From: an uncultured Phycisphaerales bacterium
GTDB taxonomy: Bacteria > Planctomycetota > Phycisphaerae > Sedimentisphaerales > Anaerobacaceae
Length of the DNA stretch: 64,000 nt
Reading direction: 5' to 3'
NCBI GenBank assembly: GCA_963718665.1
Contig: OY970359.1
Span: forward strand, 2,304,001 to 2,368,000
Shown here: positions 1 through 64,000 of the stretch, piece by piece
Layout of the letters: each line of letters begins with the position of its first letter
Position numbering within the stretch: position 1 is the first letter of the stretch
Program-made: the position numbers and the translations under genes
Notes under the pieces: model-generated
Seen by the model: the letters and a program-made list of their open reading frames with translations, nothing else
Told to the model about the DNA's origin: nothing
Databases searched by the model: none

Positions 1-1333
1 CTGCGTCTCAAAATTGCCGCGGTCTTTATAGTTCTGCTGCTTGTGCTGCTGCCGGTAATGGGATTGACTATGACCGGTGACGGCACGGTAAAGGGGCGTA
101 TGCAGGCGTTCGTCAGCTATGGTATGTCACTGACGGCGTTTTTGCTGTCGATGCTTACCATTTTCACAACCGCGTATTCGCTCACAAGCGAAGTAAAAGA
201 CAAGCAGATTTATACCGTTTTAACAAAGCCGATTCGGCGGTTTCAGTTTGTGCTCGGCAAATTGCTCGGAATTGTTATTTTAGACGCGGGTTTGCTTGCT
301 CTTTTTTCCGTTATCATTTACGGCATCACCATTTTATTGCCGACGGTTCTGCGCAGACGAAGCCCAGATGACCCAGATTCGGGACGAGTTTTTTACCGCC
401 AGGGCGTCGGTAAAGCCCGAAGAGCCGGATATTTCGCAGGAGCTTGCAGAGGCGTATAAAAAGCTTAAGCAGAATGGCGAGGTTCCTGCCGGTGTGGATG
501 AAAATCCAGTCGCTCGTCATAATTATATGAATGAGCTTGCTCGCCGTATCGGGCTTAGAAGGCGGGCCGCCGCGGTGGGCGAAGAGCTGCTCATGGAATT
601 CGATAACGTTAAGCCCAAGGAGCCCAACCAGAATTTATTCGTGAGATTCAAATACGATGTTGCAGTCAATCCTCAGGACCTTTCGATATACAGTAAATGG
701 GTTGTCGGTGACGTTCGCCAGCTTCGCCTGGCGGCCAATCTGGATACGCCGATATATTCACTGGAACGAAAAGATGTTATACGCACGTTTCGTGAATTTT
801 CAGTTCCTGCCGACGCGGTTGCGGGCGATGGCTATCTTGCCGTGGCGTTTCTTAATGTTCCTCTTAATAATACGGTTGTTATTTTCCCGTTCGAGGACGG
901 TCTTGAGCTTCTTTACAAAGCCGACACTTTTACCGCCAATTTTATCAGGGCGGTACTGTTAATTTTTGTTTGGCTCGTTTTTCTTTCCGCGTTCGCCGTT
1001 TTTGCGGGGTCATTTTTATCGTTTCCAGTTGCCATATTGCTTTGCCTGGCCGTGTTTACTATGGCCAATATGACCGGATACATCGGTGAATCCTTTAACG
1101 TTGTCGGCGGCAATGTCAGCCCGGTATATACGTGGTTTCTTCAGCCGATACTTTCGCTTTTGCCGCATTTCGACAAGTTTGACCCTTCTCAATTTTTAGT
1201 TCCGGCCCGGTTGTTGAGCTGGTCTTTGCTTGCCTGGCTTGGCTTTTCGACGCTTTGTATCAGAGCCCTGCTGCTGGTGATTTTGTCGCTGGTGATTTTC
1301 ACTTACCGCGAAATTGCAAAAGTTATCGTGTAA
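1..1333 (+). CDS. ABC-2 type transporter permease; 5' end outside the window, one frameshift at about 343
   Basis: Frame from base 1 is hydrophobic and has the ABC-2 motif EVKDKQIYTVLTKPIRR..FVLGKLLG. Removing base 343 joins LLP to RFCADEAQ of ORF 296..1333, which ends in TM helices and FTYREIAKVIV. Confidence 0.75.
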
Positions 1334-1409
1334 CGTTATTATTGGCCCGTGCCGGAGGCATGAAAACATCCGCCGGGCATCCGCCGTAGATTATTAAGTC
1401 AATACAATT

Positions 1410-3230
1410 ATGCGTTTACGTGACAAACTGATTATTGTTGTATGCGTTGTGCTGATGGTTGTCCTGCTGACCGTTGCGGGCGACCGTCTGGATTATATAA
1501 ATTCACAGCGGGTTGAAATGAAGCTGATAAGCAACGAGCCGCTGCAGAATGCACCGCCTTCGCTGGCTTTTGCGACGGTTGCGATGGGGGCGTTCAGGGG
1601 GCTGGTGGTTGATATCCTTTGGATGCGGGCTGATAAGCTCAAGGAGCAGGGCCAATTTTTCGATGCAAAGCAGCTTGCCGAATGGATTACCGTTCTTCAG
1701 CCGCGTTTTTCACAGGTCTGGGCGTTTCAGGCGTGGAATATGGCCTACAATATCTCTGTGGCTATTCCCGCTGAACAGGCGGACCAGCGATGGCAGTGGG
1801 TGAAAAACGGCTATGAGCTTTTGCGCGACAAGGGCATACCCCTCAATCCTAAATCAATCGGCTTGTATCGTGAGCTTGGCAGAATCTTCCAGCACAAAAT
1901 AGGCAGCAACAGCGACGATGATAATAGATACTACAAATTACAGCTTGCTCTTTCGATTGAACCGTTGCTCGGCCCGGCTGATAATGCCTGGTTTGAATCG
2001 CTTGCTAAAGCTCCTGCCGAGTGGAGTCAGATTGCCGCCGACGCGAACATTGCGCCGTTTATCGCTGCTCTGAAGGCCGCCGACAAGAACTTCGAGGATG
2101 ATTCGCGATTTGCGGGCAATTACCTTTCTCTCCGGCAAAATCCAAACAGATTCGCACCTGCCGCTTTTAGGGTAATCGAGCGGTTCAGAGACACAGCAAT
2201 ACTTCGTGATTTCGATGTTTTCGCAAAGGCATGGCAGCTTCGAAACGTCTGGAAACTTGACCCCGTTCTTATGCTCGAATTAAACCGCATGTACGGCCCG
2301 ACAGATTTCAATGACCCTAATTATCACTACCCGCTCGATTGGCGGCATCCGGACGTTCACGCAATTTACTGGACGGTTAAGGGGCTTCGCGTAGCGGGCA
2401 GAAAAAATGCCGTTAAGACGGGCAGGGGAGAGTACCCGGTTGACGAAATCAATACCGACCGGATTGTTTCAAGCAGTTTGCAGAACCTGTTCCGGTATGG
2501 AAAAATCTTTATCTACGATATGAACGAAAATCCGGTCTCACCACAGGGCGGCGAGCAAGTCGCTGCCACTGGGCCGACAAAAGATATATTTCTGCGTGCC
2601 GATTTCAGGATGTTCGATTCTTACAACAAGGCAATAACGGAGATTATACACAAATACAGCGACCCAAACGACAAATGGGATGATTCGCATATGGTTCAGC
2701 ACCGCAATATGCTTACCAATGCCCTGACAATGTTTTACCAGGCGGGTCACAGGCAGAAGGCGCAGAAGATATACGATTATGTCAGAGGGCTGTATCCTCG
2801 TCCGGAATTTAACGATCCGGCCGTCGAATCTTACATCATCCAGCAGATACGCAAGGACCTCAAGACCATCACAATCACCAAGGCGATGGATACGATTATG
2901 CCGATGTTTCGTGAGGCGTATTTCAGATATGCCCTGCGCGATGACGACGCTTCCTATGCCATCGAAAAAATGGCCGAAGACGTATATAATGTTTATACTA
3001 AACAATATGGCGATGAGGCACGGCTTCGTTTGCCGGAGTTAAGAGTAATGAAATTTCTTGCGTTTAGGGATTTCTTTTCCGACGAGGAATATCCACTAAC
3101 AATGCGTCAGACCCTCCTTGCCCGGATAAAAATCGAGCAGCCGAAGCTTGCTGAACAATTCTCACAGATTGAAGAACAGTTGATTCGGGAATCGCAGCAG
3201 CAACAGCAGCAACAACCAAACTCGCAATGA
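1410..3230 (+). CDS. PVC-type conserved protein (often annotated IRE-like), N-terminal TM, poly-Q tail
   Basis: GAFRGLVVDILWMRA...LQPRF..VW.FQAWNMAYNISV motif; follows the ABC permease. Confidence 0.6.
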   Translation: MRLRDKLIIVVCVVLMVVLLTVAGDRLDYINSQRVEMKLISNEPLQNAPPSLAFATVAMGAFRGLVVDILWMRADKLKEQGQFFDAKQLAEWITVLQPRFSQVWAFQAWNMAYNISVAIPAEQADQRWQWVKNGYELLRDKGIPLNPKSIGLYRELGRIFQHKIGSNSDDDNRYYKLQLALSIEPLLGPADNAWFESLAKAPAEWSQIAADANIAPFIAALKAADKNFEDDSRFAGNYLSLRQNPNRFAPAAFRVIERFRDTAILRDFDVFAKAWQLRNVWKLDPVLMLELNRMYGPTDFNDPNYHYPLDWRHPDVHAIYWTVKGLRVAGRKNAVKTGRGEYPVDEINTDRIVSSSLQNLFRYGKIFIYDMNENPVSPQGGEQVAATGPTKDIFLRADFRMFDSYNKAITEIIHKYSDPNDKWDDSHMVQHRNMLTNALTMFYQAGHRQKAQKIYDYVRGLYPRPEFNDPAVESYIIQQIRKDLKTITITKAMDTIMPMFREAYFRYALRDDDASYAIEKMAEDVYNVYTKQYGDEARLRLPELRVMKFLAFRDFFSDEEYPLTMRQTLLARIKIEQPKLAEQFSQIEEQLIRESQQQQQQQPNSQ

Positions 3231-5425
3231 TGTTCCCCTCGACTAATAAACGTGATGACGCATTTGCTTCCGAACTGACCGCTTCCCAGCAAAAGGCAGT
3301 ATTTCACCGCGATGGTCCCTTGCTTGTCATCGCGGGGCCGGGCAGCGGCAAGACCCGCGTCATAACCTGCCGCATTGCCGCTCTCGTCAGTTCAGGTGTT
3401 CCCGCTTATAATATCTGCGCCATCACTTTTACCAATAAGGCCGCCGAAGAAATGCGCCAACGTGCCGTCGCCATTGGCTCATCCGCCGGCGCACACATCA
3501 GCACTTTTCACTCTCTGTGCGTTCGCATTCTCCGCAGATATTCCGAAGTTGCTGGCATAACCCCAAACTTCAGTATATACGACGATTCCGACCAGTCCAA
3601 ATGCATAAAACAGGCAATCGTTGACTGCAATCTTAATACTACCGATTTTTCGCCCGCGCGAACGCTCGACGCGATTTCTACTTTGAAAAACAAGCTCATT
3701 GACGCCGATACCTTTGAAAAGGAAGCAGACGATTTCTTCTCAAAAACGCTGTCAAAAATTTATTCCCGCTATCAGCAAATCCTCAAGGACCTTAACGCCG
3801 TTGATTTCGATGATTTGCTTATGAAAGCGGCCTTTCTGCTCGAAAACAATCCCGATGTTCGTTCGGAACTCGGCAATCGGTATAAATATCTTCTCATTGA
3901 TGAATACCAGGACACCAACCACGCTCAATATCGAATCGCAAAGGCGCTTGCTTCCTCGCACAACAATATCTGTGCGACGGGCGACCCGGACCAGTCAATC
4001 TACCGCTGGCGAGGAGCTGATATTCGCAATATCCTCGATTTTGAGCGCGACTGGCCCAATGCCGTGGTTGTTCGTCTCGAAGAAAATTTTCGCTCTGCTC
4101 CCTGCATTCTTGAAGTTGCCGACCAGCTTATCGCCAATAACCGGAGCCGAAAGGAAAAACGCCTTATCGCGACAAAACCGCCCGCGGGCAAAGTCGTTAT
4201 TGAACCGTATAAGGATGAAGTCGAGGAGGCCATCGGCGTTGCGGAAAATATCAGGCGATTGGTTGACGAAGGCGTGCCCCTTTCCAATATAGCTATTTTT
4301 TATCGCGTCAATGCCCAAAGCCGGACAATCGAAGAGGCCTTCATAAGGAGCAAAATCCCATATCAAATAGTTCGCGGCGTCGAATTCTACAATCGAAAGG
4401 AAATACGTGATTTGCTCGCCTATCTCAAAGTTTTCGTCAATCCCGCCGACAAAGTCGCGCTTCTGCGCATCATCAATACCCCCGTCCGCGGCATAGGCAA
4501 AACCACCATCGACAAACTTCAAAACTTCGCCGCCCGCCGTAACATCGGCTTATATGAAGCGATCAAACACATTTCGAAAATTCTCAGCATTTCCAAAACT
4601 ACCGCCGCCAAACTCACCGCCTTTCTCGCGATGATAGAAGGTTTCAAAAAACAAGTCCCTCTCGATAATGGCGTTAGCCCAAATCATAAATCGAGTGTCG
4701 CTTCTCTGGCCGAACTTGTCTTCTCCGAATCCGGCCTCGAAAAATCCCTCGCCGCCGAAGGCGCAGAAGGCAAGGACGCTATTGCCAATATCGAGTCGCT
4801 TATCAGCGCAGCCGCTCGTTATGACCAAGAGACCGAAAACCCCTCCCTGATTGATTATCTCCAGCAAATCGCGTTGTTCAGCGACGCCGACGCGTATAAT
4901 GCTTCGGTTGAACGCGTTGCGCTTATGACGCTGCATTCCGCGAAAGGTCTCGAATTCGATACCGTCTTCATTGTTGGGGTCGAGGAAGGTTTGCTGCCTC
5001 ACGAAAGAAGCGCGGATAATGAAAATGAAACCGAAGAAGAACGCCGGCTTTTCTTCGTCGGCATAACCCGCGCAAAAGTCAACCTGTTTATCGCTTTTGC
5101 AAAATACCGCCAAATCAGGGGCCAGACCCTCCGCACCATACCTTCGCAATTTCTCTTCGAGCTTGGTCTCGCCTTTTCTGAATCTGCTTCTCAATCAGAA
5201 ATCAGAAATCATAAATCAGAAATAGAGAATGTTAAATCCGAAATCCGGAGCACACAATCGGCAGCTCCTTTTCATAAAGGAGATATTGTTGTGCATAAGA
5301 AATTCGGCATAGGCACTGTGAAGGATTTCGCGGATATGGGCGACAACTCCGTTGTTATCGTTGCGTTCAACACCGGCCATACAAAATCCCTGATGCTCAA
5401 GTATGCAAAACTTGTGAAACTTTAA
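3227..5425 (+). CDS. pcrA: UvrD/PcrA superfamily 1 DNA helicase
   Basis: Motifs AGPGSGKT, TFTNKAA, DEYQD, GDPDQSIY, TLHSAKGLEF, EEERRLFFVGITRA; C-terminal Tudor-like V.HKKFGIG. Confidence 0.95.
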   Translation: MMFPSTNKRDDAFASELTASQQKAVFHRDGPLLVIAGPGSGKTRVITCRIAALVSSGVPAYNICAITFTNKAAEEMRQRAVAIGSSAGAHISTFHSLCVRILRRYSEVAGITPNFSIYDDSDQSKCIKQAIVDCNLNTTDFSPARTLDAISTLKNKLIDADTFEKEADDFFSKTLSKIYSRYQQILKDLNAVDFDDLLMKAAFLLENNPDVRSELGNRYKYLLIDEYQDTNHAQYRIAKALASSHNNICATGDPDQSIYRWRGADIRNILDFERDWPNAVVVRLEENFRSAPCILEVADQLIANNRSRKEKRLIATKPPAGKVVIEPYKDEVEEAIGVAENIRRLVDEGVPLSNIAIFYRVNAQSRTIEEAFIRSKIPYQIVRGVEFYNRKEIRDLLAYLKVFVNPADKVALLRIINTPVRGIGKTTIDKLQNFAARRNIGLYEAIKHISKILSISKTTAAKLTAFLAMIEGFKKQVPLDNGVSPNHKSSVASLAELVFSESGLEKSLAAEGAEGKDAIANIESLISAAARYDQETENPSLIDYLQQIALFSDADAYNASVERVALMTLHSAKGLEFDTVFIVGVEEGLLPHERSADNENETEEERRLFFVGITRAKVNLFIAFAKYRQIRGQTLRTIPSQFLFELGLAFSESASQSEIRNHKSEIENVKSEIRSTQSAAPFHKGDIVVHKKFGIGTVKDFADMGDNSVVIVAFNTGHTKSLMLKYAKLVKL
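5193..5248 (+). repeat. In-frame 7-bp period tandem repeat (AATCAGA-like, 8 units) inside pcrA
   Basis: aatcaga aatcaga aatcata aatcaga aatagag aatgtta aatccga aatccgg, encoding SEIRNHKSEIENVKSEIR. Confidence 0.8.
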
Positions 5426-5459
5426 GCATCTCAGACACAAAAAACTATGCGGCTAATTA

Positions 5460-6539
5460 TTATTTCAGAATCGGGTAATGGATTTTGGGATTCTTGTTTT
5501 TAACCCAGGGCAGTTTTTCCCATGTAATGGTTTCGTTACAGTCGTAAACTTCCCGGTTTGAACGCCAGTCGGGGTTGCCCCATACCATAAACCACGTCCA
5601 ACAGGGCTGTTCACGCAATTTCGCCAGCGTCGGCGAGGCGCCGACCTCGCCTAAGGCAATTGGTTTGTCGCCCGCTACAGCTAAAAGCTGGTTATAATCG
5701 TTCGGGTCAAAGCCGTTCCTATAAACATCAGTCGCGAGGATATCCACCACGTCATCTCCCGGGTAAACGCTGTCATAAGGCAGCACGTTTTCCCTGATTT
5801 CGTTGCAGTTATAGACCCATATCAGATTATTGAGCTTGTGGAAATTTACCAGCCGGTCATAAAGCATCCGGTAAAGTTTCTTCGTGCCATTGTCGCCGGT
5901 CTTGCCGTTCCACCAGAAAAAGTTTCCGTTTATTTCGTGATAAGGTCTCCACAACACGGGTACATCCGCGTATTTCAGTTGTTTCAGGAAGAACGCTATT
6001 ACGTCCACCTGCGATTTCCATCGCTCATTGACAGCGGTTCCCGGCGTAATTAAATCCTGCCATTCCTTGTCAGTGATGTGGCCCTGTATCGATTTCCTGA
6101 AGTCAACCGGTTCCTCTTCAGTAGGAGGCACCGCGTGCCACATAATTGTAATAATGAACCCATCGTTGTTTCGTCTTATCGCCTCATCAACAATATTCTG
6201 GCGAAAATTTATCCCGTCCCATGTGCCCGGAGCGCTGAAGCCGAAATCGAACCCGCACAATGCCGGGTAATGTCCCATCCATTTTTCAATCGTGGGAAGC
6301 TGTGTAGTTACGACAAGCGGCGCACAATGCTGGCCGACAAGCGTCTGCTTGCCGGAAATACTGTATAGATACTCCAGCAGCTTTATCGCTTCCGGCGAAG
6401 CATTGGGCGTTACTGGTTTTTTTGTTACACTTGCTGCCGGCTTTGTTTTGGCCGGTTGATTGGCGTCCTGTGCGCCGTGCAGCGATGTAGTAGCCATCAT
6501 TACTCCTATAATAAGCAAAACGGTTAATCTGAAAGCCAT
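5460..6539 (-). CDS. GH26 beta-mannanase, secreted
   Basis: Signal peptide; WRPYHEING.FFWW acid/base motif; IALGEVG nucleophile. Confidence 0.9.
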   Translation of the reverse strand: MAFRLTVLLIIGVMMATTSLHGAQDANQPAKTKPAASVTKKPVTPNASPEAIKLLEYLYSISGKQTLVGQHCAPLVVTTQLPTIEKWMGHYPALCGFDFGFSAPGTWDGINFRQNIVDEAIRRNNDGFIITIMWHAVPPTEEEPVDFRKSIQGHITDKEWQDLITPGTAVNERWKSQVDVIAFFLKQLKYADVPVLWRPYHEINGNFFWWNGKTGDNGTKKLYRMLYDRLVNFHKLNNLIWVYNCNEIRENVLPYDSVYPGDDVVDILATDVYRNGFDPNDYNQLLAVAGDKPIALGEVGASPTLAKLREQPCWTWFMVWGNPDWRSNREVYDCNETITWEKLPWVKNKNPKIHYPILK

Positions 6540-6541
6540 TC

Positions 6542-7669
6542 TTAGTATTCCTTTATTAATTCCAGCATCTTGCGGTCGAGCTTGTGGCCCTTATAGTCCT
6601 CATATTCCACGTCTTCGCGTTCGCTGTCTAAAACGCCGAATGGCCCCCGCAAATTCCACATTGCGTATCCCCAGCCGACCTCTTTCCACAGCGAAAGCAA
6701 ATCCGTCATCCATTTAATGGCTACGTCGTGAGGCGTCTTGTTAAAGCATCCCCATTCGCCCACGTGCACCGGCACGCCCTTTGCCATCAGCGGCTTCCAC
6801 GTATCAATTAGAGTGGCCCTCAGCGCCGCCTTGTCCCATATCCTGCCGTCGTTGCCTTTCAACGGCCAGGTGGGGACATCAAATGTTTGAAACGCGTCTT
6901 TCGGCACCCAGCCCGCCGTATAATGACTCACGCTCATCGGGTCATACCCGCGTGTACTCTGCACAACACCCAAATCCGCTATGCCCATAATAGGCAATCT
7001 CCCCACGTCCTTGCCGTCAGCCACAATCAGCCGATTGGGGTCTTCTTCCCTTATTCCCTTTACCAATGCCGTAACAACTTCTACATGACGAGTGTCCTCT
7101 TTTAAAGAGGGCGGCTCATTAATCAAATCGAAGCTAAGTTGCGTGCTCGGTATTCCCTTATATCGCTTCGCGAACATCTTCCAGTGAAAGACCGCCGCAT
7201 CAAGCGCCTTTTGCATTTTTTCAGGCGTATCTTCGTAAAGGTCCATTGGCTCCTGGTCACGCCCGTTGATGCAATATCCCGGTATGCGATGCAGGTTGAG
7301 ATTGATATGTATTTTGTATTGCTTGCCTTTTTCCACGACTGTGTCGATTTCTTTGAGCACGTCCGTGTCGATATTATACCAGTCGTTTTTGTCGGCCCAG
7401 TTCCAGTAAGACATTGGTATCCGGCCAAAGTCGAAGCCCCACTCTTTTATTATCTCGAAATCCTTTTCATTGAATTTTCTTCTTTGCGGGCCTTTTGAGC
7501 CAAACCCTACCGGGAAATTAAAGCCGCGATATCGGGGAAACTTCAGGGTTGTTTTCTGAGAATTTGCTGTCATATTTGCTCCTGACGCTGGCGTATCGCT
7601 GCTTTTGCATCCGGAAATTGCAGTCGCCGCGATTATGCCGCTTGTCTTTAGAAAGTCACGTCTGTTCAT
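6542..7669 (-). CDS. GH5 glycoside hydrolase with Tat/lipoprotein signal
   Basis: MNRRDFLK Tat motif, ISGC lipobox, FDLINEP and VHVGEWG catalytic motifs. Confidence 0.9.
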   Translation of the reverse strand: MNRRDFLKTSGIIAATAISGCKSSDTPASGANMTANSQKTTLKFPRYRGFNFPVGFGSKGPQRRKFNEKDFEIIKEWGFDFGRIPMSYWNWADKNDWYNIDTDVLKEIDTVVEKGKQYKIHINLNLHRIPGYCINGRDQEPMDLYEDTPEKMQKALDAAVFHWKMFAKRYKGIPSTQLSFDLINEPPSLKEDTRHVEVVTALVKGIREEDPNRLIVADGKDVGRLPIMGIADLGVVQSTRGYDPMSVSHYTAGWVPKDAFQTFDVPTWPLKGNDGRIWDKAALRATLIDTWKPLMAKGVPVHVGEWGCFNKTPHDVAIKWMTDLLSLWKEVGWGYAMWNLRGPFGVLDSEREDVEYEDYKGHKLDRKMLELIKEY

Positions 7670-7896
7670 TCAGGGACCCCCATTCTTTTTTGCCGCTTTT
7701 GTTTTTCGTATCTGGTATTCTACCATTCCCCGAAACCATGTCAATCAGCTCCTTTACAAATGTAAATATGTCGAAGGCCTAGCATTTCAAATTCATCGTT
7801 AGGATGATATTTGCCTTTGTCTGAAGGGACTATTATAATACCTGTTAGCTGGTTCTTGTAACCTAAGATTGAAAAGACAATGTAAGGAGTCGAAAG

Positions 7897-9450
7897 ATGA
7901 ATTATGTTTGCAAAAAGCATAGAGTCGTTGTGCTGATTATAGTGTTTGTTTTGGCCGGTGTTTTGTCGGCGGATGTCCGGCTGCCCTCGGTCATAAGCGA
8001 TAATATGATCTTGCAGCAGGGCAAAGCTGTGCCGGTTTGGGGCTGGGCGGACGCTAATGAGGCGGTTACGGTTACAGGAAGCTGGGGGAACGGCAAATGG
8101 GAGACAACCGCCGACCATGATGGCAAGTGGATGGTCAAAATCGATACAGGTAAAGCGGGTGGCCCTTATGAGATGACGGTCAGCGGCCAAAATCCCATAA
8201 CGATTAAGAATATTCTCGTAGGCGAGGTATGGGTCTGCTCGGGCCAGTCGAATATGGAATTTACGGTTAAGCAGGCAAAAAATTCCGCTGAGGAAATAGC
8301 CGAGGCCAATAACTATCCACAGATAAGGCAATTTCTCGTGGGACGAAAAGTGATTTATACGCCTATGTATAATTGCAACGGCAAATGGCAGGTATGCAGC
8401 TCTCAAACGGTAGGAAACTTTACAGCGGTCGGATATTTCTTCGGCCGGGAGCTTTATAAACAGCTTAATGTGCCGATTGGTTTGATTCACACATCGTGGG
8501 GGGGGACGCCCGTTGAGTCGTGGATGAGCAGGGAATACCTGGAAAAAGATCCGAATTTTCAGCCGATTCTAAAGAGGTTTGAGGAGACATCAGCGGATAT
8601 CAACGAATTGAAAAGGAAGTATCGGGAAGAGATGCAGAAGTATGACTCGATAGTGCCAAAATTAAGAGCCGAAGGCAAGCCGCTGCCGCCAAGACCGGAA
8701 GAACCGATAGGCCCGGGGCATCCTTATTCACCAACGGGGCTTTATAATGGGATGATTGTTCCCATTCTTCCTTATGGTATACGCGGGGCGATTTGGTATC
8801 AGGGCGAGTCGAACGCCTGGCGGGCATACCAGTATCGCACGTTGTTCCCTGCGATGATTAAAAACTGGCGAGACGCTTGGCATCAGGGTGATTTCCCGTT
8901 CCTGTTTGTTCAACTTGCAAACTATATGGAACCGGAGTCCCAGCCGGTCGAGAGCGACTGGGCGGAGTTGCGAGAGGCACAATTGATGACGCTTTCGGTG
9001 CCGAATACCGGAATGGCGGTTACGATAGACATTGGCGAACCGGATATTCACCCCAAGAACAAGCAGGACGTCGGCAAACGCCTGGCGTTATGGGCTTTGG
9101 CAAAGACATACGGCAAAAATATCGTTTACTCAGGCCCGATATACAAATCAATGAAAGTCGATGGCAATAAGGCCGTCCTTGCTTTTGACAATATCGGCGG
9201 CGGACTGGTCGCTAAGGGCGATTCGCTGAAGGGGTTCGCAGTAGCCGGGGCAGACAAGAAATTTGTATGGGCAGACGCTAAAATTGAGGGCGATACAATC
9301 GTTGTAAGTTCCGATAAAGTTGCTGCGCCGGCTTCAGTGCGTTATGCCTGGGAGAAAAATCCGGTATGCAACCTGTATAATAAGGAAGGTCTGCCCGCGA
9401 CACCGTTCAGGACCGATACCTGGCCTGGCGTTACGGACGGCAGGCGCTAA
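7897..9450 (+). CDS. Sialate O-acetylesterase family (SGNH) esterase
   Basis: GEVWVCSGQSNM, WYQGESN and DIHPKNK motifs; signal peptide. Confidence 0.9.
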   Translation: MNYVCKKHRVVVLIIVFVLAGVLSADVRLPSVISDNMILQQGKAVPVWGWADANEAVTVTGSWGNGKWETTADHDGKWMVKIDTGKAGGPYEMTVSGQNPITIKNILVGEVWVCSGQSNMEFTVKQAKNSAEEIAEANNYPQIRQFLVGRKVIYTPMYNCNGKWQVCSSQTVGNFTAVGYFFGRELYKQLNVPIGLIHTSWGGTPVESWMSREYLEKDPNFQPILKRFEETSADINELKRKYREEMQKYDSIVPKLRAEGKPLPPRPEEPIGPGHPYSPTGLYNGMIVPILPYGIRGAIWYQGESNAWRAYQYRTLFPAMIKNWRDAWHQGDFPFLFVQLANYMEPESQPVESDWAELREAQLMTLSVPNTGMAVTIDIGEPDIHPKNKQDVGKRLALWALAKTYGKNIVYSGPIYKSMKVDGNKAVLAFDNIGGGLVAKGDSLKGFAVAGADKKFVWADAKIEGDTIVVSSDKVAAPASVRYAWEKNPVCNLYNKEGLPATPFRTDTWPGVTDGRR

Positions 9451-9509
9451 CCGGAGTGGATTGTGGCATATACTTTTTCGGGTCGGCGTGCAGTCGTCGC
9501 CGCAATACA

Positions 9510-9908
9510 ATGACTAAGGGAAATTCATTCCCGAAAGCCAGCCGGCTTCTCGCGAACAGCCAATTCAGGTTTGTTTTGGCGAAGCGATTGAACGCTCGCG
9601 ATGAGCTTCTTTTGCTGTTTGCCCGCGAAAATGGCCTCGATTACCCCCGTCTGGGCATATCTATCGGCAAATCCTGTGGAAACGCGGTTGTTCGTAATCG
9701 GCTAAAACGGCTGTTACGCGAGGCCTTCAGGCAAAATAAACAACTAATCGCCCCCGGTTTCGATTTTGTGGTTTTAATGTCGCCCCAGTGGGTAAGGCAA
9801 ACCCGTGAAACAAAGGACATAAAAGCTGCTTTGGGGGCGATAAAATATGCGCAAATCCGCGATTCCTTCCTGAAATTGGCGGCCCAACTGACCTCAACAG
9901 GGGGTTAA
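9510..9908 (+). CDS. rnpA: Ribonuclease P protein component
   Basis: RLGISIGK..GNAVVRNRLKRLLREAFR (RNR motif). Confidence 0.92.
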   Translation: MTKGNSFPKASRLLANSQFRFVLAKRLNARDELLLLFARENGLDYPRLGISIGKSCGNAVVRNRLKRLLREAFRQNKQLIAPGFDFVVLMSPQWVRQTRETKDIKAALGAIKYAQIRDSFLKLAAQLTSTGG

Positions 9909-9966
9909 TTTATAATCTTTAGCCCCTTTGCTGCCGATAAATGCTTATGTGAGCAGAGGTTGCCCA

Positions 9967-10227
9967 TTGGGTCCCAAAACTGGATTAGTTTCGATAGGTA
10001 AGGCAGCGAAAGAGGCGGGCGTATCACGCCAGTCGCTGCAGTATTACATTATGCTGGGATTGCTCGAAGCAACCAAAATCACAAAAACCGGCAGACGGTT
10101 GTTTGACTCAAAGACGATTGACCGGGTCAAACTTGTTAAAAAGCTCAATAAAAGCGGCTACCCTCTGCGGGCCATACGTGAGTTGTTTCTTGAAGGCAGA
10201 ACTGATATGAAAGGAAAAGGGCGGTGA
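9967..10227 (+). CDS. MerR-family HTH regulator
   Basis: SIGKAAKEAGVSRQSLQYY..LGLL...TGRRLF. TTG start chosen after an AGAGG SD; start uncertain. Confidence 0.75.
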   Translation: MGPKTGLVSIGKAAKEAGVSRQSLQYYIMLGLLEATKITKTGRRLFDSKTIDRVKLVKKLNKSGYPLRAIRELFLEGRTDMKGKGR

Positions 10228-11159
10228 GCGATTACGAAACAATGCAGCGAAGACGCAGTATGGTCGTCGGGATTTTTGTCATTGTGGCGGTCATCGCGTT
10301 TTTCTGGATGATATTCAAATTCGGCGACCTGCCTATTTTAGTCAGCGAGATAAAGTCCTACGAGGTTAAAATTCAGTTCCCAAGCGCACCGGGCGTGCAG
10401 AGGGATACGCCGGTTCGGTTTTGCGGTTACCAGATAGGCACGGTAACAGATGTAAAGCCGCCGACTGTGCTCCAGGACCTCAATACCAAAAAATGGTATC
10501 ACCAGACAATGGTAATCGTCAGTATTGATAATCATTTTAAGGATATCCCTGACATAGTACAAGCAAAGCTGATGACGCGAGGGCTTGGCTCGAGCTATAT
10601 TGACCTGCGTATTCCGCCCGTTGACGTTTTGAAGGGAAAGGTTCTTGTTGAGGGCAGTTTGCTTCAGGGTTCGACCGGCGTTTCGAGCGAATTTTTCCCC
10701 GAGGAAACCCAGGCAAAACTGGAAGAGTTGATTACGGGTATTGCCACGTTTGTCAAAAACAGTAACGACGTTATCGGCGACGCCAATAACAAGGCCAATC
10801 TCAAAAACGCACTGGCCAATCTTGCTGATGCCAGCAAGGAGGCCAACGATGCTATAAGCCAGATTAAGGAAGCCGCTGACGCCGGCAAGACAATGCTCCA
10901 GAACGCTGATGCCAGGACCGCCCAGATTACCACGTCCCTTATCGCGACCAGCGATAAACTTGGTGAGGTTATGACCAATCTCGACAGTGTTCTTGTCAAG
11001 ATAAACGACGGTCAGGGAACAGCCGGCAAATTAGTGAACGACGGCCGGCTTTATGAGCAACTGCTTGAAGACAGTAAACAGCTTCATTTGGTCCTGCAAG
11101 ATATGAAAACTTTTGTTACTGAATCAACAGAAAAAGGCCTTACCATCAAGCTGAAGTAG
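10224..11159 (+). CDS. MlaD/MCE family protein
   Basis: N-terminal TM, PVRFCGYQIGTV MCE motif, helical C-terminus with GTAGKLVND. Confidence 0.85.
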   Translation: MSDYETMQRRRSMVVGIFVIVAVIAFFWMIFKFGDLPILVSEIKSYEVKIQFPSAPGVQRDTPVRFCGYQIGTVTDVKPPTVLQDLNTKKWYHQTMVIVSIDNHFKDIPDIVQAKLMTRGLGSSYIDLRIPPVDVLKGKVLVEGSLLQGSTGVSSEFFPEETQAKLEELITGIATFVKNSNDVIGDANNKANLKNALANLADASKEANDAISQIKEAADAGKTMLQNADARTAQITTSLIATSDKLGEVMTNLDSVLVKINDGQGTAGKLVNDGRLYEQLLEDSKQLHLVLQDMKTFVTESTEKGLTIKLK

Positions 11160-11228
11160 GGTTGCTTTGCGGGCCGCAGGAGGTTATCATTTGCCTTTCT
11201 TTTAATAGAAATCGTGGAAGGTGCGCAA

Positions 11229-12524
11229 ATGGCTAAAAGTTCCGTAATCCGTCCGACGGCGGAAGACAAAAAAGCAGTCGGCAAAATCGCAGAACTGGCA
11301 AAAAAAGCCGGTATCGATATAAAAGGCGGCAAGATAAGAAGAACGTCATCGCGGTTTTGCCTCGGCGTTGAGCACGGCGACTATAACGGAACCGAGCTTT
11401 TCGGCGTGGGCACTGACCGCTTTATCTGGATGGCATATAAGCCCGCCGAAGGGCGAGGTCTCGCCAAGGGCGGATCCGCCGAAGATTCTTCAATGCGGCT
11501 TTATAGCGGCAATTTCCCCGGCGACGGTGTGGTTGAATTTGAGCTGGGTAAAATCCCTGAGCCGAAATCACTGCAAACAGCCGACACGTGGGCGAGATTT
11601 GCTTATGGCGTTGATTTTGTTCTGCATCGGGCCGGCTACAAAATCACCAGAGGAATCAACGCAGTAATCTACGGCAATATCCCCGGCGGCGGGATGTCTC
11701 GCTCAGCTTCATTGGCCCTGAATCTGATACTGTCTGTTCTGGATGCCAATGGCATTGAGGAGCCGGATAAGCTCAAGATAGTAGATTTGGCACAGCAGGT
11801 CGAAAATGACTACATCGGCTCACCCTGCGGCAAATTAGACCAGATTATGATACTTTTCGCCCGTGAGGGTTTCGGCACTTACTACAATCCTAAAAAACAG
11901 TCGGTCGAGTATGTCCCATTGGGCAAACGTGCCGCTGATTTTTCGATTGTCGTAATGGATACCGGCACTGTTCGCCCAGGGCTGGAAAAATCGACTTATA
12001 AAATCAGGAGAGCCGAGTGCGAACAATTCGTTTCGATTCTCCAGAGGACCGGCTACAAAATTTCCTGTCTTGCCGACATCAAAACCGACGGCCTGTATGA
12101 AAAGATATTAGCCCAGTTTACCGGCCAATACCCCCACCTTTGTGACCGGTTCAAATATATCTTTGCCGCCCAGCAAAGATTTTACGAAATGTTAGACGCC
12201 TGGAAACGCGGGGACGTAGCGACGGTGGGGCGAATATTCCGCGAAGACGGCATCGGCCTTCGCGACGAGTATAAAATTTCAGGCCCTGAGCTCGAAACGA
12301 TGTGCGATATCGCAAGAACCATTCCCGGCTGTCTTGGCGAGCGAATGTTAGGCGGCGGGGATAAAGGTGCAGCCGGCGCATTGGTTAAAACCGCGAATGT
12401 CAAGGCCCTCAAAAAGGCGGTTGATATTGCATATCCTGCAAGCCGACCCGGTTTTGCCGATAAATACGCTGTCCACGTCTGCAAAGTCGTCGATGGCGTT
12501 AGAGTATACGACGGCATGATTTAA
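11229..12524 (+). CDS. Galactokinase-like GHMP sugar kinase
   Basis: GVEHGDYNG, GNIPGGGMSRSAS, ENDYIGSPCGKLDQ and RMLGGG motifs. Confidence 0.8.
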   Translation: MAKSSVIRPTAEDKKAVGKIAELAKKAGIDIKGGKIRRTSSRFCLGVEHGDYNGTELFGVGTDRFIWMAYKPAEGRGLAKGGSAEDSSMRLYSGNFPGDGVVEFELGKIPEPKSLQTADTWARFAYGVDFVLHRAGYKITRGINAVIYGNIPGGGMSRSASLALNLILSVLDANGIEEPDKLKIVDLAQQVENDYIGSPCGKLDQIMILFAREGFGTYYNPKKQSVEYVPLGKRAADFSIVVMDTGTVRPGLEKSTYKIRRAECEQFVSILQRTGYKISCLADIKTDGLYEKILAQFTGQYPHLCDRFKYIFAAQQRFYEMLDAWKRGDVATVGRIFREDGIGLRDEYKISGPELETMCDIARTIPGCLGERMLGGGDKGAAGALVKTANVKALKKAVDIAYPASRPGFADKYAVHVCKVVDGVRVYDGMI

Positions 12525-12874
12525 GCCTCGTATCTGCCGTCTTCCCATAGCGTCATGCCTGCCAAAATGGTTTTGGCAATCTGCCAAAAATGGTTTTGAA
12601 CTCTTAAACTCAATCAATATACGGAATCTACTACCGATTGATAAATAATTAGCATAAACACAACTTATTGTGGTGTAAATAGTTACGAGTAAAATGAAAA
12701 ATTACAGTTAAACGGGTGCCTATTCTCGACCTTTTGGCGCGCCATTTGCACTCCTAAATATCAAATATGTTTGCTCGGCGGAATGCCGAGGATTTGCTAA
12801 TAACACGTCTTCGTTCATTCCTAATCGAGAGTAATAACTATATGGACAAATGTTTAAGAAAAGGAGTACAGTTT

Positions 12875-13102
12875 ATGAGCGACAAATCTCATCATGTAGT
12901 CCATAACCCTGATGGTGGTTGGGACGTCAAAAAAGGCGGAGCTGAGCGTGCCTCAGAACATTTTGACACACAAAAGGAAGCCATCGATAAAGGCAGAGAA
13001 ATCAGTCAAAACCAACATACCGAATTTGTTATTCACGACCGGCACGGCCGAATCAGAGAAAAAGACAGTCATGGCCATGACCCCTATCCACCAAGAGGGT
13101 GA
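12875..13102 (+). CDS. DUF2188-family small protein
   Basis: HHVV...GGWDVKKGGAERAS.HFDTQKEAI..GREI...EFVIH...GRIR..DSHG.DPYPPRG; strong AAGGAG SD; stop abuts the CD-NTase start. Confidence 0.85.
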   Translation: MSDKSHHVVHNPDGGWDVKKGGAERASEHFDTQKEAIDKGREISQNQHTEFVIHDRHGRIREKDSHGHDPYPPRG

Positions 13103-13104
13103 TT

Positions 13105-13998
13105 ATGAGTAATTCATGGGAAGATAAATTTAGAGATTGGGCAAAACCACCCGGCAGGACGGAACAAGATCGTTGCGACAATGCGGCTTCTGCAATCCGT
13201 AATGCCATTAAAGCAAGCGACAAACTCCGAGAACGCAATATCACAATCTTTGCACAAGGCTCCTACCGGAATAATACCAACGTCCGTAAAAACAGCGACG
13301 TAGATATAGGAATCCTTTGCACGGATACATTTTTTTGTAATCCGCTTCCAGAAGGACGGACACGGGAAAATCTGAAAATATATGATGCTACCTATCAGTA
13401 CGAGCAGTACAAAAACGAAGTCGAAGAAGCCCTTGTAAACTACTTCGGGCGATATGTGGTCAAGCGTGGCAACAAGGCATTCGATATTCACGAAACGAGC
13501 TATCATGTCGAAGCCGACGTAGCAGCCTTCTTTGAACATCGTCGTTACTTTGCGGATGGGACATATCTTAAAGGTGTCGAATTACGAACCGACAAAGAGG
13601 ACCGGCGTGTCATCAACTGGCCCGAGCAGCATTACAACAACGGTACTAAAAAGAATGCAGATACTGGAACCCGTTTTAAGAGTATAGTGAGGGTGTTAAA
13701 GTCATTATCCGGCGAAATGACCGGGGCAGGCATACCGGCTGGGGATATTCCTGGCTATTTAATCGAGTGTCTTGTCTGGAACGTTCCCAACAATCAATTT
13801 CAGCATTCTACATACACCGCAGACGTTCGCTCAGTTCTTGCTTTCCTATTCAATAACACTATGAATCAGGAGGCGTGCAAGGAATGGGGAGAAGTCAGCG
13901 ACCTCCTCTACCTGTTTCACCCAGGCCAGAAGTGGACATGGCAGCAAGCACATGGCTTCACTGATACCGCATGGAACTATATCGGATTCGAGGGTTGA
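13105..13998 (+). CDS. CBASS cGAS/DncV-like nucleotidyltransferase (CD-NTase, CdnE-like)
   Basis: WAKPP N-terminus; QGSYRNNTNVR.NSDVDI Pol-beta motif; EADV third Asp; INWPEQHYNNG; YLIECLVWNVP. Confidence 0.9.
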   Translation: MSNSWEDKFRDWAKPPGRTEQDRCDNAASAIRNAIKASDKLRERNITIFAQGSYRNNTNVRKNSDVDIGILCTDTFFCNPLPEGRTRENLKIYDATYQYEQYKNEVEEALVNYFGRYVVKRGNKAFDIHETSYHVEADVAAFFEHRRYFADGTYLKGVELRTDKEDRRVINWPEQHYNNGTKKNADTGTRFKSIVRVLKSLSGEMTGAGIPAGDIPGYLIECLVWNVPNNQFQHSTYTADVRSVLAFLFNNTMNQEACKEWGEVSDLLYLFHPGQKWTWQQAHGFTDTAWNYIGFEG

Positions 13999-14000
13999 CT

Positions 14001-14660
14001 ATGAGGAACGTAAACCTAAAGCTATTTCTTTTTATTCTTTTGGGGTTCTCGGCACTCGTATGGTTTGCCATCGCTACGGCAAACGGGCTAAATATGAAGA
14101 ACCTATTCGACTTCATCCGCCCGATTCCAAAAGTTGTCACTGTCGACCTTCTGCTTGTCGGTGTTTTCATGAAGTGGGGCTGGCGATGGAAATATCTCCA
14201 AGGTTGGCTTGTTCCGTTCCCAGATTTAAACGGAACATGGCAAGGGCATATCCAAACCAACTGGAAGGATGCTCAAGGCAAGACACCAGGGCCTATTCCA
14301 GTCATACTCACAATCAATCAGACTTTCGGGCGGATTAGTTGCGTCATGCGGACAGATGAAATGGAAAGCCGAAGTTATATTGAAGGTTTCTGCATCGACA
14401 AGGAAAGGCAGATTCTACAACTCTGCTACTCCTACACTAGCAAACCGAAAGCAAGTCTTAGAGACCGGAGCACGCCGCACGATGGTTCAATACTTTTTAA
14501 CATCATTGGTAAGCCAGTTCATAAACTAGAAGGCGAATACTGGACACAACGTCAGACAATTGGAACTGTAACGCTGACTTTTTTAACGAAGAAACTTCTC
14601 GACGAGTTTCCTTCGAATTCTCCTATTTGCCCTCTTTCTAATAGAAGTGTATATTCATAG
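14001..14660 (+). CDS. CBASS 2TM/beta-barrel effector (Cap15-like)
   Basis: Two N-terminal TM helices, then PDLNGTW.G, ES.S, YSY, H.G and LEGEYWT.R beta-rich domain; directly downstream of the CD-NTase. Confidence 0.85.
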   Translation: MRNVNLKLFLFILLGFSALVWFAIATANGLNMKNLFDFIRPIPKVVTVDLLLVGVFMKWGWRWKYLQGWLVPFPDLNGTWQGHIQTNWKDAQGKTPGPIPVILTINQTFGRISCVMRTDEMESRSYIEGFCIDKERQILQLCYSYTSKPKASLRDRSTPHDGSILFNIIGKPVHKLEGEYWTQRQTIGTVTLTFLTKKLLDEFPSNSPICPLSNRSVYS

Positions 14661-14894
14661 GGTGAGAAGAAATAAGGTCAGATGCTAATTAGTCTGTAGA
14701 TTTTTGGAATAAGTTTGGCCTGCCGCGTATTATGTTGGTATTAAGTATTGAATATTAAGGAGATAAGTAATGAAATAGGGGAAAACCGGGGACAGCAATC
14801 GTTTTTTTCGTAGTGCAACGGAGACCTCGGCGTAGTTCTTCAACGTAGCCGGGCGGCGGTATCCGACACGGAGCGAAGCGACGAGCCCGTTTCG

Positions 14895-14947
14895 GAATTA
14901 CGATATACTAAATACGAACTACTAACGACTATCGACTAACGACTAAG
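14895..14947. repeat. 7-bp period tandem repeat
   Basis: gaattac gatatac taaatac gaactac taacgac tatcgac taacgac taag. Confidence 0.75.
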
Positions 14948-14999
14948 TTCCATAAAATTTCCCTGTCTGATAATCCGGAACTTTGATAAACTAACAGAC

Positions 15000-16094
15000 A
15001 TGCTCAAAAAGATTACAATGGAAGATTTGGGGTACGATATTTTTTTTGAATCCAACCGCAAAAAATTGGGACTGGATAATTTTGATGTTGCCCGCGTTAT
15101 TGTTGAACACAGAGAAGCTTACAAAATTAAGAACGCAAACGGCGAATATTTGGCGAAAATAACCGGTAGCCTGCTGTTCAGCGCTTCGTCGCGAGAAGAT
15201 TACCCGGCAGTGGGAGATTGGGTGGCAGCGACCATCCTGGACCCGGAACATGCCGCAATCCATAACATACTGCCGAGAAAGACAATAATAAAAAGAAAGC
15301 GCACTAATAAAAGCCGGACCGGCGGAAGAGACGAGATACAAATCATAGCGACAAATATTGATGTTGCATTTATCACTGAGTCGATTGGCAGGGACTTCAA
15401 TCTCAATCGTTTTGAAAGATATTTCGCCATAGCGAAAGATGGAGGAGTGAAACCGGTTATAATCTTAAACAAAATAGATTTGATTTCCAATGAACAGCTC
15501 TGTTCAAAATTGACAGAGATAAAAAACAGATTTAATGAAGTTGAAATTGTCCCCGCCAGTTCCGTAAACGAAGAAGGTCTCGGAGAATTAAAAAATTATA
15601 TAGAAAAAGGAAAAACTTACTGCTTTCTTGGTTCCAGCGGAGTGGGAAAATCCTCTTTGATAAACAAACTGCTTGGCGAAGACATTATAAAAACTAAAAG
15701 CATAAATCTCCGCTCAGGCCGGGGCAGGCACGTCACTACAGCCAGACAAATGTATTTTTTGGCCAATGGTGGCATTGTTATAGATAATCCGGGAATGCGA
15801 GAGGTAGCAATGACGGATGCCGGTGCCGGCATAGACGGCCTGTTTGATGAAATAACCGCTTTGGCCAATGAATGCAAATATGCTGATTGCACACATGTAA
15901 ACCAGCCGGGTTGCGCAGTTTTAGAGGCATTAAAATCAGGCAACCTGGATGCGGAAAAATATTCGAACTATATCAATCTGAAAAAGCAAGCCCGGTATTA
16001 TGAAATGAACGAGCTTGAGAAGAGAGAAAAGGACCGCAAATTCGGAAAATTTGTGAAAAAGGCAAAACAGCAGGTAAAAAAATATAAGTATTAA
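15000..16094 (+). CDS. rsgA: Ribosome small subunit-dependent GTPase A
   Basis: VGDWV, NKID, GSSGVGKSS, GRHVT, DNPG and C-terminal CKYADCTH....GC Zn site. Confidence 0.92.
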   Translation: MLKKITMEDLGYDIFFESNRKKLGLDNFDVARVIVEHREAYKIKNANGEYLAKITGSLLFSASSREDYPAVGDWVAATILDPEHAAIHNILPRKTIIKRKRTNKSRTGGRDEIQIIATNIDVAFITESIGRDFNLNRFERYFAIAKDGGVKPVIILNKIDLISNEQLCSKLTEIKNRFNEVEIVPASSVNEEGLGELKNYIEKGKTYCFLGSSGVGKSSLINKLLGEDIIKTKSINLRSGRGRHVTTARQMYFLANGGIVIDNPGMREVAMTDAGAGIDGLFDEITALANECKYADCTHVNQPGCAVLEALKSGNLDAEKYSNYINLKKQARYYEMNELEKREKDRKFGKFVKKAKQQVKKYKY

Positions 16095-16130
16095 TATCCT
16101 CAAGTAAAAAAAATAAGTATTAATATCCTC
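16084..16130 (+). repeat. 18-bp direct repeat spanning the rsgA stop
   Basis: ataagtattaatatcctc at 16084-16101 and 16113-16130. Confidence 0.85.
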
Positions 16131-16356
16131 TTTGCTCTTTGCTTTGAAAAACTTCCCTTCCTCATCCCCGATAATCAACCCTTAGAAATTTCGTCGAAAT
16201 TTCAAGGACCTGGTCCCGGAAATCTTTCAGATTTCTCGGGATTATCAATAATCAATCATCAATGAGTTAATCTGGGCAACTTGCCCCATCGACCGATACA
16301 CACAAAAACGAGGGGCAACAAGGGGCAAGTATCGTTTTCAGTGTAATAATGAGGAT

Positions 16357-17181
16357 TTAGAAGCCGCGGAGGGTGGTGCTTTGTCGTCTGGGCAGGCCGG
16401 GTTTGGGCAGACGTTTTAAAATGACGTATTCGATTCCATTTGCTTTGCAGAAGTCGCGTTTTTCAGGTCTGTCGCCATCTTCGTTGACCGCGTAAATATC
16501 CGGCTTGATTCGGCGAATTTCGGGTTCCGCGTCCAGCCAGCCGTCGCTGGTGGAAATTAAGGACTGCTTGACGTATTTGATTGACTGGACAACAAACCAT
16601 CTTTGCAGTTGCGAGAACATCGGATGTCCCTCACCTTTGTAAGCCCTGATGGTTTTATCGTTACCGACGGTAACATAGAGGTCGCCCAATTCGGATACTT
16701 CCTCGAAGAATCGCACGTGGCCCGAGTGAAACCAGTCGTAACAGCCGGTAACAATAACTTTCTTTCGGGAGGGAACTGTTTTCTGTAAATCAGGGGCATA
16801 ATCAGGAAATATGCTAAGAAGATTGTTTTTCAGGACTTGATATTTAATGTTGTTGGCTTGGCAAAATGTTTTTTTCTCAACACAGTCATTTTGCTCGTCC
16901 ACGGCCCAAATCTCTGGTTTGAATCCCGATGTTTTCGGAAGGGCATCCGGATTAACATCGTTGCATACTATTACCTTATGGATATAGCGAATTGAATCGA
17001 GCAGATATAGCCGTTCTTCCTGCGGGAATTTTGGCGGTTTGCCTGTTATTTTTACTATCGCATCGTCGGACCAGAGCAGGGCAAACACATTGCCGAGTTT
17101 TGCTGTTTCCTCGAAAAACCTGAAATTGGTCGGCCTGAGGTCGTCAAATGCGCCGCAGACAGCTACGGTATAGGTTGTCAT
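16357..17181 (-). CDS. Tandem-domain cytidylyl/adenylyltransferase (HxGH family)
   Basis: Degenerate first domain GAFDDL; intact second domain TGCYDWFHSGH; start overlaps the kinase stop (ATGA). Confidence 0.8.
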   Translation of the reverse strand: MTTYTVAVCGAFDDLRPTNFRFFEETAKLGNVFALLWSDDAIVKITGKPPKFPQEERLYLLDSIRYIHKVIVCNDVNPDALPKTSGFKPEIWAVDEQNDCVEKKTFCQANNIKYQVLKNNLLSIFPDYAPDLQKTVPSRKKVIVTGCYDWFHSGHVRFFEEVSELGDLYVTVGNDKTIRAYKGEGHPMFSQLQRWFVVQSIKYVKQSLISTSDGWLDAEPEIRRIKPDIYAVNEDGDRPEKRDFCKANGIEYVILKRLPKPGLPRRQSTTLRGF

Positions 17182-17978
17182 TTTGCCACTCTTACGGTAG
17201 CGTGAAACGCTCCCGGCACCGGCTCTTCTGAAATTACGTAGAGATAACCGCCGCCGCAGCCAGAACACATCGCACCGGCGTACTTGTGCTGATAAAAATC
17301 AAGCAGTTCCAGAAGGTCAAGGGTCAAAACTGGATGCTTGAAATTCTGCGGCAGAAGTATCTCCCAGCATCGCATATTTTCGTTCAGCGATTCGCCGAGA
17401 CCTTTTATATCCATTCTGGTAATCGCGTCAAAACAATCCTTTCCGGCCTGCCCGAGCCGGGAAACCCATTTTGGGTCGAGGTTTTTCACGCCGAGGGGAT
17501 TATAACCTTCAGGCCGGGGCATAACTGTCAGGATATGAATGACCCGCGAGAGCCACTGTGCGATTTCGGGGTTGTTGTTGGATTCTATATGGCAGGGGAA
17601 TATGCCCCCCTCATAATTGAAGTCGTAATCCAGCCGGTTTATGCCGGGATAAATCAAACCAATCATATCCTGCGAGCCGGAGGGTTCTGTCTTACCCTTG
17701 TTTTCCGCATTGTAAAGTTCCTGGACCAGCTTAGCCGGGTTGCCATCCGGTACGACATCACCCCACAATTTCAGCGCGACCGACCGTGTGCTGCTGCAGA
17801 TGCCGGCCCTGTCCATAAAACGGAACTCCGGCTCAATATTGACCACCACCATCGACCCCGGAGGTGACGGGTTGTGTTTCGAGACGAAGGGCTGGTCAAT
17901 CCATCCGCCCGCCAGTGCGAGGCGGTATGGTATCCTGCCTATGAGGTCGGTTATATGAGGTTCCTGTTGTCTTGTCAT
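17178..17978 (-). CDS. GHMP-family sugar kinase-like protein
   Basis: PYRLALAGGWID, DRAGICSST, SGSQD and CSGCGGGY motifs; TGATG overlap with the epimerase. Confidence 0.7.
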   Translation of the reverse strand: MTRQQEPHITDLIGRIPYRLALAGGWIDQPFVSKHNPSPPGSMVVVNIEPEFRFMDRAGICSSTRSVALKLWGDVVPDGNPAKLVQELYNAENKGKTEPSGSQDMIGLIYPGINRLDYDFNYEGGIFPCHIESNNNPEIAQWLSRVIHILTVMPRPEGYNPLGVKNLDPKWVSRLGQAGKDCFDAITRMDIKGLGESLNENMRCWEILLPQNFKHPVLTLDLLELLDFYQHKYAGAMCSGCGGGYLYVISEEPVPGAFHATVRVAK

Positions 17979-19024
17979 CAGATAACAATTTGTCTGCCTG
18001 CTTTTCGGGCCATATACTGTTGCTCTATCCACTTATATGTCGCCTTTAGGCCATCTCGCAGTGTAGCGTCCGGTTCCCAGTTCAGAATTTTTCTAATCAT
18101 CCTGTTATCGCTGTTTCTGCCTGCCACGCCTTTGGGTGCGTCCAAATCGTACTCGCGTTTTAGTTTAACGCCGCCGATTTCTTCGACAATACTCACTAAT
18201 TTGTTGATGGAGACCAGCTCATGCGAGCCGAGATTGATAGGGGTGGCGATTAGGTCTTCACAGTGCATAATCATATCGATGCCCTTGGTGCAGTTATCGA
18301 TAAACATAAAGCTGCGGGTCTGTTTGCCATCGCCCCAGATTGTAATTGTTTCGTTACCTGTATCTTTTGCCTCGATCACCTTACGGCACATAGCGGCTGG
18401 CGCCTTTTCGCGTCCGCCATCCCATGTGCCGAATGGGCCATATACGTTGTGGAATCGGGCGATGAACGTCTTGAGGCCTCTTTGGGCCCAGTATTCCTGG
18501 CAAAACATCTCGGACATAAGTTTTTCCCAGCCATAACCCCTTTCCGCCATAGCTGGATAGGCGTCCGATTCCTTCAATGCTCTGACTTTGGGGTCTTTTT
18601 GCAGGTCGGTGTTATATGCGCAGGCGGAAGAGGAGAAGAAATACCGTTTTGCTCCTGCCCGCCATGCTGACTCAATCATATGTGTGTTGATGAGAATACT
18701 GCGCAGGCATTCGATTCTGAATCGCTCGATAAACCCCATGCCGCCCATATCCGCGGCGAGGTTATATACTTCGACCGCGCCCTCGCAGGCTTTTTTGCAG
18801 TTGGCCTCTATGCTCAGATCCATACAAAGACATTCCACGCCGGGGACGCGTTGGTACCATTCTGGCAATGGTTTCTTGTCTATCGCGCGAATCCGGGTGA
18901 ACCCGCGGTCGTGGAAATATCTCGCCAAAGAGCCGGCGATAAAACCGCCTGCGCCACCTATTACAATCAAATCATCTTTTTTCAGTTCCGAACTAATAGC
19001 ACTCTTTTTGGGCATAGTAATCAT
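17978..19024 (-). CDS. NAD-dependent epimerase, GDP-mannose 3,5-epimerase-like
   Basis: GAGGFIA, NLAADMGGMGFI, SSACAY, YGWEK, RFHNVYGP.GTWDGGREKAPAA.CRK. Confidence 0.85.
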   Translation of the reverse strand: MITMPKKSAISSELKKDDLIVIGGAGGFIAGSLARYFHDRGFTRIRAIDKKPLPEWYQRVPGVECLCMDLSIEANCKKACEGAVEVYNLAADMGGMGFIERFRIECLRSILINTHMIESAWRAGAKRYFFSSSACAYNTDLQKDPKVRALKESDAYPAMAERGYGWEKLMSEMFCQEYWAQRGLKTFIARFHNVYGPFGTWDGGREKAPAAMCRKVIEAKDTGNETITIWGDGKQTRSFMFIDNCTKGIDMIMHCEDLIATPINLGSHELVSINKLVSIVEEIGGVKLKREYDLDAPKGVAGRNSDNRMIRKILNWEPDATLRDGLKATYKWIEQQYMARKAGRQIVI

Positions 19025-20625
19025 CTCTTTTCTGGTTGGATTCTAACGAGGATTACGCCATGGGGTCGAACCATTGCCTCGAAACTGTCGCTGTATATGC
19101 CGATATTCTTTTGCCTCCAGAGGTCGCGGACGCCCTGATTGCCGGTTACGCCAAGCTGCTGCCAGGTTATTTTGACGGCGTTCGGCTCTTCACCTGTATT
19201 GAAAAGTCCTACTGCTTTTGAGCCGTCTTCAAGGTCTTTGGCCAATACCTGGATTGTGCCCGTTGCGTAGATTTGTTTTGCCATTTTGCCGAGTGGGTCC
19301 TGATTAATCGCGAGCACCTCATCGTTGGTAAGCAGGTTCAGCGTGAAGCTGTCGAGCTGGTCTAAGGGGCAACCCAGCAGCAGGGGGGCAGACCATAAGC
19401 ACCAAAGCGATATATGCGTGTATTGTTCGTCGGGGGTCAGTTTGGTGGGATGGGGCGTTCCCCAGCCGACCTTGCCGACGACCAGCATATCCGCGTCGTT
19501 CCAGTGCCCTGGGCCGTTAAAGGATGCCCATTTTTCGTGCTGTTTCCAGATGTCAAATACGCCTTGCGCCCACTGACTTTCGCCTGGGGGTAGCTGAGTT
19601 TTACTCCAGATGTCGCGAATATCGCCAGTGGTTCGCCAGCAGTTGGCTAATTTTACCCACGTTGCCGCTTTATTGAACGGTGCGCTATTGGAAAGCGAAT
19701 AGACGATATCACGCCCGCTTGCGCGAAGGGCGTTGGCCATACGTTTTGTGTTTATCTCATCGTTGGGATTCCAGTCATATTTGAGATAATCGATTCCCCA
19801 CGCTGCCCACTGGTCGGCGTCGTTTGAATCGAAGGCGAATTTTCCCACGCGGTGGTTCTTTTTGGAATAGTTTTCATAACCCTCGATTTTTTCCCAGGAG
19901 CCGTCCTCATTATCGCTGGAACCGCCTACATAGCCGCCGTATGTGGTTATCCAGGGTGTCGAGTAAATGCCGGATTTCAGGCCCAGTGAGTGGATGTAGT
20001 CGCAAAGTCCCTTCATATCCGGGAATTTTTTGTTTGGCTGTATGGCGTTTAATTGTCCGCCTCGGCTTCCCTCCCAAGTGTCGTCGATATTGATATAGGT
20101 CCAGCCGTGGTTGACGAGTCCGCTGTCAATCATCGCCTTTGCGGATGCGCGGACGTTTTTATCTGAGACCTGGGCTGCCCAGCAGTTCCAGCTGTTCCAG
20201 CCCATAGGGGGGGTCATGGCAATACTGTCGCCGCCGACAATTTTGAATTCCCTTGTTGCGACGGCGAGGGTATTTTGTGCCTTGAGTGTTACGTTATAAG
20301 TTCCCGGCGTTGTCAGCGTGCCGGTTATCAGGCCGGTGCTGCTGTCGATTGTCAGTCCCGTCGGCAGGTTATCCGCGGCAAAGACAATCGGTCGCTGGCC
20401 TGTAGCAGGAACGATGAAAAGGAAAGGACTTCCGGGTCTGACGCCGAAAACCTTTGCGCCGTTTATTCTCGGCTCGTCGGAGACCTTGGGCGTAAGGACA
20501 TACCGTTCTGTTACGGGCAGCTTTAATTCCTTCGGCGAATATGTTTTCTGTTGGCTGGCCATATCACATCCGGAAATTAAAAGCAGGGCAGTAAGAACAT
20601 TGATTATCGCGATTTGTTTTCTCAT
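19021..20625 (-). CDS. GH27 alpha-galactosidase with N-terminal Ig-like domain, lipoprotein
   Basis: ISGC lipobox; TPPMGWNSWN, YINIDDTW, DYLKYDW, WRTTGDI and WNDADML motifs. Confidence 0.92.
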   Translation of the reverse strand: MRKQIAIINVLTALLLISGCDMASQQKTYSPKELKLPVTERYVLTPKVSDEPRINGAKVFGVRPGSPFLFIVPATGQRPIVFAADNLPTGLTIDSSTGLITGTLTTPGTYNVTLKAQNTLAVATREFKIVGGDSIAMTPPMGWNSWNCWAAQVSDKNVRASAKAMIDSGLVNHGWTYINIDDTWEGSRGGQLNAIQPNKKFPDMKGLCDYIHSLGLKSGIYSTPWITTYGGYVGGSSDNEDGSWEKIEGYENYSKKNHRVGKFAFDSNDADQWAAWGIDYLKYDWNPNDEINTKRMANALRASGRDIVYSLSNSAPFNKAATWVKLANCWRTTGDIRDIWSKTQLPPGESQWAQGVFDIWKQHEKWASFNGPGHWNDADMLVVGKVGWGTPHPTKLTPDEQYTHISLWCLWSAPLLLGCPLDQLDSFTLNLLTNDEVLAINQDPLGKMAKQIYATGTIQVLAKDLEDGSKAVGLFNTGEEPNAVKITWQQLGVTGNQGVRDLWRQKNIGIYSDSFEAMVRPHGVILVRIQPEKR

Positions 20626-20766
20626 AAGACCCGTCCTTTCTTATTCTTAAAACGACCATAAGCATTTGTTAATCGCCGCATAAGCGATTTCAAACTTTAA
20701 CTTATTGCGGGCCAGTTATCAAGGACAGAAAAATAGCGGCGGAGCGGGAAAAATATTGTAAAATTA

Positions 20767-20807
20767 TTGACGAACCATAGCTTATCCTATATCGTAGCTA
20801 CTACGAT
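20767..20807 (+). promoter_or_regulatory. Sigma70-type promoter with an overlapping palindrome (candidate PerR/Fur box)
   Basis: TTGACG-N17-TATCGT; ATCGTAG-cta-CTACGAT at 20791-20807. Confidence 0.6.
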
Positions 20808-20878
20808 TCACGAGAAACAACCGGCTTCGGATTTTGGTACGAGAAAGGGCGTGCAGATAAAATGATAAGGGCACAAAA

Positions 20879-21382
20879 ATGACTTCGCAGCCAACAAAGA
20901 CGCGACGGTCGAGCCACAGGGATATGCTTGATTTGTTTATTCAGAACTGCCGTCGCAACGGACTTAAGATGACGCCCCAGAGGACGGCGGTTTACAAAAC
21001 GCTGATTAAGTCAAAGGAGCATCCGTCGACTGAAATGGTCTGGGGGCAGGTCAGGCGTTTGTTCCCGGGTATCTCGCTGGATACGGTGAATCGTACGCTT
21101 TTGACGCTTGCCGAAATCGGCTTGGCTTCGGTTGTGGAAGGTTCGGGCGACGTGCGTCGTTATGACGGCGACCTTGATAATCACCAGCACTTCAAATGCG
21201 TAAAATGTAAAAAAGTTTTCGACTTTCACTATGAACCGTTTGATGATATAAAAGTGCCAGCGAGTATTGCGGCGAAATTTAAGATATTAAGAAAGACGGT
21301 ATATCTGGAGGGCATTTGTAACTCCTGCGGGGGCAAATCCAGGTATAATCCTTTAGCCACGGGAAATGGTGACCACAAATGA
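20879..21382 (+). CDS. perR: Fur-family regulator, PerR-like
   Basis: GLKMTPQR, HPS, SLDTV.RTL, HQHFKC..C and C..C; heads a peroxide-stress cluster. Confidence 0.8.
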   Translation: MTSQPTKTRRSSHRDMLDLFIQNCRRNGLKMTPQRTAVYKTLIKSKEHPSTEMVWGQVRRLFPGISLDTVNRTLLTLAEIGLASVVEGSGDVRRYDGDLDNHQHFKCVKCKKVFDFHYEPFDDIKVPASIAAKFKILRKTVYLEGICNSCGGKSRYNPLATGNGDHK

Positions 21383-21491
21383 AAGCGGATACGAATTTGC
21401 AGACGTTATATTGGACGGTTTTTATGAAGCAATGATCATGATGGAGCAGGGCGCTCAATTCGGAAAGATTGTTTTGAAAATGCAAACTTGA
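21366..21491 (+). pseudogene. Possible C-terminal remnant of a medium-chain dehydrogenase/reductase
   Basis: 41-codon frame ending LDGFYEAMIMMEQGAQFGKIVLK, resembling the MDR C-terminal GKIVL motif. Confidence 0.4.
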
Positions 21492-21511
21492 TTAATTTTA
21501 GGAGAACATAA

Positions 21512-22084
21512 ATGAAGCTTAAAGGAACACAGACGGAGAAAAACCTTTTGACCGCATTCTCGGGTGAATCACAGGCGAGAAATCGTTATACCTATTTCGC
21601 GAGTCAGGCCAGGAAAGAGGGCTATGAGCAGATAGCGGCCATTTTCGAGGAGACCGCCAACCAGGAAAAAGAGCACGCAAAAAGGGAATTCAAATTTCTG
21701 GAAGGCGGCGAGGTTGAAATTACAGCAGCGTTTCCTGCTGGTGTTATAGGCAGCACGCCGGAAAACCTCAAGGAAGCGGCAGGCGGCGAGCATTATGAAA
21801 ATACAATTATGTACCCGGAGTTTGCCAAGACCGCGGAAAAGGAAGGATTCCCCGTGATAGCGAGTGTTTTCAAAAGCATTGCCATTGCGGAGAAGAGACA
21901 TGAGCGGCGTTACGTTGCGCTGGCCAAGAACATAGCCGATGGGGTTGTGTTCAAAAGGTCAAAGCCGGCCAGATGGGTTTGCAGGAATTGCGGATACGTT
22001 CACGAAGGGACTGAGGCGCCTGATACCTGCCCGGCCTGTGCGCATCCGAAGGCGCACTTTGAGCTTGAGGCGGTTAATTATTGA
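21512..22084 (+). CDS. rbr: Rubrerythrin
   Basis: [15 protein letters not shown]-terminal CRNCGY..CPAC. Confidence 0.95.
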
Positions 22085-22250
22085 AGGTATATAGGCAACC
22101 TCCCATCAGAAAATAGGAGATTTGCTTATAGTAACAGTTTTCTCGTTACTATATTCTTATGGGTGAGGGGCAAAGAAGCGAGGCCAGGTTTGGTCCCGGT
22201 TTGGGGATGAAACCTGGCCGTATCCCAGCGGTATGTTGGAGTAGTAAATT

Positions 22251-22847
22251 ATGTTTAGAAGTTGGAAGGCAGTATCAGTATATGGATTGGTTGTATCAAT
22301 AGCGTTAATGTTTACAGGATGCAGGGAGAACATTATGGAAGAACGCAAAGGTTTGGTTACGATGAAGGGTAAGCCGGTTACCCTTGTCGGTCAGGCGGTA
22401 AAAGTAGGACAAAAAGCGCCCGATTTTGAAGTTACGGCAAACGATTTGTCGCCGGTTAAGTTTTCGTCTTTTGCCGGCAAGGTGTGTATCATCGCGTCGG
22501 TGCCTTCGCTGGACACATCGGTCTGCGATTTGGAGACCCGCAAGTTCAATGAAAAGGCGGCCGAGCTTGGCAGCGACATTGTGGTGCTGACAATCAGTAT
22601 GGATTTGCCTTTTGCGCAGAAGCGGTGGTGCGGTGCGGCAGGGATAAAAAATGTTCAGACCCTGTCGGACTATCGCGACGCCTCATTCGGCAATGCTTAC
22701 GGGGTGCTGATAAAGGATTTAAGATTGCTGGCAAGGGCGGTTTTCGTTGTTGATAAAAAAGGCATTGTGCGTTACCTTCAGATAGTGCCTGAGATTGCCA
22801 CTGAGCCGGATTACGATGCGGTGTTGAAGGCAGTCAAAGAGTTGTAA
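22251..22847 (+). CDS. tpx: Thiol peroxidase Tpx (possible second start at 22335)
   Basis: VPSLDTSVC, ISMDLPFAQKRWC, LLARAVFV, EPDYD. Confidence 0.92.
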   Translation: MFRSWKAVSVYGLVVSIALMFTGCRENIMEERKGLVTMKGKPVTLVGQAVKVGQKAPDFEVTANDLSPVKFSSFAGKVCIIASVPSLDTSVCDLETRKFNEKAAELGSDIVVLTISMDLPFAQKRWCGAAGIKNVQTLSDYRDASFGNAYGVLIKDLRLLARAVFVVDKKGIVRYLQIVPEIATEPDYDAVLKAVKEL

Positions 22848-22873
22848 GGACAAAGCTAAAAGGATTTTGACTT

Positions 22874-24058
22874 ATGACCAACGAGATTAAACCAAATGTA
22901 TATGCGGTAGGGGCAATTGACTGGGACAGACGGCTGTTTGATGAATTGATTCCGCTGCCGGACGGGACAAGTTATAACGCCTACCTGATAAAGGGCAGCC
23001 AGAAAATCGCGCTGCTCGATACCGTTGACCCGCATAAAACACACGTTTTGCTGGATAATCTTGTCAGAGCGGGGGTGGAACGAATCGATTATGTTATCGC
23101 GCATCACGCTGAGCAGGACCATTCCGGCTCAATGCCCGACGTGCTGCTGCTTTACCCTGAAGCGAAAGTTGTTACCAACGCCAAGTGCAAAGCGATGCTG
23201 ATGGACCTTCTGCGTATAGAGGACGACAAATTCATCGTCGTCGAGGATGGGCAGGAATTGTCGCTGGGCGATAAGACGCTTAAGTTTATTTTTATCCCTT
23301 GGGTTCACTGGCCTGAGACGATGGGCACATATCTGGCGGAGGACAAAATACTTTTCCCATGTGATTTCTTCGGGTCTCATCTGGCGACGAGCAACTTGTT
23401 TGTTGAAGATGAGCCGATGGTTTATGAATGCGCGAAGCGGTATTACGCTGAAATTATGATGCCTTTCAGGACGCCGATAAAAAATAATCTCAAGAAGCTC
23501 GAAGCGTTTGACATTCAGATAATCGCGCCAAGTCACGGCCCTGTTTATCAAAGGCCTAAGTTTATAATCGATGCCTACAAGGACTGGGTCGGCGACGACG
23601 TTAAAAATGAAGTGATAGTGGCGTACGTCTCGATGCACGAAAGCACGCGGGAAATGGTTGAGCATTTAGTAGATGCGCTGGCCGAGCGTGGTATAAAGGT
23701 GCGGCAGTTTAACCTGACAGGTGTGGATATAGGCGAACTGGCGATGGCGCTTGTGGATGCGGCTACGGTAGTTATCGGTTCGCCGACGTTTCTTGTCGGC
23801 CCGCATCCCACGGCTGCGTATGCGACGATGCTGGCCAATGCGCTTCGACCGAAGACCCGATTTGTTTCGATTATCGGCTCTTTTGGCTGGGCAGGCAAAA
23901 TGGTTGAGCAATTGTCGGGTATGCTGGGTAATCTGAAGGTTGAAGTTATAGAGCCGGTGATAACAAAAGGTGTGGCTACGGATAAGGATTTCGTTTCCCT
24001 GGATCTGCTGGCGGATAAAATCGCCGCCAAACACAGGGAAATCGGAATTCTTAAATAG
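22874..24058 (+). CDS. fprA: Flavodiiron protein (A-type flavoprotein)
   Basis: GTSYNAYL, HAEQDHSG, VHWPE, CDFFGSH, PSHGP; flavodoxin C-terminal domain. Confidence 0.93.
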   Translation: MTNEIKPNVYAVGAIDWDRRLFDELIPLPDGTSYNAYLIKGSQKIALLDTVDPHKTHVLLDNLVRAGVERIDYVIAHHAEQDHSGSMPDVLLLYPEAKVVTNAKCKAMLMDLLRIEDDKFIVVEDGQELSLGDKTLKFIFIPWVHWPETMGTYLAEDKILFPCDFFGSHLATSNLFVEDEPMVYECAKRYYAEIMMPFRTPIKNNLKKLEAFDIQIIAPSHGPVYQRPKFIIDAYKDWVGDDVKNEVIVAYVSMHESTREMVEHLVDALAERGIKVRQFNLTGVDIGELAMALVDAATVVIGSPTFLVGPHPTAAYATMLANALRPKTRFVSIIGSFGWAGKMVEQLSGMLGNLKVEVIEPVITKGVATDKDFVSLDLLADKIAAKHREIGILK

Positions 24059-24121
24059 TTGTTAATGGTTGGGCGAAAAACTGGAAAAAGCCAACTCATT
24101 TTGATATGAAAGGGGCTTACA

Positions 24122-24499
24122 ATGGCTGAAAGATATGAAGTTTATGAGTGTAAGGTATGCGGCAATATACTTGAGGTGCTGCGAGGCGGCAAGGGTGATC
24201 TGGTCTGCTGTGGGCAGCCGATGACAAAATTAGTTGTCAATACAGTGGATGCCTCGAAGGAAAAACACGTGCCGGTCATCGAGAAACTCGCCGATGGCTT
24301 CAAGGTCAAGGTCGGCAGTGTTCCTCACCCTATGGAGGAAAAGCATTATATTGAATGGATTGAGCTTTTTGCGGACGGCAAAGAGTATCGCCAGTATCTC
24401 AAACCAGGCGCCGCACCGGAAGCGATATTCAATATAAAGGCGACAAACGTGACGGCTCGCGAACATTGCAACATTCACGGCTTGTGGGAAGCAAAGTAA
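24122..24499 (+). CDS. dfx: Desulfoferrodoxin (superoxide reductase)
   Basis: C..CGN, CCG, EKHVP, HPM...HYI, CNIHGLW. Confidence 0.95.
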
Positions 24500-24566
24500 C
24501 CGGCTCGATGTATATGCTCGACAAGGAGCTTGGCAAACGAGGGACCGCGAAGTAAGGAGATTGCTA

Positions 24567-25055
24567 ATGGCTATAAGTTTCAACCTGGACGAAATTTTCG
24601 AGATGGCCGAACAGATAGAAAAAAACGGCGCTAATTTCTATCGTGAGGCCGCCCGCAAGACCGGCGACAAGACGACGCAGAAAACGTTTATGAATCTGGC
24701 GGTAATGGAAGACGGCCATCTGAAAATATTCCAGGAAATGAGAAAACAGCTCGACGCTTCGGACAGGGAGCCGATGACTTTCGACCCGGATGATGAGGCC
24801 GCCTTGTATTTGCAGGCGATGGCCGCGAGTCACGGTATCGAAGGCAAAAAGGATCGGCTGACCAAACTGTCCGGTAACGAAACTATAAGAGAGATATTCG
24901 AGATAGCCGTCAACGCCGAGAAGAATTCGATTGTGTTCTATACCGCCCTGAAAGACATTGTCTCCGCCACAGGCAGGGATAAGGTCGATACGATTATTTC
25001 GGAAGAGCTTGGTCATCTGGCAATACTTAAAATGCAGTTGGCGCAATTGCCGTAA
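24567..25055 (+). CDS. Ferritin-like (rubrerythrin-family) diiron protein
   Basis: IE..G..FY, E..H, EK.SI.FY, EE..H. Confidence 0.85.
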   Translation: MAISFNLDEIFEMAEQIEKNGANFYREAARKTGDKTTQKTFMNLAVMEDGHLKIFQEMRKQLDASDREPMTFDPDDEAALYLQAMAASHGIEGKKDRLTKLSGNETIREIFEIAVNAEKNSIVFYTALKDIVSATGRDKVDTIISEELGHLAILKMQLAQLP

Positions 25056-25105
25056 TACGGGTTGAGACCGGTTTGACTTACGCTGAATAGGCAGGAAGCC
25101 GAGCA

Positions 25106-25810
25106 ATGCTTGATTTGGAATCACTGTTCAAACTAAGCTATGGTATGTGCATCCTTACTTCAAAAGAGGATGATAAACTAAACGGGTGTATTGTTAACAC
25201 GGTGTTCCAGTTAACGCCTGAGCCGCCTGTGGTGGCGGTAAGCGTCAACAAACAGTGCCTGACGCACCAGTTTATCAGTGCGAGCAGGGTCTTTGCTGTT
25301 TCAATACTTTCAGAAGCGGTGCCGGTACCCTTCATAGGGAAATTCGGTTTCAGGACGGGCAGGGACATCAATAAACTCGGAAAATTACAGTATCGTATCG
25401 GCGAAACGGGAGCCCCGATAATTCTTGATTACGCCGTCGGGTTTCTCGAAGCCGAGGTGATACAATATGTTGATGTTGGAAGCCACACATTATTTATAGG
25501 CAAAATAGTTGCCTGCGAATTGCTTGAAGGCAAAGGTTATCCAATGACCTATGCCTACTATCGCGACGTCAAGCACGGTCGAACGCCCAAGTCGGCGGCT
25601 ACGTATATTGAACATAAACCTCAGGCGGCTGAAGGAGTAAAAAAGATGAAAAAATACAGATGTATTATGTGCAGCTATATTTATGACCCGGCACTTGGCG
25701 ACCCGGACAACGGGGTCAAGCCGGGCACGAGTTTTGAGAATTTGCCCGCCGACTGGGTATGCCCGGAATGCGGCGCCGGCAAAGACGAGTTTGAACCGGT
25801 CAATGACTGA
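25106..25810 (+). CDS. Flavin reductase-rubredoxin fusion (high-molecular-weight rubredoxin)
   Basis: Flavin reductase domain (GSHTLFIG) plus C-terminal [10 protein letters not shown]...WVCPEC. Confidence 0.9.
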
Positions 25811-25847
25811 TTTTCCGGCCGGGCAGCCGTCGTCGCGGTTTTGATGG

Positions 25848-27404
25848 ATGTTTGCTATGAGCGATATTTGTCCGACAATTTTGCCGCAGGAAATCGCCTG
25901 TGCGGAGGTTAACGCTCCTCCCTGCGGTATAGTTGTATTCGGAGCTTCCGGTGACCTGGTCCGCCGTAAATTACTCGGCAGCGTATTCGAGCTTTTCAGG
26001 CGTGGTTTGCTCAGTGAGAATTTTTATCTTGTGGGCTGCGGCAGGAGCAATTTTTCCGATGAGCAATATCGAACCGATGTCGGTAATGCCGTGAGTGAAT
26101 CTGTCGGAGATGTTCCCCCGGAACTGCTTAGAAGTTTTACGGACAAGGTATATTATATTGTCGGTGATTACGAGCAGGAGTCATTTTACAAATCAATTGC
26201 GGCGAGATTAATAAAACTCAACAAGGCGCATAACGTCGGCGGCAGCCGTATTTTTTATATGGCTGTGCCGCCTTTTTTGTATGGCACAATAGTAAAAGGC
26301 CTCGATTCGGCGGGCCTTTCCTGTCCGGGGCTGCCCGGATGCGAACAAATCCGGCTGGTCGTCGAAAAACCGTTCGGCGCCGATTTGAAAAGTGCAGACG
26401 AACTTAACAAAATCATTCAGAAGCATTTTGCCGAACGTCAGATATACCGCATCGACCATTATCTGGGCAAAGAGACCGTCCAGAACATTTTGATGTTCAG
26501 GTTTGCCAACACAATTTTCGAGCCGGTCTGGAATCGTAATTTCATCGACCATATCCAGATTACAATAGCTGAGTCCGATGGCGTTGAGCATCGCGGTGGC
26601 TATTACGACAAAGCAGGTGCATTTCGGGATATGTTCCAGAATCATATTCTCGGGATGCTTGCTTTTGTTGCGATGGAGCCGCCTGTTTCTTTCGATGCCG
26701 ATTCTGTTCGCGATGAAAAAGTCAAACTGCTACAATGCATAAGGCCGTTGACCGAACAAAGCATAAACACCGATTTTGTCAGGGGGCAATATGCAACCGG
26801 CGAAGTTGACGGCAAAAACGTTGCGGGCTATCGCAATGAGCCGAAGGTCGATGCCTCATCCGACACCGAGACGTATGTGGCCGCGAGATTGTTCGTGGAT
26901 AACTGGCGATGGCAGGACGTGCCTTTTTATCTCAGGACCGGCAAACGCTTAGCGAGAAAAAATACCGAGATTGCCATAACGTTCAAGAAGGTTCCTCATT
27001 CGATGTTTGTTTCCGCCGGCCTGGGTGATTTGCCCGCCAATACCCTGGTGATGCAGATACAGCCGGAGGAAGGAATATCGCTGAGCTTCCAGGCCAAGCG
27101 TCCCGGCTCCAAGGTTTGTATGGGGACGCTGAGGATGAGATTCAGCTATGCCGAAGTCTTTGGTGGCGAGCCGCCGGAGGCGTATCAGCGATTACTTCTT
27201 GATTGTATGCTTGGCGACCAGACACTTTTTACCCGTCAGGATGACGTCGAGGTTTCCTGGGGGTTGCTTGACCCTGTTTTGCAGGCGTGGGCGAACAGAC
27301 AATCGATGCCTTACGAATACAGGGCGGGTTCGGAGAGTTTTCCGCAGGCCGACCGGCTTATCGAATCCGAAGGCAGGACCTGGCGGCCCCTGCGTGAGAT
27401 ATGA
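25848..27404 (+). CDS. zwf: Glucose-6-phosphate 1-dehydrogenase
   Basis: GASGDL, EKPFG, RIDHYLGKE, RDMFQNH. Confidence 0.96.
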   Translation: MFAMSDICPTILPQEIACAEVNAPPCGIVVFGASGDLVRRKLLGSVFELFRRGLLSENFYLVGCGRSNFSDEQYRTDVGNAVSESVGDVPPELLRSFTDKVYYIVGDYEQESFYKSIAARLIKLNKAHNVGGSRIFYMAVPPFLYGTIVKGLDSAGLSCPGLPGCEQIRLVVEKPFGADLKSADELNKIIQKHFAERQIYRIDHYLGKETVQNILMFRFANTIFEPVWNRNFIDHIQITIAESDGVEHRGGYYDKAGAFRDMFQNHILGMLAFVAMEPPVSFDADSVRDEKVKLLQCIRPLTEQSINTDFVRGQYATGEVDGKNVAGYRNEPKVDASSDTETYVAARLFVDNWRWQDVPFYLRTGKRLARKNTEIAITFKKVPHSMFVSAGLGDLPANTLVMQIQPEEGISLSFQAKRPGSKVCMGTLRMRFSYAEVFGGEPPEAYQRLLLDCMLGDQTLFTRQDDVEVSWGLLDPVLQAWANRQSMPYEYRAGSESFPQADRLIESEGRTWRPLREI

Positions 27405-27429
27405 AATTATCTGTTTGGAGAAACATAAA

Positions 27430-27915
27430 ATGAACATATTTGAATTCGCTATTGAAAAAGAGCAACTGGCGGAACAATTTTATCGCGAGATGGCGCAGCG
27501 TGCGCCTCACAAGGGACTCGTAAGCATCCTCACAATGCTTGCCGACGAAGAACACGGCCACATTGATGTTGTTACGAAAATGAAGGAAGGAGTCGCCGCT
27601 AAGGTCGCGGATACGATATTGCTGACCAACGCCAAGACGATTTTTGCGAAGATGAGGCAGAGCAAAGACAAGTTCAAGTTCGGCGACAGCCAGATTGACC
27701 TTTACAAAAAGGCGCAGGACATAGAAAAAGAAAGCCGGTCGTTCTATCGCCAGAAGGCACAGGAATCGGATAATCCGAGTCATAAGGCGATTTTTAACAC
27801 GCTGGCGGAAGAAGAAAACAAGCATTATTTCCTCCTCGAAAATATAATCGAGTTTGTTTCCAGGCCTCAGACGTGGCTGGAAAACGCGGAGTTCCATCAT
27901 CTCGAAAAGTATTAA
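27430..27915 (+). CDS. Ferritin-like (rubrerythrin-family) protein
   Basis: MNIFEFAIEKE..FY, EE.GH, EEENKH; GGAG SD upstream. Confidence 0.85.
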   Translation: MNIFEFAIEKEQLAEQFYREMAQRAPHKGLVSILTMLADEEHGHIDVVTKMKEGVAAKVADTILLTNAKTIFAKMRQSKDKFKFGDSQIDLYKKAQDIEKESRSFYRQKAQESDNPSHKAIFNTLAEEENKHYFLLENIIEFVSRPQTWLENAEFHHLEKY

Positions 27916-27947
27916 TGGGCGATATTTGAAGAGGGGCGGATACAGGT

Positions 27948-29675
27948 ATGGTGCGGGAGAAGCATATCAAAGCGCAAGGCATTTCAATAGTTCTGTGCGG
28001 CCAAGCGGGTATGGGCATACAAACGGTCGAGGGTATCCTGACCGGGATGCTGAAACTCGCCGGCTATAATGTTTTTGCGACAAAGGAGTATATGTCCCGC
28101 GTCCGCGGCGGCAATAACTCCACGGAAATACGAGTCGGCTCCAAGCCGGTTTCTGCTTATGTTGACCGTATAGATATTCTTGTTCCGTTGAATAAAGGCG
28201 CAATCGCGCATCTGCGGGACAGAATTTCCACAGATACAGTGATTATCGGCGAGGCGGAATTGCTGGGCGATGAGGTCCCCGGTGGAAAATCAAAATTCGT
28301 CGAGACGCCGTTTACTAAAATCGCCAACGACCTCGGCAACAAGATTTACTCCAACGTCGTCGCTACGGGGACACTGGCCGGTTTACTTGGAATGAAGCTC
28401 GATGAGGTTTGCGAATACGTCAGGCGTACGTTTTCCACAAAGGCCGCGGATATTGTTTCAAACAACGTTAAGGCCGCGGAGGCTGGCTTTCGGCTTGCTG
28501 GGGACGTGGCGGCCAGGGCTGATATCAAAATCAATATCAGTCCCGACGCGGGCGTTAAAGACCAGATTATACCGAGCGGCGGCGACGCCATAGGGCTTGG
28601 CGCTATGGCGGGGGGGTGCAATTTCGTTTCTTCGTATCCGATGACACCCTCGACGTCCGTGCTTAGCTTTATGGCAAAGCACGGACGGGGTTCAGGAATA
28701 ATCGTTGAACAGGCGGAAGACGAAATCGCCGCGATAAATATGGCGATTGGCGCATGGTATTCTGGCGCACGGGCGATGGTAACAACGTCGGGAGGGGGTT
28801 TTGCCCTGATGGTGGAGGGTGTGAGCTTGGCGGGTATGCTCGAATCGCCTGTGGTTATTCACCTCGGTCAAAGACCTGCGCCTGCTACGGGCTTACCCAC
28901 TCGAACCGAGCAAGCCGATATAGAGCTTGTGCTTTATGCGGGCCACGGCGAGTTTCCCAGAATTATTTTTACGCCGGGCACGCTTGAGCAGGCATTTTAT
29001 CTTACCGCCCGTGCGTTTAATCTTGCCGACAAATTCCAAATGCCGGTATTTGTTCTCAGCGACCAGTATCTCGTTGATTCTTATTACAATACCGCTGCCT
29101 TTGATGTATCGAAGGTCAAAGTCGAAAAATACGTTGTCAAAACCGCAGCCGATTACAAACGCTACGAAATCACCCCCGACGGCATATCGCCTCGCGGCAT
29201 TCCCGGCTTCGGAAAGGGCCCGGTCTGTGTGGATAGCGATGAACACGACGCTGAAGGGCATATAACGGAGGATTTGGGCCTTAGAACAAAAATGGTCGAT
29301 AAACGCCTGCTAAAACTCGAATCCGCCAAGGCAGAGATTATCGAGCCGCAGCTTTATCCTAATTGCAAATACAAGAATCTCGTTGTCTGCTGGGGTTCGA
29401 CTTATCCGGTTGTTAAAGAGGCGATTGAGCTTTTAGGTAAATCCGATACTTCTCTTTTGCATTACAGCCAGGTTTATCCGCTGCACCCGAAGACCGCGGA
29501 TTATCTGTCTAAGGCAAAACGGGTCGTTATCGTCGAGGGCAATGCTACTGCCCAATTTTCCAAATTGATAAAATTGCATGCCGGTTTCGATATTGAACAC
29601 AAGATTCTGAAATACAGCGGCCTGCAATTTTCAGTCGAGGAAGTAACTGTCGCATTGAAAAAAATCCTGAAGTGA
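27948..29675 (+). CDS. 2-oxoacid:ferredoxin oxidoreductase alpha subunit
   Basis: GQAGMGI, RVRGGNN, YPMTPS, EDEI, TTSGGGF, TGLPT.TEQ. Confidence 0.92.
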
Positions 29676-29682
29676 GGTTTTT

Positions 29683-30552
29683 ATGGATACGAATGTTTTT
29701 GATATGGGTGAAATTGATATCGCCTGGTGTCCGGGCTGCGGCGATTACGGTATTCTCAACGTGCTCAAAAAAGCTCTTGCTGAGCTTGATATCGCTCCGG
29801 AAAAACTTGTTATGGTCTCAGGCATAGGGCAGGCGGCCAAGATTCCGCATTACCTAAAGACGAATTTTTTCAACGGTCTGCACGGTCGCGCCCTTCCTCC
29901 CGCCACCGCAATTAAAGCGGCTAATCCTTCGATGACCGTTATCGCGGAAAGCGGCGACGGCGATATGTACGGCGAGGGCGGCAATCACTTCATTCACACC
30001 ATCAGGCGAAATCCCGGCATCACAAATATCGTCCATAACAATATGGTTTACGGTCTTACCAAAGGCCAGGCCTCGCCGACGAGCCAGCTTGGTTTCAAGA
30101 CCTCCGTACAGGTCGCGGGCGTTATGCTTGAGCCGTTTAACCCGCTGGCAGTTGCGATTGCCCTTGATGCCGGTTTCGTCGCAAGGGCATTCATTGGCGA
30201 TGCTGACAAAACCAAAGAAATCCTCAAAAAAGCGATTACGCACAAAGGGTATGCCTTAGTCGATATATTCCAGCCCTGCGTTACTTTTAACAAAATAAAC
30301 ACCTGGCAGTGGTTCAAGGAACATACTTATTATCTTGAGGATTCTTACAACCCGCACGACCGCTCGGCTGCTTTCAAAAGGGCGCTCGAAACGGACAAAC
30401 TGCCGCTGGGAATTTTTTATATCAATCCTAACAAGAGCGCATTCGAGAATAATGTCGGGATTTATCAGCAGGATAATCGACCGTTGTTTGAAAGAGAACC
30501 GGATATGAATCGGCTGCGAATGCTCATTGGAAAATTCCGGGCCGCCGGCTAA
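29683..30552 (+). CDS. 2-oxoacid:ferredoxin oxidoreductase beta subunit
   Basis: WCPGCG, LHGR, GDGD TPP motif, YGLTKGQ.SPT. Confidence 0.92.
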
Positions 30553-30571
30553 TCGCAGGAGTCGTGAGTTA

Positions 30572-31467
30572 ATGAAATCAATGGCTGCCATTTCACCAAC
30601 CGATGCTTCTGCGGCGAAAGCCGAAAAGCTAAAGGCATTGTTCGAAGGGCTGTATAAAAAATACAACCGGAAAGAGTTAATCAAGCCCGACCCGCTGCAA
30701 TTTATTTACCGATACAGCGATCCCGCGGATATGGAAATCGTCGGCCTTCTGTCTGCCTGCCTCGCTTATGGCAGGGTTGAGCAGATTCAGAATGATTTGA
30801 ATGATTTGCTTGGCAGAATGGGCAACAGCCCTTATGAATTTATGCTCAATTTCACGAATAAAGACCGGGCGTTGCTTGAGGATTTCAAGCACCGTTTCAA
30901 TACCGGCAACGACATATCCGACTTGCTTACGCTGCTAAAAGACGTGCTTGCAGAACACGGCAGTATCGAGAAGTATTTTATGCTTGGGCTTGACCCCGCC
31001 CACGAAAATACTATTTTCGCCCTGATGCGTTTCTGCGATTCGCTTTTGGATAAGTATCGTATGACACATCAGGGGCGTCGGTCGAAAGGGCTTGCGTTTC
31101 TTCTCGCGGGGCCCGGCCTGGGCGGGGCGGCCAAACGGCTCAATCTGTTTCTTCGCTGGATGGTTCGCAGCGACGATGTTGATGCGGGCCTTTGGCGCTC
31201 GGTAGATAAATCGAAGCTGATTGTCCCTGTCGATGTTCATATCGCCCGGCTTTGCAGAATTCTTGGCTTTCACAGTCATAAAAACGTTTCGTTGAAAACC
31301 GCCATTGAAATAACGCGCAACTTTGCCCTGATTTCGACGGATGACCCTGTGAAATATGATTTTGCTCTTTCGCGCATCGGCATACTCGAAGATTGTACGG
31401 GCAAGCGCGAGAACAGTGTAACGTCTGCGAATTGCTGCCGTGGTGCCGCAACAGGAAGGACTGGTAA
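30572..31467 (+). CDS. TIGR02757/DUF2400-family HhH-GPD-like protein; frameshift near 31410
   Basis: DPLQF, LAYGRV, KRLNLFLRWMVR, PVDVH, DPVKYDFAL. Alternative frame ends CNVCELLPWCRNRKDW* with TAA overlapping the next ATG. Confidence 0.8.
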
Positions 31468-33200
31468 TGATAAAGATTAGACCTGAAGACCTCGAAAAAT
31501 ACAGTTCAGCCGTAACGCTTTCGGATATGGAAGTGTTCGTGTTCCCTGAATTGTTCTATGCCCTTATTCTCGCCAATATAATGAGCCCGCTTGTCTGGAA
31601 ATGGCGTGAAGAGGACTGCTTCAAAAAACTCCAAGGCAAGGACAGCTTCAAAAAATTATTACGATTGCGCCAGTTCATAATGGATGAATACGATTTCAAC
31701 CTCGATTTGGAAACATGGGGGCTTACGAGCAAAACAAAGGAGCTGGGTCGTTTTGCCAAATTCGTTTCGCCCGAAGACGTAGCCAAAAGCAACGGTCTTT
31801 TCGGCTACGAGGGTGACAAATACTATTTCGATGTGGATATACGAAAGCACTTCGGCCTGGATAAATACGACACTGATGTTATTCCTTATTGGAAGACCGA
31901 AACCGTCGAGGCGATGGAGGCATTTGTTCACAAGCCAAACTACTCCCAAAAAGCCGGTGAGTGCGTCTCGCTTTCCGCGCTTTATGCCGCCGCGGCGTTT
32001 ATCGTCTGCGGCATACCGCTTGAGAATATATACGCGATACTAACGCCGCTTCATTCGCAGAATTTTATCGATATCCGCGACGGCGTCCTGACCAACAACC
32101 GGCGCCTTGTTACAAAGGCGATGTGGTTCAACGGCACCGAAATATCAGGCAAGGCCCAGCGTGCGCTTCGCAATGAAAACGTAACAATTGTTGCCCATTC
32201 TTCCGGCTATGCACATTGTTTCTATAAGGAAGCCACGATAAAGCCCGATGTTTACGGGTATTTCGTAAAGCAGCTTAGCTCATATTTATCCAGTGAGCTT
32301 TCGCTGGTTGTTTTCGCCAACTATCTCAGGAGTAATTCGTCTTACCAGAAATATTTCCAGCTTTGCCGGGATTGCCACGGCCATCCGCAATTTTTGAAGG
32401 CCGAAATATTGTTCAGTTATGAGCACGGCAGCGATTATCGTATTGCCGATAGCACGCACGAAAAACTTCTGGCTGAGGTTGCTGATGAAGATTTTGTCCA
32501 AGCCGAGATTCCGGGCAGGGTCCGCTGCGACTTTCTTTGTGATTTTATAACCAATAAGAAAATCGACGTTCGAACCGCCGAGGGCAGGGCGGCAATAACC
32601 GGATTCCTACAGCCGGTTATGCCCGATGTTAAGAAATTTGTCGATGAGCTTGCCGACTTTGTTCATTGTGAGCCGAAACTGCCGTCGCCCGAAAAAAACT
32701 ATCTTCCCGTCCCAGCCATTGAAATCGGTGTTGACTGGACACGCGACAAAATCATCGATTACCTGCAAAATCTTCGTGGCCAAAGCACCACTGCCGACCT
32801 TGCCTTTTATGCTTATCGTGATATGGAAACCTGCGACTGGACGCCTTTCCTTAAGGCCGTTGTTGAACGAAACCCTGTTTCTTTGGCAATGGCCCAGTCA
32901 ATGTCACCCGATACTGTCTATGGGCTTCTGCAAAAAATGGACGGTGTTTCGATTTATGACAGCAAGCGTCTTGCCCAGCCCGATGAGGTCGCAAATTACC
33001 GCACCGGCGACGGCCTCGAAAAGGCATTGCTTCTGGCTAACGTCATTCGCCAAAAATTCCCAGATGAAAATATCGATATTGCCGTTGCCGGCAATAGTGT
33101 GGTTCTGAAAGGAGCAGGCGAATACCGCTTCGATTCATCGAAGGGGCTCAAAAAACAGGTTCGTATTTCGTCTGCCGGCGAGATTATCGTGTCTGGTTGA
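31467..33200 (+). CDS. Conserved hypothetical protein, possible transglutaminase-like fold
   Basis: Long ORF with GECVSLS...PLHSQNFID and a degenerate second copy GDGLEKALLLAN. Confidence 0.6.
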   Translation: MIKIRPEDLEKYSSAVTLSDMEVFVFPELFYALILANIMSPLVWKWREEDCFKKLQGKDSFKKLLRLRQFIMDEYDFNLDLETWGLTSKTKELGRFAKFVSPEDVAKSNGLFGYEGDKYYFDVDIRKHFGLDKYDTDVIPYWKTETVEAMEAFVHKPNYSQKAGECVSLSALYAAAAFIVCGIPLENIYAILTPLHSQNFIDIRDGVLTNNRRLVTKAMWFNGTEISGKAQRALRNENVTIVAHSSGYAHCFYKEATIKPDVYGYFVKQLSSYLSSELSLVVFANYLRSNSSYQKYFQLCRDCHGHPQFLKAEILFSYEHGSDYRIADSTHEKLLAEVADEDFVQAEIPGRVRCDFLCDFITNKKIDVRTAEGRAAITGFLQPVMPDVKKFVDELADFVHCEPKLPSPEKNYLPVPAIEIGVDWTRDKIIDYLQNLRGQSTTADLAFYAYRDMETCDWTPFLKAVVERNPVSLAMAQSMSPDTVYGLLQKMDGVSIYDSKRLAQPDEVANYRTGDGLEKALLLANVIRQKFPDENIDIAVAGNSVVLKGAGEYRFDSSKGLKKQVRISSAGEIIVSG

Positions 33201-33253
33201 GAACCGGCGCGGTTATTTAATTAAAAAAATTATAAAAAAACGAACTTTTTGTG

Positions 33254-33290
33254 TTGACACTGGTATTAAATAGGACTATATTAGTCCTAT
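33254..33290 (+). promoter_or_regulatory. Sigma70 promoter with a palindromic operator (candidate Rrf2 site)
   Basis: TTGACA-N17-TATATT; ATAGGACTA-tat-TAGTCCTAT at 33270-33290. Confidence 0.75.
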
Positions 33291-33312
33291 AGTTGTTAAT
33301 CTTGAGGAAACC

Positions 33313-33753
33313 ATGGATATTATCAGGCGAAATACGGATTACGCGTTAAGGGCTGCTGTGGAGCTGGCAGGCAGGTTCGGCGGCGAGCCGGTTTCCACAA
33401 AGGAGCTTGCGGATAACCAGCGAATACCATATCAGCTTGCCTGCAAGCTTTTGCAGCGTCTTCATAAAGCCGGGATTGTAAAAAGCGAAATGGGGCCGTC
33501 GGGCGGGTTCATACTTTGCAAAAATCCGTCAAGGATAACCGTTCGCCGGCTGGTAGAAATCATTCAGGGACCTGTCCGGCTAAATAATTGTAAGCTTTGC
33601 CGGCTCTCTCGCTGCTGCACTATAAACCCGGAATTAGCCCGCCTGCAGGGCAAAATCAATGATTTCCTTGACGGCCTTACGTTGAAACAGTTGGCGGATA
33701 CAAACGGCGGTAAAAAGCCGACGAAAAACAAACGCGGCAGGAGCAAAAAATGA
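33313..33753 (+). CDS. Rrf2-family regulator
   Basis: TDYALRA, GIV.S..G..GGF.L, Cys cluster C..C....CC. Confidence 0.9.
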   Translation: MDIIRRNTDYALRAAVELAGRFGGEPVSTKELADNQRIPYQLACKLLQRLHKAGIVKSEMGPSGGFILCKNPSRITVRRLVEIIQGPVRLNNCKLCRLSRCCTINPELARLQGKINDFLDGLTLKQLADTNGGKKPTKNKRGRSKK

Positions 33754-34100
33754 ACGAAAAGAAACGCAATTCGGCTGTTTTGGAAACCTGCCTGGCAAAA
33801 CCAGCTATTTTGGCGCAACTAATTAATTACGCCGACGACTCGGTAGTAAGTAAAACCATAATCGATAAGCCCGTCGGAACAATTACCCTGTTTGCCTTTG
33901 ACGAGGGGCAGGGATTGAGTGAGCATACCGCGCCGTATGATGCGGTTGTGCAGGTGCTCGATGGCAAGGCGTTATTGACCATAGGCGGTAAACAGATAAA
34001 TGTTTCCGCTGGCGAGCTTATTATTATGCCCGCTAATATTCCTCATGCGGTCGCCGCCGAGGAAAAATTCAAGATGCTTCTCATAATGATTCGGGCATGA
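33750..34100 (+). CDS. Cupin-domain protein
   Basis: FAFDEGQGLSEHTAPYDA, MPANIPH. Confidence 0.88.
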   Translation: MNEKKRNSAVLETCLAKPAILAQLINYADDSVVSKTIIDKPVGTITLFAFDEGQGLSEHTAPYDAVVQVLDGKALLTIGGKQINVSAGELIIMPANIPHAVAAEEKFKMLLIMIRA

Positions 34101-34152
34101 TGGGGCAATAAACAGAAAAAATAAACCTAAGCGAGATTTAAGGAGATATTTT

Positions 34153-35811
34153 ATGGGTATGTTTTGTTATCAGTGTGAACAGACGGCAAAAGGCGCCGGA
34201 TGCACCGTTTTAGGGGTTTGCGGCAAAGAGCCGACCACGGCTGCTCTGCAGGACCTTTTGATTTACGCTCTCAAGGACCTTTCTCGCTATGCCAATCGCG
34301 CAAGACAATTGGGCAGCGTTGATAAAGCCGTGAACGTTTTCACAGTCAAAGCGATGTTCAGCACGCTGACAAACGTCGATTTTGACCCCGCCCGGTTTCA
34401 GGTGTTTTTGAAAGAGGCGGCCTCGATAAAAGAAAGGGCCAAGTTGCTTTACGAAGCCGCCTGCAAACACTCCGGCAAAAAAGCGGAACAGTTGCCCTGC
34501 GAAACCCGGTGGTGGACTAATCTCGACGATTTGGATGCATTTGTTGAAACCGGCACCCTTGTCGGCGTACAAGATAAAATCAACGAGCTTGGCCCCGATG
34601 TCGCCGGCTTGCAGGAATTGATTGTTTATGGACTCAAAGGGCTTGCCGCGTATGCCGACCATGCCCAGATTCTCGGAAAAGAAGATGACACGGTTTATGC
34701 GTTTATTCACAAAACACTCGACCGGCTTACTCAGAAGCCGACTGATATTGGCGAACTCCTTCAAACCGCTCTCGCGGTAGGGGAAGTCAATCTCAAGGCG
34801 ATGGAATTGCTCGACGCGGGCAATACAGGCGCTTATGGCCATCCGGAGCCAACACAGGTTCGCATTACCCCTGTAAAAGGCAAGTGCATTGTCGTTTCAG
34901 GTCACGACCTCAAAGACCTCGAAGAGCTGCTCAAACAAACCCATGGCAAAGGCATAAATGTTTACACGCACGGCGAGATGCTGCCCTGCAACGCTTATCT
35001 GGGTCTGAAAAAATATAAGCACCTCGTCGGCAATTTCGGCGGCGCATGGCAGGACCAGCGAAATGAATTCGACGCCTTCCCCGGCGCAATCCTGATGACT
35101 ACCAATTGTTTGCAAAGACCAAAAGACAGTTATAAAGCGAGAATCTTTACCTCCGGTGTTGTCGGCTGGGCAGACGTAACTCATATCTCAAACGGAGATT
35201 TTACCCCGGTCATCAAGGCCGCTCTGGCCGCACCGGGATTTACAGAGGATGCTCCTGCGAAATCCATAACAATCGGCTTTGCCCGAAATACCGTTATGAG
35301 TGTTGCCGGCAAAGTCATCGACGCAGTAAAAGCGGGCAAAATCAGACACTTTTTCCTCATCGGCGGCTGCGACGGCGCAAAACCGGGAAGAAACTACTTC
35401 ACTGAATTTGCCCAAAAAGTCCCCAATGACTGCGTCATCCTCACGCTGGCCTGCGGCAAATATCGGTTCAATAAACTCGATTTCGGCGCAATCGACGGCA
35501 TACCTCGCCTGCTCGATTGCGGCCAGTGCAACGACGCCTACTCCGCGATTCAGATAGCCATCGCCCTGGCAGGGGCCTTCAAATGCGGCGTAAACGACCT
35601 GCCATTGTCGTTTGTCTTGTCCTGGTATGAGCAGAAGGCGGTTGTAATTCTTCTGACGCTGCTGCACCTGGGCATAAAGAATATTAAGCTTGGCCCGTCT
35701 CTGCCCGCGTTCGTCAGCCCGGCCGCCCTTAATGTCCTGGTTGAAAAGTTCAATATCGCTCCGGTTGGTTCTGTGGACGATGATTTGACGACGATACTGG
35801 CAGTCAAATAA
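34153..35811 (+). CDS. hcp: Hybrid cluster protein (hydroxylamine reductase)
   Basis: MFCYQCEQT....C...GVCGK, HGEMLP, GGCDG, GQCNDAY, SWYEQKA. Confidence 0.97.
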   Translation: MGMFCYQCEQTAKGAGCTVLGVCGKEPTTAALQDLLIYALKDLSRYANRARQLGSVDKAVNVFTVKAMFSTLTNVDFDPARFQVFLKEAASIKERAKLLYEAACKHSGKKAEQLPCETRWWTNLDDLDAFVETGTLVGVQDKINELGPDVAGLQELIVYGLKGLAAYADHAQILGKEDDTVYAFIHKTLDRLTQKPTDIGELLQTALAVGEVNLKAMELLDAGNTGAYGHPEPTQVRITPVKGKCIVVSGHDLKDLEELLKQTHGKGINVYTHGEMLPCNAYLGLKKYKHLVGNFGGAWQDQRNEFDAFPGAILMTTNCLQRPKDSYKARIFTSGVVGWADVTHISNGDFTPVIKAALAAPGFTEDAPAKSITIGFARNTVMSVAGKVIDAVKAGKIRHFFLIGGCDGAKPGRNYFTEFAQKVPNDCVILTLACGKYRFNKLDFGAIDGIPRLLDCGQCNDAYSAIQIAIALAGAFKCGVNDLPLSFVLSWYEQKAVVILLTLLHLGIKNIKLGPSLPAFVSPAALNVLVEKFNIAPVGSVDDDLTTILAVK

Positions 35812-35821
35812 AGGAGGCACT

Positions 35822-36550
35822 ATGGCCTTGCGGAATATAATTGTTATCGACGAAGAAAAGTGCAACGGATGCGGGCTTTGTGCCAAGGCCTGTGCGGAAG
35901 GCGCAATAAAGATAATCAACGGCAAAGCAAAATTGGTCAGTGAGACCTATTGCGATGGCCTTGGCGCCTGCATCGGGCACTGTCCGCAAAACGCCATCAA
36001 GGTTATACAGCGGGAAGCCAAACCCTTTGATGAGGAAGCGACAAAAGAGCATCTCAGCCAAATAAAACAACAGCAGCCGGTGCCGTTTATGTGTCCCGGT
36101 ATGGTGGCCGCGCAATTGCGAAACACCCCCAAAAAATCCGATTCGACAGCAGGTGATGTCTCGTCGCAACTGACACATTGGCCTGTTCAGCTTAAACTTG
36201 TCTCCGCACACGCACCATATTTTGCGGATGCACGCCTGTTGCTCGTCGCGGACTGTGTTCCTTTTACGATGGGGGATTTCCACAGCAGATTTCTCAGGGG
36301 CCACAGCATTGTCGTTGGTTGTCCCAAACTCGATGACGCCCGTTTTTACATCGAAAAGCTCGCTGATATTTTGCAGGCCAACAAACTCAAGTCGCTGGGC
36401 GTAGTACATATGGAAGTGCCTTGTTGCCATGGTCTTACTCGAATCGCACAAGAAGCGTTGGCAAAGGCCGGAGTTGAAATGTCTTTTGAAGATGTTACGA
36501 TAGGCCTTAATGGTAGTATAAGCAAGGTCGAACAAATATCGGTTAATTGA
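35822..36550 (+). CDS. 4Fe-4S ferredoxin-domain protein (hcp-associated)
   Basis: CNGCGLC...C, CDGLGACIGHCP, WPVQL, GCPKLD, MEVPCC. Confidence 0.88.
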   Translation: MALRNIIVIDEEKCNGCGLCAKACAEGAIKIINGKAKLVSETYCDGLGACIGHCPQNAIKVIQREAKPFDEEATKEHLSQIKQQQPVPFMCPGMVAAQLRNTPKKSDSTAGDVSSQLTHWPVQLKLVSAHAPYFADARLLLVADCVPFTMGDFHSRFLRGHSIVVGCPKLDDARFYIEKLADILQANKLKSLGVVHMEVPCCHGLTRIAQEALAKAGVEMSFEDVTIGLNGSISKVEQISVN

Positions 36551-36573
36551 CTGGCCTTAGCCGGAGTTGATAT

Positions 36574-37587
36574 ATGACAGATTTTGTTAAATCGATAGCG
36601 ATGGGTTTCTGGAATACAGTTCTTGAGATGTCGCCATATTTGTTGTTTGGTTTTTTTATGGCGGGATTGCTCAGTGTTCTTGTATCGAAGCAGCTTGTTG
36701 AAAAACATCTCGGCGGCAGGGGGCTTTGGCCGGTGGTCAAGGCGTCTCTTTTGGGTGTGCCTCTGCCTTTGTGCTCGTGCAGCGTCATTCCCGTAACAAT
36801 GTCGCTTCGCAAACATGGCGCAAGCAGGGGGGCGGCTGTTTCATTTTTGCTCTCGACCCCGCAGACAGGCGTTGACAGCATTTTTGTTACGTATGCCTTG
36901 CTTGGCCCGGTCTTCGCTATATTCAGACCAATAGCGGCGTTTGTTACCGGCATAGTCGGCGGCGTGATGGTCAATCTTTTCGGAGATTCTCTCGAAAACG
37001 GCTCACAACAAAATCAGAGTTGCGAGGACGAATGTTGTTCCTCTGGGCACAAAACTAACCCTGTTACGCGAATATTCAAATATGGCTTTATCACGCTTCC
37101 CCGCGATATCGGCAGGGCGATGCTGCTTGGCTTAGTTGTTGCTGCCTTTATTTCAGCCCTTGTACCTGATGGTTTTTTTGCGGACAAGCTCGGAACCGGC
37201 ATTTTCCCGATGCTCGTAATGATGCTTTTTGGAATACCGATGTATGTTTGCGCAACCGCTTCGGTCCCGATAGCGGCCGCACTAATGATGAAGGGCTTGA
37301 GTCCGGGGGCTGCTTTGGTTTTTCTTATGACGGGTCCCGCTACCAACGCCGCGTCTTTTGTTACCATCTGGAAAATTATGGGCAGGGCTACGGCAATTAC
37401 TTACATCGCGGCTGTTGCCGGATGCGCATTGCTAAGCGGCATAGTTCTCGATTATATTATCGGCGGTATTATATTCGCTCATACTGCTCATCATGGCTGG
37501 ATGATGCCGCGGAATATTGAATATATTTCAGCAGTTGTGCTTTTTATTGTGCTGATGTTTGCTATAATCCATAAACCCAAAGAATAA
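36574..37587 (+). CDS. Predicted metal permease (ArsP/SO_0444-like)
   Basis: PLPLCSCSVIP and PMYVCATASVP motifs; multiple TM segments; Cys-rich loop. Confidence 0.8.
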   Translation: MTDFVKSIAMGFWNTVLEMSPYLLFGFFMAGLLSVLVSKQLVEKHLGGRGLWPVVKASLLGVPLPLCSCSVIPVTMSLRKHGASRGAAVSFLLSTPQTGVDSIFVTYALLGPVFAIFRPIAAFVTGIVGGVMVNLFGDSLENGSQQNQSCEDECCSSGHKTNPVTRIFKYGFITLPRDIGRAMLLGLVVAAFISALVPDGFFADKLGTGIFPMLVMMLFGIPMYVCATASVPIAAALMMKGLSPGAALVFLMTGPATNAASFVTIWKIMGRATAITYIAAVAGCALLSGIVLDYIIGGIIFAHTAHHGWMMPRNIEYISAVVLFIVLMFAIIHKPKE

Positions 37588-37625
37588 AGGATTAACGCAC
37601 GAGATTTTTTACGGAGATAAAAACA

Positions 37626-37811
37626 ATGGCAAAGACAAGTATGCCGCACGCCGGCCACAACAAACACCTTTGTTATTTGAACAATCTTGGCTATCAAATA
37701 AGCAATCCAAAGGAATACAAGGCCCTTGTAAAGAACGCCAAATTTATATGCAAAATATGTGGCAGGGTTGCCGTCAGCGATAAAAATCTGTGCAAACCCA
37801 TAGTTCTCTGA
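37626..37811 (+). CDS. Small Cys/His-rich putative metal-binding protein
   Basis: H..H..HLC...C..CGR......LC.P; GGAG SD. Confidence 0.65.
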   Translation: MAKTSMPHAGHNKHLCYLNNLGYQISNPKEYKALVKNAKFICKICGRVAVSDKNLCKPIVL

Positions 37812-38027
37812 CAGTTTCCTGTAAATCGGCGTCAGGGTAATTGGGTTTAATTGCAGCATTGGCGTTTCTGTGACAGTTTCTGTCAGTCATCGCGCCAAAA
37901 TACCAGCCCTTTTAGGTAGTATTACGCCCCCAAAAGAGGGTTTTCCTTATCACATTCTACGGCTATTGCGCCGATATTTTCCACAAGGCCTTTTCTTAGG
38001 CCTGTTTGTTGGGGGTTTCATTTAAGG

Positions 38028-38489
38028 ATGCGCGATCTAAAACCAATTCTTCTTTTGGAAGATGACAGCATTGATGCAATGACCGTTAAGAGGGCGTTGA
38101 AAGACCTTGATGTCAAAAATCCTCTTGTCCATGTGTTCAATGGCGAACAGGCGCTGGAGTATTTGCAGAATAGCGCCAACGCCGAGCCCTGTGTGATTCT
38201 TCTTGACCTGAATATGCCCAAGATGAATGGCATTGAATTCCTTAAGATTGCAAAATCAGACCCAAGATTGAAATGTATCCCGGTTGTTGTTCTTACCACT
38301 TCCAGGGCCGACAAGGATAAACTCGAATGTTTTGATAACGGTGTTGCCGGCTATATAGTTAAACCGGTCGATTACAAGGGATTTCTCGATGCAATGAAGA
38401 TACTCAACCTTTACTGGACACTCAGCGAATCATCTTGCAACCTGGTTGAAGGGCAGGGTGTTGAACCCCCAAAAACTGGCTGTTTCTGA
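38028..38489 (+). CDS. Single-domain response regulator (Rcp1-like)
   Basis: LLEDD, LLDLNMPKMNG, LTTS, YIVKP, YWT. Confidence 0.9.
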   Translation: MRDLKPILLLEDDSIDAMTVKRALKDLDVKNPLVHVFNGEQALEYLQNSANAEPCVILLDLNMPKMNGIEFLKIAKSDPRLKCIPVVVLTTSRADKDKLECFDNGVAGYIVKPVDYKGFLDAMKILNLYWTLSESSCNLVEGQGVEPPKTGCF

Positions 38490-38654
38490 CCAGCAAAATT
38501 GCCGAGTCCTATAATTATTTGGAGCATTTAAACTGTTAATATGACATTATCTATTTTCCAAAAGAGCGGTTTTTATCATCAAATCAGCCGTATTTTATGC
38601 CGATATTAAACCGGGTTTTATGCGCCACCAGTAAATTATGCAAAGGGGGCAACG

Positions 38655-39128
38655 ATGAGAAATCTCAGACCGATACTGTTTGTCGAAGACGATAACGTAG
38701 ATGCCATGACAGTTAAGCGAGCTTTCGGTGAGCTTGAAATTGTTAATGAGCTTGTCAGGGCAGTCAATGGTGAAGCGGCATTAAACTACCTGAGAGAGCA
38801 TCTCAACGAGAGGCCCTGTATCATTTTGCTCGATTTGAATATGCCTAAAATGAACGGCATAGAATTCCTCAGGGTCATTAAAGCTGATGACGAACTGCGA
38901 CAAATACCCGTAATTGTCCTGACAACATCAAAAGATGACCGCGATAAAATTAAAAGTTTCAAATCATGTGTTGCCGGCTACATAGTAAAACCGGTGGACT
39001 ACAGGGTATTCGTCGAGGCGATAAAAATTTTCGATTCATACTGGACACTAAGTGAACTGCCCGACAGCGTTCCTGAAGATACCGCTGTTGAGCTTCAAAA
39101 AACCGACTGCACCGGAACCGGCAGTTAA
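38655..39128 (+). CDS. Single-domain response regulator, tandem paralog
   Basis: Same motifs; obvious high similarity to 38028..38489. Confidence 0.9.
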   Translation: MRNLRPILFVEDDNVDAMTVKRAFGELEIVNELVRAVNGEAALNYLREHLNERPCIILLDLNMPKMNGIEFLRVIKADDELRQIPVIVLTTSKDDRDKIKSFKSCVAGYIVKPVDYRVFVEAIKIFDSYWTLSELPDSVPEDTAVELQKTDCTGTGS

Positions 39129-39605
39129 AAAACAAATATATGGATACCGTCGCTCATCTCGCCGCCGGTCAATTCTTATGGTATTGATTTCCCGCCGATA
39201 ACTCACAAAAGAAACTCACTATATCTAACCTGTCCTACTCAAAAATTCATCCGGCTGTAAAAGTTAACGATTTTCGGATTCGGAGAGGGAAAAATGCTCA
39301 TTGGCAAGTTGATATTGACTGATTTGGAAAGGGCTTTCTCTGGCCGGAACGTGTTTTTTTTGCTTAATCTTCATTCTCGTACTATAAAAAATTCATACGA
39401 TGCACGAAGCGGCGCATCCTACATCAAGAGAGGGTGTAAGTTAGTTGCAAAACTAACAGGCGGTATTGCCCATTCCGATACGCTAAATCTCTCCCATCTA
39501 TGCTAAAAAACATAGTCATTTCACCTGTATTGTCTACGTTTTTGAGTTGACTTGATGAAAAGGGACGGGCCTGATGTGTGGAGGCTATTTAGAAAAGGTT
39601 CAATT

Positions 39606-40250
39606 ATGACCGCCATCTGGAAGGTAACGGAAGCAGATATTCTAAGCAGAGGGGAGGTGGAGGAAATTTGGTCGTAGCTTTGTCTAAGGTCAACCCGCTC
39701 GCGGAATGCCCGCCAGAGCCGGGTCATCTTCTGCCTGGCCGCCTTTTGCGGCCTGCGAGTATCGGAGATATGCGGCCTGCGCCTCTGCGACGTCAAATTG
39801 ACCATACGCCGTCCGGTGCTGGAGATAAGACCGCAGATTGCAAAACAGCATCGGCGACGTAGTGTGCCTCTATGGCGACTGCCTACGGCTTTGATATGCT
39901 TTTTGGATTGGAAAGCCCGGCGTCGGGAACAAGGCGCTGGCCCGCAGGATTACTTGGTTTGTGCCCAGAGCCGCTCATCACTTGGCAAACCATTAGACCG
40001 ACGCAATGCCAGGGCCCGGTTTATAGCAGCCTGTGGAATACTGGGCAAGGAACGGCAGGAGATGCTGACCATCCACACCGGCAGGCATAGCTGCGTTTCA
40101 CATCTGCTGGCCGCGGGCTGGCCGCTTCCGGTAGTACGAGATATGCTGGGCCACGCCAATTTGTTTACGACAAGCATCTACTCCCACATCGTTGTCGATG
40201 ACCTGCCTCCGCCGGACCCGTTTGCCTTTGCCAGCGAGCATGTGGAGTAA
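39606..40250 (+). pseudogene. Catalytic-domain-only tyrosine recombinase with an in-frame TAG
   Basis: MTAIWKVTEADILSRGEVEEIWS*(39675-39677)LCL...GLRVSE..K..HTGRH..LGH..Y, all in one frame. Confidence 0.8.
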
Positions 40251-40599
40251 GGGCGGGGCTTGTGACTTGAAAGCGGGTTAAAGTACGGCGGTGGAGCGTT
40301 GGGGGTACAGGGTAAAGCTGCCAAACTTGCTGCTACAGCGGTTTTTCCGGCGCGGAATCGAAAAAGTCGGGCAAAGGGGTATGAGAAGGGATCGGAGGCC
40401 GTTCGGCCATTCTACGGGCGCAAAATGCCTTTGGGGCCGACTATGCAACATTCCACAAGGTGGTTTAGCTGCGTTTTTTTCTCAAGCTCGATAAAATCGG
40501 GACACCGGGGCCAGGCAGGGCAAAGTTTTGAGGTAGTGAGAAGGTGGTTTCCTTATACGGATAGGCGAGGATTGGCCTGTATGGTCACATGGAACAGCC

Positions 40600-40628
40600 T
40601 TGCATTTTATGGCCTCTGCTGGTAGAAT
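40600..40628 (+). promoter_or_regulatory. Sigma70 promoter with extended -10
   Basis: TTGCAT-N17-TAGAAT with TG upstream of the -10; then SD GAAAGGGA and ATG at 40664. Confidence 0.65.
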
Positions 40629-40663
40629 GTGGCAGTAATTGTCCTAAAGAGAAAGGGAATTTT

Positions 40664-40762
40664 ATGAATAGCCTCGCACCCGAATTACCGCCAACACAAC
40701 GAGCATACACACTGCGCCTGCACGGCGCAGAAAAAGCAAGGGGAGGAAGCCGTGAATTATAA
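40664..40762 (+). pseudogene. 32-aa ORF resembling the N-terminus of Cas12b (type V-B) fused to an unrelated 3' end
   Basis: MNSLAPELPPTQRAYTLRLHGAEKARGGSREL*. PP.TQRAYTLRL.GA matches my recollection of the Chloracidobacterium-type Cas12b N-terminus; not searched. Confidence 0.55.
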
Positions 40763-41033
40763 CCTGCTCGATGAAAAGTGGATTCCCGTTCTGTGGACTG
40801 ACGGCAAGTTCAATCATGTCGGCATCAAGGAGGCGCTTACACAAGCGGGACGGATTCAGGAGGTGCGAGACAGTTCCCCCCTTGTGACGTTTGGAATCTA
40901 TCGTCTGCTGATTGCTGTGCTGAAGTGGTTGTATAACTGCACGTCTGCACCCGTACATTTTTTGATGCTCTCAACGGTAATCTGCTTACACAAGGGCAAG
41001 GTTTCAAGACCGGTACTAATCGTGGTGGAATAG
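40752..41033 (+). pseudogene. Truncated Cas8e/Cse1 (CasA) N-terminal fragment
   Basis: MNYNLLDEKWIPVL...VGIKEAL.QA..I.E....PL....YRLLIAVL is the typical Cse1 start; similarity is lost after about 62 aa; GGAGG SD. Confidence 0.7.
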
Positions 41034-41090
41034 ACGTAGAATATGATGAGCCGAACGTTATCAATCTCTACTATTTTGGGAGTGATTGCA

Positions 41091-42590
41091 ATGCGATATA
41101 GAATAATTCTGCTAATTCTCCTGTTTCTGGCGACCAACTGTTGTTTTGCCGCAACTATTGTAGATGAAGCGGGTTTACGGGCGGCTGCGGCTACAGCAGG
41201 AAATAATACTATCAAGGCTAATACGACTTACGCACTAACTGATATCTGTCTTTTTAAGGGCAGTGTAACAGATGGTAATATGTCTTTCACCGTCGATACA
41301 TCGGCGGGTGATGGAAACGTTGAGATAACGAATGACGGGACTCCCAGGTCGGTGCAGGTTTGTGCGCACGCCCATAATGTGCCGATAATAATAACTTTTA
41401 CAGGCACGGCGGCAAGCCCCATTGTTTTTAATAGTAATACTGGTGTTCCTCTTCAGGTAAGCGAAGTCTATGGGGATTGGAACGACACTATGATAACGGC
41501 AACCTTTAATTACTGTTATTTTAAAGGACAACTTAGTGCCGGCGATGGTTTTAACGTGGGCGGGGCGGTTGTAAACCCTGTTGCTTTGGTTTTTAATAAC
41601 TGCAAGGCGTTCAACAATACCGGAGATGGTTTTTCGTTTTTAGCGGATAACGGGACTCCTATCAAAACGATGGTGCTGAATAATTGTGCTTCTTATTGGA
41701 ACAACAACATTAATAATGGCGGTGGTGGCACAAGCGGGTTGGGTGCGGGTGATGGCGTTACCGCCCATTCACCAAATCAAACAATAATTATGAATAACGG
41801 GAATTTTTATCAAAATGGCAAAAGCGGTATAGCCATTGTCGGCGGGGGGACGTTAATCGTTCACGATGCCAACATTTATGATAACGGCTATGCAGAACTT
41901 GTAAATAATAATGGCTATCAGGTTTATATGGAGGGAACATCCGCTCACCAGGGCGTTTGTCAGATTTATCATTCAAATATCTATAATGAAGTTGCTATTG
42001 CCCAAGCCCAACCGCTTGGCTTCGCTAATATGAATGTAACTCTGCACAATAATATAATCGATGCTGCAAACTGTAATGTCAACGACCCCGCTATAGCCAT
42101 CGATGGTAATTGTTCAGTGAATTTCAGGGGCAATATCTTCAAAAATAACAGGACATTGTATAATTATTTCATAAACGGCTCGCTGCTTTCCTCTGGCGAG
42201 ATTGCCAACAATGATTTTATCAATAACGTTCGGGATGTCAATATGGCAACACCTGCCCTGCAACTTTACAATAATATCTTCTTTAAAATGGCGGGCGATG
42301 CCAATGCTATTAACTGTTTTACAACAAATGCATACACCAATAGTTGCGGTGGCTATAATTGTTTTTATGGTTTGGCGACTGCCACTAATTATTTCAAAGG
42401 TGATAACGGCCTGAAAACGACCGATATTATAGCAAATCCATTATTCAAAGACAAAGATGCAAATGACTTCAGTTTATGGGGTTCTTCATACTGTATAAAT
42501 AGGGGTATGTCTACTCAGAGTGGTGGCTCATCAACCATCGGTGCTTGGCAACCAAAAAAGCAAAATAGCTCTGTAATACTGGCAAAATAA
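41091..42590 (+). CDS. Secreted Asn-rich right-handed beta-helix protein
   Basis: Signal peptide; repeated NxxDG/NNII turns; C-terminal ANPLF.D....DF.L...S.CIN.G...IGAW motif; AT-rich. Confidence 0.75.
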   Translation: MRYRIILLILLFLATNCCFAATIVDEAGLRAAAATAGNNTIKANTTYALTDICLFKGSVTDGNMSFTVDTSAGDGNVEITNDGTPRSVQVCAHAHNVPIIITFTGTAASPIVFNSNTGVPLQVSEVYGDWNDTMITATFNYCYFKGQLSAGDGFNVGGAVVNPVALVFNNCKAFNNTGDGFSFLADNGTPIKTMVLNNCASYWNNNINNGGGGTSGLGAGDGVTAHSPNQTIIMNNGNFYQNGKSGIAIVGGGTLIVHDANIYDNGYAELVNNNGYQVYMEGTSAHQGVCQIYHSNIYNEVAIAQAQPLGFANMNVTLHNNIIDAANCNVNDPAIAIDGNCSVNFRGNIFKNNRTLYNYFINGSLLSSGEIANNDFINNVRDVNMATPALQLYNNIFFKMAGDANAINCFTTNAYTNSCGGYNCFYGLATATNYFKGDNGLKTTDIIANPLFKDKDANDFSLWGSSYCINRGMSTQSGGSSTIGAWQPKKQNSSVILAK

Positions 42591-42690
42591 GGCGTTCTAC
42601 TTTAGATGCACATTAAATAAACGAGCAGAACAAACTTTTACAGGAATTAAATTCGAGAAAGTGAAATATAAAACGCTCATTGATTTTAAT

Positions 42691-43735
42691 TTGCTCTGTA
42701 GAAAAGATTGAAGCATAAGGTTTAGTCATGGCGATAAGTGTTAATAATAACAATAACTTAGGTTTCAGCCATAAACCGCGTTGGAAAGGATTCCACGATG
42801 GCCAAACACGGAGTTATGACCAAATCACCTGTTATGCTGGCAAAGCAGGCACTTCAGACAGCCACAACGGCACTCTCGCCATATTCAGCCAATCGCTCAC
42901 GCCACGATTTTACACAGGCACAGTTGTTCGCCATTTTGACTCTGCGACAGTTTTTTCAAACCGACTATCGTGGGATTGTACAGTTGCTGGCGGACTTCAC
43001 GGACTTGAGAGCTGCGATTGGGTTGTCAAAAATTCCTCACTACACTACCCTTCAAAAAGCACAGCAACGTCTGCTAAAAAAAGGGCTTGGGACAAGCTGT
43101 TAGCCGCCATTTTCAGTATTGCCAGCCGCGATGGCTTAATCGAGGAACGCCCCGAGGCATCCATTGATTCGACGGGGCTGGAAAGCCGGTTTGTCAGCCG
43201 ACATTTTCTAATGCGTCAAGGCAAACATACCCAGCAATATCGCCGATGGACAAAACTTACGGTTGTCTGCCACAATGCCAGCCATCTGATTGCTGCCGGC
43301 TTGGTCAGCACTGGTCCCAGCAATGATTGTTCCTACCTTATGCCGGCAGTTTCCCAGGCGGTAACTAATCTGCCTATAGACCGGCTTTTGGGTGATGCAG
43401 GATATGACGCAGAAGCCAACCATAAATTCTGTCGTCAGTATCTCGGCATCCGCTCGACGATTATCGCTATCAACAACCGACGAGGTAAAAAAGGCGAGCT
43501 TACAGGCCATTACCGAAATCAAATGAAGAATAACTTCCCGAAACGTAAGTTTGGTCAGCGATGGCAAGTTGAGAGTGTTATGTCTCGCATGAAACGTCGT
43601 CTTGGCTACGCCCTTCGTAGCCGAACGAATGAATCTCGCAGTACCGAGTGCGTCATGAGAGTTCTGACCTACAACCTGATGCTTCTCTATTTACTTTTCA
43701 TAAAGAACTTTTAATTAAAGGTTTCTACAAAGCAA
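42691..43735 (+). mobile_element. IS5-family insertion sequence
   Basis: Terminal inverted repeats TTGCTCTGTAGAAA / TTTCTACAAAGCAA enclosing a DDE transposase. Confidence 0.85.
42798..43714 (+). CDS. IS5 transposase expressed via a -1 frameshift
   Basis: OrfA (IPHYTTL) and OrfB (IDSTG, GDAGYD, RWQVES...KR) overlap at an A7G run, 43076-43083. Confidence 0.82.
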
Positions 43736-43996
43736 TGTGATATTTGCAAAGAAGTTGTTAAAGGTGAATGCAAAACCTGCCACTTCACGAATGAACACCC
43801 CAACGAAGCCTCTCCGTAAGGCTGTGAAGATAACCGTAAAAACATCTGTTATTTTCACGGCTTTTCACACCTAACAAAAATTATTCCTAGTGTAAGTTTC
43901 TATTTTACATAGACTTCCTGCTCCTGCCATCAAGTGTGAATTTCGCATTCCCATACTCTACAAAGACCATCGAATGTTTTTTTACAGGATCTGAAT

Positions 43997-44212
43997 ATGA
44001 GGACATTATTGAGAGTGCCGGATTTAATTGAGGCTATCGAGCCGCTTGTTGGGACTAGGATTGTTGCCGATGATGTTTTCAGGCTCATCGGTAGTGGCGA
44101 CATAAAGCCTTTGGGTGTTGTCCAGAGGACGCCGGTATTCGACCTCGACCAAATTGCGGGCATAGCAGAAGTGATTAGACAGGCGGCAAAGGGGGACAAC
44201 GATGACCGTTGA
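43997..44212 (+). CDS. Small hypothetical protein of the element (possible DNA-binding)
   Basis: ATG with AGGA SD; overlaps the next gene start; co-oriented with the element operon. Confidence 0.45.
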   Translation: MRTLLRVPDLIEAIEPLVGTRIVADDVFRLIGSGDIKPLGVVQRTPVFDLDQIAGIAEVIRQAAKGDNDDR

Positions 44213-44501
44213 CCGGCAGACCATAGCCCCGGCACCGCTTGTTTCTGACAGTATCCCGCCGCTTTTGGTCGATAGCCGCAGGGCCTCGCGCCTTTGTGGA
44301 ATTTCCCGTTCGTCCTGGTATTCGCTATTAAGTGCAGGCCGCATAGGGCCGCCAACGATTAAGCTGAATGGCCGGTGCTTATATAGTGTTTCGGATTTGA
44401 CGGAATGGGTCGCGTCGCGAAATCCTGAAACCGGCCTTCTACCGACACGTGAACAATGGATTGCGAGGCAAAGGCCGGAGGGAGCAAAAAGATGCCTTTA
44501 A
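44202..44501 (+). CDS. AlpA/excisionase-like HTH protein
   Basis: LLV....SRLCGISRSSWY.L...G..GP..IKL.GR.LY...DL.EW. Confidence 0.75.
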   Translation: MTVDRQTIAPAPLVSDSIPPLLVDSRRASRLCGISRSSWYSLLSAGRIGPPTIKLNGRCLYSVSDLTEWVASRNPETGLLPTREQWIARQRPEGAKRCL

Positions 44502-44920
44502 TGGAATATCAAACATTCAATTTCCGGCCCGCTTCTATTGAGATTATCAAAAAGGCAAATTCGATAATCACCGCATACCAGGCCAACGGCTATGATTTGA
44601 CGCTCCGGCAGCTTTACTACCGGTTTGTTGCACGTGCCCTTAGACGAATCGCCCTGAATATGGAGCAAGTCCAACAATACAAACCACCGCCAAATTTTGC
44701 CAAACTGACTGACACTCGATGCAGTGATTATATTGCCGGGTATGGCCGTGAGTCGTGGGAGTTAGATGCACTTGACCCGAAAGTAATCTGGGAACTAATC
44801 GGTTGCGAGGTTAACAGACTTACGGACCGAACCAATCGGCAACAATTGATTGACCTACAGGAATCAGACAAACAGAAGCTTGCCTACCTTTCAGACCACT
44901 GGGAGGAAATAGGGATATGA
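44492..44920 (+). pseudogene. Topo VI-A/Toprim-like phage protein with an apparent in-frame internal deletion
   Basis: LTLRQLYY.FVAR is joined directly to RIALNMEQV..Y.PPPN.AK.TD.R...Y...YG.ESWELDAL; the central EKD and DxD Toprim motifs are absent. Confidence 0.6.
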
Positions 44921-46140
44921 GCCAACCAAACGAAAATACGCTCTTAAAAGCCGCTTTGGAATATCACCAGCGCGGGTGGTGTATCTTTCCCGTGGTACAC
45001 GGCACGAAAAAGAAACCCTGTATCAAGTGGAAAAAGTACCAGCAGCAGCGCCCTGATGAAAACACCATCCGGGGGTGGTTTAATGGCGGGAAAAAGAACA
45101 TAGCGGTTGTGTTCGGTAAAGTATCAGGTGGCCTTGCCTGCCGTGATTTTGACACGATGCCAGAGTATGAACTTTGGGCAGGAAACCACCCAGACCTTGC
45201 AAAGATATTGCCGACAGTACAGACAGCAAGGGGTAGGCACGTTTACTTTGAGCAGAAGCAAGTTGAAGGTAGTAAAAAAGTGTCAGCCGGTGAGCTTAAA
45301 TGCAGCAAATGTTATTGTTTGCTTCCCCCATCATTACACCCGTCAGGTTCAATTTATCAATGGCTCATACCCCCGAATGATGAACTGCCTGAATTATCAC
45401 TAAAAGATTTCGATATAGCAGACTTTACAGAAGAGACAGAAGAAGTAGAGGAGACAGAAGAACCTGATGACAGTGAAGATATTGAAGCAATAAAGATTGC
45501 TTCTGTCTCCTCTGTTTCCTCAGGCTCTTCTGTTTCCTCTGTCTCCTCTGTAAACGATAGTGTTATTGTTTTTGAAAATCTTGATGTTAAAGTAAAAAAT
45601 TATGTCAACACCGCTATAAAATGCACAAGACCCAATAAAGAAGGGTATCGAAACTTTTTGATTTTTCAGTTTTGCCGGTGGTTAAAAGGCAACGCTGAAT
45701 TTGAAAAATGCCAGGCCGGACAGTTAAAACCGCTGGTCAGACTTTGGCACGAAAAGGCATTGCCGACAATTGGGACAAAACCGTTTGACGAGACCTGGGC
45801 TGATTTCTGCTATGGGTGGACACGGGTGAAATATCCTAAAGGCAGCGGTGAGCTAAAGATTGCGGTAGAAAAGGCATTAAATGCGCAAAAAAATCTTGCC
45901 GCTGAAGAACTTTACGAAATATCGGAAGTAAAGCTTTTGGTACGGGTTTGCTATGAACTTCAGGCATTGCGCAAAACCGAACCGTTCTGGTTGTCTTGGA
46001 ATGACGCTGCTTTGATATTAGGCGTAACGAAACCGACAGTGGGCAAATGGCTGAGTATGCTTGAAGCTGACGGAGTTATCAAAAAGGTTGCCGAATATAC
46101 TGCTAAACGAGCGGTGCGATATAAATTTATTGCGAAATAA
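44917..46140 (+). CDS. Bifunctional primase-polymerase (Prim-Pol) replication protein with C-terminal wHTH
   Basis: ALEY..RGW.IFPV...KKP, NIAV..G..SGGL...DFD, T.RGRHVYF, LLPPS.HPSG..Y.W; C-terminal AALILGVTKPTV.KWL..L...GVI. Confidence 0.85.
   Translation: MSQPNENTLLKAALEYHQRGWCIFPVVHGTKKKPCIKWKKYQQQRPDENTIRGWFNGGKKNIAVVFGKVSGGLACRDFDTMPEYELWAGNHPDLAKILPTVQTARGRHVYFEQKQVEGSKKVSAGELKCSKCYCLLPPSLHPSGSIYQWLIPPNDELPELSLKDFDIADFTEETEEVEETEEPDDSEDIEAIKIASVSSVSSGSSVSSVSSVNDSVIVFENLDVKVKNYVNTAIKCTRPNKEGYRNFLIFQFCRWLKGNAEFEKCQAGQLKPLVRLWHEKALPTIGTKPFDETWADFCYGWTRVKYPKGSGELKIAVEKALNAQKNLAAEELYEISEVKLLVRVCYELQALRKTEPFWLSWNDAALILGVTKPTVGKWLSMLEADGVIKKVAEYTAKRAVRYKFIAK
45424..45554. repeat. Inverted array of 9-bp iteron-like repeats inside the rep gene
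   Basis: ACAGA(A/G)GA(A/G) units on + followed by the same units on -, around the GAAGCAAT-aaag-ATTGCTTC hairpin. Confidence 0.85.
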
Positions 46141-46185
46141 AAAATATGTGCTTGACAATATAGCAAGTATGTGTATGATTGAGGT

Positions 46186-46392
46186 GTGATTTTGGAACGT
46201 ATAGCAGAAGCCATTGAAAAGTCGGGTAAGACCAGATACCAGATTGCACAAGAAACGGGTATCGACCAGGCGGTGCTTTGCAGGGTAGTTTCTGGTGGCA
46301 GTTGCGGCACAAAAACCGCCGATCTTCTTTGCAAGTATTTGGGGCTGGAGCTTACGCCGAAGAAGCTAAAACGAAAGGCAGGCGCAAAATGA
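46186..46392 (+). CDS. Cro/XRE-type HTH regulator
   Basis: SGKTRYQIAQETGIDQAVL.R...G....KTADLL..YLGLEL; upstream TTGACA-N16-TATGAT; ATGA overlap with the integrase. Confidence 0.8.
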   Translation: MILERIAEAIEKSGKTRYQIAQETGIDQAVLCRVVSGGSCGTKTADLLCKYLGLELTPKKLKRKAGAK

Positions 46393-47860
46393 GAGTTTTC
46401 AGAACATCATACAGAGACAAAGGCGGGGAATTCCACGAAGTCAAAAACTACTACGTCGAGCTGCGGGACCATTTAGGAACCGTTCGGCGTTTTCCGGCCT
46501 TTGTTGATAAAATGGCGTCCGCGGCGCTTGGCCGACAGATAGAACGGCTTGTATCTTGGAAGGTTGCAGGTGAACAGCCGACACCGGAATTGACACGCTG
46601 GCTTGAGGGAACGCCACAGAGTTTGAGAAAACGGTTTGCAAAGATAGGACTTCTCGATGCTGAACGTGCAACCGGTGGACAGCCCGTTGCCAAAGTCGTC
46701 AAGATAGGAAATAAAGAGGTTTTGAAAGATTGTTTGCTTGCCGACTTTGAGCGTTCGTTGCTGGCCGGTGGAGATACGGTTGCACAGGTCGAACTAACCG
46801 TTGGCAGGTGCAGGCGGATTGTCGAAAAATGCAGGTTTGCTGCGTGGACGGATATATCGGCAGACGCCGTGAGCCGCTATATTGAGAATTTACAAGGCAA
46901 AGACGGTTTGAGCAAGAGGACGGCAAACCATTATCTGCGGTCAATAAAGCACTTCTGCCGGTGGATGGTTAAGCAGCGAAGGGCAAGCGAGTCACCCTTG
47001 GCACAACCTTGACTGCGTGTCCGTCGAAACAGGCGATATACGACACGGACGACGGGCACTTGAGCCGGACGAGATTCGCCGATTGTTAGAGGCAACGGCA
47101 ACACAGCCGATGCGTTATGGTCTGACAGGGCGGGAGAGGATTTTGTTGTATCGGCTGGCAGTTGAAACGGGTTTGCGACGAAACGAGTTACGTTCTTTGA
47201 AGGTGTTGTCGTTCGACTTTGAGGGCTGCACAGTCACGGTTGAAGCGCAGCATACAAAAAATGGCAAGCTGGCCGTGTTGCCTTTGAGGGTGAATACGGC
47301 GGCGGAGCTAAGGCAATTTGTAGCTGGTAAGCCGCCGAATACGCAAGTTTTCAAGGTCCCGGGCGCGACTGCAAAGATGTTCAGGATTGATTTGAAGGCT
47401 GCTGGTATCGACTACGTTGATGAATCAGGGCGGTATACGGACTTTCCACTCACTGCGACACACCACAGGGACGCTATTGGCTGCTGCCGGTGTTCACCCG
47501 AAAACGGCGCAGACCCTTATGCGACATAGCGATATAAATCTGACAATGAGCCGATACACGCACACGCTGACCGGTCAAGAATCCAGAGCGGTTGAAAGTT
47601 TGCCGGACCTGTCCACGCCGAGCCGACAATCACAGCGGGCGGTTGCTACGGGGACAGATGGGAAAAACTTGGTGCGTTTCTTGGCGCTTGATACCGGAAA
47701 ACATCTGACTACATCGGACACGGTTGGACAGGAAAACCGCATTGTCGATAGTAAAAACGCATTATCTACTGCGCCCGGCCAGATTCGAACTGACGACCTC
47801 CGGTTTAGGAAACCGGCGCTCTATCCTACTGAGCTACGGGCGCGACCGCCCCTATTATAG
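46389..47860 (+). pseudogene. Tyrosine integrase with two +1 frameshifts (about 47005 and 47444); 3' end runs antisense through the tRNA
   Basis: Three consecutive ORFs; TGLRRNE, HTKNG, (DF)HSLRH, MRH and RYTH catalytic set is complete when rejoined. Confidence 0.85.
47770..47843 (-). tRNA. tRNA-Arg(CCT), CCA not encoded
   Basis: GCGCCCGTAGCTCAGTAGGATAGAGCGCCGGTTTCCTAAACCGGAGGTCGTCAGTTCGAATCTGGCCGGGCGCA; cloverleaf, anticodon loop TTCCTAA, GTTCGAAT T-loop. Confidence 0.95.
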
Positions 47861-47919
47861 GGGAAAGCGAGTTTTTTTGAAGAAGAAAAAGTAGAGCTTG
47901 GTATGTTTCAAGTAAAATT

Positions 47920-47949
47920 AAAGAAGCCGGCTATAATACCGGCTTCTTT
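47920..47949 (-). terminator. Intrinsic terminator (possibly bidirectional)
   Basis: AAAGAAGCCGG-ctataata-CCGGCTTCTTT downstream of the 47971..48549 gene. Confidence 0.75.
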
Positions 47950-47970
47950 TGGTTGTTGTGTTGCCTGCCG

Positions 47971-48549
47971 CTAATAGATTATAGCGGTTGCTTCTTCAAT
48001 TTTGCGGACGACCTCGGAAACGTCCGCGGGCATAGAAACATACCCGTCAAACCCTTTCTGCAGTAATGCCGCTGCTTCACCTCCTCCCAGGTGATTCACA
48101 AGGGCGATTACCTTGATGGTCTGCAGCTCTTCGTCCGACCGGATATTCCTGCATATAGCCTCTGCGTCGATGTCCGTTGCCAGCAGGTTCACAAGCAAAA
48201 CGTGCGGCTCGAATCTTTGGACCGCGGTTCCCGTCTCAAAGTTGTTTTTCGCAATGCTCACTTCGTAGTCCGATTTGGCCTTCAGCGTCTCCGCCAGTTT
48301 TGATGCCGACTCGACATTGCTATCGACTATAACAACCCGCATTTTGCCGACGGGAACCGCCGGCACCGGCATATTATTCTGCTTCATAAACCGAATCAGT
48401 TCGTTAACTGGTATCCGTCGGTCTTTGCTTCCCGGTATCCTGTAGCCCTTCAACTGCCCGCTGTCGAACCATTTAGACACTGTTCTCGGCGCGACGTTGC
48501 AAATCTTCGCTACATCACCTGTCGTTAATACGTTCTTGCCTTTTGCCAT
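47971..48549 (-). CDS. Excisionase-type HTH plus receiver-domain regulator (Planctomycetota type)
   Basis: VLTTGDVAKICNVAPRTVSKWFDSGQLKGYRIPGSKDRRIP, then a degenerate receiver domain. Confidence 0.85.
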   Translation of the reverse strand: MAKGKNVLTTGDVAKICNVAPRTVSKWFDSGQLKGYRIPGSKDRRIPVNELIRFMKQNNMPVPAVPVGKMRVVIVDSNVESASKLAETLKAKSDYEVSIAKNNFETGTAVQRFEPHVLLVNLLATDIDAEAICRNIRSDEELQTIKVIALVNHLGGGEAAALLQKGFDGYVSMPADVSEVVRKIEEATAIIY

Positions 48550-48810
48550 TTTTATATTCCTCTTCAGGAGTGGTTTTTTGCCACTTGCACGTGATTTATC
48601 GGCTTTACCATATATGCCGTTTAGGACAACCGCCCCATTTCCAAGCCGTATTACTGATATTGGCCTTCGCCTCTATTACTACGTCCTATAAGCCGAAACA
48701 GTTCCTGACGGCAAAAATAGGGCGGGCAGAAAGTATTTGGCAAATTTGGGTCTGAACAGTAAAATCCATCTTTTCGTATAACCTGCATTTGATGCTTTAA
48801 GGAGCCGTGT

Positions 48811-49929
48811 ATGCGTATATTTTTGTCTCGTCCTGACATTACTGACAGGGAAATTCAGGCAGTTACCGATGTGCTCAAAAGTTCAAACCTTTCACTTGGC
48901 CCGAAACTGGGCGAATTTGAGCAGGCCTTCGCTAAATATATTGGCAGGAAACGAGCAGTCGCTGTCAACAGCGGAACAAGCGGCCTGTATCTTTGTATGC
49001 TTACCCTGGGTATCGGGCCGGGTGACGAGGTAATCACAACGCCGTTTACCTTCATCTCCACTTCCAACGTTGTGCTTATGGCGGGGGCCAAACCCGTCTT
49101 TGTTGATATTGACCCGGTAACTTTGAACATCGACCCGGATAAAATTGAACAGAAGATAACAAAAAAAACGAAAGCGATTATTCCTATTGAGGCCTTTGGC
49201 AGTCCCGCTGGCTTCGATAAATTTCGCCGGATTGCCGACAAGCACAAACTCGCCTTTGTCGAGGATAGTTGCGAGGCCCTCGGTTCCGCGTTAAATGGCA
49301 AAAAAGCCGGCACTTTCGGCGATATTTGCGTCTTCGCGTTTTACCCCAATAAGCAAATTACCACCGGCGAGGGCGGCATCATTCTTACCGACGATGATAA
49401 ACCTGCGGATATGTGTATCTCGTTGCGTAATCAGGGCAGGGCGGCGGGTGGTAGCTGGCTCAGCCACGTGCGGCTGGGCTATAATTATCGCCTCAGCGAT
49501 ATCAACTGCGCCCTGGGTATCGTGCAGCTTTCAAGAATCGAGGAAATAAAACGCAAACGCAAACAGGTCGCCAAATGGTATCAGGAAAACCTTGCCGGCG
49601 ATGACCGCCTGATTGTTCCGACCGAACCCGCCGGCTGTGATACCAACTGGTTTGTCTTTGTTGTTCGCCTCGCAGACAGGTTTACTCGCCAGAATCGCGA
49701 AAATGTTTTGCAGACGATGCGCGACGCCGGCATACAGGTCAGCAACTATTTCACGCCCGTTCATCTCCAGGCGTTTATGGTCGAGCGTTTCGGCTTCAAG
49801 CCGGGCGATTTCCCCGTAACCGAGAAAATCGCCGAAAGGACCATAGCATTACCGTTCTACAATAATCTCAGCAAAGATGAAGTAGGTATTGTCTGCGATG
49901 AGCTTCGCCGAGCGATTGACAAACTTTAA
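48811..49929 (+). CDS. DegT/DnrJ/EryC1/StrS aminotransferase
   Basis: NSGTSGL, EDSCE, FAFYPNKQITTGEGG, GYNYRL. Confidence 0.92.
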   Translation: MRIFLSRPDITDREIQAVTDVLKSSNLSLGPKLGEFEQAFAKYIGRKRAVAVNSGTSGLYLCMLTLGIGPGDEVITTPFTFISTSNVVLMAGAKPVFVDIDPVTLNIDPDKIEQKITKKTKAIIPIEAFGSPAGFDKFRRIADKHKLAFVEDSCEALGSALNGKKAGTFGDICVFAFYPNKQITTGEGGIILTDDDKPADMCISLRNQGRAAGGSWLSHVRLGYNYRLSDINCALGIVQLSRIEEIKRKRKQVAKWYQENLAGDDRLIVPTEPAGCDTNWFVFVVRLADRFTRQNRENVLQTMRDAGIQVSNYFTPVHLQAFMVERFGFKPGDFPVTEKIAERTIALPFYNNLSKDEVGIVCDELRRAIDKL

Positions 49930-49949
49930 AAATTGCACTTACAGTGCAT

Positions 49950-49981
49950 AAAAAACGCCGTCCCTAAGGGACGGCGTTTTT
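49950..49981. terminator. Bidirectional intrinsic terminator between convergent genes
   Basis: AAAAAACGCCGTCCC-taa-GGGACGGCGTTTTT. Confidence 0.88.
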
Positions 49982-50001
49982 GTATTTGGAAAGGATACGT
50001 A

Positions 50002-51174
50002 TTATTTGGGCAACTGGTCCTCAGTCATCTCGCGCACCGTCAGGTCCGCGTATATGACGCGATACATCTGGCTGCCGGCAGGGCGATACCAGAATATCGG
50101 CATATCAGGGGTATTTATCTTCACACCGTTACCCGCATACCGCCACTTGCTCTCCTCTCTGGGCAGTTTGGCCACGAAAAGCAATGCATTGAACATCTGT
50201 TGAGGATTAGCCTTGTCCCACGTAGAGCCTTTGAGCTTGCCCTGTTTGGCCATTTCCATACAGACCTTGGCAAGCTCCGGTCCGGCTACCATCGGTGGGA
50301 AGGTCTCATCGGTATTTCCATTGGCCCACCATCCCAGGAAAGCGACAAATATCTCTTCCGTCTGGAGAGCATCATCGGCTTTCATCTCGGCGCCCATCGG
50401 CTTGTATCCTGCCGGAGGTGTCAAACTGAACAGCGAATCCTCCAGTTCAACATCGAATCTGATATTCTTTATTATCGTGTTCATGCCCGGGGCGCTGGCG
50501 TACTTGTGTTCCACTTGCACAAGGTCGCCGGATTTTGCGTCCAGCCAGATTATCGAGGTCAGGTCGCCTTGTGTCACTCTGTATCCTTCGCAGTCAATGC
50601 CGTCTATCTCCTTTGCTCCGAGGTTCTCATCCGCCTTTGCCGGCAGGTTCCTCATCGCCTCGAAAGATGCGAAGGGTCCGGAGTTACCTGTTGGCTTGAG
50701 GCTGTTTAAGTCGCCGATGGAATACCCGCCTTGCGGCACAATGGACATCGCCTTGCCGCTGTTGGCATCCAATATCACAACGTAACCGTCGATCGTTGTC
50801 GTTCGCAGGAAACCTGGCTCTTTGTATGCCACGTCCACTTTAATCGTTTCGCCAGTGCCGGTGTTGGCCTGCTTTATTACCGTGTATACTACCGTGCGGG
50901 CATTCTTTATCTCCTGCACAATCTGGGCATAGGCGTTGGTTCCTGTCAAAAAGTGAACGCATAACAGGCCGGCGACAACAATGACCGCCGCTGCCAATTT
51001 TGTTATTCTGCTCTTCATAATAATTCTCCATATATTCGCCTTCTCGTAAGGCGTTGGGATTCCTGTTTGTTCGTGTGCTTTCATTGCGTCGTCTAAAATC
51101 TGTTTTCGCAATTCGGCACCGGCTGAAAAATTCATTTTTTTTACTGAACTTTCTATCTTTTCTGACGGCCTCAT
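50002..51174 (-). CDS. Putative anti-sigma factor with TM and LolA-like periplasmic domain
   Basis: IWRIIMKSRITKLAAAVI TM anchor; LG.KEIDG, IW.D...G.LV, LFSLTPPAGY; overlaps the ECF stop. Confidence 0.65.
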   Translation of the reverse strand: MRPSEKIESSVKKMNFSAGAELRKQILDDAMKAHEQTGIPTPYEKANIWRIIMKSRITKLAAAVIVVAGLLCVHFLTGTNAYAQIVQEIKNARTVVYTVIKQANTGTGETIKVDVAYKEPGFLRTTTIDGYVVILDANSGKAMSIVPQGGYSIGDLNSLKPTGNSGPFASFEAMRNLPAKADENLGAKEIDGIDCEGYRVTQGDLTSIIWLDAKSGDLVQVEHKYASAPGMNTIIKNIRFDVELEDSLFSLTPPAGYKPMGAEMKADDALQTEEIFVAFLGWWANGNTDETFPPMVAGPELAKVCMEMAKQGKLKGSTWDKANPQQMFNALLFVAKLPREESKWRYAGNGVKINTPDMPIFWYRPAGSQMYRVIYADLTVREMTEDQLPK

Positions 51175-51710
51175 TTTTGCACCTCATCATTCAATATTGA
51201 CCGCAGTTTATCTAATCCGTATCGATATCGACCTTGAACGGTATTGATTGACACGCTCTGCAGAGCCGCTATTTCCCTGAATTTCATCCCGCCTTTCAAA
51301 TGCAGGACCACCGTCTCACGTTGTTCGTATGGCAGTTCCGCCAGAGCCCTGTTCAGCCAGTGCGATACCTCGTCGCTTATGACTGCCTGTTCAGGGCAGT
51401 CCGACTCACCAATCAAAGCATCTTCCTTTAATTCGACCGGCTGATGTCCGGCCCTGCGAATCTGGTCGCGTGCCTGATTTACTACACAAGTTGTCAAATA
51501 GCTCTTAAGGTTTCCCTGTTGGCCGAAACCCTGCCAGGAGGCCGCGAATCGAACAAATACGTCGTGCACGATGTCCTGGGCTGTATTGAAGTCGTTGGCA
51601 AACCCCACTGCCAAAGTCAGCAGATAGTCGAGATACTTCTCGTATATGCGGCAAAGCGCCTCCTTGCTGCCTTGCCTGAAACGCCATTTCAATATTTCAT
51701 CTTCTATCAT
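51171..51710 (-). CDS. ECF sigma-70 factor
   Basis: AQDIVHDVF, LPYEQRE.V.L...GMKFREIA....SINTV.GRYRYG. Confidence 0.92.
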   Translation of the reverse strand: MIEDEILKWRFRQGSKEALCRIYEKYLDYLLTLAVGFANDFNTAQDIVHDVFVRFAASWQGFGQQGNLKSYLTTCVVNQARDQIRRAGHQPVELKEDALIGESDCPEQAVISDEVSHWLNRALAELPYEQRETVVLHLKGGMKFREIAALQSVSINTVQGRYRYGLDKLRSILNDEVQK

Positions 51711-51810
51711 CTGGTTCCGGTCTAAACCTTTTTAACGGCCGTCATTCACTAATAACACGGTTGCACTATATGTTTTAGTATAGGCAAAATAACATTTTTA
51801 GGAAGCGCAT

Positions 51811-51843
51811 AAAAAAAACGCCGTCGGGTATTCACTCGACGGC
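51811..51843 (-). terminator. Intrinsic terminator
   Basis: GCCGTCGGGT/ACTCGACGGC stem with an A8 tract (T8 on the minus strand). Confidence 0.7.
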
Positions 51844-51868
51844 ATGTGTATTTCAGCGGTTGCCTGAA

Positions 51869-53479
51869 TTATTTGACCTGGTAATCCTTGGCTGGTATCA
51901 GCGAATTGGTAAGACCGTCCAATTCCTCTTTCGTCAACTGCCCGTTTACTGCGATTATCAGAATCGTTCCGGAAGGCGACTCAACGATATAGCCGCTGCG
52001 GTTCGCTGCCGGTTCGATACCGGAGCTGCGAAGCGTGAGGTCCGTCCACCATGCTACCGAACCAGCATTTGCCCATACCTTGTAACCATTCGGGTAAACC
52101 GTTTTCTCTACCGTCTTTCCACTCGCTTCTATCTGCTTGTTCATCGAAGCCATAAACTTGTTGTGCGTTTCGGATTGTGCAAGGATTACATGTCGATTGT
52201 CTTGTGCCTTGTAGATTATCACGAACATTCGCTTCGGTGCGCTCATTGTGTCAAGCACGTCCACAATAATCCGCTGCTGTGTCCAGTTCGGGTCGGTCGC
52301 GAATATATGCGTCTCGAATGAAGACCGCTCGACCATATCCCGCACGGAAATATTTGGGATTGCAGCATCGGAGGCAACCGTTACCGCGCTGGGTGTTTGA
52401 CCGGCCAGCTCTTTGTTGCTCAACTCGCCAAGGTTCCACGAAAACTCCGGTTTCTCAACCGACTCGCTTAGGACCCTTCGGACGATAACCTGCGGCTTTC
52501 CATTGGTGATATAATCTATCTCGGCGACAATCTCATCGCTCTGCCGGACCTTGAACAGGTAATATGTGTTCAGTTCGCCGGTATAGCTGGTAAAGCCGGC
52601 TTTATATACGGTTACTTTTGTCCCGTCTGCCAGAACATCGTTTGTAACCGCCTGCACCGGCTGCCGAAGGCATTTTTCATCGAGGCACTGCTGGACCCCT
52701 GCCGTCAAACCAAGAAATTCAGCCGGATTGTCCGGCGCCTTGAAATTCGCCGTGACGGCTTCACTCTTAACTTTTATCGTTCCGTTATCCATCGACTCGG
52801 ACTGATATACGAAGCTACCGTCGTAGGAGTTGGCGAAGATGATATTGCCGTCTGTTTCCATAACACGCGCGAAACGTCCCGTTGCAGAGTCATACCACGA
52901 GTCGTCCTGGATAGTATAGGCCTGCTGCGAACCTTCAGAGAGCTTAATCCGGTTCGTCCCGGTCCACCCGTTGGCCTGCAGCGAAGATATCGGCAGCCAG
53001 GTTACCATCCACTGCCCCAGTATTTCATGATTTATTTTGTTTACTTCTTCGGCGGACTTCTTTGTATCGCCCAGCTTTTCGATAAGTTCCGCCCCTTTGT
53101 TGCTGGTCGGATAAACCGTAATCTCGCTGACTAAATGCACAATCCCGGTTTTGGCAAACAGCGACTTTTCCGCTGCCTGCGCCTTTGCCAGTAATTCCAG
53201 GGATGTTATTGGTGCCGTTACATCATGGTGAAATATCGCCCAGCTTGCAATTCCCACGACAGCTATTACTGCTGCCGCCGCTATTAATCTCATTGATCTG
53301 TTTTGCATAATCGCTCTCCAAACCCCGGTTTGACGGGATTGTTTTTCCTGTTGCCATTGGCGTCGTGCAAAAGCAGCCAGCAGTTCCTGTTCGAGCTTAT
53401 CTCTGTGACGGTAATCCGGTTTGTCGTCGAATGTCATCTTGTTCATAAGTTCTTCAAATTTTCTTTCATTAGGATTCAT
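51869..53479 (-). CDS. Putative anti-sigma factor, TM plus large periplasmic domain
   Basis: WRAIMQNR..RLIAAAAVI TM motif as in 50002..51174; overlaps the ECF stop. Confidence 0.6.
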   Translation of the reverse strand: MNPNERKFEELMNKMTFDDKPDYRHRDKLEQELLAAFARRQWQQEKQSRQTGVWRAIMQNRSMRLIAAAAVIAVVGIASWAIFHHDVTAPITSLELLAKAQAAEKSLFAKTGIVHLVSEITVYPTSNKGAELIEKLGDTKKSAEEVNKINHEILGQWMVTWLPISSLQANGWTGTNRIKLSEGSQQAYTIQDDSWYDSATGRFARVMETDGNIIFANSYDGSFVYQSESMDNGTIKVKSEAVTANFKAPDNPAEFLGLTAGVQQCLDEKCLRQPVQAVTNDVLADGTKVTVYKAGFTSYTGELNTYYLFKVRQSDEIVAEIDYITNGKPQVIVRRVLSESVEKPEFSWNLGELSNKELAGQTPSAVTVASDAAIPNISVRDMVERSSFETHIFATDPNWTQQRIIVDVLDTMSAPKRMFVIIYKAQDNRHVILAQSETHNKFMASMNKQIEASGKTVEKTVYPNGYKVWANAGSVAWWTDLTLRSSGIEPAANRSGYIVESPSGTILIIAVNGQLTKEELDGLTNSLIPAKDYQVK

Positions 53480-54108
53480 AGTGTCACCTCCTGCCCGTCA
53501 ATTTGGGCTGAAGAGATATGCTTTCGCAGTTTTTCCATTGCCCGCGATAACTGACTGCGGACCGTGCCGGCGCTTGTGCCGACTACCTCGGCGATTTCCT
53601 CTGTTTTCATGTTCTCAAAAAAACGCATTGTGACGATAGCTTGTTCTTCCGGCTTTAGCGTGAGCAACGCCTTTTTGATGACGGCCTGATTACCCTGCGA
53701 CTCGTCAGCCGCAGTGACCTCATCGACACTGTTTTTACTCGACCCCCACCGTACCCAGGTCAATATTGCGCTTCGGCGGGTGGTCTTTCTCAAGTGTTCG
53801 TTGACGGCGTTCGTCGCTATCCGGTAAAGCCAGTTCCGGAATTGTTTCTCGTTGCCGTCAAATGTCTGGAAGTTCTCCACCATTTTCAGGAAAACTTCCG
53901 ACGTGATGTCCTCTGCAGTGGTTCTCTCAAAGAGCCGGTGTGCACAATACCTGAAAATAGCGTCGTAGTGACGTAAATATAACCTTGTGAAGGCCCCGGG
54001 GTCACTTTTCGCCTGCGTCATCGGGTCCGGCTCGAAGCTAAAACCACTGAGTTCACTTATACCCATCATTTTGCTCTCTAAATCGAATTGTAAATTTCTT
54101 GCTATCAT
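53476..54108 (-). CDS. ECF sigma-70 factor (start uncertain)
   Basis: AEDITSEVF, WLYRIATN, EEIAEVVG.S.GTVRSQLSRA. Confidence 0.92.
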   Translation of the reverse strand: MIARNLQFDLESKMMGISELSGFSFEPDPMTQAKSDPGAFTRLYLRHYDAIFRYCAHRLFERTTAEDITSEVFLKMVENFQTFDGNEKQFRNWLYRIATNAVNEHLRKTTRRSAILTWVRWGSSKNSVDEVTAADESQGNQAVIKKALLTLKPEEQAIVTMRFFENMKTEEIAEVVGTSAGTVRSQLSRAMEKLRKHISSAQIDGQEVTL

Positions 54109-54210
54109 CGCAATTATAAATGCGCGGCTGCCTAAAACGCGGCAGTATTTTTTTTTGAAATCTAATAGTCTCCGGAGAAATAGGGGCGTAAGTGCTTATA
54201 TGGCAGGGGG

Positions 54211-54942
54211 TTATAGCTGTGCTTCGAGGTCAATTATTTTCGCTGTCGATATCCTTTTTTTTATGATTTCACCTGCCAAATCGACCCATTTGCCGCATTC
54301 ATCCAAAACGACGCTGTCACTGCTTGCGACTATTTTTCCGCCTTTTATCAACACTGCATCCGGGCTTGTAACAAGGTCTATTTCCCATTTCCAGTTGCTC
54401 TTTTCCGCAAGTTCACGAAGAAGAGTTTTTAATCGTCCGCTGTTTGAAACAGGGCTATCCAACAGCCATAATGCTTCGCTGATGCCGGTTTGTTGCAGAA
54501 ATCCGCCTATAAGTTCGATGGCGGGTAGCGTCTCGCTGACCTTGCGATATGTCCCGTGAATGCTCGCCAAATCCCTGCAGCACCCGTCCCGCCCTCTGAA
54601 AATCAGCCCGCCGCTCATTGCCGCTTCAATCGTTATCAAAACATTATACCCGTCAATCGCGATTACTTGCGCCGCAATCTTGCTGATTTCAAGTTGTCGG
54701 CTCTTGCGGCTTGCCCGCTGCTCATCCGAGCACGCACTTCGCATCATCGCTAATCGCTGTCTCTCGGTCAGTGTGAATCGGTCGCCCACAAGCTTCAGCG
54801 AACTTTTTTCAGCGTACCCCTTGTTCAGCAAAAGCGAATAATCCGCGACCGCGCATCGAATGTTAGGTATCCTGTCAGCCGCAAACAGCGTTGCGTCGGA
54901 AGGGTGCTGTCCCCTGTGTGCCCGTTTGTCAGGCATAAACAC
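54211..54942 (-). CDS. DUF434-domain protein (PIN/NYN-like C-terminus)
   Basis: HRG.HP.D, GY....LKLVGDR..L..RQR, IDGYNVLIT, D...RDLA, LDSPVSNSG. Confidence 0.75.
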   Translation of the reverse strand: MFMPDKRAHRGQHPSDATLFAADRIPNIRCAVADYSLLLNKGYAEKSSLKLVGDRFTLTERQRLAMMRSACSDEQRASRKSRQLEISKIAAQVIAIDGYNVLITIEAAMSGGLIFRGRDGCCRDLASIHGTYRKVSETLPAIELIGGFLQQTGISEALWLLDSPVSNSGRLKTLLRELAEKSNWKWEIDLVTSPDAVLIKGGKIVASSDSVVLDECGKWVDLAGEIIKKRISTAKIIDLEAQL

Positions 54943-54972
54943 ATTTCCTGTTTTATGCTGATTCTGTTTTTA

Positions 54973-57036
54973 TTATTTTGGCTTATCTTCCTGAAGTTGT
55001 TTGGCTTTTTCGAAGCACAAATTCGCATCCTTGGTATTGTTTATCGCCGAATACACCTGGCCAAGATGTGAATACGTCTGTGCCGAATCGCCATTTTCTG
55101 ACAGGTCCGCCCGCAGCAGCTTTATAGATTCCTCGAATTGTCTCGAAGCCCCTTCGTTGTTGCTGGTTTTGTTCAAAGCAATCCCAAGATAGTAATGAAG
55201 CATTGCCGTTAGGGGCTTGTTTGACTTTATGTCATTTTCCGCCAGCACCGAATCCAGCGCTCTGACGGCTTCCTGCCACTTATTGTGGTCTGCTAAAATC
55301 TTCCACATCGAAAAATTTGCTTTCGCCGACAGCGCGGGGCAAAGTTTAATCGCCATTCGATATCTTTCGACGGCTTCTTCCCATTTGCCGGTCTCGTTCA
55401 GTTTTTCTGCCTTCGTGATATACCTATCAGCTATTGATACTGCTGATGTCGCTCGAACAACGGGCGTCATAAGATTTTCTACGGGGGCATAATCGTCATT
55501 AAGAGCAATCCAGTCCGCTTTTTCCCCGAACGCAGCAAGGTCATTTTCATCACGTATTATCAGTTCTGCGTCCGCAAGGTTCTCTTCTGTATTAATTTTT
55601 TCAAGATTTAGCGGTCTTTTACTCGCTATCACTATGAAATTAGCCGGCAAATCATAGTCGCTCTGTCTGGTCACCACGTAAATATACGGGAAGGTCTCCT
55701 TTATGGTCTCTACGAAACTGGCGACAACTTTACCTCCTTCGTGCATATCAATTATATTCGTCAGATACACGCCGTCCGCCGCCAGTATATCGGAAATTTT
55801 TTCGTTGAACTGCCGCGTTATTAATTGGAAAGGCACCGACAAATCGCTGAACGCGTCCATATACACAAAATCATATTGCGGTATCTCTTGACCCAGGCGT
55901 TTCTTTTCCAGCAATTTGTCAACGTAGTTGCGGCCATCAAGGTTAATCGTCCGGATAGGCGTATCGCGAGGCAGTCCGAACGCTCGTATCGCCGTCTCGG
56001 TTACCGTCGGGTCTATTTCCGCCACGTCCACGCTGCTGCCGGGCCATAAGTCCAGGATGTATCGCGGGAAAACATATCCGCCGCCTCCTATCGACAGCGT
56101 GCAAAGTTTTTCTTTCCCGGCTGCGGCCCTGCGGGTTACTGCCCCGTAAACCCGAACATAGAAAAACCGCAGGTCGCGAATCTTATCCATTATTATCTGG
56201 CTATGACTTTTAATGTTGTCTATGACAAACTGTCGCTCATCCGGCTGCTTACGCAGTTGTTGAACCGCTACATAGCTGTATTGGCTCTCGGTTTCATACA
56301 GCGTATCCGGCTCTCGCGGCTGCCTCAGTGAAATTGCCGAGCCGATATATTGTGCCTGTTTCAAATTTATTGTTCCTGCCGCCGCCAGAAAAACAACCAT
56401 AACGGAATACATATACATCCACACGGCTCTCGGCTGGTATATCAGGGCGATTACCAGCAGGATTCCTGCCGTTACCCACAGCGTATCGACAGTCCCGATT
56501 GTCCCGATAAGCCAGAAGCCCGCGAGGAATGTCCCAAGTATGCTCCCGGCCGCGCCAAGCGCATACATCCTGCCCACTGTCCGCCCGCTGTCCTGCCTTG
56601 ATTGCAGCGCCATCTTCACCGCCAGGGGACTGACAGCGCCCATAAGCATCGATGGAATAAAAAACACAATCGCGATATGGCACAGCACTCGTTGCGCCAT
56701 TTCCATACGCCACAAAAAAGTCCACCCGCCCATAAGATTGTTCAGGATTATGGCGGCGATACAGGCCCCCGATGATGCCGCGAGCAGCAGGCCTACGGTT
56801 TTTCTTGTCGCAAATGAATCCGCCAGCCGGCCGCCAAGATAATACCCGAGCGTAATTCCCCCGAGTATAACGCCTATAACAGCCGTCCACGTGTAAAGCG
56901 ACGAGCCGATATGTCTCGCCGCCAGCCGGCCCGCGACAATCTCTGTCATCATAACGCAGGCGCTTGCTAAAAATATCGTCGCTCCCGGTACGGCGCTCGA
57001 TGTAAATGCCCTTTGTTTTGTATTCGCTTCGTTCAT
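54973..57036 (-). CDS. Fused MFS-like membrane domain / spermidine synthase with C-terminal TPR
   Basis: TM region (GSSLYTWT, GSILGTF), IGGGGY.FP, EIDP, DGR, DAF, DDYAPVE; TPR-like tail. Confidence 0.85.
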   Translation of the reverse strand: MNEANTKQRAFTSSAVPGATIFLASACVMMTEIVAGRLAARHIGSSLYTWTAVIGVILGGITLGYYLGGRLADSFATRKTVGLLLAASSGACIAAIILNNLMGGWTFLWRMEMAQRVLCHIAIVFFIPSMLMGAVSPLAVKMALQSRQDSGRTVGRMYALGAAGSILGTFLAGFWLIGTIGTVDTLWVTAGILLVIALIYQPRAVWMYMYSVMVVFLAAAGTINLKQAQYIGSAISLRQPREPDTLYETESQYSYVAVQQLRKQPDERQFVIDNIKSHSQIIMDKIRDLRFFYVRVYGAVTRRAAAGKEKLCTLSIGGGGYVFPRYILDLWPGSSVDVAEIDPTVTETAIRAFGLPRDTPIRTINLDGRNYVDKLLEKKRLGQEIPQYDFVYMDAFSDLSVPFQLITRQFNEKISDILAADGVYLTNIIDMHEGGKVVASFVETIKETFPYIYVVTRQSDYDLPANFIVIASKRPLNLEKINTEENLADAELIIRDENDLAAFGEKADWIALNDDYAPVENLMTPVVRATSAVSIADRYITKAEKLNETGKWEEAVERYRMAIKLCPALSAKANFSMWKILADHNKWQEAVRALDSVLAENDIKSNKPLTAMLHYYLGIALNKTSNNEGASRQFEESIKLLRADLSENGDSAQTYSHLGQVYSAINNTKDANLCFEKAKQLQEDKPK

Positions 57037-57103
57037 CTGGACGGTGGCTTATTATTCCCTGTGCCTTTTCGTTAAGGTTGCTTATCAATCCGTTAGCCGT
57101 TAC

Positions 57104-57135
57104 AATTATCATTTATCGATTATCAATAATCAATG
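57104..57135. repeat. 7-bp period tandem repeat
   Basis: aattatc atttatc gattatc aataatc aatg; shares 17 identical nt with 16240-16256. Confidence 0.7.
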
Positions 57136-57155
57136 CGTTATTTCAGAAAGACACG

Positions 57156-58016
57156 ATGCCGAGCCATAACTTAGCGAAGATTACGATAGATGACCTGGAT
57201 ATAATCGGCTATTCGATTGCCGGCGAAGAAACCGTTGTCGCTATGCCTCAGCTCGACGTCTGCTTCGATATCGGCAAGGCCCCAGACCAGATTATACCAA
57301 TAAATCACGTTCTGCTCACCCACGGCCACATGGACCACGCCGCCGGTATCGCTTATTACCTCTCTCATCGCAATTTCTGCGGACAAGCTGCCGGCACAAT
57401 TGTCGCCCCAGAAAATCTCCTGCCTCCCATTAAAGACATCATCGACGCGTGGGCTCGCCTTGACGGCAACAACCTTCCCGCCAATCTCGTAGGCGTTAAG
57501 CCAGGCGACGAGTTCCAGATAAAACCGAACCTGGTCGCCCGCGTATTCCCCACAAAGCACAGCAGGGGATCTGTCGGTTTCACCGTAATAGAAAAACGAA
57601 AAAAAATAAAACAGGAATTTGCCAATCTCTCAGGCCCGCAGATTGTCGAATTGAAAAAGCAGGGCGTGGAAATCGATAATCCCCTTGAAATCCCGATTGT
57701 AACTTACCTCGGCGACACACAGTACGTCGATTTCTCACAACTTAAATACATTGCCGAAAGCAAAATTCTAATCGCCGAATGTACTTTTTACGTTGACGAA
57801 CACGCCGACAGGGCTCACGCCGGCAGACATATGCACATCGATGAATTTGTGAAATTGGTTACTGAGCTTAACAACCAGCATATAATCATCACACACACCA
57901 CCCAGCGAACGCCTATGAGCCAGATTCGCAAAATACTCAAAAGCCAGATACCCGCAGACCGCTTCGACAGAATCATCCTCCTGATGGACAGTGGAAAAAA
58001 CAGAACTGTCTCATAG
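57156..58016 (+). CDS. Metallo-beta-lactamase-fold nuclease, RNase Z-like
   Basis: THGHMDH, YLGDT, ECTF, HMH, TH motifs; exosite-like G.QI..LK..G. Confidence 0.8.
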   Translation: MPSHNLAKITIDDLDIIGYSIAGEETVVAMPQLDVCFDIGKAPDQIIPINHVLLTHGHMDHAAGIAYYLSHRNFCGQAAGTIVAPENLLPPIKDIIDAWARLDGNNLPANLVGVKPGDEFQIKPNLVARVFPTKHSRGSVGFTVIEKRKKIKQEFANLSGPQIVELKKQGVEIDNPLEIPIVTYLGDTQYVDFSQLKYIAESKILIAECTFYVDEHADRAHAGRHMHIDEFVKLVTELNNQHIIITHTTQRTPMSQIRKILKSQIPADRFDRIILLMDSGKNRTVS

Positions 58017-58201
58017 TAATAATATCAGCCAACTGTTGCCTGTTTCTCACAGACCTGCTAAAAATCAGGCCTGCTATCGGAGAAAAAGGGGCAGGAGTCG
58101 TTTTTCTGTTTTGGGGCGTGATAAACGTTTTTTGCTTGCGTTATGAGCCGGTTTGGGTAGATTTTAGGGTGATAGTTAAATAATTTTCAGGAGGCCTGGT
58201 T

Positions 58202-58996
58202 ATGATAGGCAAAAGCGTTCGTTTAGAGAGAATAATCGACCGCAACAGCGGCAAGACAGTCATCATCCCGATGGACCACGGCGTGACTGTTGGTCCCATT
58301 AAAGGGCTTGTGAACCTGCGGGATGCAGTAAGTAAGGTTGTGGCGGGCGGCGCTAACGCGGTGCTGATGCACAAGGGGTCGCCCCGGTTTTGCCATCGCG
58401 GCAGCGGCAAGGACGTCGGGCTTATCATACACCTTTCCGCGGGCACGACCCTTAGCCCTGACCCCAATGCCAAAGAGCTTGCCTGCACGGTTGAGGAGGC
58501 GCTGAAACTCGGGGCAGACGGTGTATCGGTGCATATCAATCTCGGAGCGGATACCGACAAGGAAATGCTTAAGCAGCTCGGATACGTTGGGGAACGATGT
58601 ATGGAATGGCAGATGCCGCTCTTGGCGATGATGTACACACGCGGGCCGAAGATAAAAAACGAATATGATGTCAATAATACCAAGCACGCGGCAAGGGTGG
58701 CTGCGGAACTCGGCGCGGATATCGTCAAGGTGGTTTATACGGGCAGCCCGGAGAGTTTCGCAGAGGTGGTCGAGGGGTGTCATTTGCCTGTGCTGATTGC
58801 GGGCGGCGAGAAGATGGAGACAGACGAGCAGATTGTGAAAATGATAGAAGGGGCATTGAAGGCGGGAGCGGCGGGGCTGTCGATAGGACGTAACGTGTTC
58901 CAGCACAAGGACCCCACGAAAATAGTTTCAGTTTTCAGCAAAATGGTGCACAAAGGCCTCTCAACGGCTGATGCATTGAAGATGCTGAAAGAATAG
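58202..58996 (+). CDS. 2-amino-3,7-dideoxy-D-threo-hept-6-ulosonate synthase / class I aldolase (AroA'-like), copy 1
   Basis: [32 protein letters not shown]. Confidence 0.85.
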
Positions 58997-59029
58997 GGGA
59001 AAAGGGGTCAGGCCCCTGGAGATTTGATT

Positions 59030-59833
59030 ATGATAGGCAAGAAGATACGATTAGAAAGAATAATTGACCGCAACAGCGGCAAAACTGTAATTATCCCGAT
59101 GGATCACGGCGTGACCGTAGGACCTATTCCAGGCCTGGAAGATATGCGTGAGGCGGTAAGCAGCGTCGTGGCGGGCGGGGCAAACGCAATTTTGATGCAC
59201 AAGGGAATCGTGGGTGCGGGCCACCGGGGCACCGGCAAAGACGTGGGGCTGATTATTCACCTTTCGGGAGGCACAACGCTTAGCCCGGACCCAAATGCCA
59301 AAAAACTCGTCTGCACGGTTGAAGAGGCGATACAACTGGGGGCCGACGCGGTTTCGGTGCATATAAACCTGGGCGCTGAGACCGATAAGGATATGCTTGG
59401 CCAGCTCGGCTTTATTAGCAAAAGGTGTATGCAATGGCAGATGCCGCTTGTGGCGATGATGTACACACGCGGAGATAAGATTAAAAGTGAATTTGACGTT
59501 ACTTATGTTAAACACGCAGCCAGAGTCGGCGCGGAGTTGGGCGCTGATATAGTTAAAGTTCCCTATACCGGCAGTATTGCGAGTTTCAAAGAAGTCGTCA
59601 GGGGTTGCCCTGTGCCTGTTGTGATAGCGGGCGGGCCTAAGATGGAAAGCGATGAAGACATATTCAATATGGTTGAGGGGGCGTTGAAGGCCGGTGCTGC
59701 TGGGGTATCGATTGGCAGAAACGCCTTCCAGCACAAGCACCCTGAAAGAATGGTTGCCGCGTTGTGCAAAATGGTCCACGAAGGCGCAAGCGTCAAAGAA
59801 GCGATGAAAATGCTGCGGGTGAAATCGAAATGA
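59030..59833 (+). CDS. AroA'-like class I aldolase, copy 2
   Basis: Same motifs; close paralog of copy 1; overlaps the aroB' start. Confidence 0.85.
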
Positions 59834-60825
59834 AAAAACTTTGGGTAAATGCGACACCGTATGAGAAGAAGATAGTAACGACCGCGTTGGAAAGCGGGGC
59901 GGAGGCGGTGGTGCTACCGGAAGGCAAAGCAGAGACGGTGCGGCAATTGGGCAAAATCAAAATCGTCGCTAAAGACGGCGATATCGTCCCCGGCAAAGAT
60001 GTTGAATTTGTCGATATAAAGGGCAAGGCAGACGAAGACAGGGCGGCGGCGGTTCCGGCAGAAAAAATAGTCGTATTGCGTATGCTGGACTGGACGATTA
60101 TCCCGATTGAAAACCTGCTTGCCAGACGCGGCAAGAACATAATGGTGCAGGTGGCCGACGGCAAACAGGCGAAACTGATGGCCGAGATACTGGAAAAGGG
60201 CGTTGACGGGGTTGTTTTGAATACGACGGACGTCAATGAGATTAAAAAGACGGCTGATATTTTGCAGGGTATAGGCGAAAAGATTGAGCTTGTAATCGCG
60301 ACGATAAAAACCGTCAAGCAACTTGGTATGGGCGACCGGGCGTGCCTTGATACCTGCACGCAGATGTCACCGGGCGAGGGAATGCTGGTGGGCAATACCG
60401 CATCGGGGTTCTTCTTAGTTCATTCGGAATCGATTGAGAATCCGTATGTCGCTGCCAGACCCTTCCGCGTAAATGCAGGCGCGGTTCACGCATATACGCT
60501 TGCGCCGGGCGGCGGCACAAAGTATCTTGCTGACCTCAAGGCGGGCGATGAGGTGTTGATTGTAGATTGCAAAGGCAAGGGGCAGGTGGCATATCTGGGC
60601 AGGAACAAGATTGAGAAACGCCCGATGATGCTTATCGAAGCCCAAGCCCAGGGCGTTTCGATAACGCTTGTATTACAGAATGCTGAGACGATTCGATTGG
60701 TCAGCCCTGAAGGTAACCCCATCTCGATTACCTCGCTAAAGCCGGGCGATAAGGTGTTTGCCCATATTGAAAAGGGCGGCAGGCACTTCGGTATGAAGGT
60801 TGACGAAACACTTATAGAGAGGTAA
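59830..60825 (+). CDS. 3-dehydroquinate synthase II (AroB')
   Basis: [44 protein letters not shown]. Confidence 0.92.
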
Positions 60826-60827
60826 CT

Positions 60828-61265
60828 ATGGACTGGAATCACGATATAATTCCTGCGCTTCTGGCGATTGGATGCGGAGCAGTCATCGGTCTTGAACGCC
60901 AGTTTAAGCACAAACCCGCGGGGCTTCGCACAAACATTATGATATGCCTCGGTGCGGCGGTCTTTACCTTAATCTCAGAAAGGATGGCTTTGGATAGCCA
61001 TGATTCGGTTACGCGAATTGCCTCAGGGATAGTTACAGGCGTCGGCTTTCTCGGCGCAGGCGCGGTCATACAGGACAGGGGAGGCATTCACGGTCTGACG
61101 ACCGCGGCGACGATATGGCTGGTGGCGAGTATCGGTATGGCCTGCGGCGCAAGGTTGTATTACCTGGCGGTTATTACAACGTTTCTTGCATTAGTGGTAC
61201 TGATTGGTCTGGGGCGTGTGGACAAATACTTAGGCCACAGCGACGAACAACACAAGGGCCACTAA
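60828..61265 (+). CDS. MgtC/SapB family membrane protein
   Basis: GLER...KPAGLRT, GVGFLGAG, GLTTAATIW. Confidence 0.92.
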   Translation: MDWNHDIIPALLAIGCGAVIGLERQFKHKPAGLRTNIMICLGAAVFTLISERMALDSHDSVTRIASGIVTGVGFLGAGAVIQDRGGIHGLTTAATIWLVASIGMACGARLYYLAVITTFLALVVLIGLGRVDKYLGHSDEQHKGH

Positions 61266-61351
61266 CAAAACCGGTCTTATTGGCCGGCGGTAAGCGTCGC
61301 ATCATTCCGATTGTCCGGTTCATTTCTGTAACGATGGTTTGATTTGCTTGC

Positions 61352-63187
61352 CTACAGGTCCCAGCCGGCGATTGGTTTTCCGGCCTGGCTTGTCCAGTGT
61401 AAACGCTGGATTTCACGCAGGAGGTCGCCGTGCCGGTTGTTTCGCAGGCAATCGGAGATAATTTTGGCGTTTTGCCTGAAGTAATACTGCATTAGGGCTG
61501 CCTGCAGGCGTTTTTCCGCCCGGCCGCGGGGAATATGAATTTGTTGCTCCCTCACATCCCGTTCACTTACAAACATCGCGGTAGAAAGCGTCAGGGGTAC
61601 CGGGACGAAATCCTGAACCTGCCTTAGTCGCCAACGCCTTTGCACAAGGTATTCGGTGAGCTTAATCGCGTCGTCGGTTTGGCAGCCGGGGTGCGCGCTT
61701 ATGAAGTAGGGCACTAAATACTGCTCTTTTCCCGCCTTACGGGTTGCTTTATCGAATCTTGCCTCGAATTGTTCAAAAATCTCGAAGCCGGGTTTTCCCA
61801 TAAGCTCAAGCACGTGCGGACAATAGTGTTCCGGGGCGACCTTGAGATGCCCCCCGACGAAATGCCTGGTAAGCGTATCTATATAATCATTGCTGTGAAG
61901 CGCAAGGTCGTGGCGGATACCTGAGGCGACATATACGTTTGATTTTTTCGCTCCCGTGGTTTTCCATTTCAGGAAGGCGTCAAACATTTTGAACTGCGAA
62001 TCATAATCGACCTTCATATTTTTGCAGACAGAGGGGTATAGACAACTCGGTCTGTTACAGGCGCCTGCTTTGTCGCATTTCATTCCGAACATATTTGCTG
62101 TGGGGCCGCCTATGTCGAATATCGTGCCGTGGAAGTCAGGATGTGAGCGAAATCTGTCGGCTTCGGCAATCAGCGATTCGATTGAGCGTGAGGATATGTC
62201 TTTACCCTGGTGAAAGTATATTGAGCAGAACGAGCAGCCGCCGAAACAGCCGCGATGAGTAGTTATTGAGAATTGCACGGGCTTTAACGCAGGCACACCT
62301 CCGGCCAAATCATATTTCGGATGCCAGCACCGCGTAAAAGGAAGCTCATACAGCGAATCGAGGGCGGTGCTGTTAATCGGCTCAGCGGGCGGCAATACCA
62401 CGATTTTGCCGGGGTCCTGTTCCTGGATGACAGCGGCGCCGGTGGGATGCGCCTGTTTTTGATATTGGAGCTGGGCTGGCATAGCAAGTGATTTGTCTGC
62501 CTGCTGCTGTAAAAGCGAGGGCAGAGGCACAGCGTTTTCAGGCAGTGGGGTTCTGTTTCTAACGGGATAGGCAGTGCCTGGGATATTGGTCAGTTGGTCA
62601 ATTGATTCGCCGTTGTTTAGTCGTCGGGCGATTTCGATAATCTGATGTTCGGCCATACCGTGAACGAGGATGTCCGCTTTGGCGTCGATTAGCACTGAGC
62701 GTTTGAGTTTGTCTTCGATATAGTCGTAATGAGCTAATCTGCGAAGCGATGCCTCAAGTCCGCCAAGAACGATTGGCACGTCGGGAAACGCTTCGCGTGC
62801 CCTTGCCGAATAGACGAGCAGGGGCCGGTCAGGCCTCAGGCCCAGTTTTCCGCCGGGGCTGTAAACGTCTTGTTTTCGCTTGTTGCCGAGCGAGGCGTAA
62901 TCATTCAGGCATGAGTCGATGCAGCCGCTGGTTATACCCCAGAATAATCGTGGTTTGCCTAACGCCCTGAATGGCTCGACGCTTCGCCAATCCGGCTGCG
63001 CCAGAATCGCGACGTGGAAACCATTGCTTTCGAGAAGCCGACCAATCAGCGCGACGCCGAATGACGGATGGTCAACATATGCATCGCCAGTTATGAGTAT
63101 GATGTCAGGCTTGTCCCAGTCGTGCTGACGAATCTCCTCAGCCGTCGTCGGAAGAAAACAGTTCATATTTTGCGTTAACCTGTTCAT
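61352..63187 (-). CDS. YgiQ (UPF0313) family radical SAM protein
   Basis: [46 protein letters not shown]. Confidence 0.92.
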
Positions 63188-63581
63188 ACAACTATCTTAC
63201 CACGCTTTGTTTTTTTCTGTTCAAAATTTGAGAGATAAAATGAACAACTGTTCAAGTAAAACGCATGTATTGTATCGGACTATAAGAGAGGTTATTGGAC
63301 GTAAATGGGTTGCCCAGATTGCCTGTATTTCGCGGTCAATTTAACCGTTACGGGCAGTTGTTGCCCAGTTCAAAAAGTGTGTAAAAAAGTGAAGCAATAT
63401 TAAAGAGATGGCCGAAGTGCATGATGTTGACAAGTGAAAAATTGTGGCTCTGAAAAATGACCGATACGGTCATAATTAGCCAGGCCTTATTGACCCGACA
63501 CGCAAATCGCACACAAGGCAGATGGTGATTCTGGGTTCAACAAGCAACGGCTAACCTAAAAAAGGCAAGAGCCACCTGAAT

Positions 63582-63617
63582 AATGGGAGAGCGTCGTTCG
63601 CTCTCCCATTCTTTTTT
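63582..63617 (+). terminator. Strong intrinsic terminator with no gene upstream on +
   Basis: AATGGGAGAGCG-tcgtt-CGCTCTCCCATT followed by CTTTTTT. Confidence 0.75.
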
Positions 63618-64000
63618 ATTGGGATTAAATCACAGGGGCAACAAAAAGGGGAGGCAAGGACTCAGCTTTTCATCATTGACCCTATAGTCGGTCTCGATTT
63701 TGTTTTTATCTGACCCGCCTCCCTTGCGAAAACAACTCCATCGGACCGTGGTGATAAAGAACCACAAAACCGCAATCCGATTATAATGAGCGGCTTCCAG
63801 GTCGCCAATAAAAAAAGAATAAAAATATATTTTTTGGTAACCGACTCGTTTTTTTGTGTCAAACCGGCTTTTTTTCCACAAATAGTGCCTCTACGCGCTA
63901 ATAATATTTTCAATGTATGCCGACAAATATAATAGGACGTTGGCAAACGCGAAATTAAAATACAGATAGAGGTGTGCAGTGAAAATCGGAAGTATAGCCG

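Follow-up and report, generated by a model that had tools for sequence, protein, structure and literature searches.

A cas12b 5′ remnant abutting a truncated I-E2 cas8e gene in a decayed island at tRNA-Arg

The locus and its setting

The window analysed here, a stretch of 64,000 nucleotides, is C1:2304001-2368000 of genome G000, from an uncultured Phycisphaerales bacterium, and its genes of interest lie on the forward strand. An SD-like site, AAAGGGA (40652-40658), precedes a 32-codon ORF (40664-40762) whose TAA overlaps the first four codons of a second ORF, starting with GTG at 40752; this arrangement, described in an earlier note on the DNA, is confirmed. The first 22 codons of the short ORF (40664..40731) are a 5′ stub of cas12b, from the clade of large, ~1500-amino-acid Cas12b1 proteins that includes ChCas12b, and they run on into the native leader of a cse1 (cas8e) gene with its SD (40730..40751). 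The second ORF begins as cas8e/cse1, with codons 1-35 (40752..40856) of the type of the I-E2 main group and codons 36-59 (40857..40928) of the P0002/P0004-type Cas8e lineage, where homology stops. Beyond it, out of frame with cse1, lies the 3′ end of an unrelated gene (40952..41101, forward strand), which has a homologous stretch in G016 and no PHROG match. Today the site can yield only two junk peptides, of 32 and 93 amino acids.

Upstream of the stub is a promoter-like site, TTGCAT-17-TAGAAT (40600-40628), with a weak -35 and a TGn extended -10, which may be presumed to be the cas12b promoter. The earlier note spoke of a clean promoter; both elements are present, but they agree with the consensus at only 8/12 positions and the site fell below threshold in a promoter scan.

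These pieces sit in a composite island of 8.5 kb (39231..47769) at the 3′ end of a tRNA-Arg(CCT) gene, the integration site, which lies on the reverse strand (47770..47843; tRNA scan and Rfam). The limits of the island follow from an empty site in G006 and G019, of the same genus, in which 39230 is joined to tRNA-Arg with ~13 nt between. Together with the insertion at a tRNA 3′ end and an integrase adjoining the tRNA, the empty site bears out the proposal that the locus is part of a tRNA-integrated mobile element. No attL or flanking att repeat, in the form of a duplicate of the tRNA end, was found in 30000-47700; a sister element in G007 does have an att direct repeat. All further components lie on the forward strand: a repeated element end of ~145 nt (39231..39375), with more copies elsewhere in G000 and in relatives; a small Xer-like tyrosine recombinase (39606..40250) broken by one TAG at codon 24; the cas genes; a probably secreted right-handed beta-helix protein as cargo (41043..42590; an atlas lead, with no good Pfam match); a DDE insertion sequence (42691..43746) with six further near-identical copies in the genome; and the backbone of the tRNA-integrated element (43997..47769), comprising an AlpA-like HTH gene, a topoisomerase-like ORF, Prim-Pol, a further HTH gene and an integrase in three frames. 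With its broken integrases, IS and lost attL, the island is decayed as well as composite.

The Xer-like integrase elements make up a family: they have a conserved end of 145 nt, occur several times in a genome and carry variable cargo. Members are found at 39231-40250 of the window, at G000:C1:2116013-2116715 and 817848-817991, and at G007:C4:11343-12142. The cargo in G007, behind an intact Xer-like copy, is defence-like (DNA methylase, Vsr-like as judged by eye, UvrD-like and SIR2-like), and the sister copies in G000 and the genus have no CRISPR cargo. The IS transposase (42728-43714) occupies two overlapping frames, an arrangement like that of a programmed frameshift, and its six other copies are at least 99% identical. 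Inside the Prim-Pol gene, 45427-45551 is a long imperfect inverted repeat of 9-nt units, coding for an acidic and then a Ser/Val-rich stretch.

Two breaks bound the pieces, one at ~40730, where stub and cse1 leader overlap by only 2 nt, and the other between 40929 and ~41005. The earlier note had placed deletions near 40730 and 40935. The second agrees with the right-hand break, cse1 homology ending at 40928; at the first there is indeed a break, but the partner in the fusion is the leader of cse1 itself rather than the tail of an upstream gene. The joints are spanned, with 0 differences, by contigs in runs X1 (40060-42475), X2 (40354-40857 and 40863-41986) and X3 (40756-41041), all of one study, X1 being possibly the source of the assembly, and the joints are no assembly error. 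Loose ends in X2 and X3 at 40742 and 40797 come from other organisms in the same samples with a related cse1, whose leader has its last 10 nt in common with the window and an apparent short hairpin over the SD.

Cas12b origin of the stub

Searched alone, the stub peptide has no profile match in Pfam, NCBIfam or PADLOC and finds nothing at E<=0.001 among 1.84 billion proteins; another stand-alone search returned two candidates and no match, and a plasmid search one chance match. A search of the class with the profile PF22204, the WED-II domain, gave no match anywhere, the controls likewise being without a match, and it carries no weight as evidence. In the PDB, the sole match at E<=10 is to the N-terminus of ChCas12b (9KLN residues 6-19, E 1.6, nine identical residues; PMC12204704), the relative of the stub with a solved structure, and PMC10691335 describes the clade of large Cas12b1 proteins.

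A pattern back-translated from the window peptide retrieved at least 120 metagenomic loci, a set that is selected because the pattern was drawn from the window itself; among the matches listed, 116/120 have the motif exactly, and of the 115 loci long enough for testing 112 run on into Cas12b. In metagenomes the motif is diagnostic for Cas12b. Two full-length proteins bearing it score 991 and 1039 bits on NF033949, a model that begins after the motif, ~30 residues into the protein, and for this reason the NCBIfam Cas12b profile cannot detect cas12b stubs. Independent support comes from Cas12b genes found with NF033949 that also bear the motif, exactly in G853 and with one change in G032. At the DNA level the window resembles cas12b loci, such as L051, up to 40731 and there the likeness stops.

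Were the likeness to Cas12b a matter of chance, or the junction an assembly chimera, the lack of a significant stand-alone match (PDB E 1.6) and the origin of the search motif in the window would be readily understood. This reading is essentially refuted, and we give it next to no credence: one exact motif is observed in G000 where chance predicts 4.5e-6, the reversed pattern was positive in 0/401 genomes, the motif stands 10 codons after an SD-preceded Met (the mode in real cas12b genes is 9), the genes in G853 and G032 were found without recourse to the motif, and the joints are bridged in three runs. The claim that the peptide is a Cas12b start is supported by the motif loci, the 9KLN match and the DNA likeness up to 40731; no Cas12b profile matches the peptide itself.

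The resemblance to type V-B systems with the large ~1500-aa Cas12b1 (ChCas12b, PDB 9KLN-9KLQ; PMC12204704, PMC10691335) thus extends to the motif, to its spacing from the start codon and to the DNA up to 40731. Unlike such systems, the window keeps 22 codons only. A full-length effector with RuvC is lacking in G000 by NF033949, and tblastn of 42 long Cas12b proteins, cut at the motif start, found nothing there at E<=0.05. An ORF scan of the island revealed no cas4-cas1 or cas2, a simple repeat finder gave no CRISPR-like array in G000 (only two 3-copy matches), and no tracrRNA was matched by the general Rfam models, under which tRNA-Arg alone exceeded threshold; 40250-40660 has no DNA likeness to cas12b loci. 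Beyond the two fragments, G000 yielded neither cas12b nor I-E genes, nor any CRISPR-like array.

The cas8e fragment and its relatives

The ORF at 40752 is a truncated Cse1, as had been proposed, with matches to PF09481 (E 4.3e-15), TIGR02547 (E 3.6e-10) and PADLOC Cas8e, and its likeness to Cse1 ends at codon 59. Residues 1-34 or so follow the main I-E2 type (31/34 identical to P0003, 29/34 to L001 and 21/34 to P0002), and the following stretch does not (23/24 to P0002, 8/24 to P0003). It is the single PF09481 match in G000, and tblastn of the I-E genes of L001-L009 against this genome found the fragment only, and no cas11, cas7, cas5-HNH or cas6.

In the stub frame the leader reads EKARGGSREL before the stop, and the earlier note regarded these as the last codons of the gene natively upstream of cse1. 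Intact leaders read alike in that frame, ending in GASREL in L001 and GGSHEL in L002, each followed by a stop and both at loci without cas12b, and the DNA match to the L002 leader begins at 40730 and that to L001 at 40738; EKARGGSREL is therefore cse1 leader DNA. Moreover, the stop after EL is forced by the N-Y-N codons of Cse1, so that the overlap is no evidence of selected coupling. The peptide was also considered as a Cas3 or Cas12b C-terminus and rejected, as it matches no Cas12b end examined and neither of two Cas3 ends, and recurs in cse1 leaders. In L001:9950-10003 and L002:9945-10010 an SD, an ATG and an ORF of 5-10 codons stand just ahead of cse1, and these are possibly stubs of other displaced genes.

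Over the extent of their contigs, nine genuine genomic relatives (of 19 loci) have the order cse1-(cse2)-cas7-cas5-cas6-cas1-cas2-array, and judging from ORF lists no ORF of cas3 size lies immediately upstream of cse1. Wherever cas5 was seen in a Cas3-less cse1 locus (15/15) it is long, with an HNH-like tail, which Pfam HNH matches in 3/5 scanned Cas5 proteins, and for the L002 protein there is a PDB match to 8YB6 (E 2e-118). The Cascade of these relatives is the type I-E variant I-E2, Cas5-HNH (PMC10910872, PMC11794572, PMC12669027), and the presence of the tail in all 15 loci implies an HNH-Cascade that needs no second nuclease (PMC10910872). The leader and codons 1-35 of the window are closest to cas8e of this Cas3-less, Cas5-HNH type (PMC10910872, PMC11794572, PMC12669027; PDB 8YB6 series) and belong with I-E2 Cas8e. 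The window differs from I-E2 in holding 59 codons only, in taking codons 36-59 from another Cas8e lineage and in having a cas12b stub in front; the window locus shows no sign of the cas3 remnants of which PMC10910872 speaks.

The leader that the window has in common with intact I-E2 loci is no longer than 14-22 nt, and upstream of it their DNA is unrelated, as would be expected of a mobile cassette. Several Cas3-less Cas5-HNH loci sit on integrative elements, and in G372 an intact I-E2 operon lies within a related tRNA-type element (integrase 40-47% identical), where it points away from the element backbone; the window cse1 points toward it.

Cas12b stubs before other genes

Elsewhere, 7/135 of the motif loci listed (109 distinct) have a cas12b 5′ stub of 23-52 codons followed by something else, a count from which 17/23 flagged rows were dropped as cas12b continues (L083 being ambiguous) and to which L146 was added by hand; the window stub, at 22 codons, falls below this range. 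Four of the seven loci are pieces of 517-632 nt, too short to display operons. L135 and L152, pieces of only ~520 nt, have stubs overlapping the start of a type I-MYXAN cas6 (TIGR02807, E 6.5e-12 and 3.5e-10). By hand count their stubs share 72/109 nt and their cas6 parts 103/107 nt, which from this comparison would be one cassette behind two different cas12b starts; the L135 cas6 frame closes after 48 codons. At L135:177-471 and L152:180-525 the different stubs meet the near-identical cas6 at the same codon, a second class 1 case. At L289 and L162 the stub is followed by a second, divergent cas12b, at L286:3150-9374 a 23-codon stub stands before a 2074-aa Avs1b-like STAND gene, at L146 a small ORF without recognised identity follows, and at L305 the stub is alone, with nothing recognisable after it. 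In the text reached by our literature searches there was no description of cas12b stubs ahead of class 1 genes.

These cases raise the idea, on which we would place even odds, that large cas12b genes repeatedly offer a landing slot at their 5′ end, where the effector gives way to class 1 cassettes, other cas12b genes and Avs-like genes, which take over its promoter. At L289:11763-16868, on the reverse strand, the stub stands directly before a divergent 1700-aa Cas12b, with a repeat array several kb further on. L221:8900-9280 (G793:C35) holds a truncated N-terminal piece, ~120 aa, of another type V effector clade, with a weak Cas12b-profile match.

Search for an intact Cas12b-Cascade locus

In the earlier note the locus was derived from an ancestor that co-transcribed Cas12b with Cascade subunits. 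Spelled out, this would mean that a full-length cas12b took the position of cas3 in a Cascade operon and that the stub is what an internal deletion spared; an HNH-Cascade operon would once have begun with Cas12b, a genuine hybrid of class 2 and class 1, and the L135 and L152 joins would be similar scars. Promoter, stub and cse1 are indeed co-directional and abutting, I-E2 has no cas3 and hence a free slot, the stub-cas6 joins can be read in the same way, and a putative Cas12m-Cas3 hybrid of the two classes has been reported (PMC10910872).

No such ancestor appeared in any set examined, all of them samples in which many genomes are fragmented, searched with queries that target I-E and would miss non-I-E Cascades. 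I-E Cascade genes occur in 0/124 metagenomic and viral motif loci among the matches listed (732 kb; I-E queries gave two cas1 matches only) and in 0/21 genomic ones (cas1 matches only), and cas12b occurs in 0/18 cse1 loci (23 regions, 18 distinct loci) and in 0/9 genomes of L001-L009. Complete cas12b genes number 41 among the 124 listed loci, 34 with at least 500 nt and 24 with at least 2 kb downstream, and no I-E gene follows in those 34 or in 16 complete genomic cases; many genes of both sets have cas4-cas1 after them. Long Cse1 fusions of 955-2725 aa were absent from 7999 scored candidates, a weak test. The viral collection held no locus for P0002, full Cas12b or the P0002-type motif and no useful cas6 locus, its yield being two I-E2 loci and four motif matches, three of them non-Cas12b; plasmids gave only distant Cse1 and one distant cas12b.

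In the class, the motif pattern occurs in 22/400 other genomes (one a chance match) and Cse1 in 0/22 of the pattern-bearing ones. Cas12b is above cut-off in 4/401 genomes of a phylum sample and in 4/301 of an order sample, the latter having Cse1 in 10/301 (G000 included) and no genome with both. Among five Cas12b genomes tested, Cse1 is also present in G853, on a separate contig and preceded by 9 kb of other genes. That G853 locus, L229:3771-8240 on the reverse strand, is a divergent I-E locus with a 655-aa Cas8-Cas11 fusion, in a genome that also has a V-B locus; its Cas5 is long, with an HNH-like tail without the usual zinc cysteines.

The closest Cse1 homologues thus have no cas12b neighbour, but their loci are Cas5-HNH (I-E2) and not the ordinary I-E operons that the earlier note contrasted with a hybrid. 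In addition, the supposed end of an upstream gene is the cse1 leader, I-E2 has its own nuclease, and Cas12b needs a tracrRNA and other repeats (PMC12204704). A Cas12b-headed HNH-Cascade operon, co-transcribed and later trimmed, is accordingly very improbable, as is the reading of L135 and L152 as its counterparts. If true it would be a new architecture; nothing found supports it.

Origin of the locus

We propose, with a probability of roughly 0.55, that cas12b was replaced in situ by an I-E2 cassette behind a retained promoter and stub, and that the locus then decayed. Starting from the observed pieces, joints, island and recurrent stubs, we infer the order of events, a working intermediate and a promoter that would be cas12b's own. 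A defence slot behind the small Xer-like integrase would have held a type V-B promoter and cas12b. An I-E2 cassette, consisting of cse1 leader, cas8e, cas11, cas7, cas5-HNH and cas6 and usually cas1-cas2-array, would then have joined at cas12b codon 22-23 with a 2 nt overlap, the cas12b body being lost. The self-sufficient HNH-Cascade may have inherited the promoter, and the stub would have been left as a short ORF upstream, its end overlapping the start of cse1. Lastly, a deletion after cse1 codon 59, where the break is seen, presumably at this late stage removed the rest of the cassette.

This replacement is favoured because cas12b stubs recur before other genes, because an integrative element in G372 holds an I-E2 operon and because the Xer slot in G007 holds other defence-like cargo. 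It is weakened by the opposite orientation of the G372 operon, by the window stub being shorter than the others and by the shortness of the L135 and L152 pieces; the functional intermediate, an intact I-E2 operon preceded by a cas12b stub, was observed in 0/18 cse1 loci.

The same end state would result from deletion between tandem loci. Here a V-B and then an I-E2 locus, co-directional and never one unit, would have been fused by a deletion of at least 4.3 kb, another deletion having removed the I-E2 genes. Both systems do occur in this taxonomic order and class, and together in G853, the island is heavily decayed, and an overlap of only 2 nt at the junction suits such an event. Against this, a tandem pair is seen in 0/8 complete genomic cas12b loci with at least 8 kb downstream and in 0/18 cse1 loci (2.5-12.5 kb upstream for the 16 measured), Cse1 is absent from all 22 motif-bearing class genomes, and in G853 the two loci lie on separate contigs, host genes preceding cse1. 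It would also take luck for a break to fall within 22 nt of the cse1 start, and we consider a deletion between neighbours a possible but less likely origin.

Comparison with known systems

The locus is dead and both its parents, Cas12b and I-E2, are already known, so that its value is a readable breakpoint. The scar would be a variant of known in-place module swapping: in the in situ shuffling of CRISPR effector modules, exemplified by the exchange of cas9 in II-C (PMC12669027), one module likewise replaces another at the same site. Unlike the II-C case, the window crosses classes, from V-B to I-E2, retains the old promoter and 5′ stub, and is visible only as a scar. It suggests that the in-place exchange of CRISPR modules extends even across classes and can spare the old promoter and a cas12b stub, and such stubs can be mined with one short motif. 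In the putative Cas12m-Cas3 hybrid (PMC10910872) class 1 and class 2 genes are adjacent, as here; that hybrid, however, recurs as an intact locus, and its Cas12m is inactive (PMC10910872), whereas no intact Cas12b-Cascade locus was found. The word Cas12b is absent from the main text and eight supplementary files of PMC10910872, the locus figures in PDF form possibly lying outside the searched text.

Mosaic cas8e genes

The change of affinity within the window cse1 is abrupt. Of the informative residues, the 10 up to position 34 without exception agree with P0003 and the 15 from position 37 onward with P0002 (Fisher p 3e-7, the breakpoint having been picked after seeing the data). Comparable switches are found between intact genes: L001 against L224 gives 6/34, then 18/24, 37/61 and 82/123, and P0002 against L006 gives 27/34, then 9/24, while L191 and L195 are alike at 42-48/50 nt over -200 to +150 and at background level after +200. 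The window cse1 and several intact relatives are therefore mosaics in which the body changes at about codon 35. A quick Cse1 tree carried long-branch warnings and was left out of the reasoning on the order of events, and our literature search, within the text it reached, gave no published account of cse1 mosaicism.

Selection on the N-terminus, rather than recombination, could be advanced for the pattern, but the identity of the window cse1 to L001 at 29/30 nt favours recombination. This suggests recurrent swapping of the PAM-reading subunit among I-E2 cas8e genes, and Cas5-HNH Cascades may exchange the body of this subunit behind a common 5′ end, which would bear on the PAM diversity of an editing-capable system. 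Among the I-E2 cas8e genes at L001:10001-11608, L191:12557-13954 and L195:11456-12313 and in P0002, the leader and the first ~35 (to ~65) codons are shared and the bodies are of different lineages.
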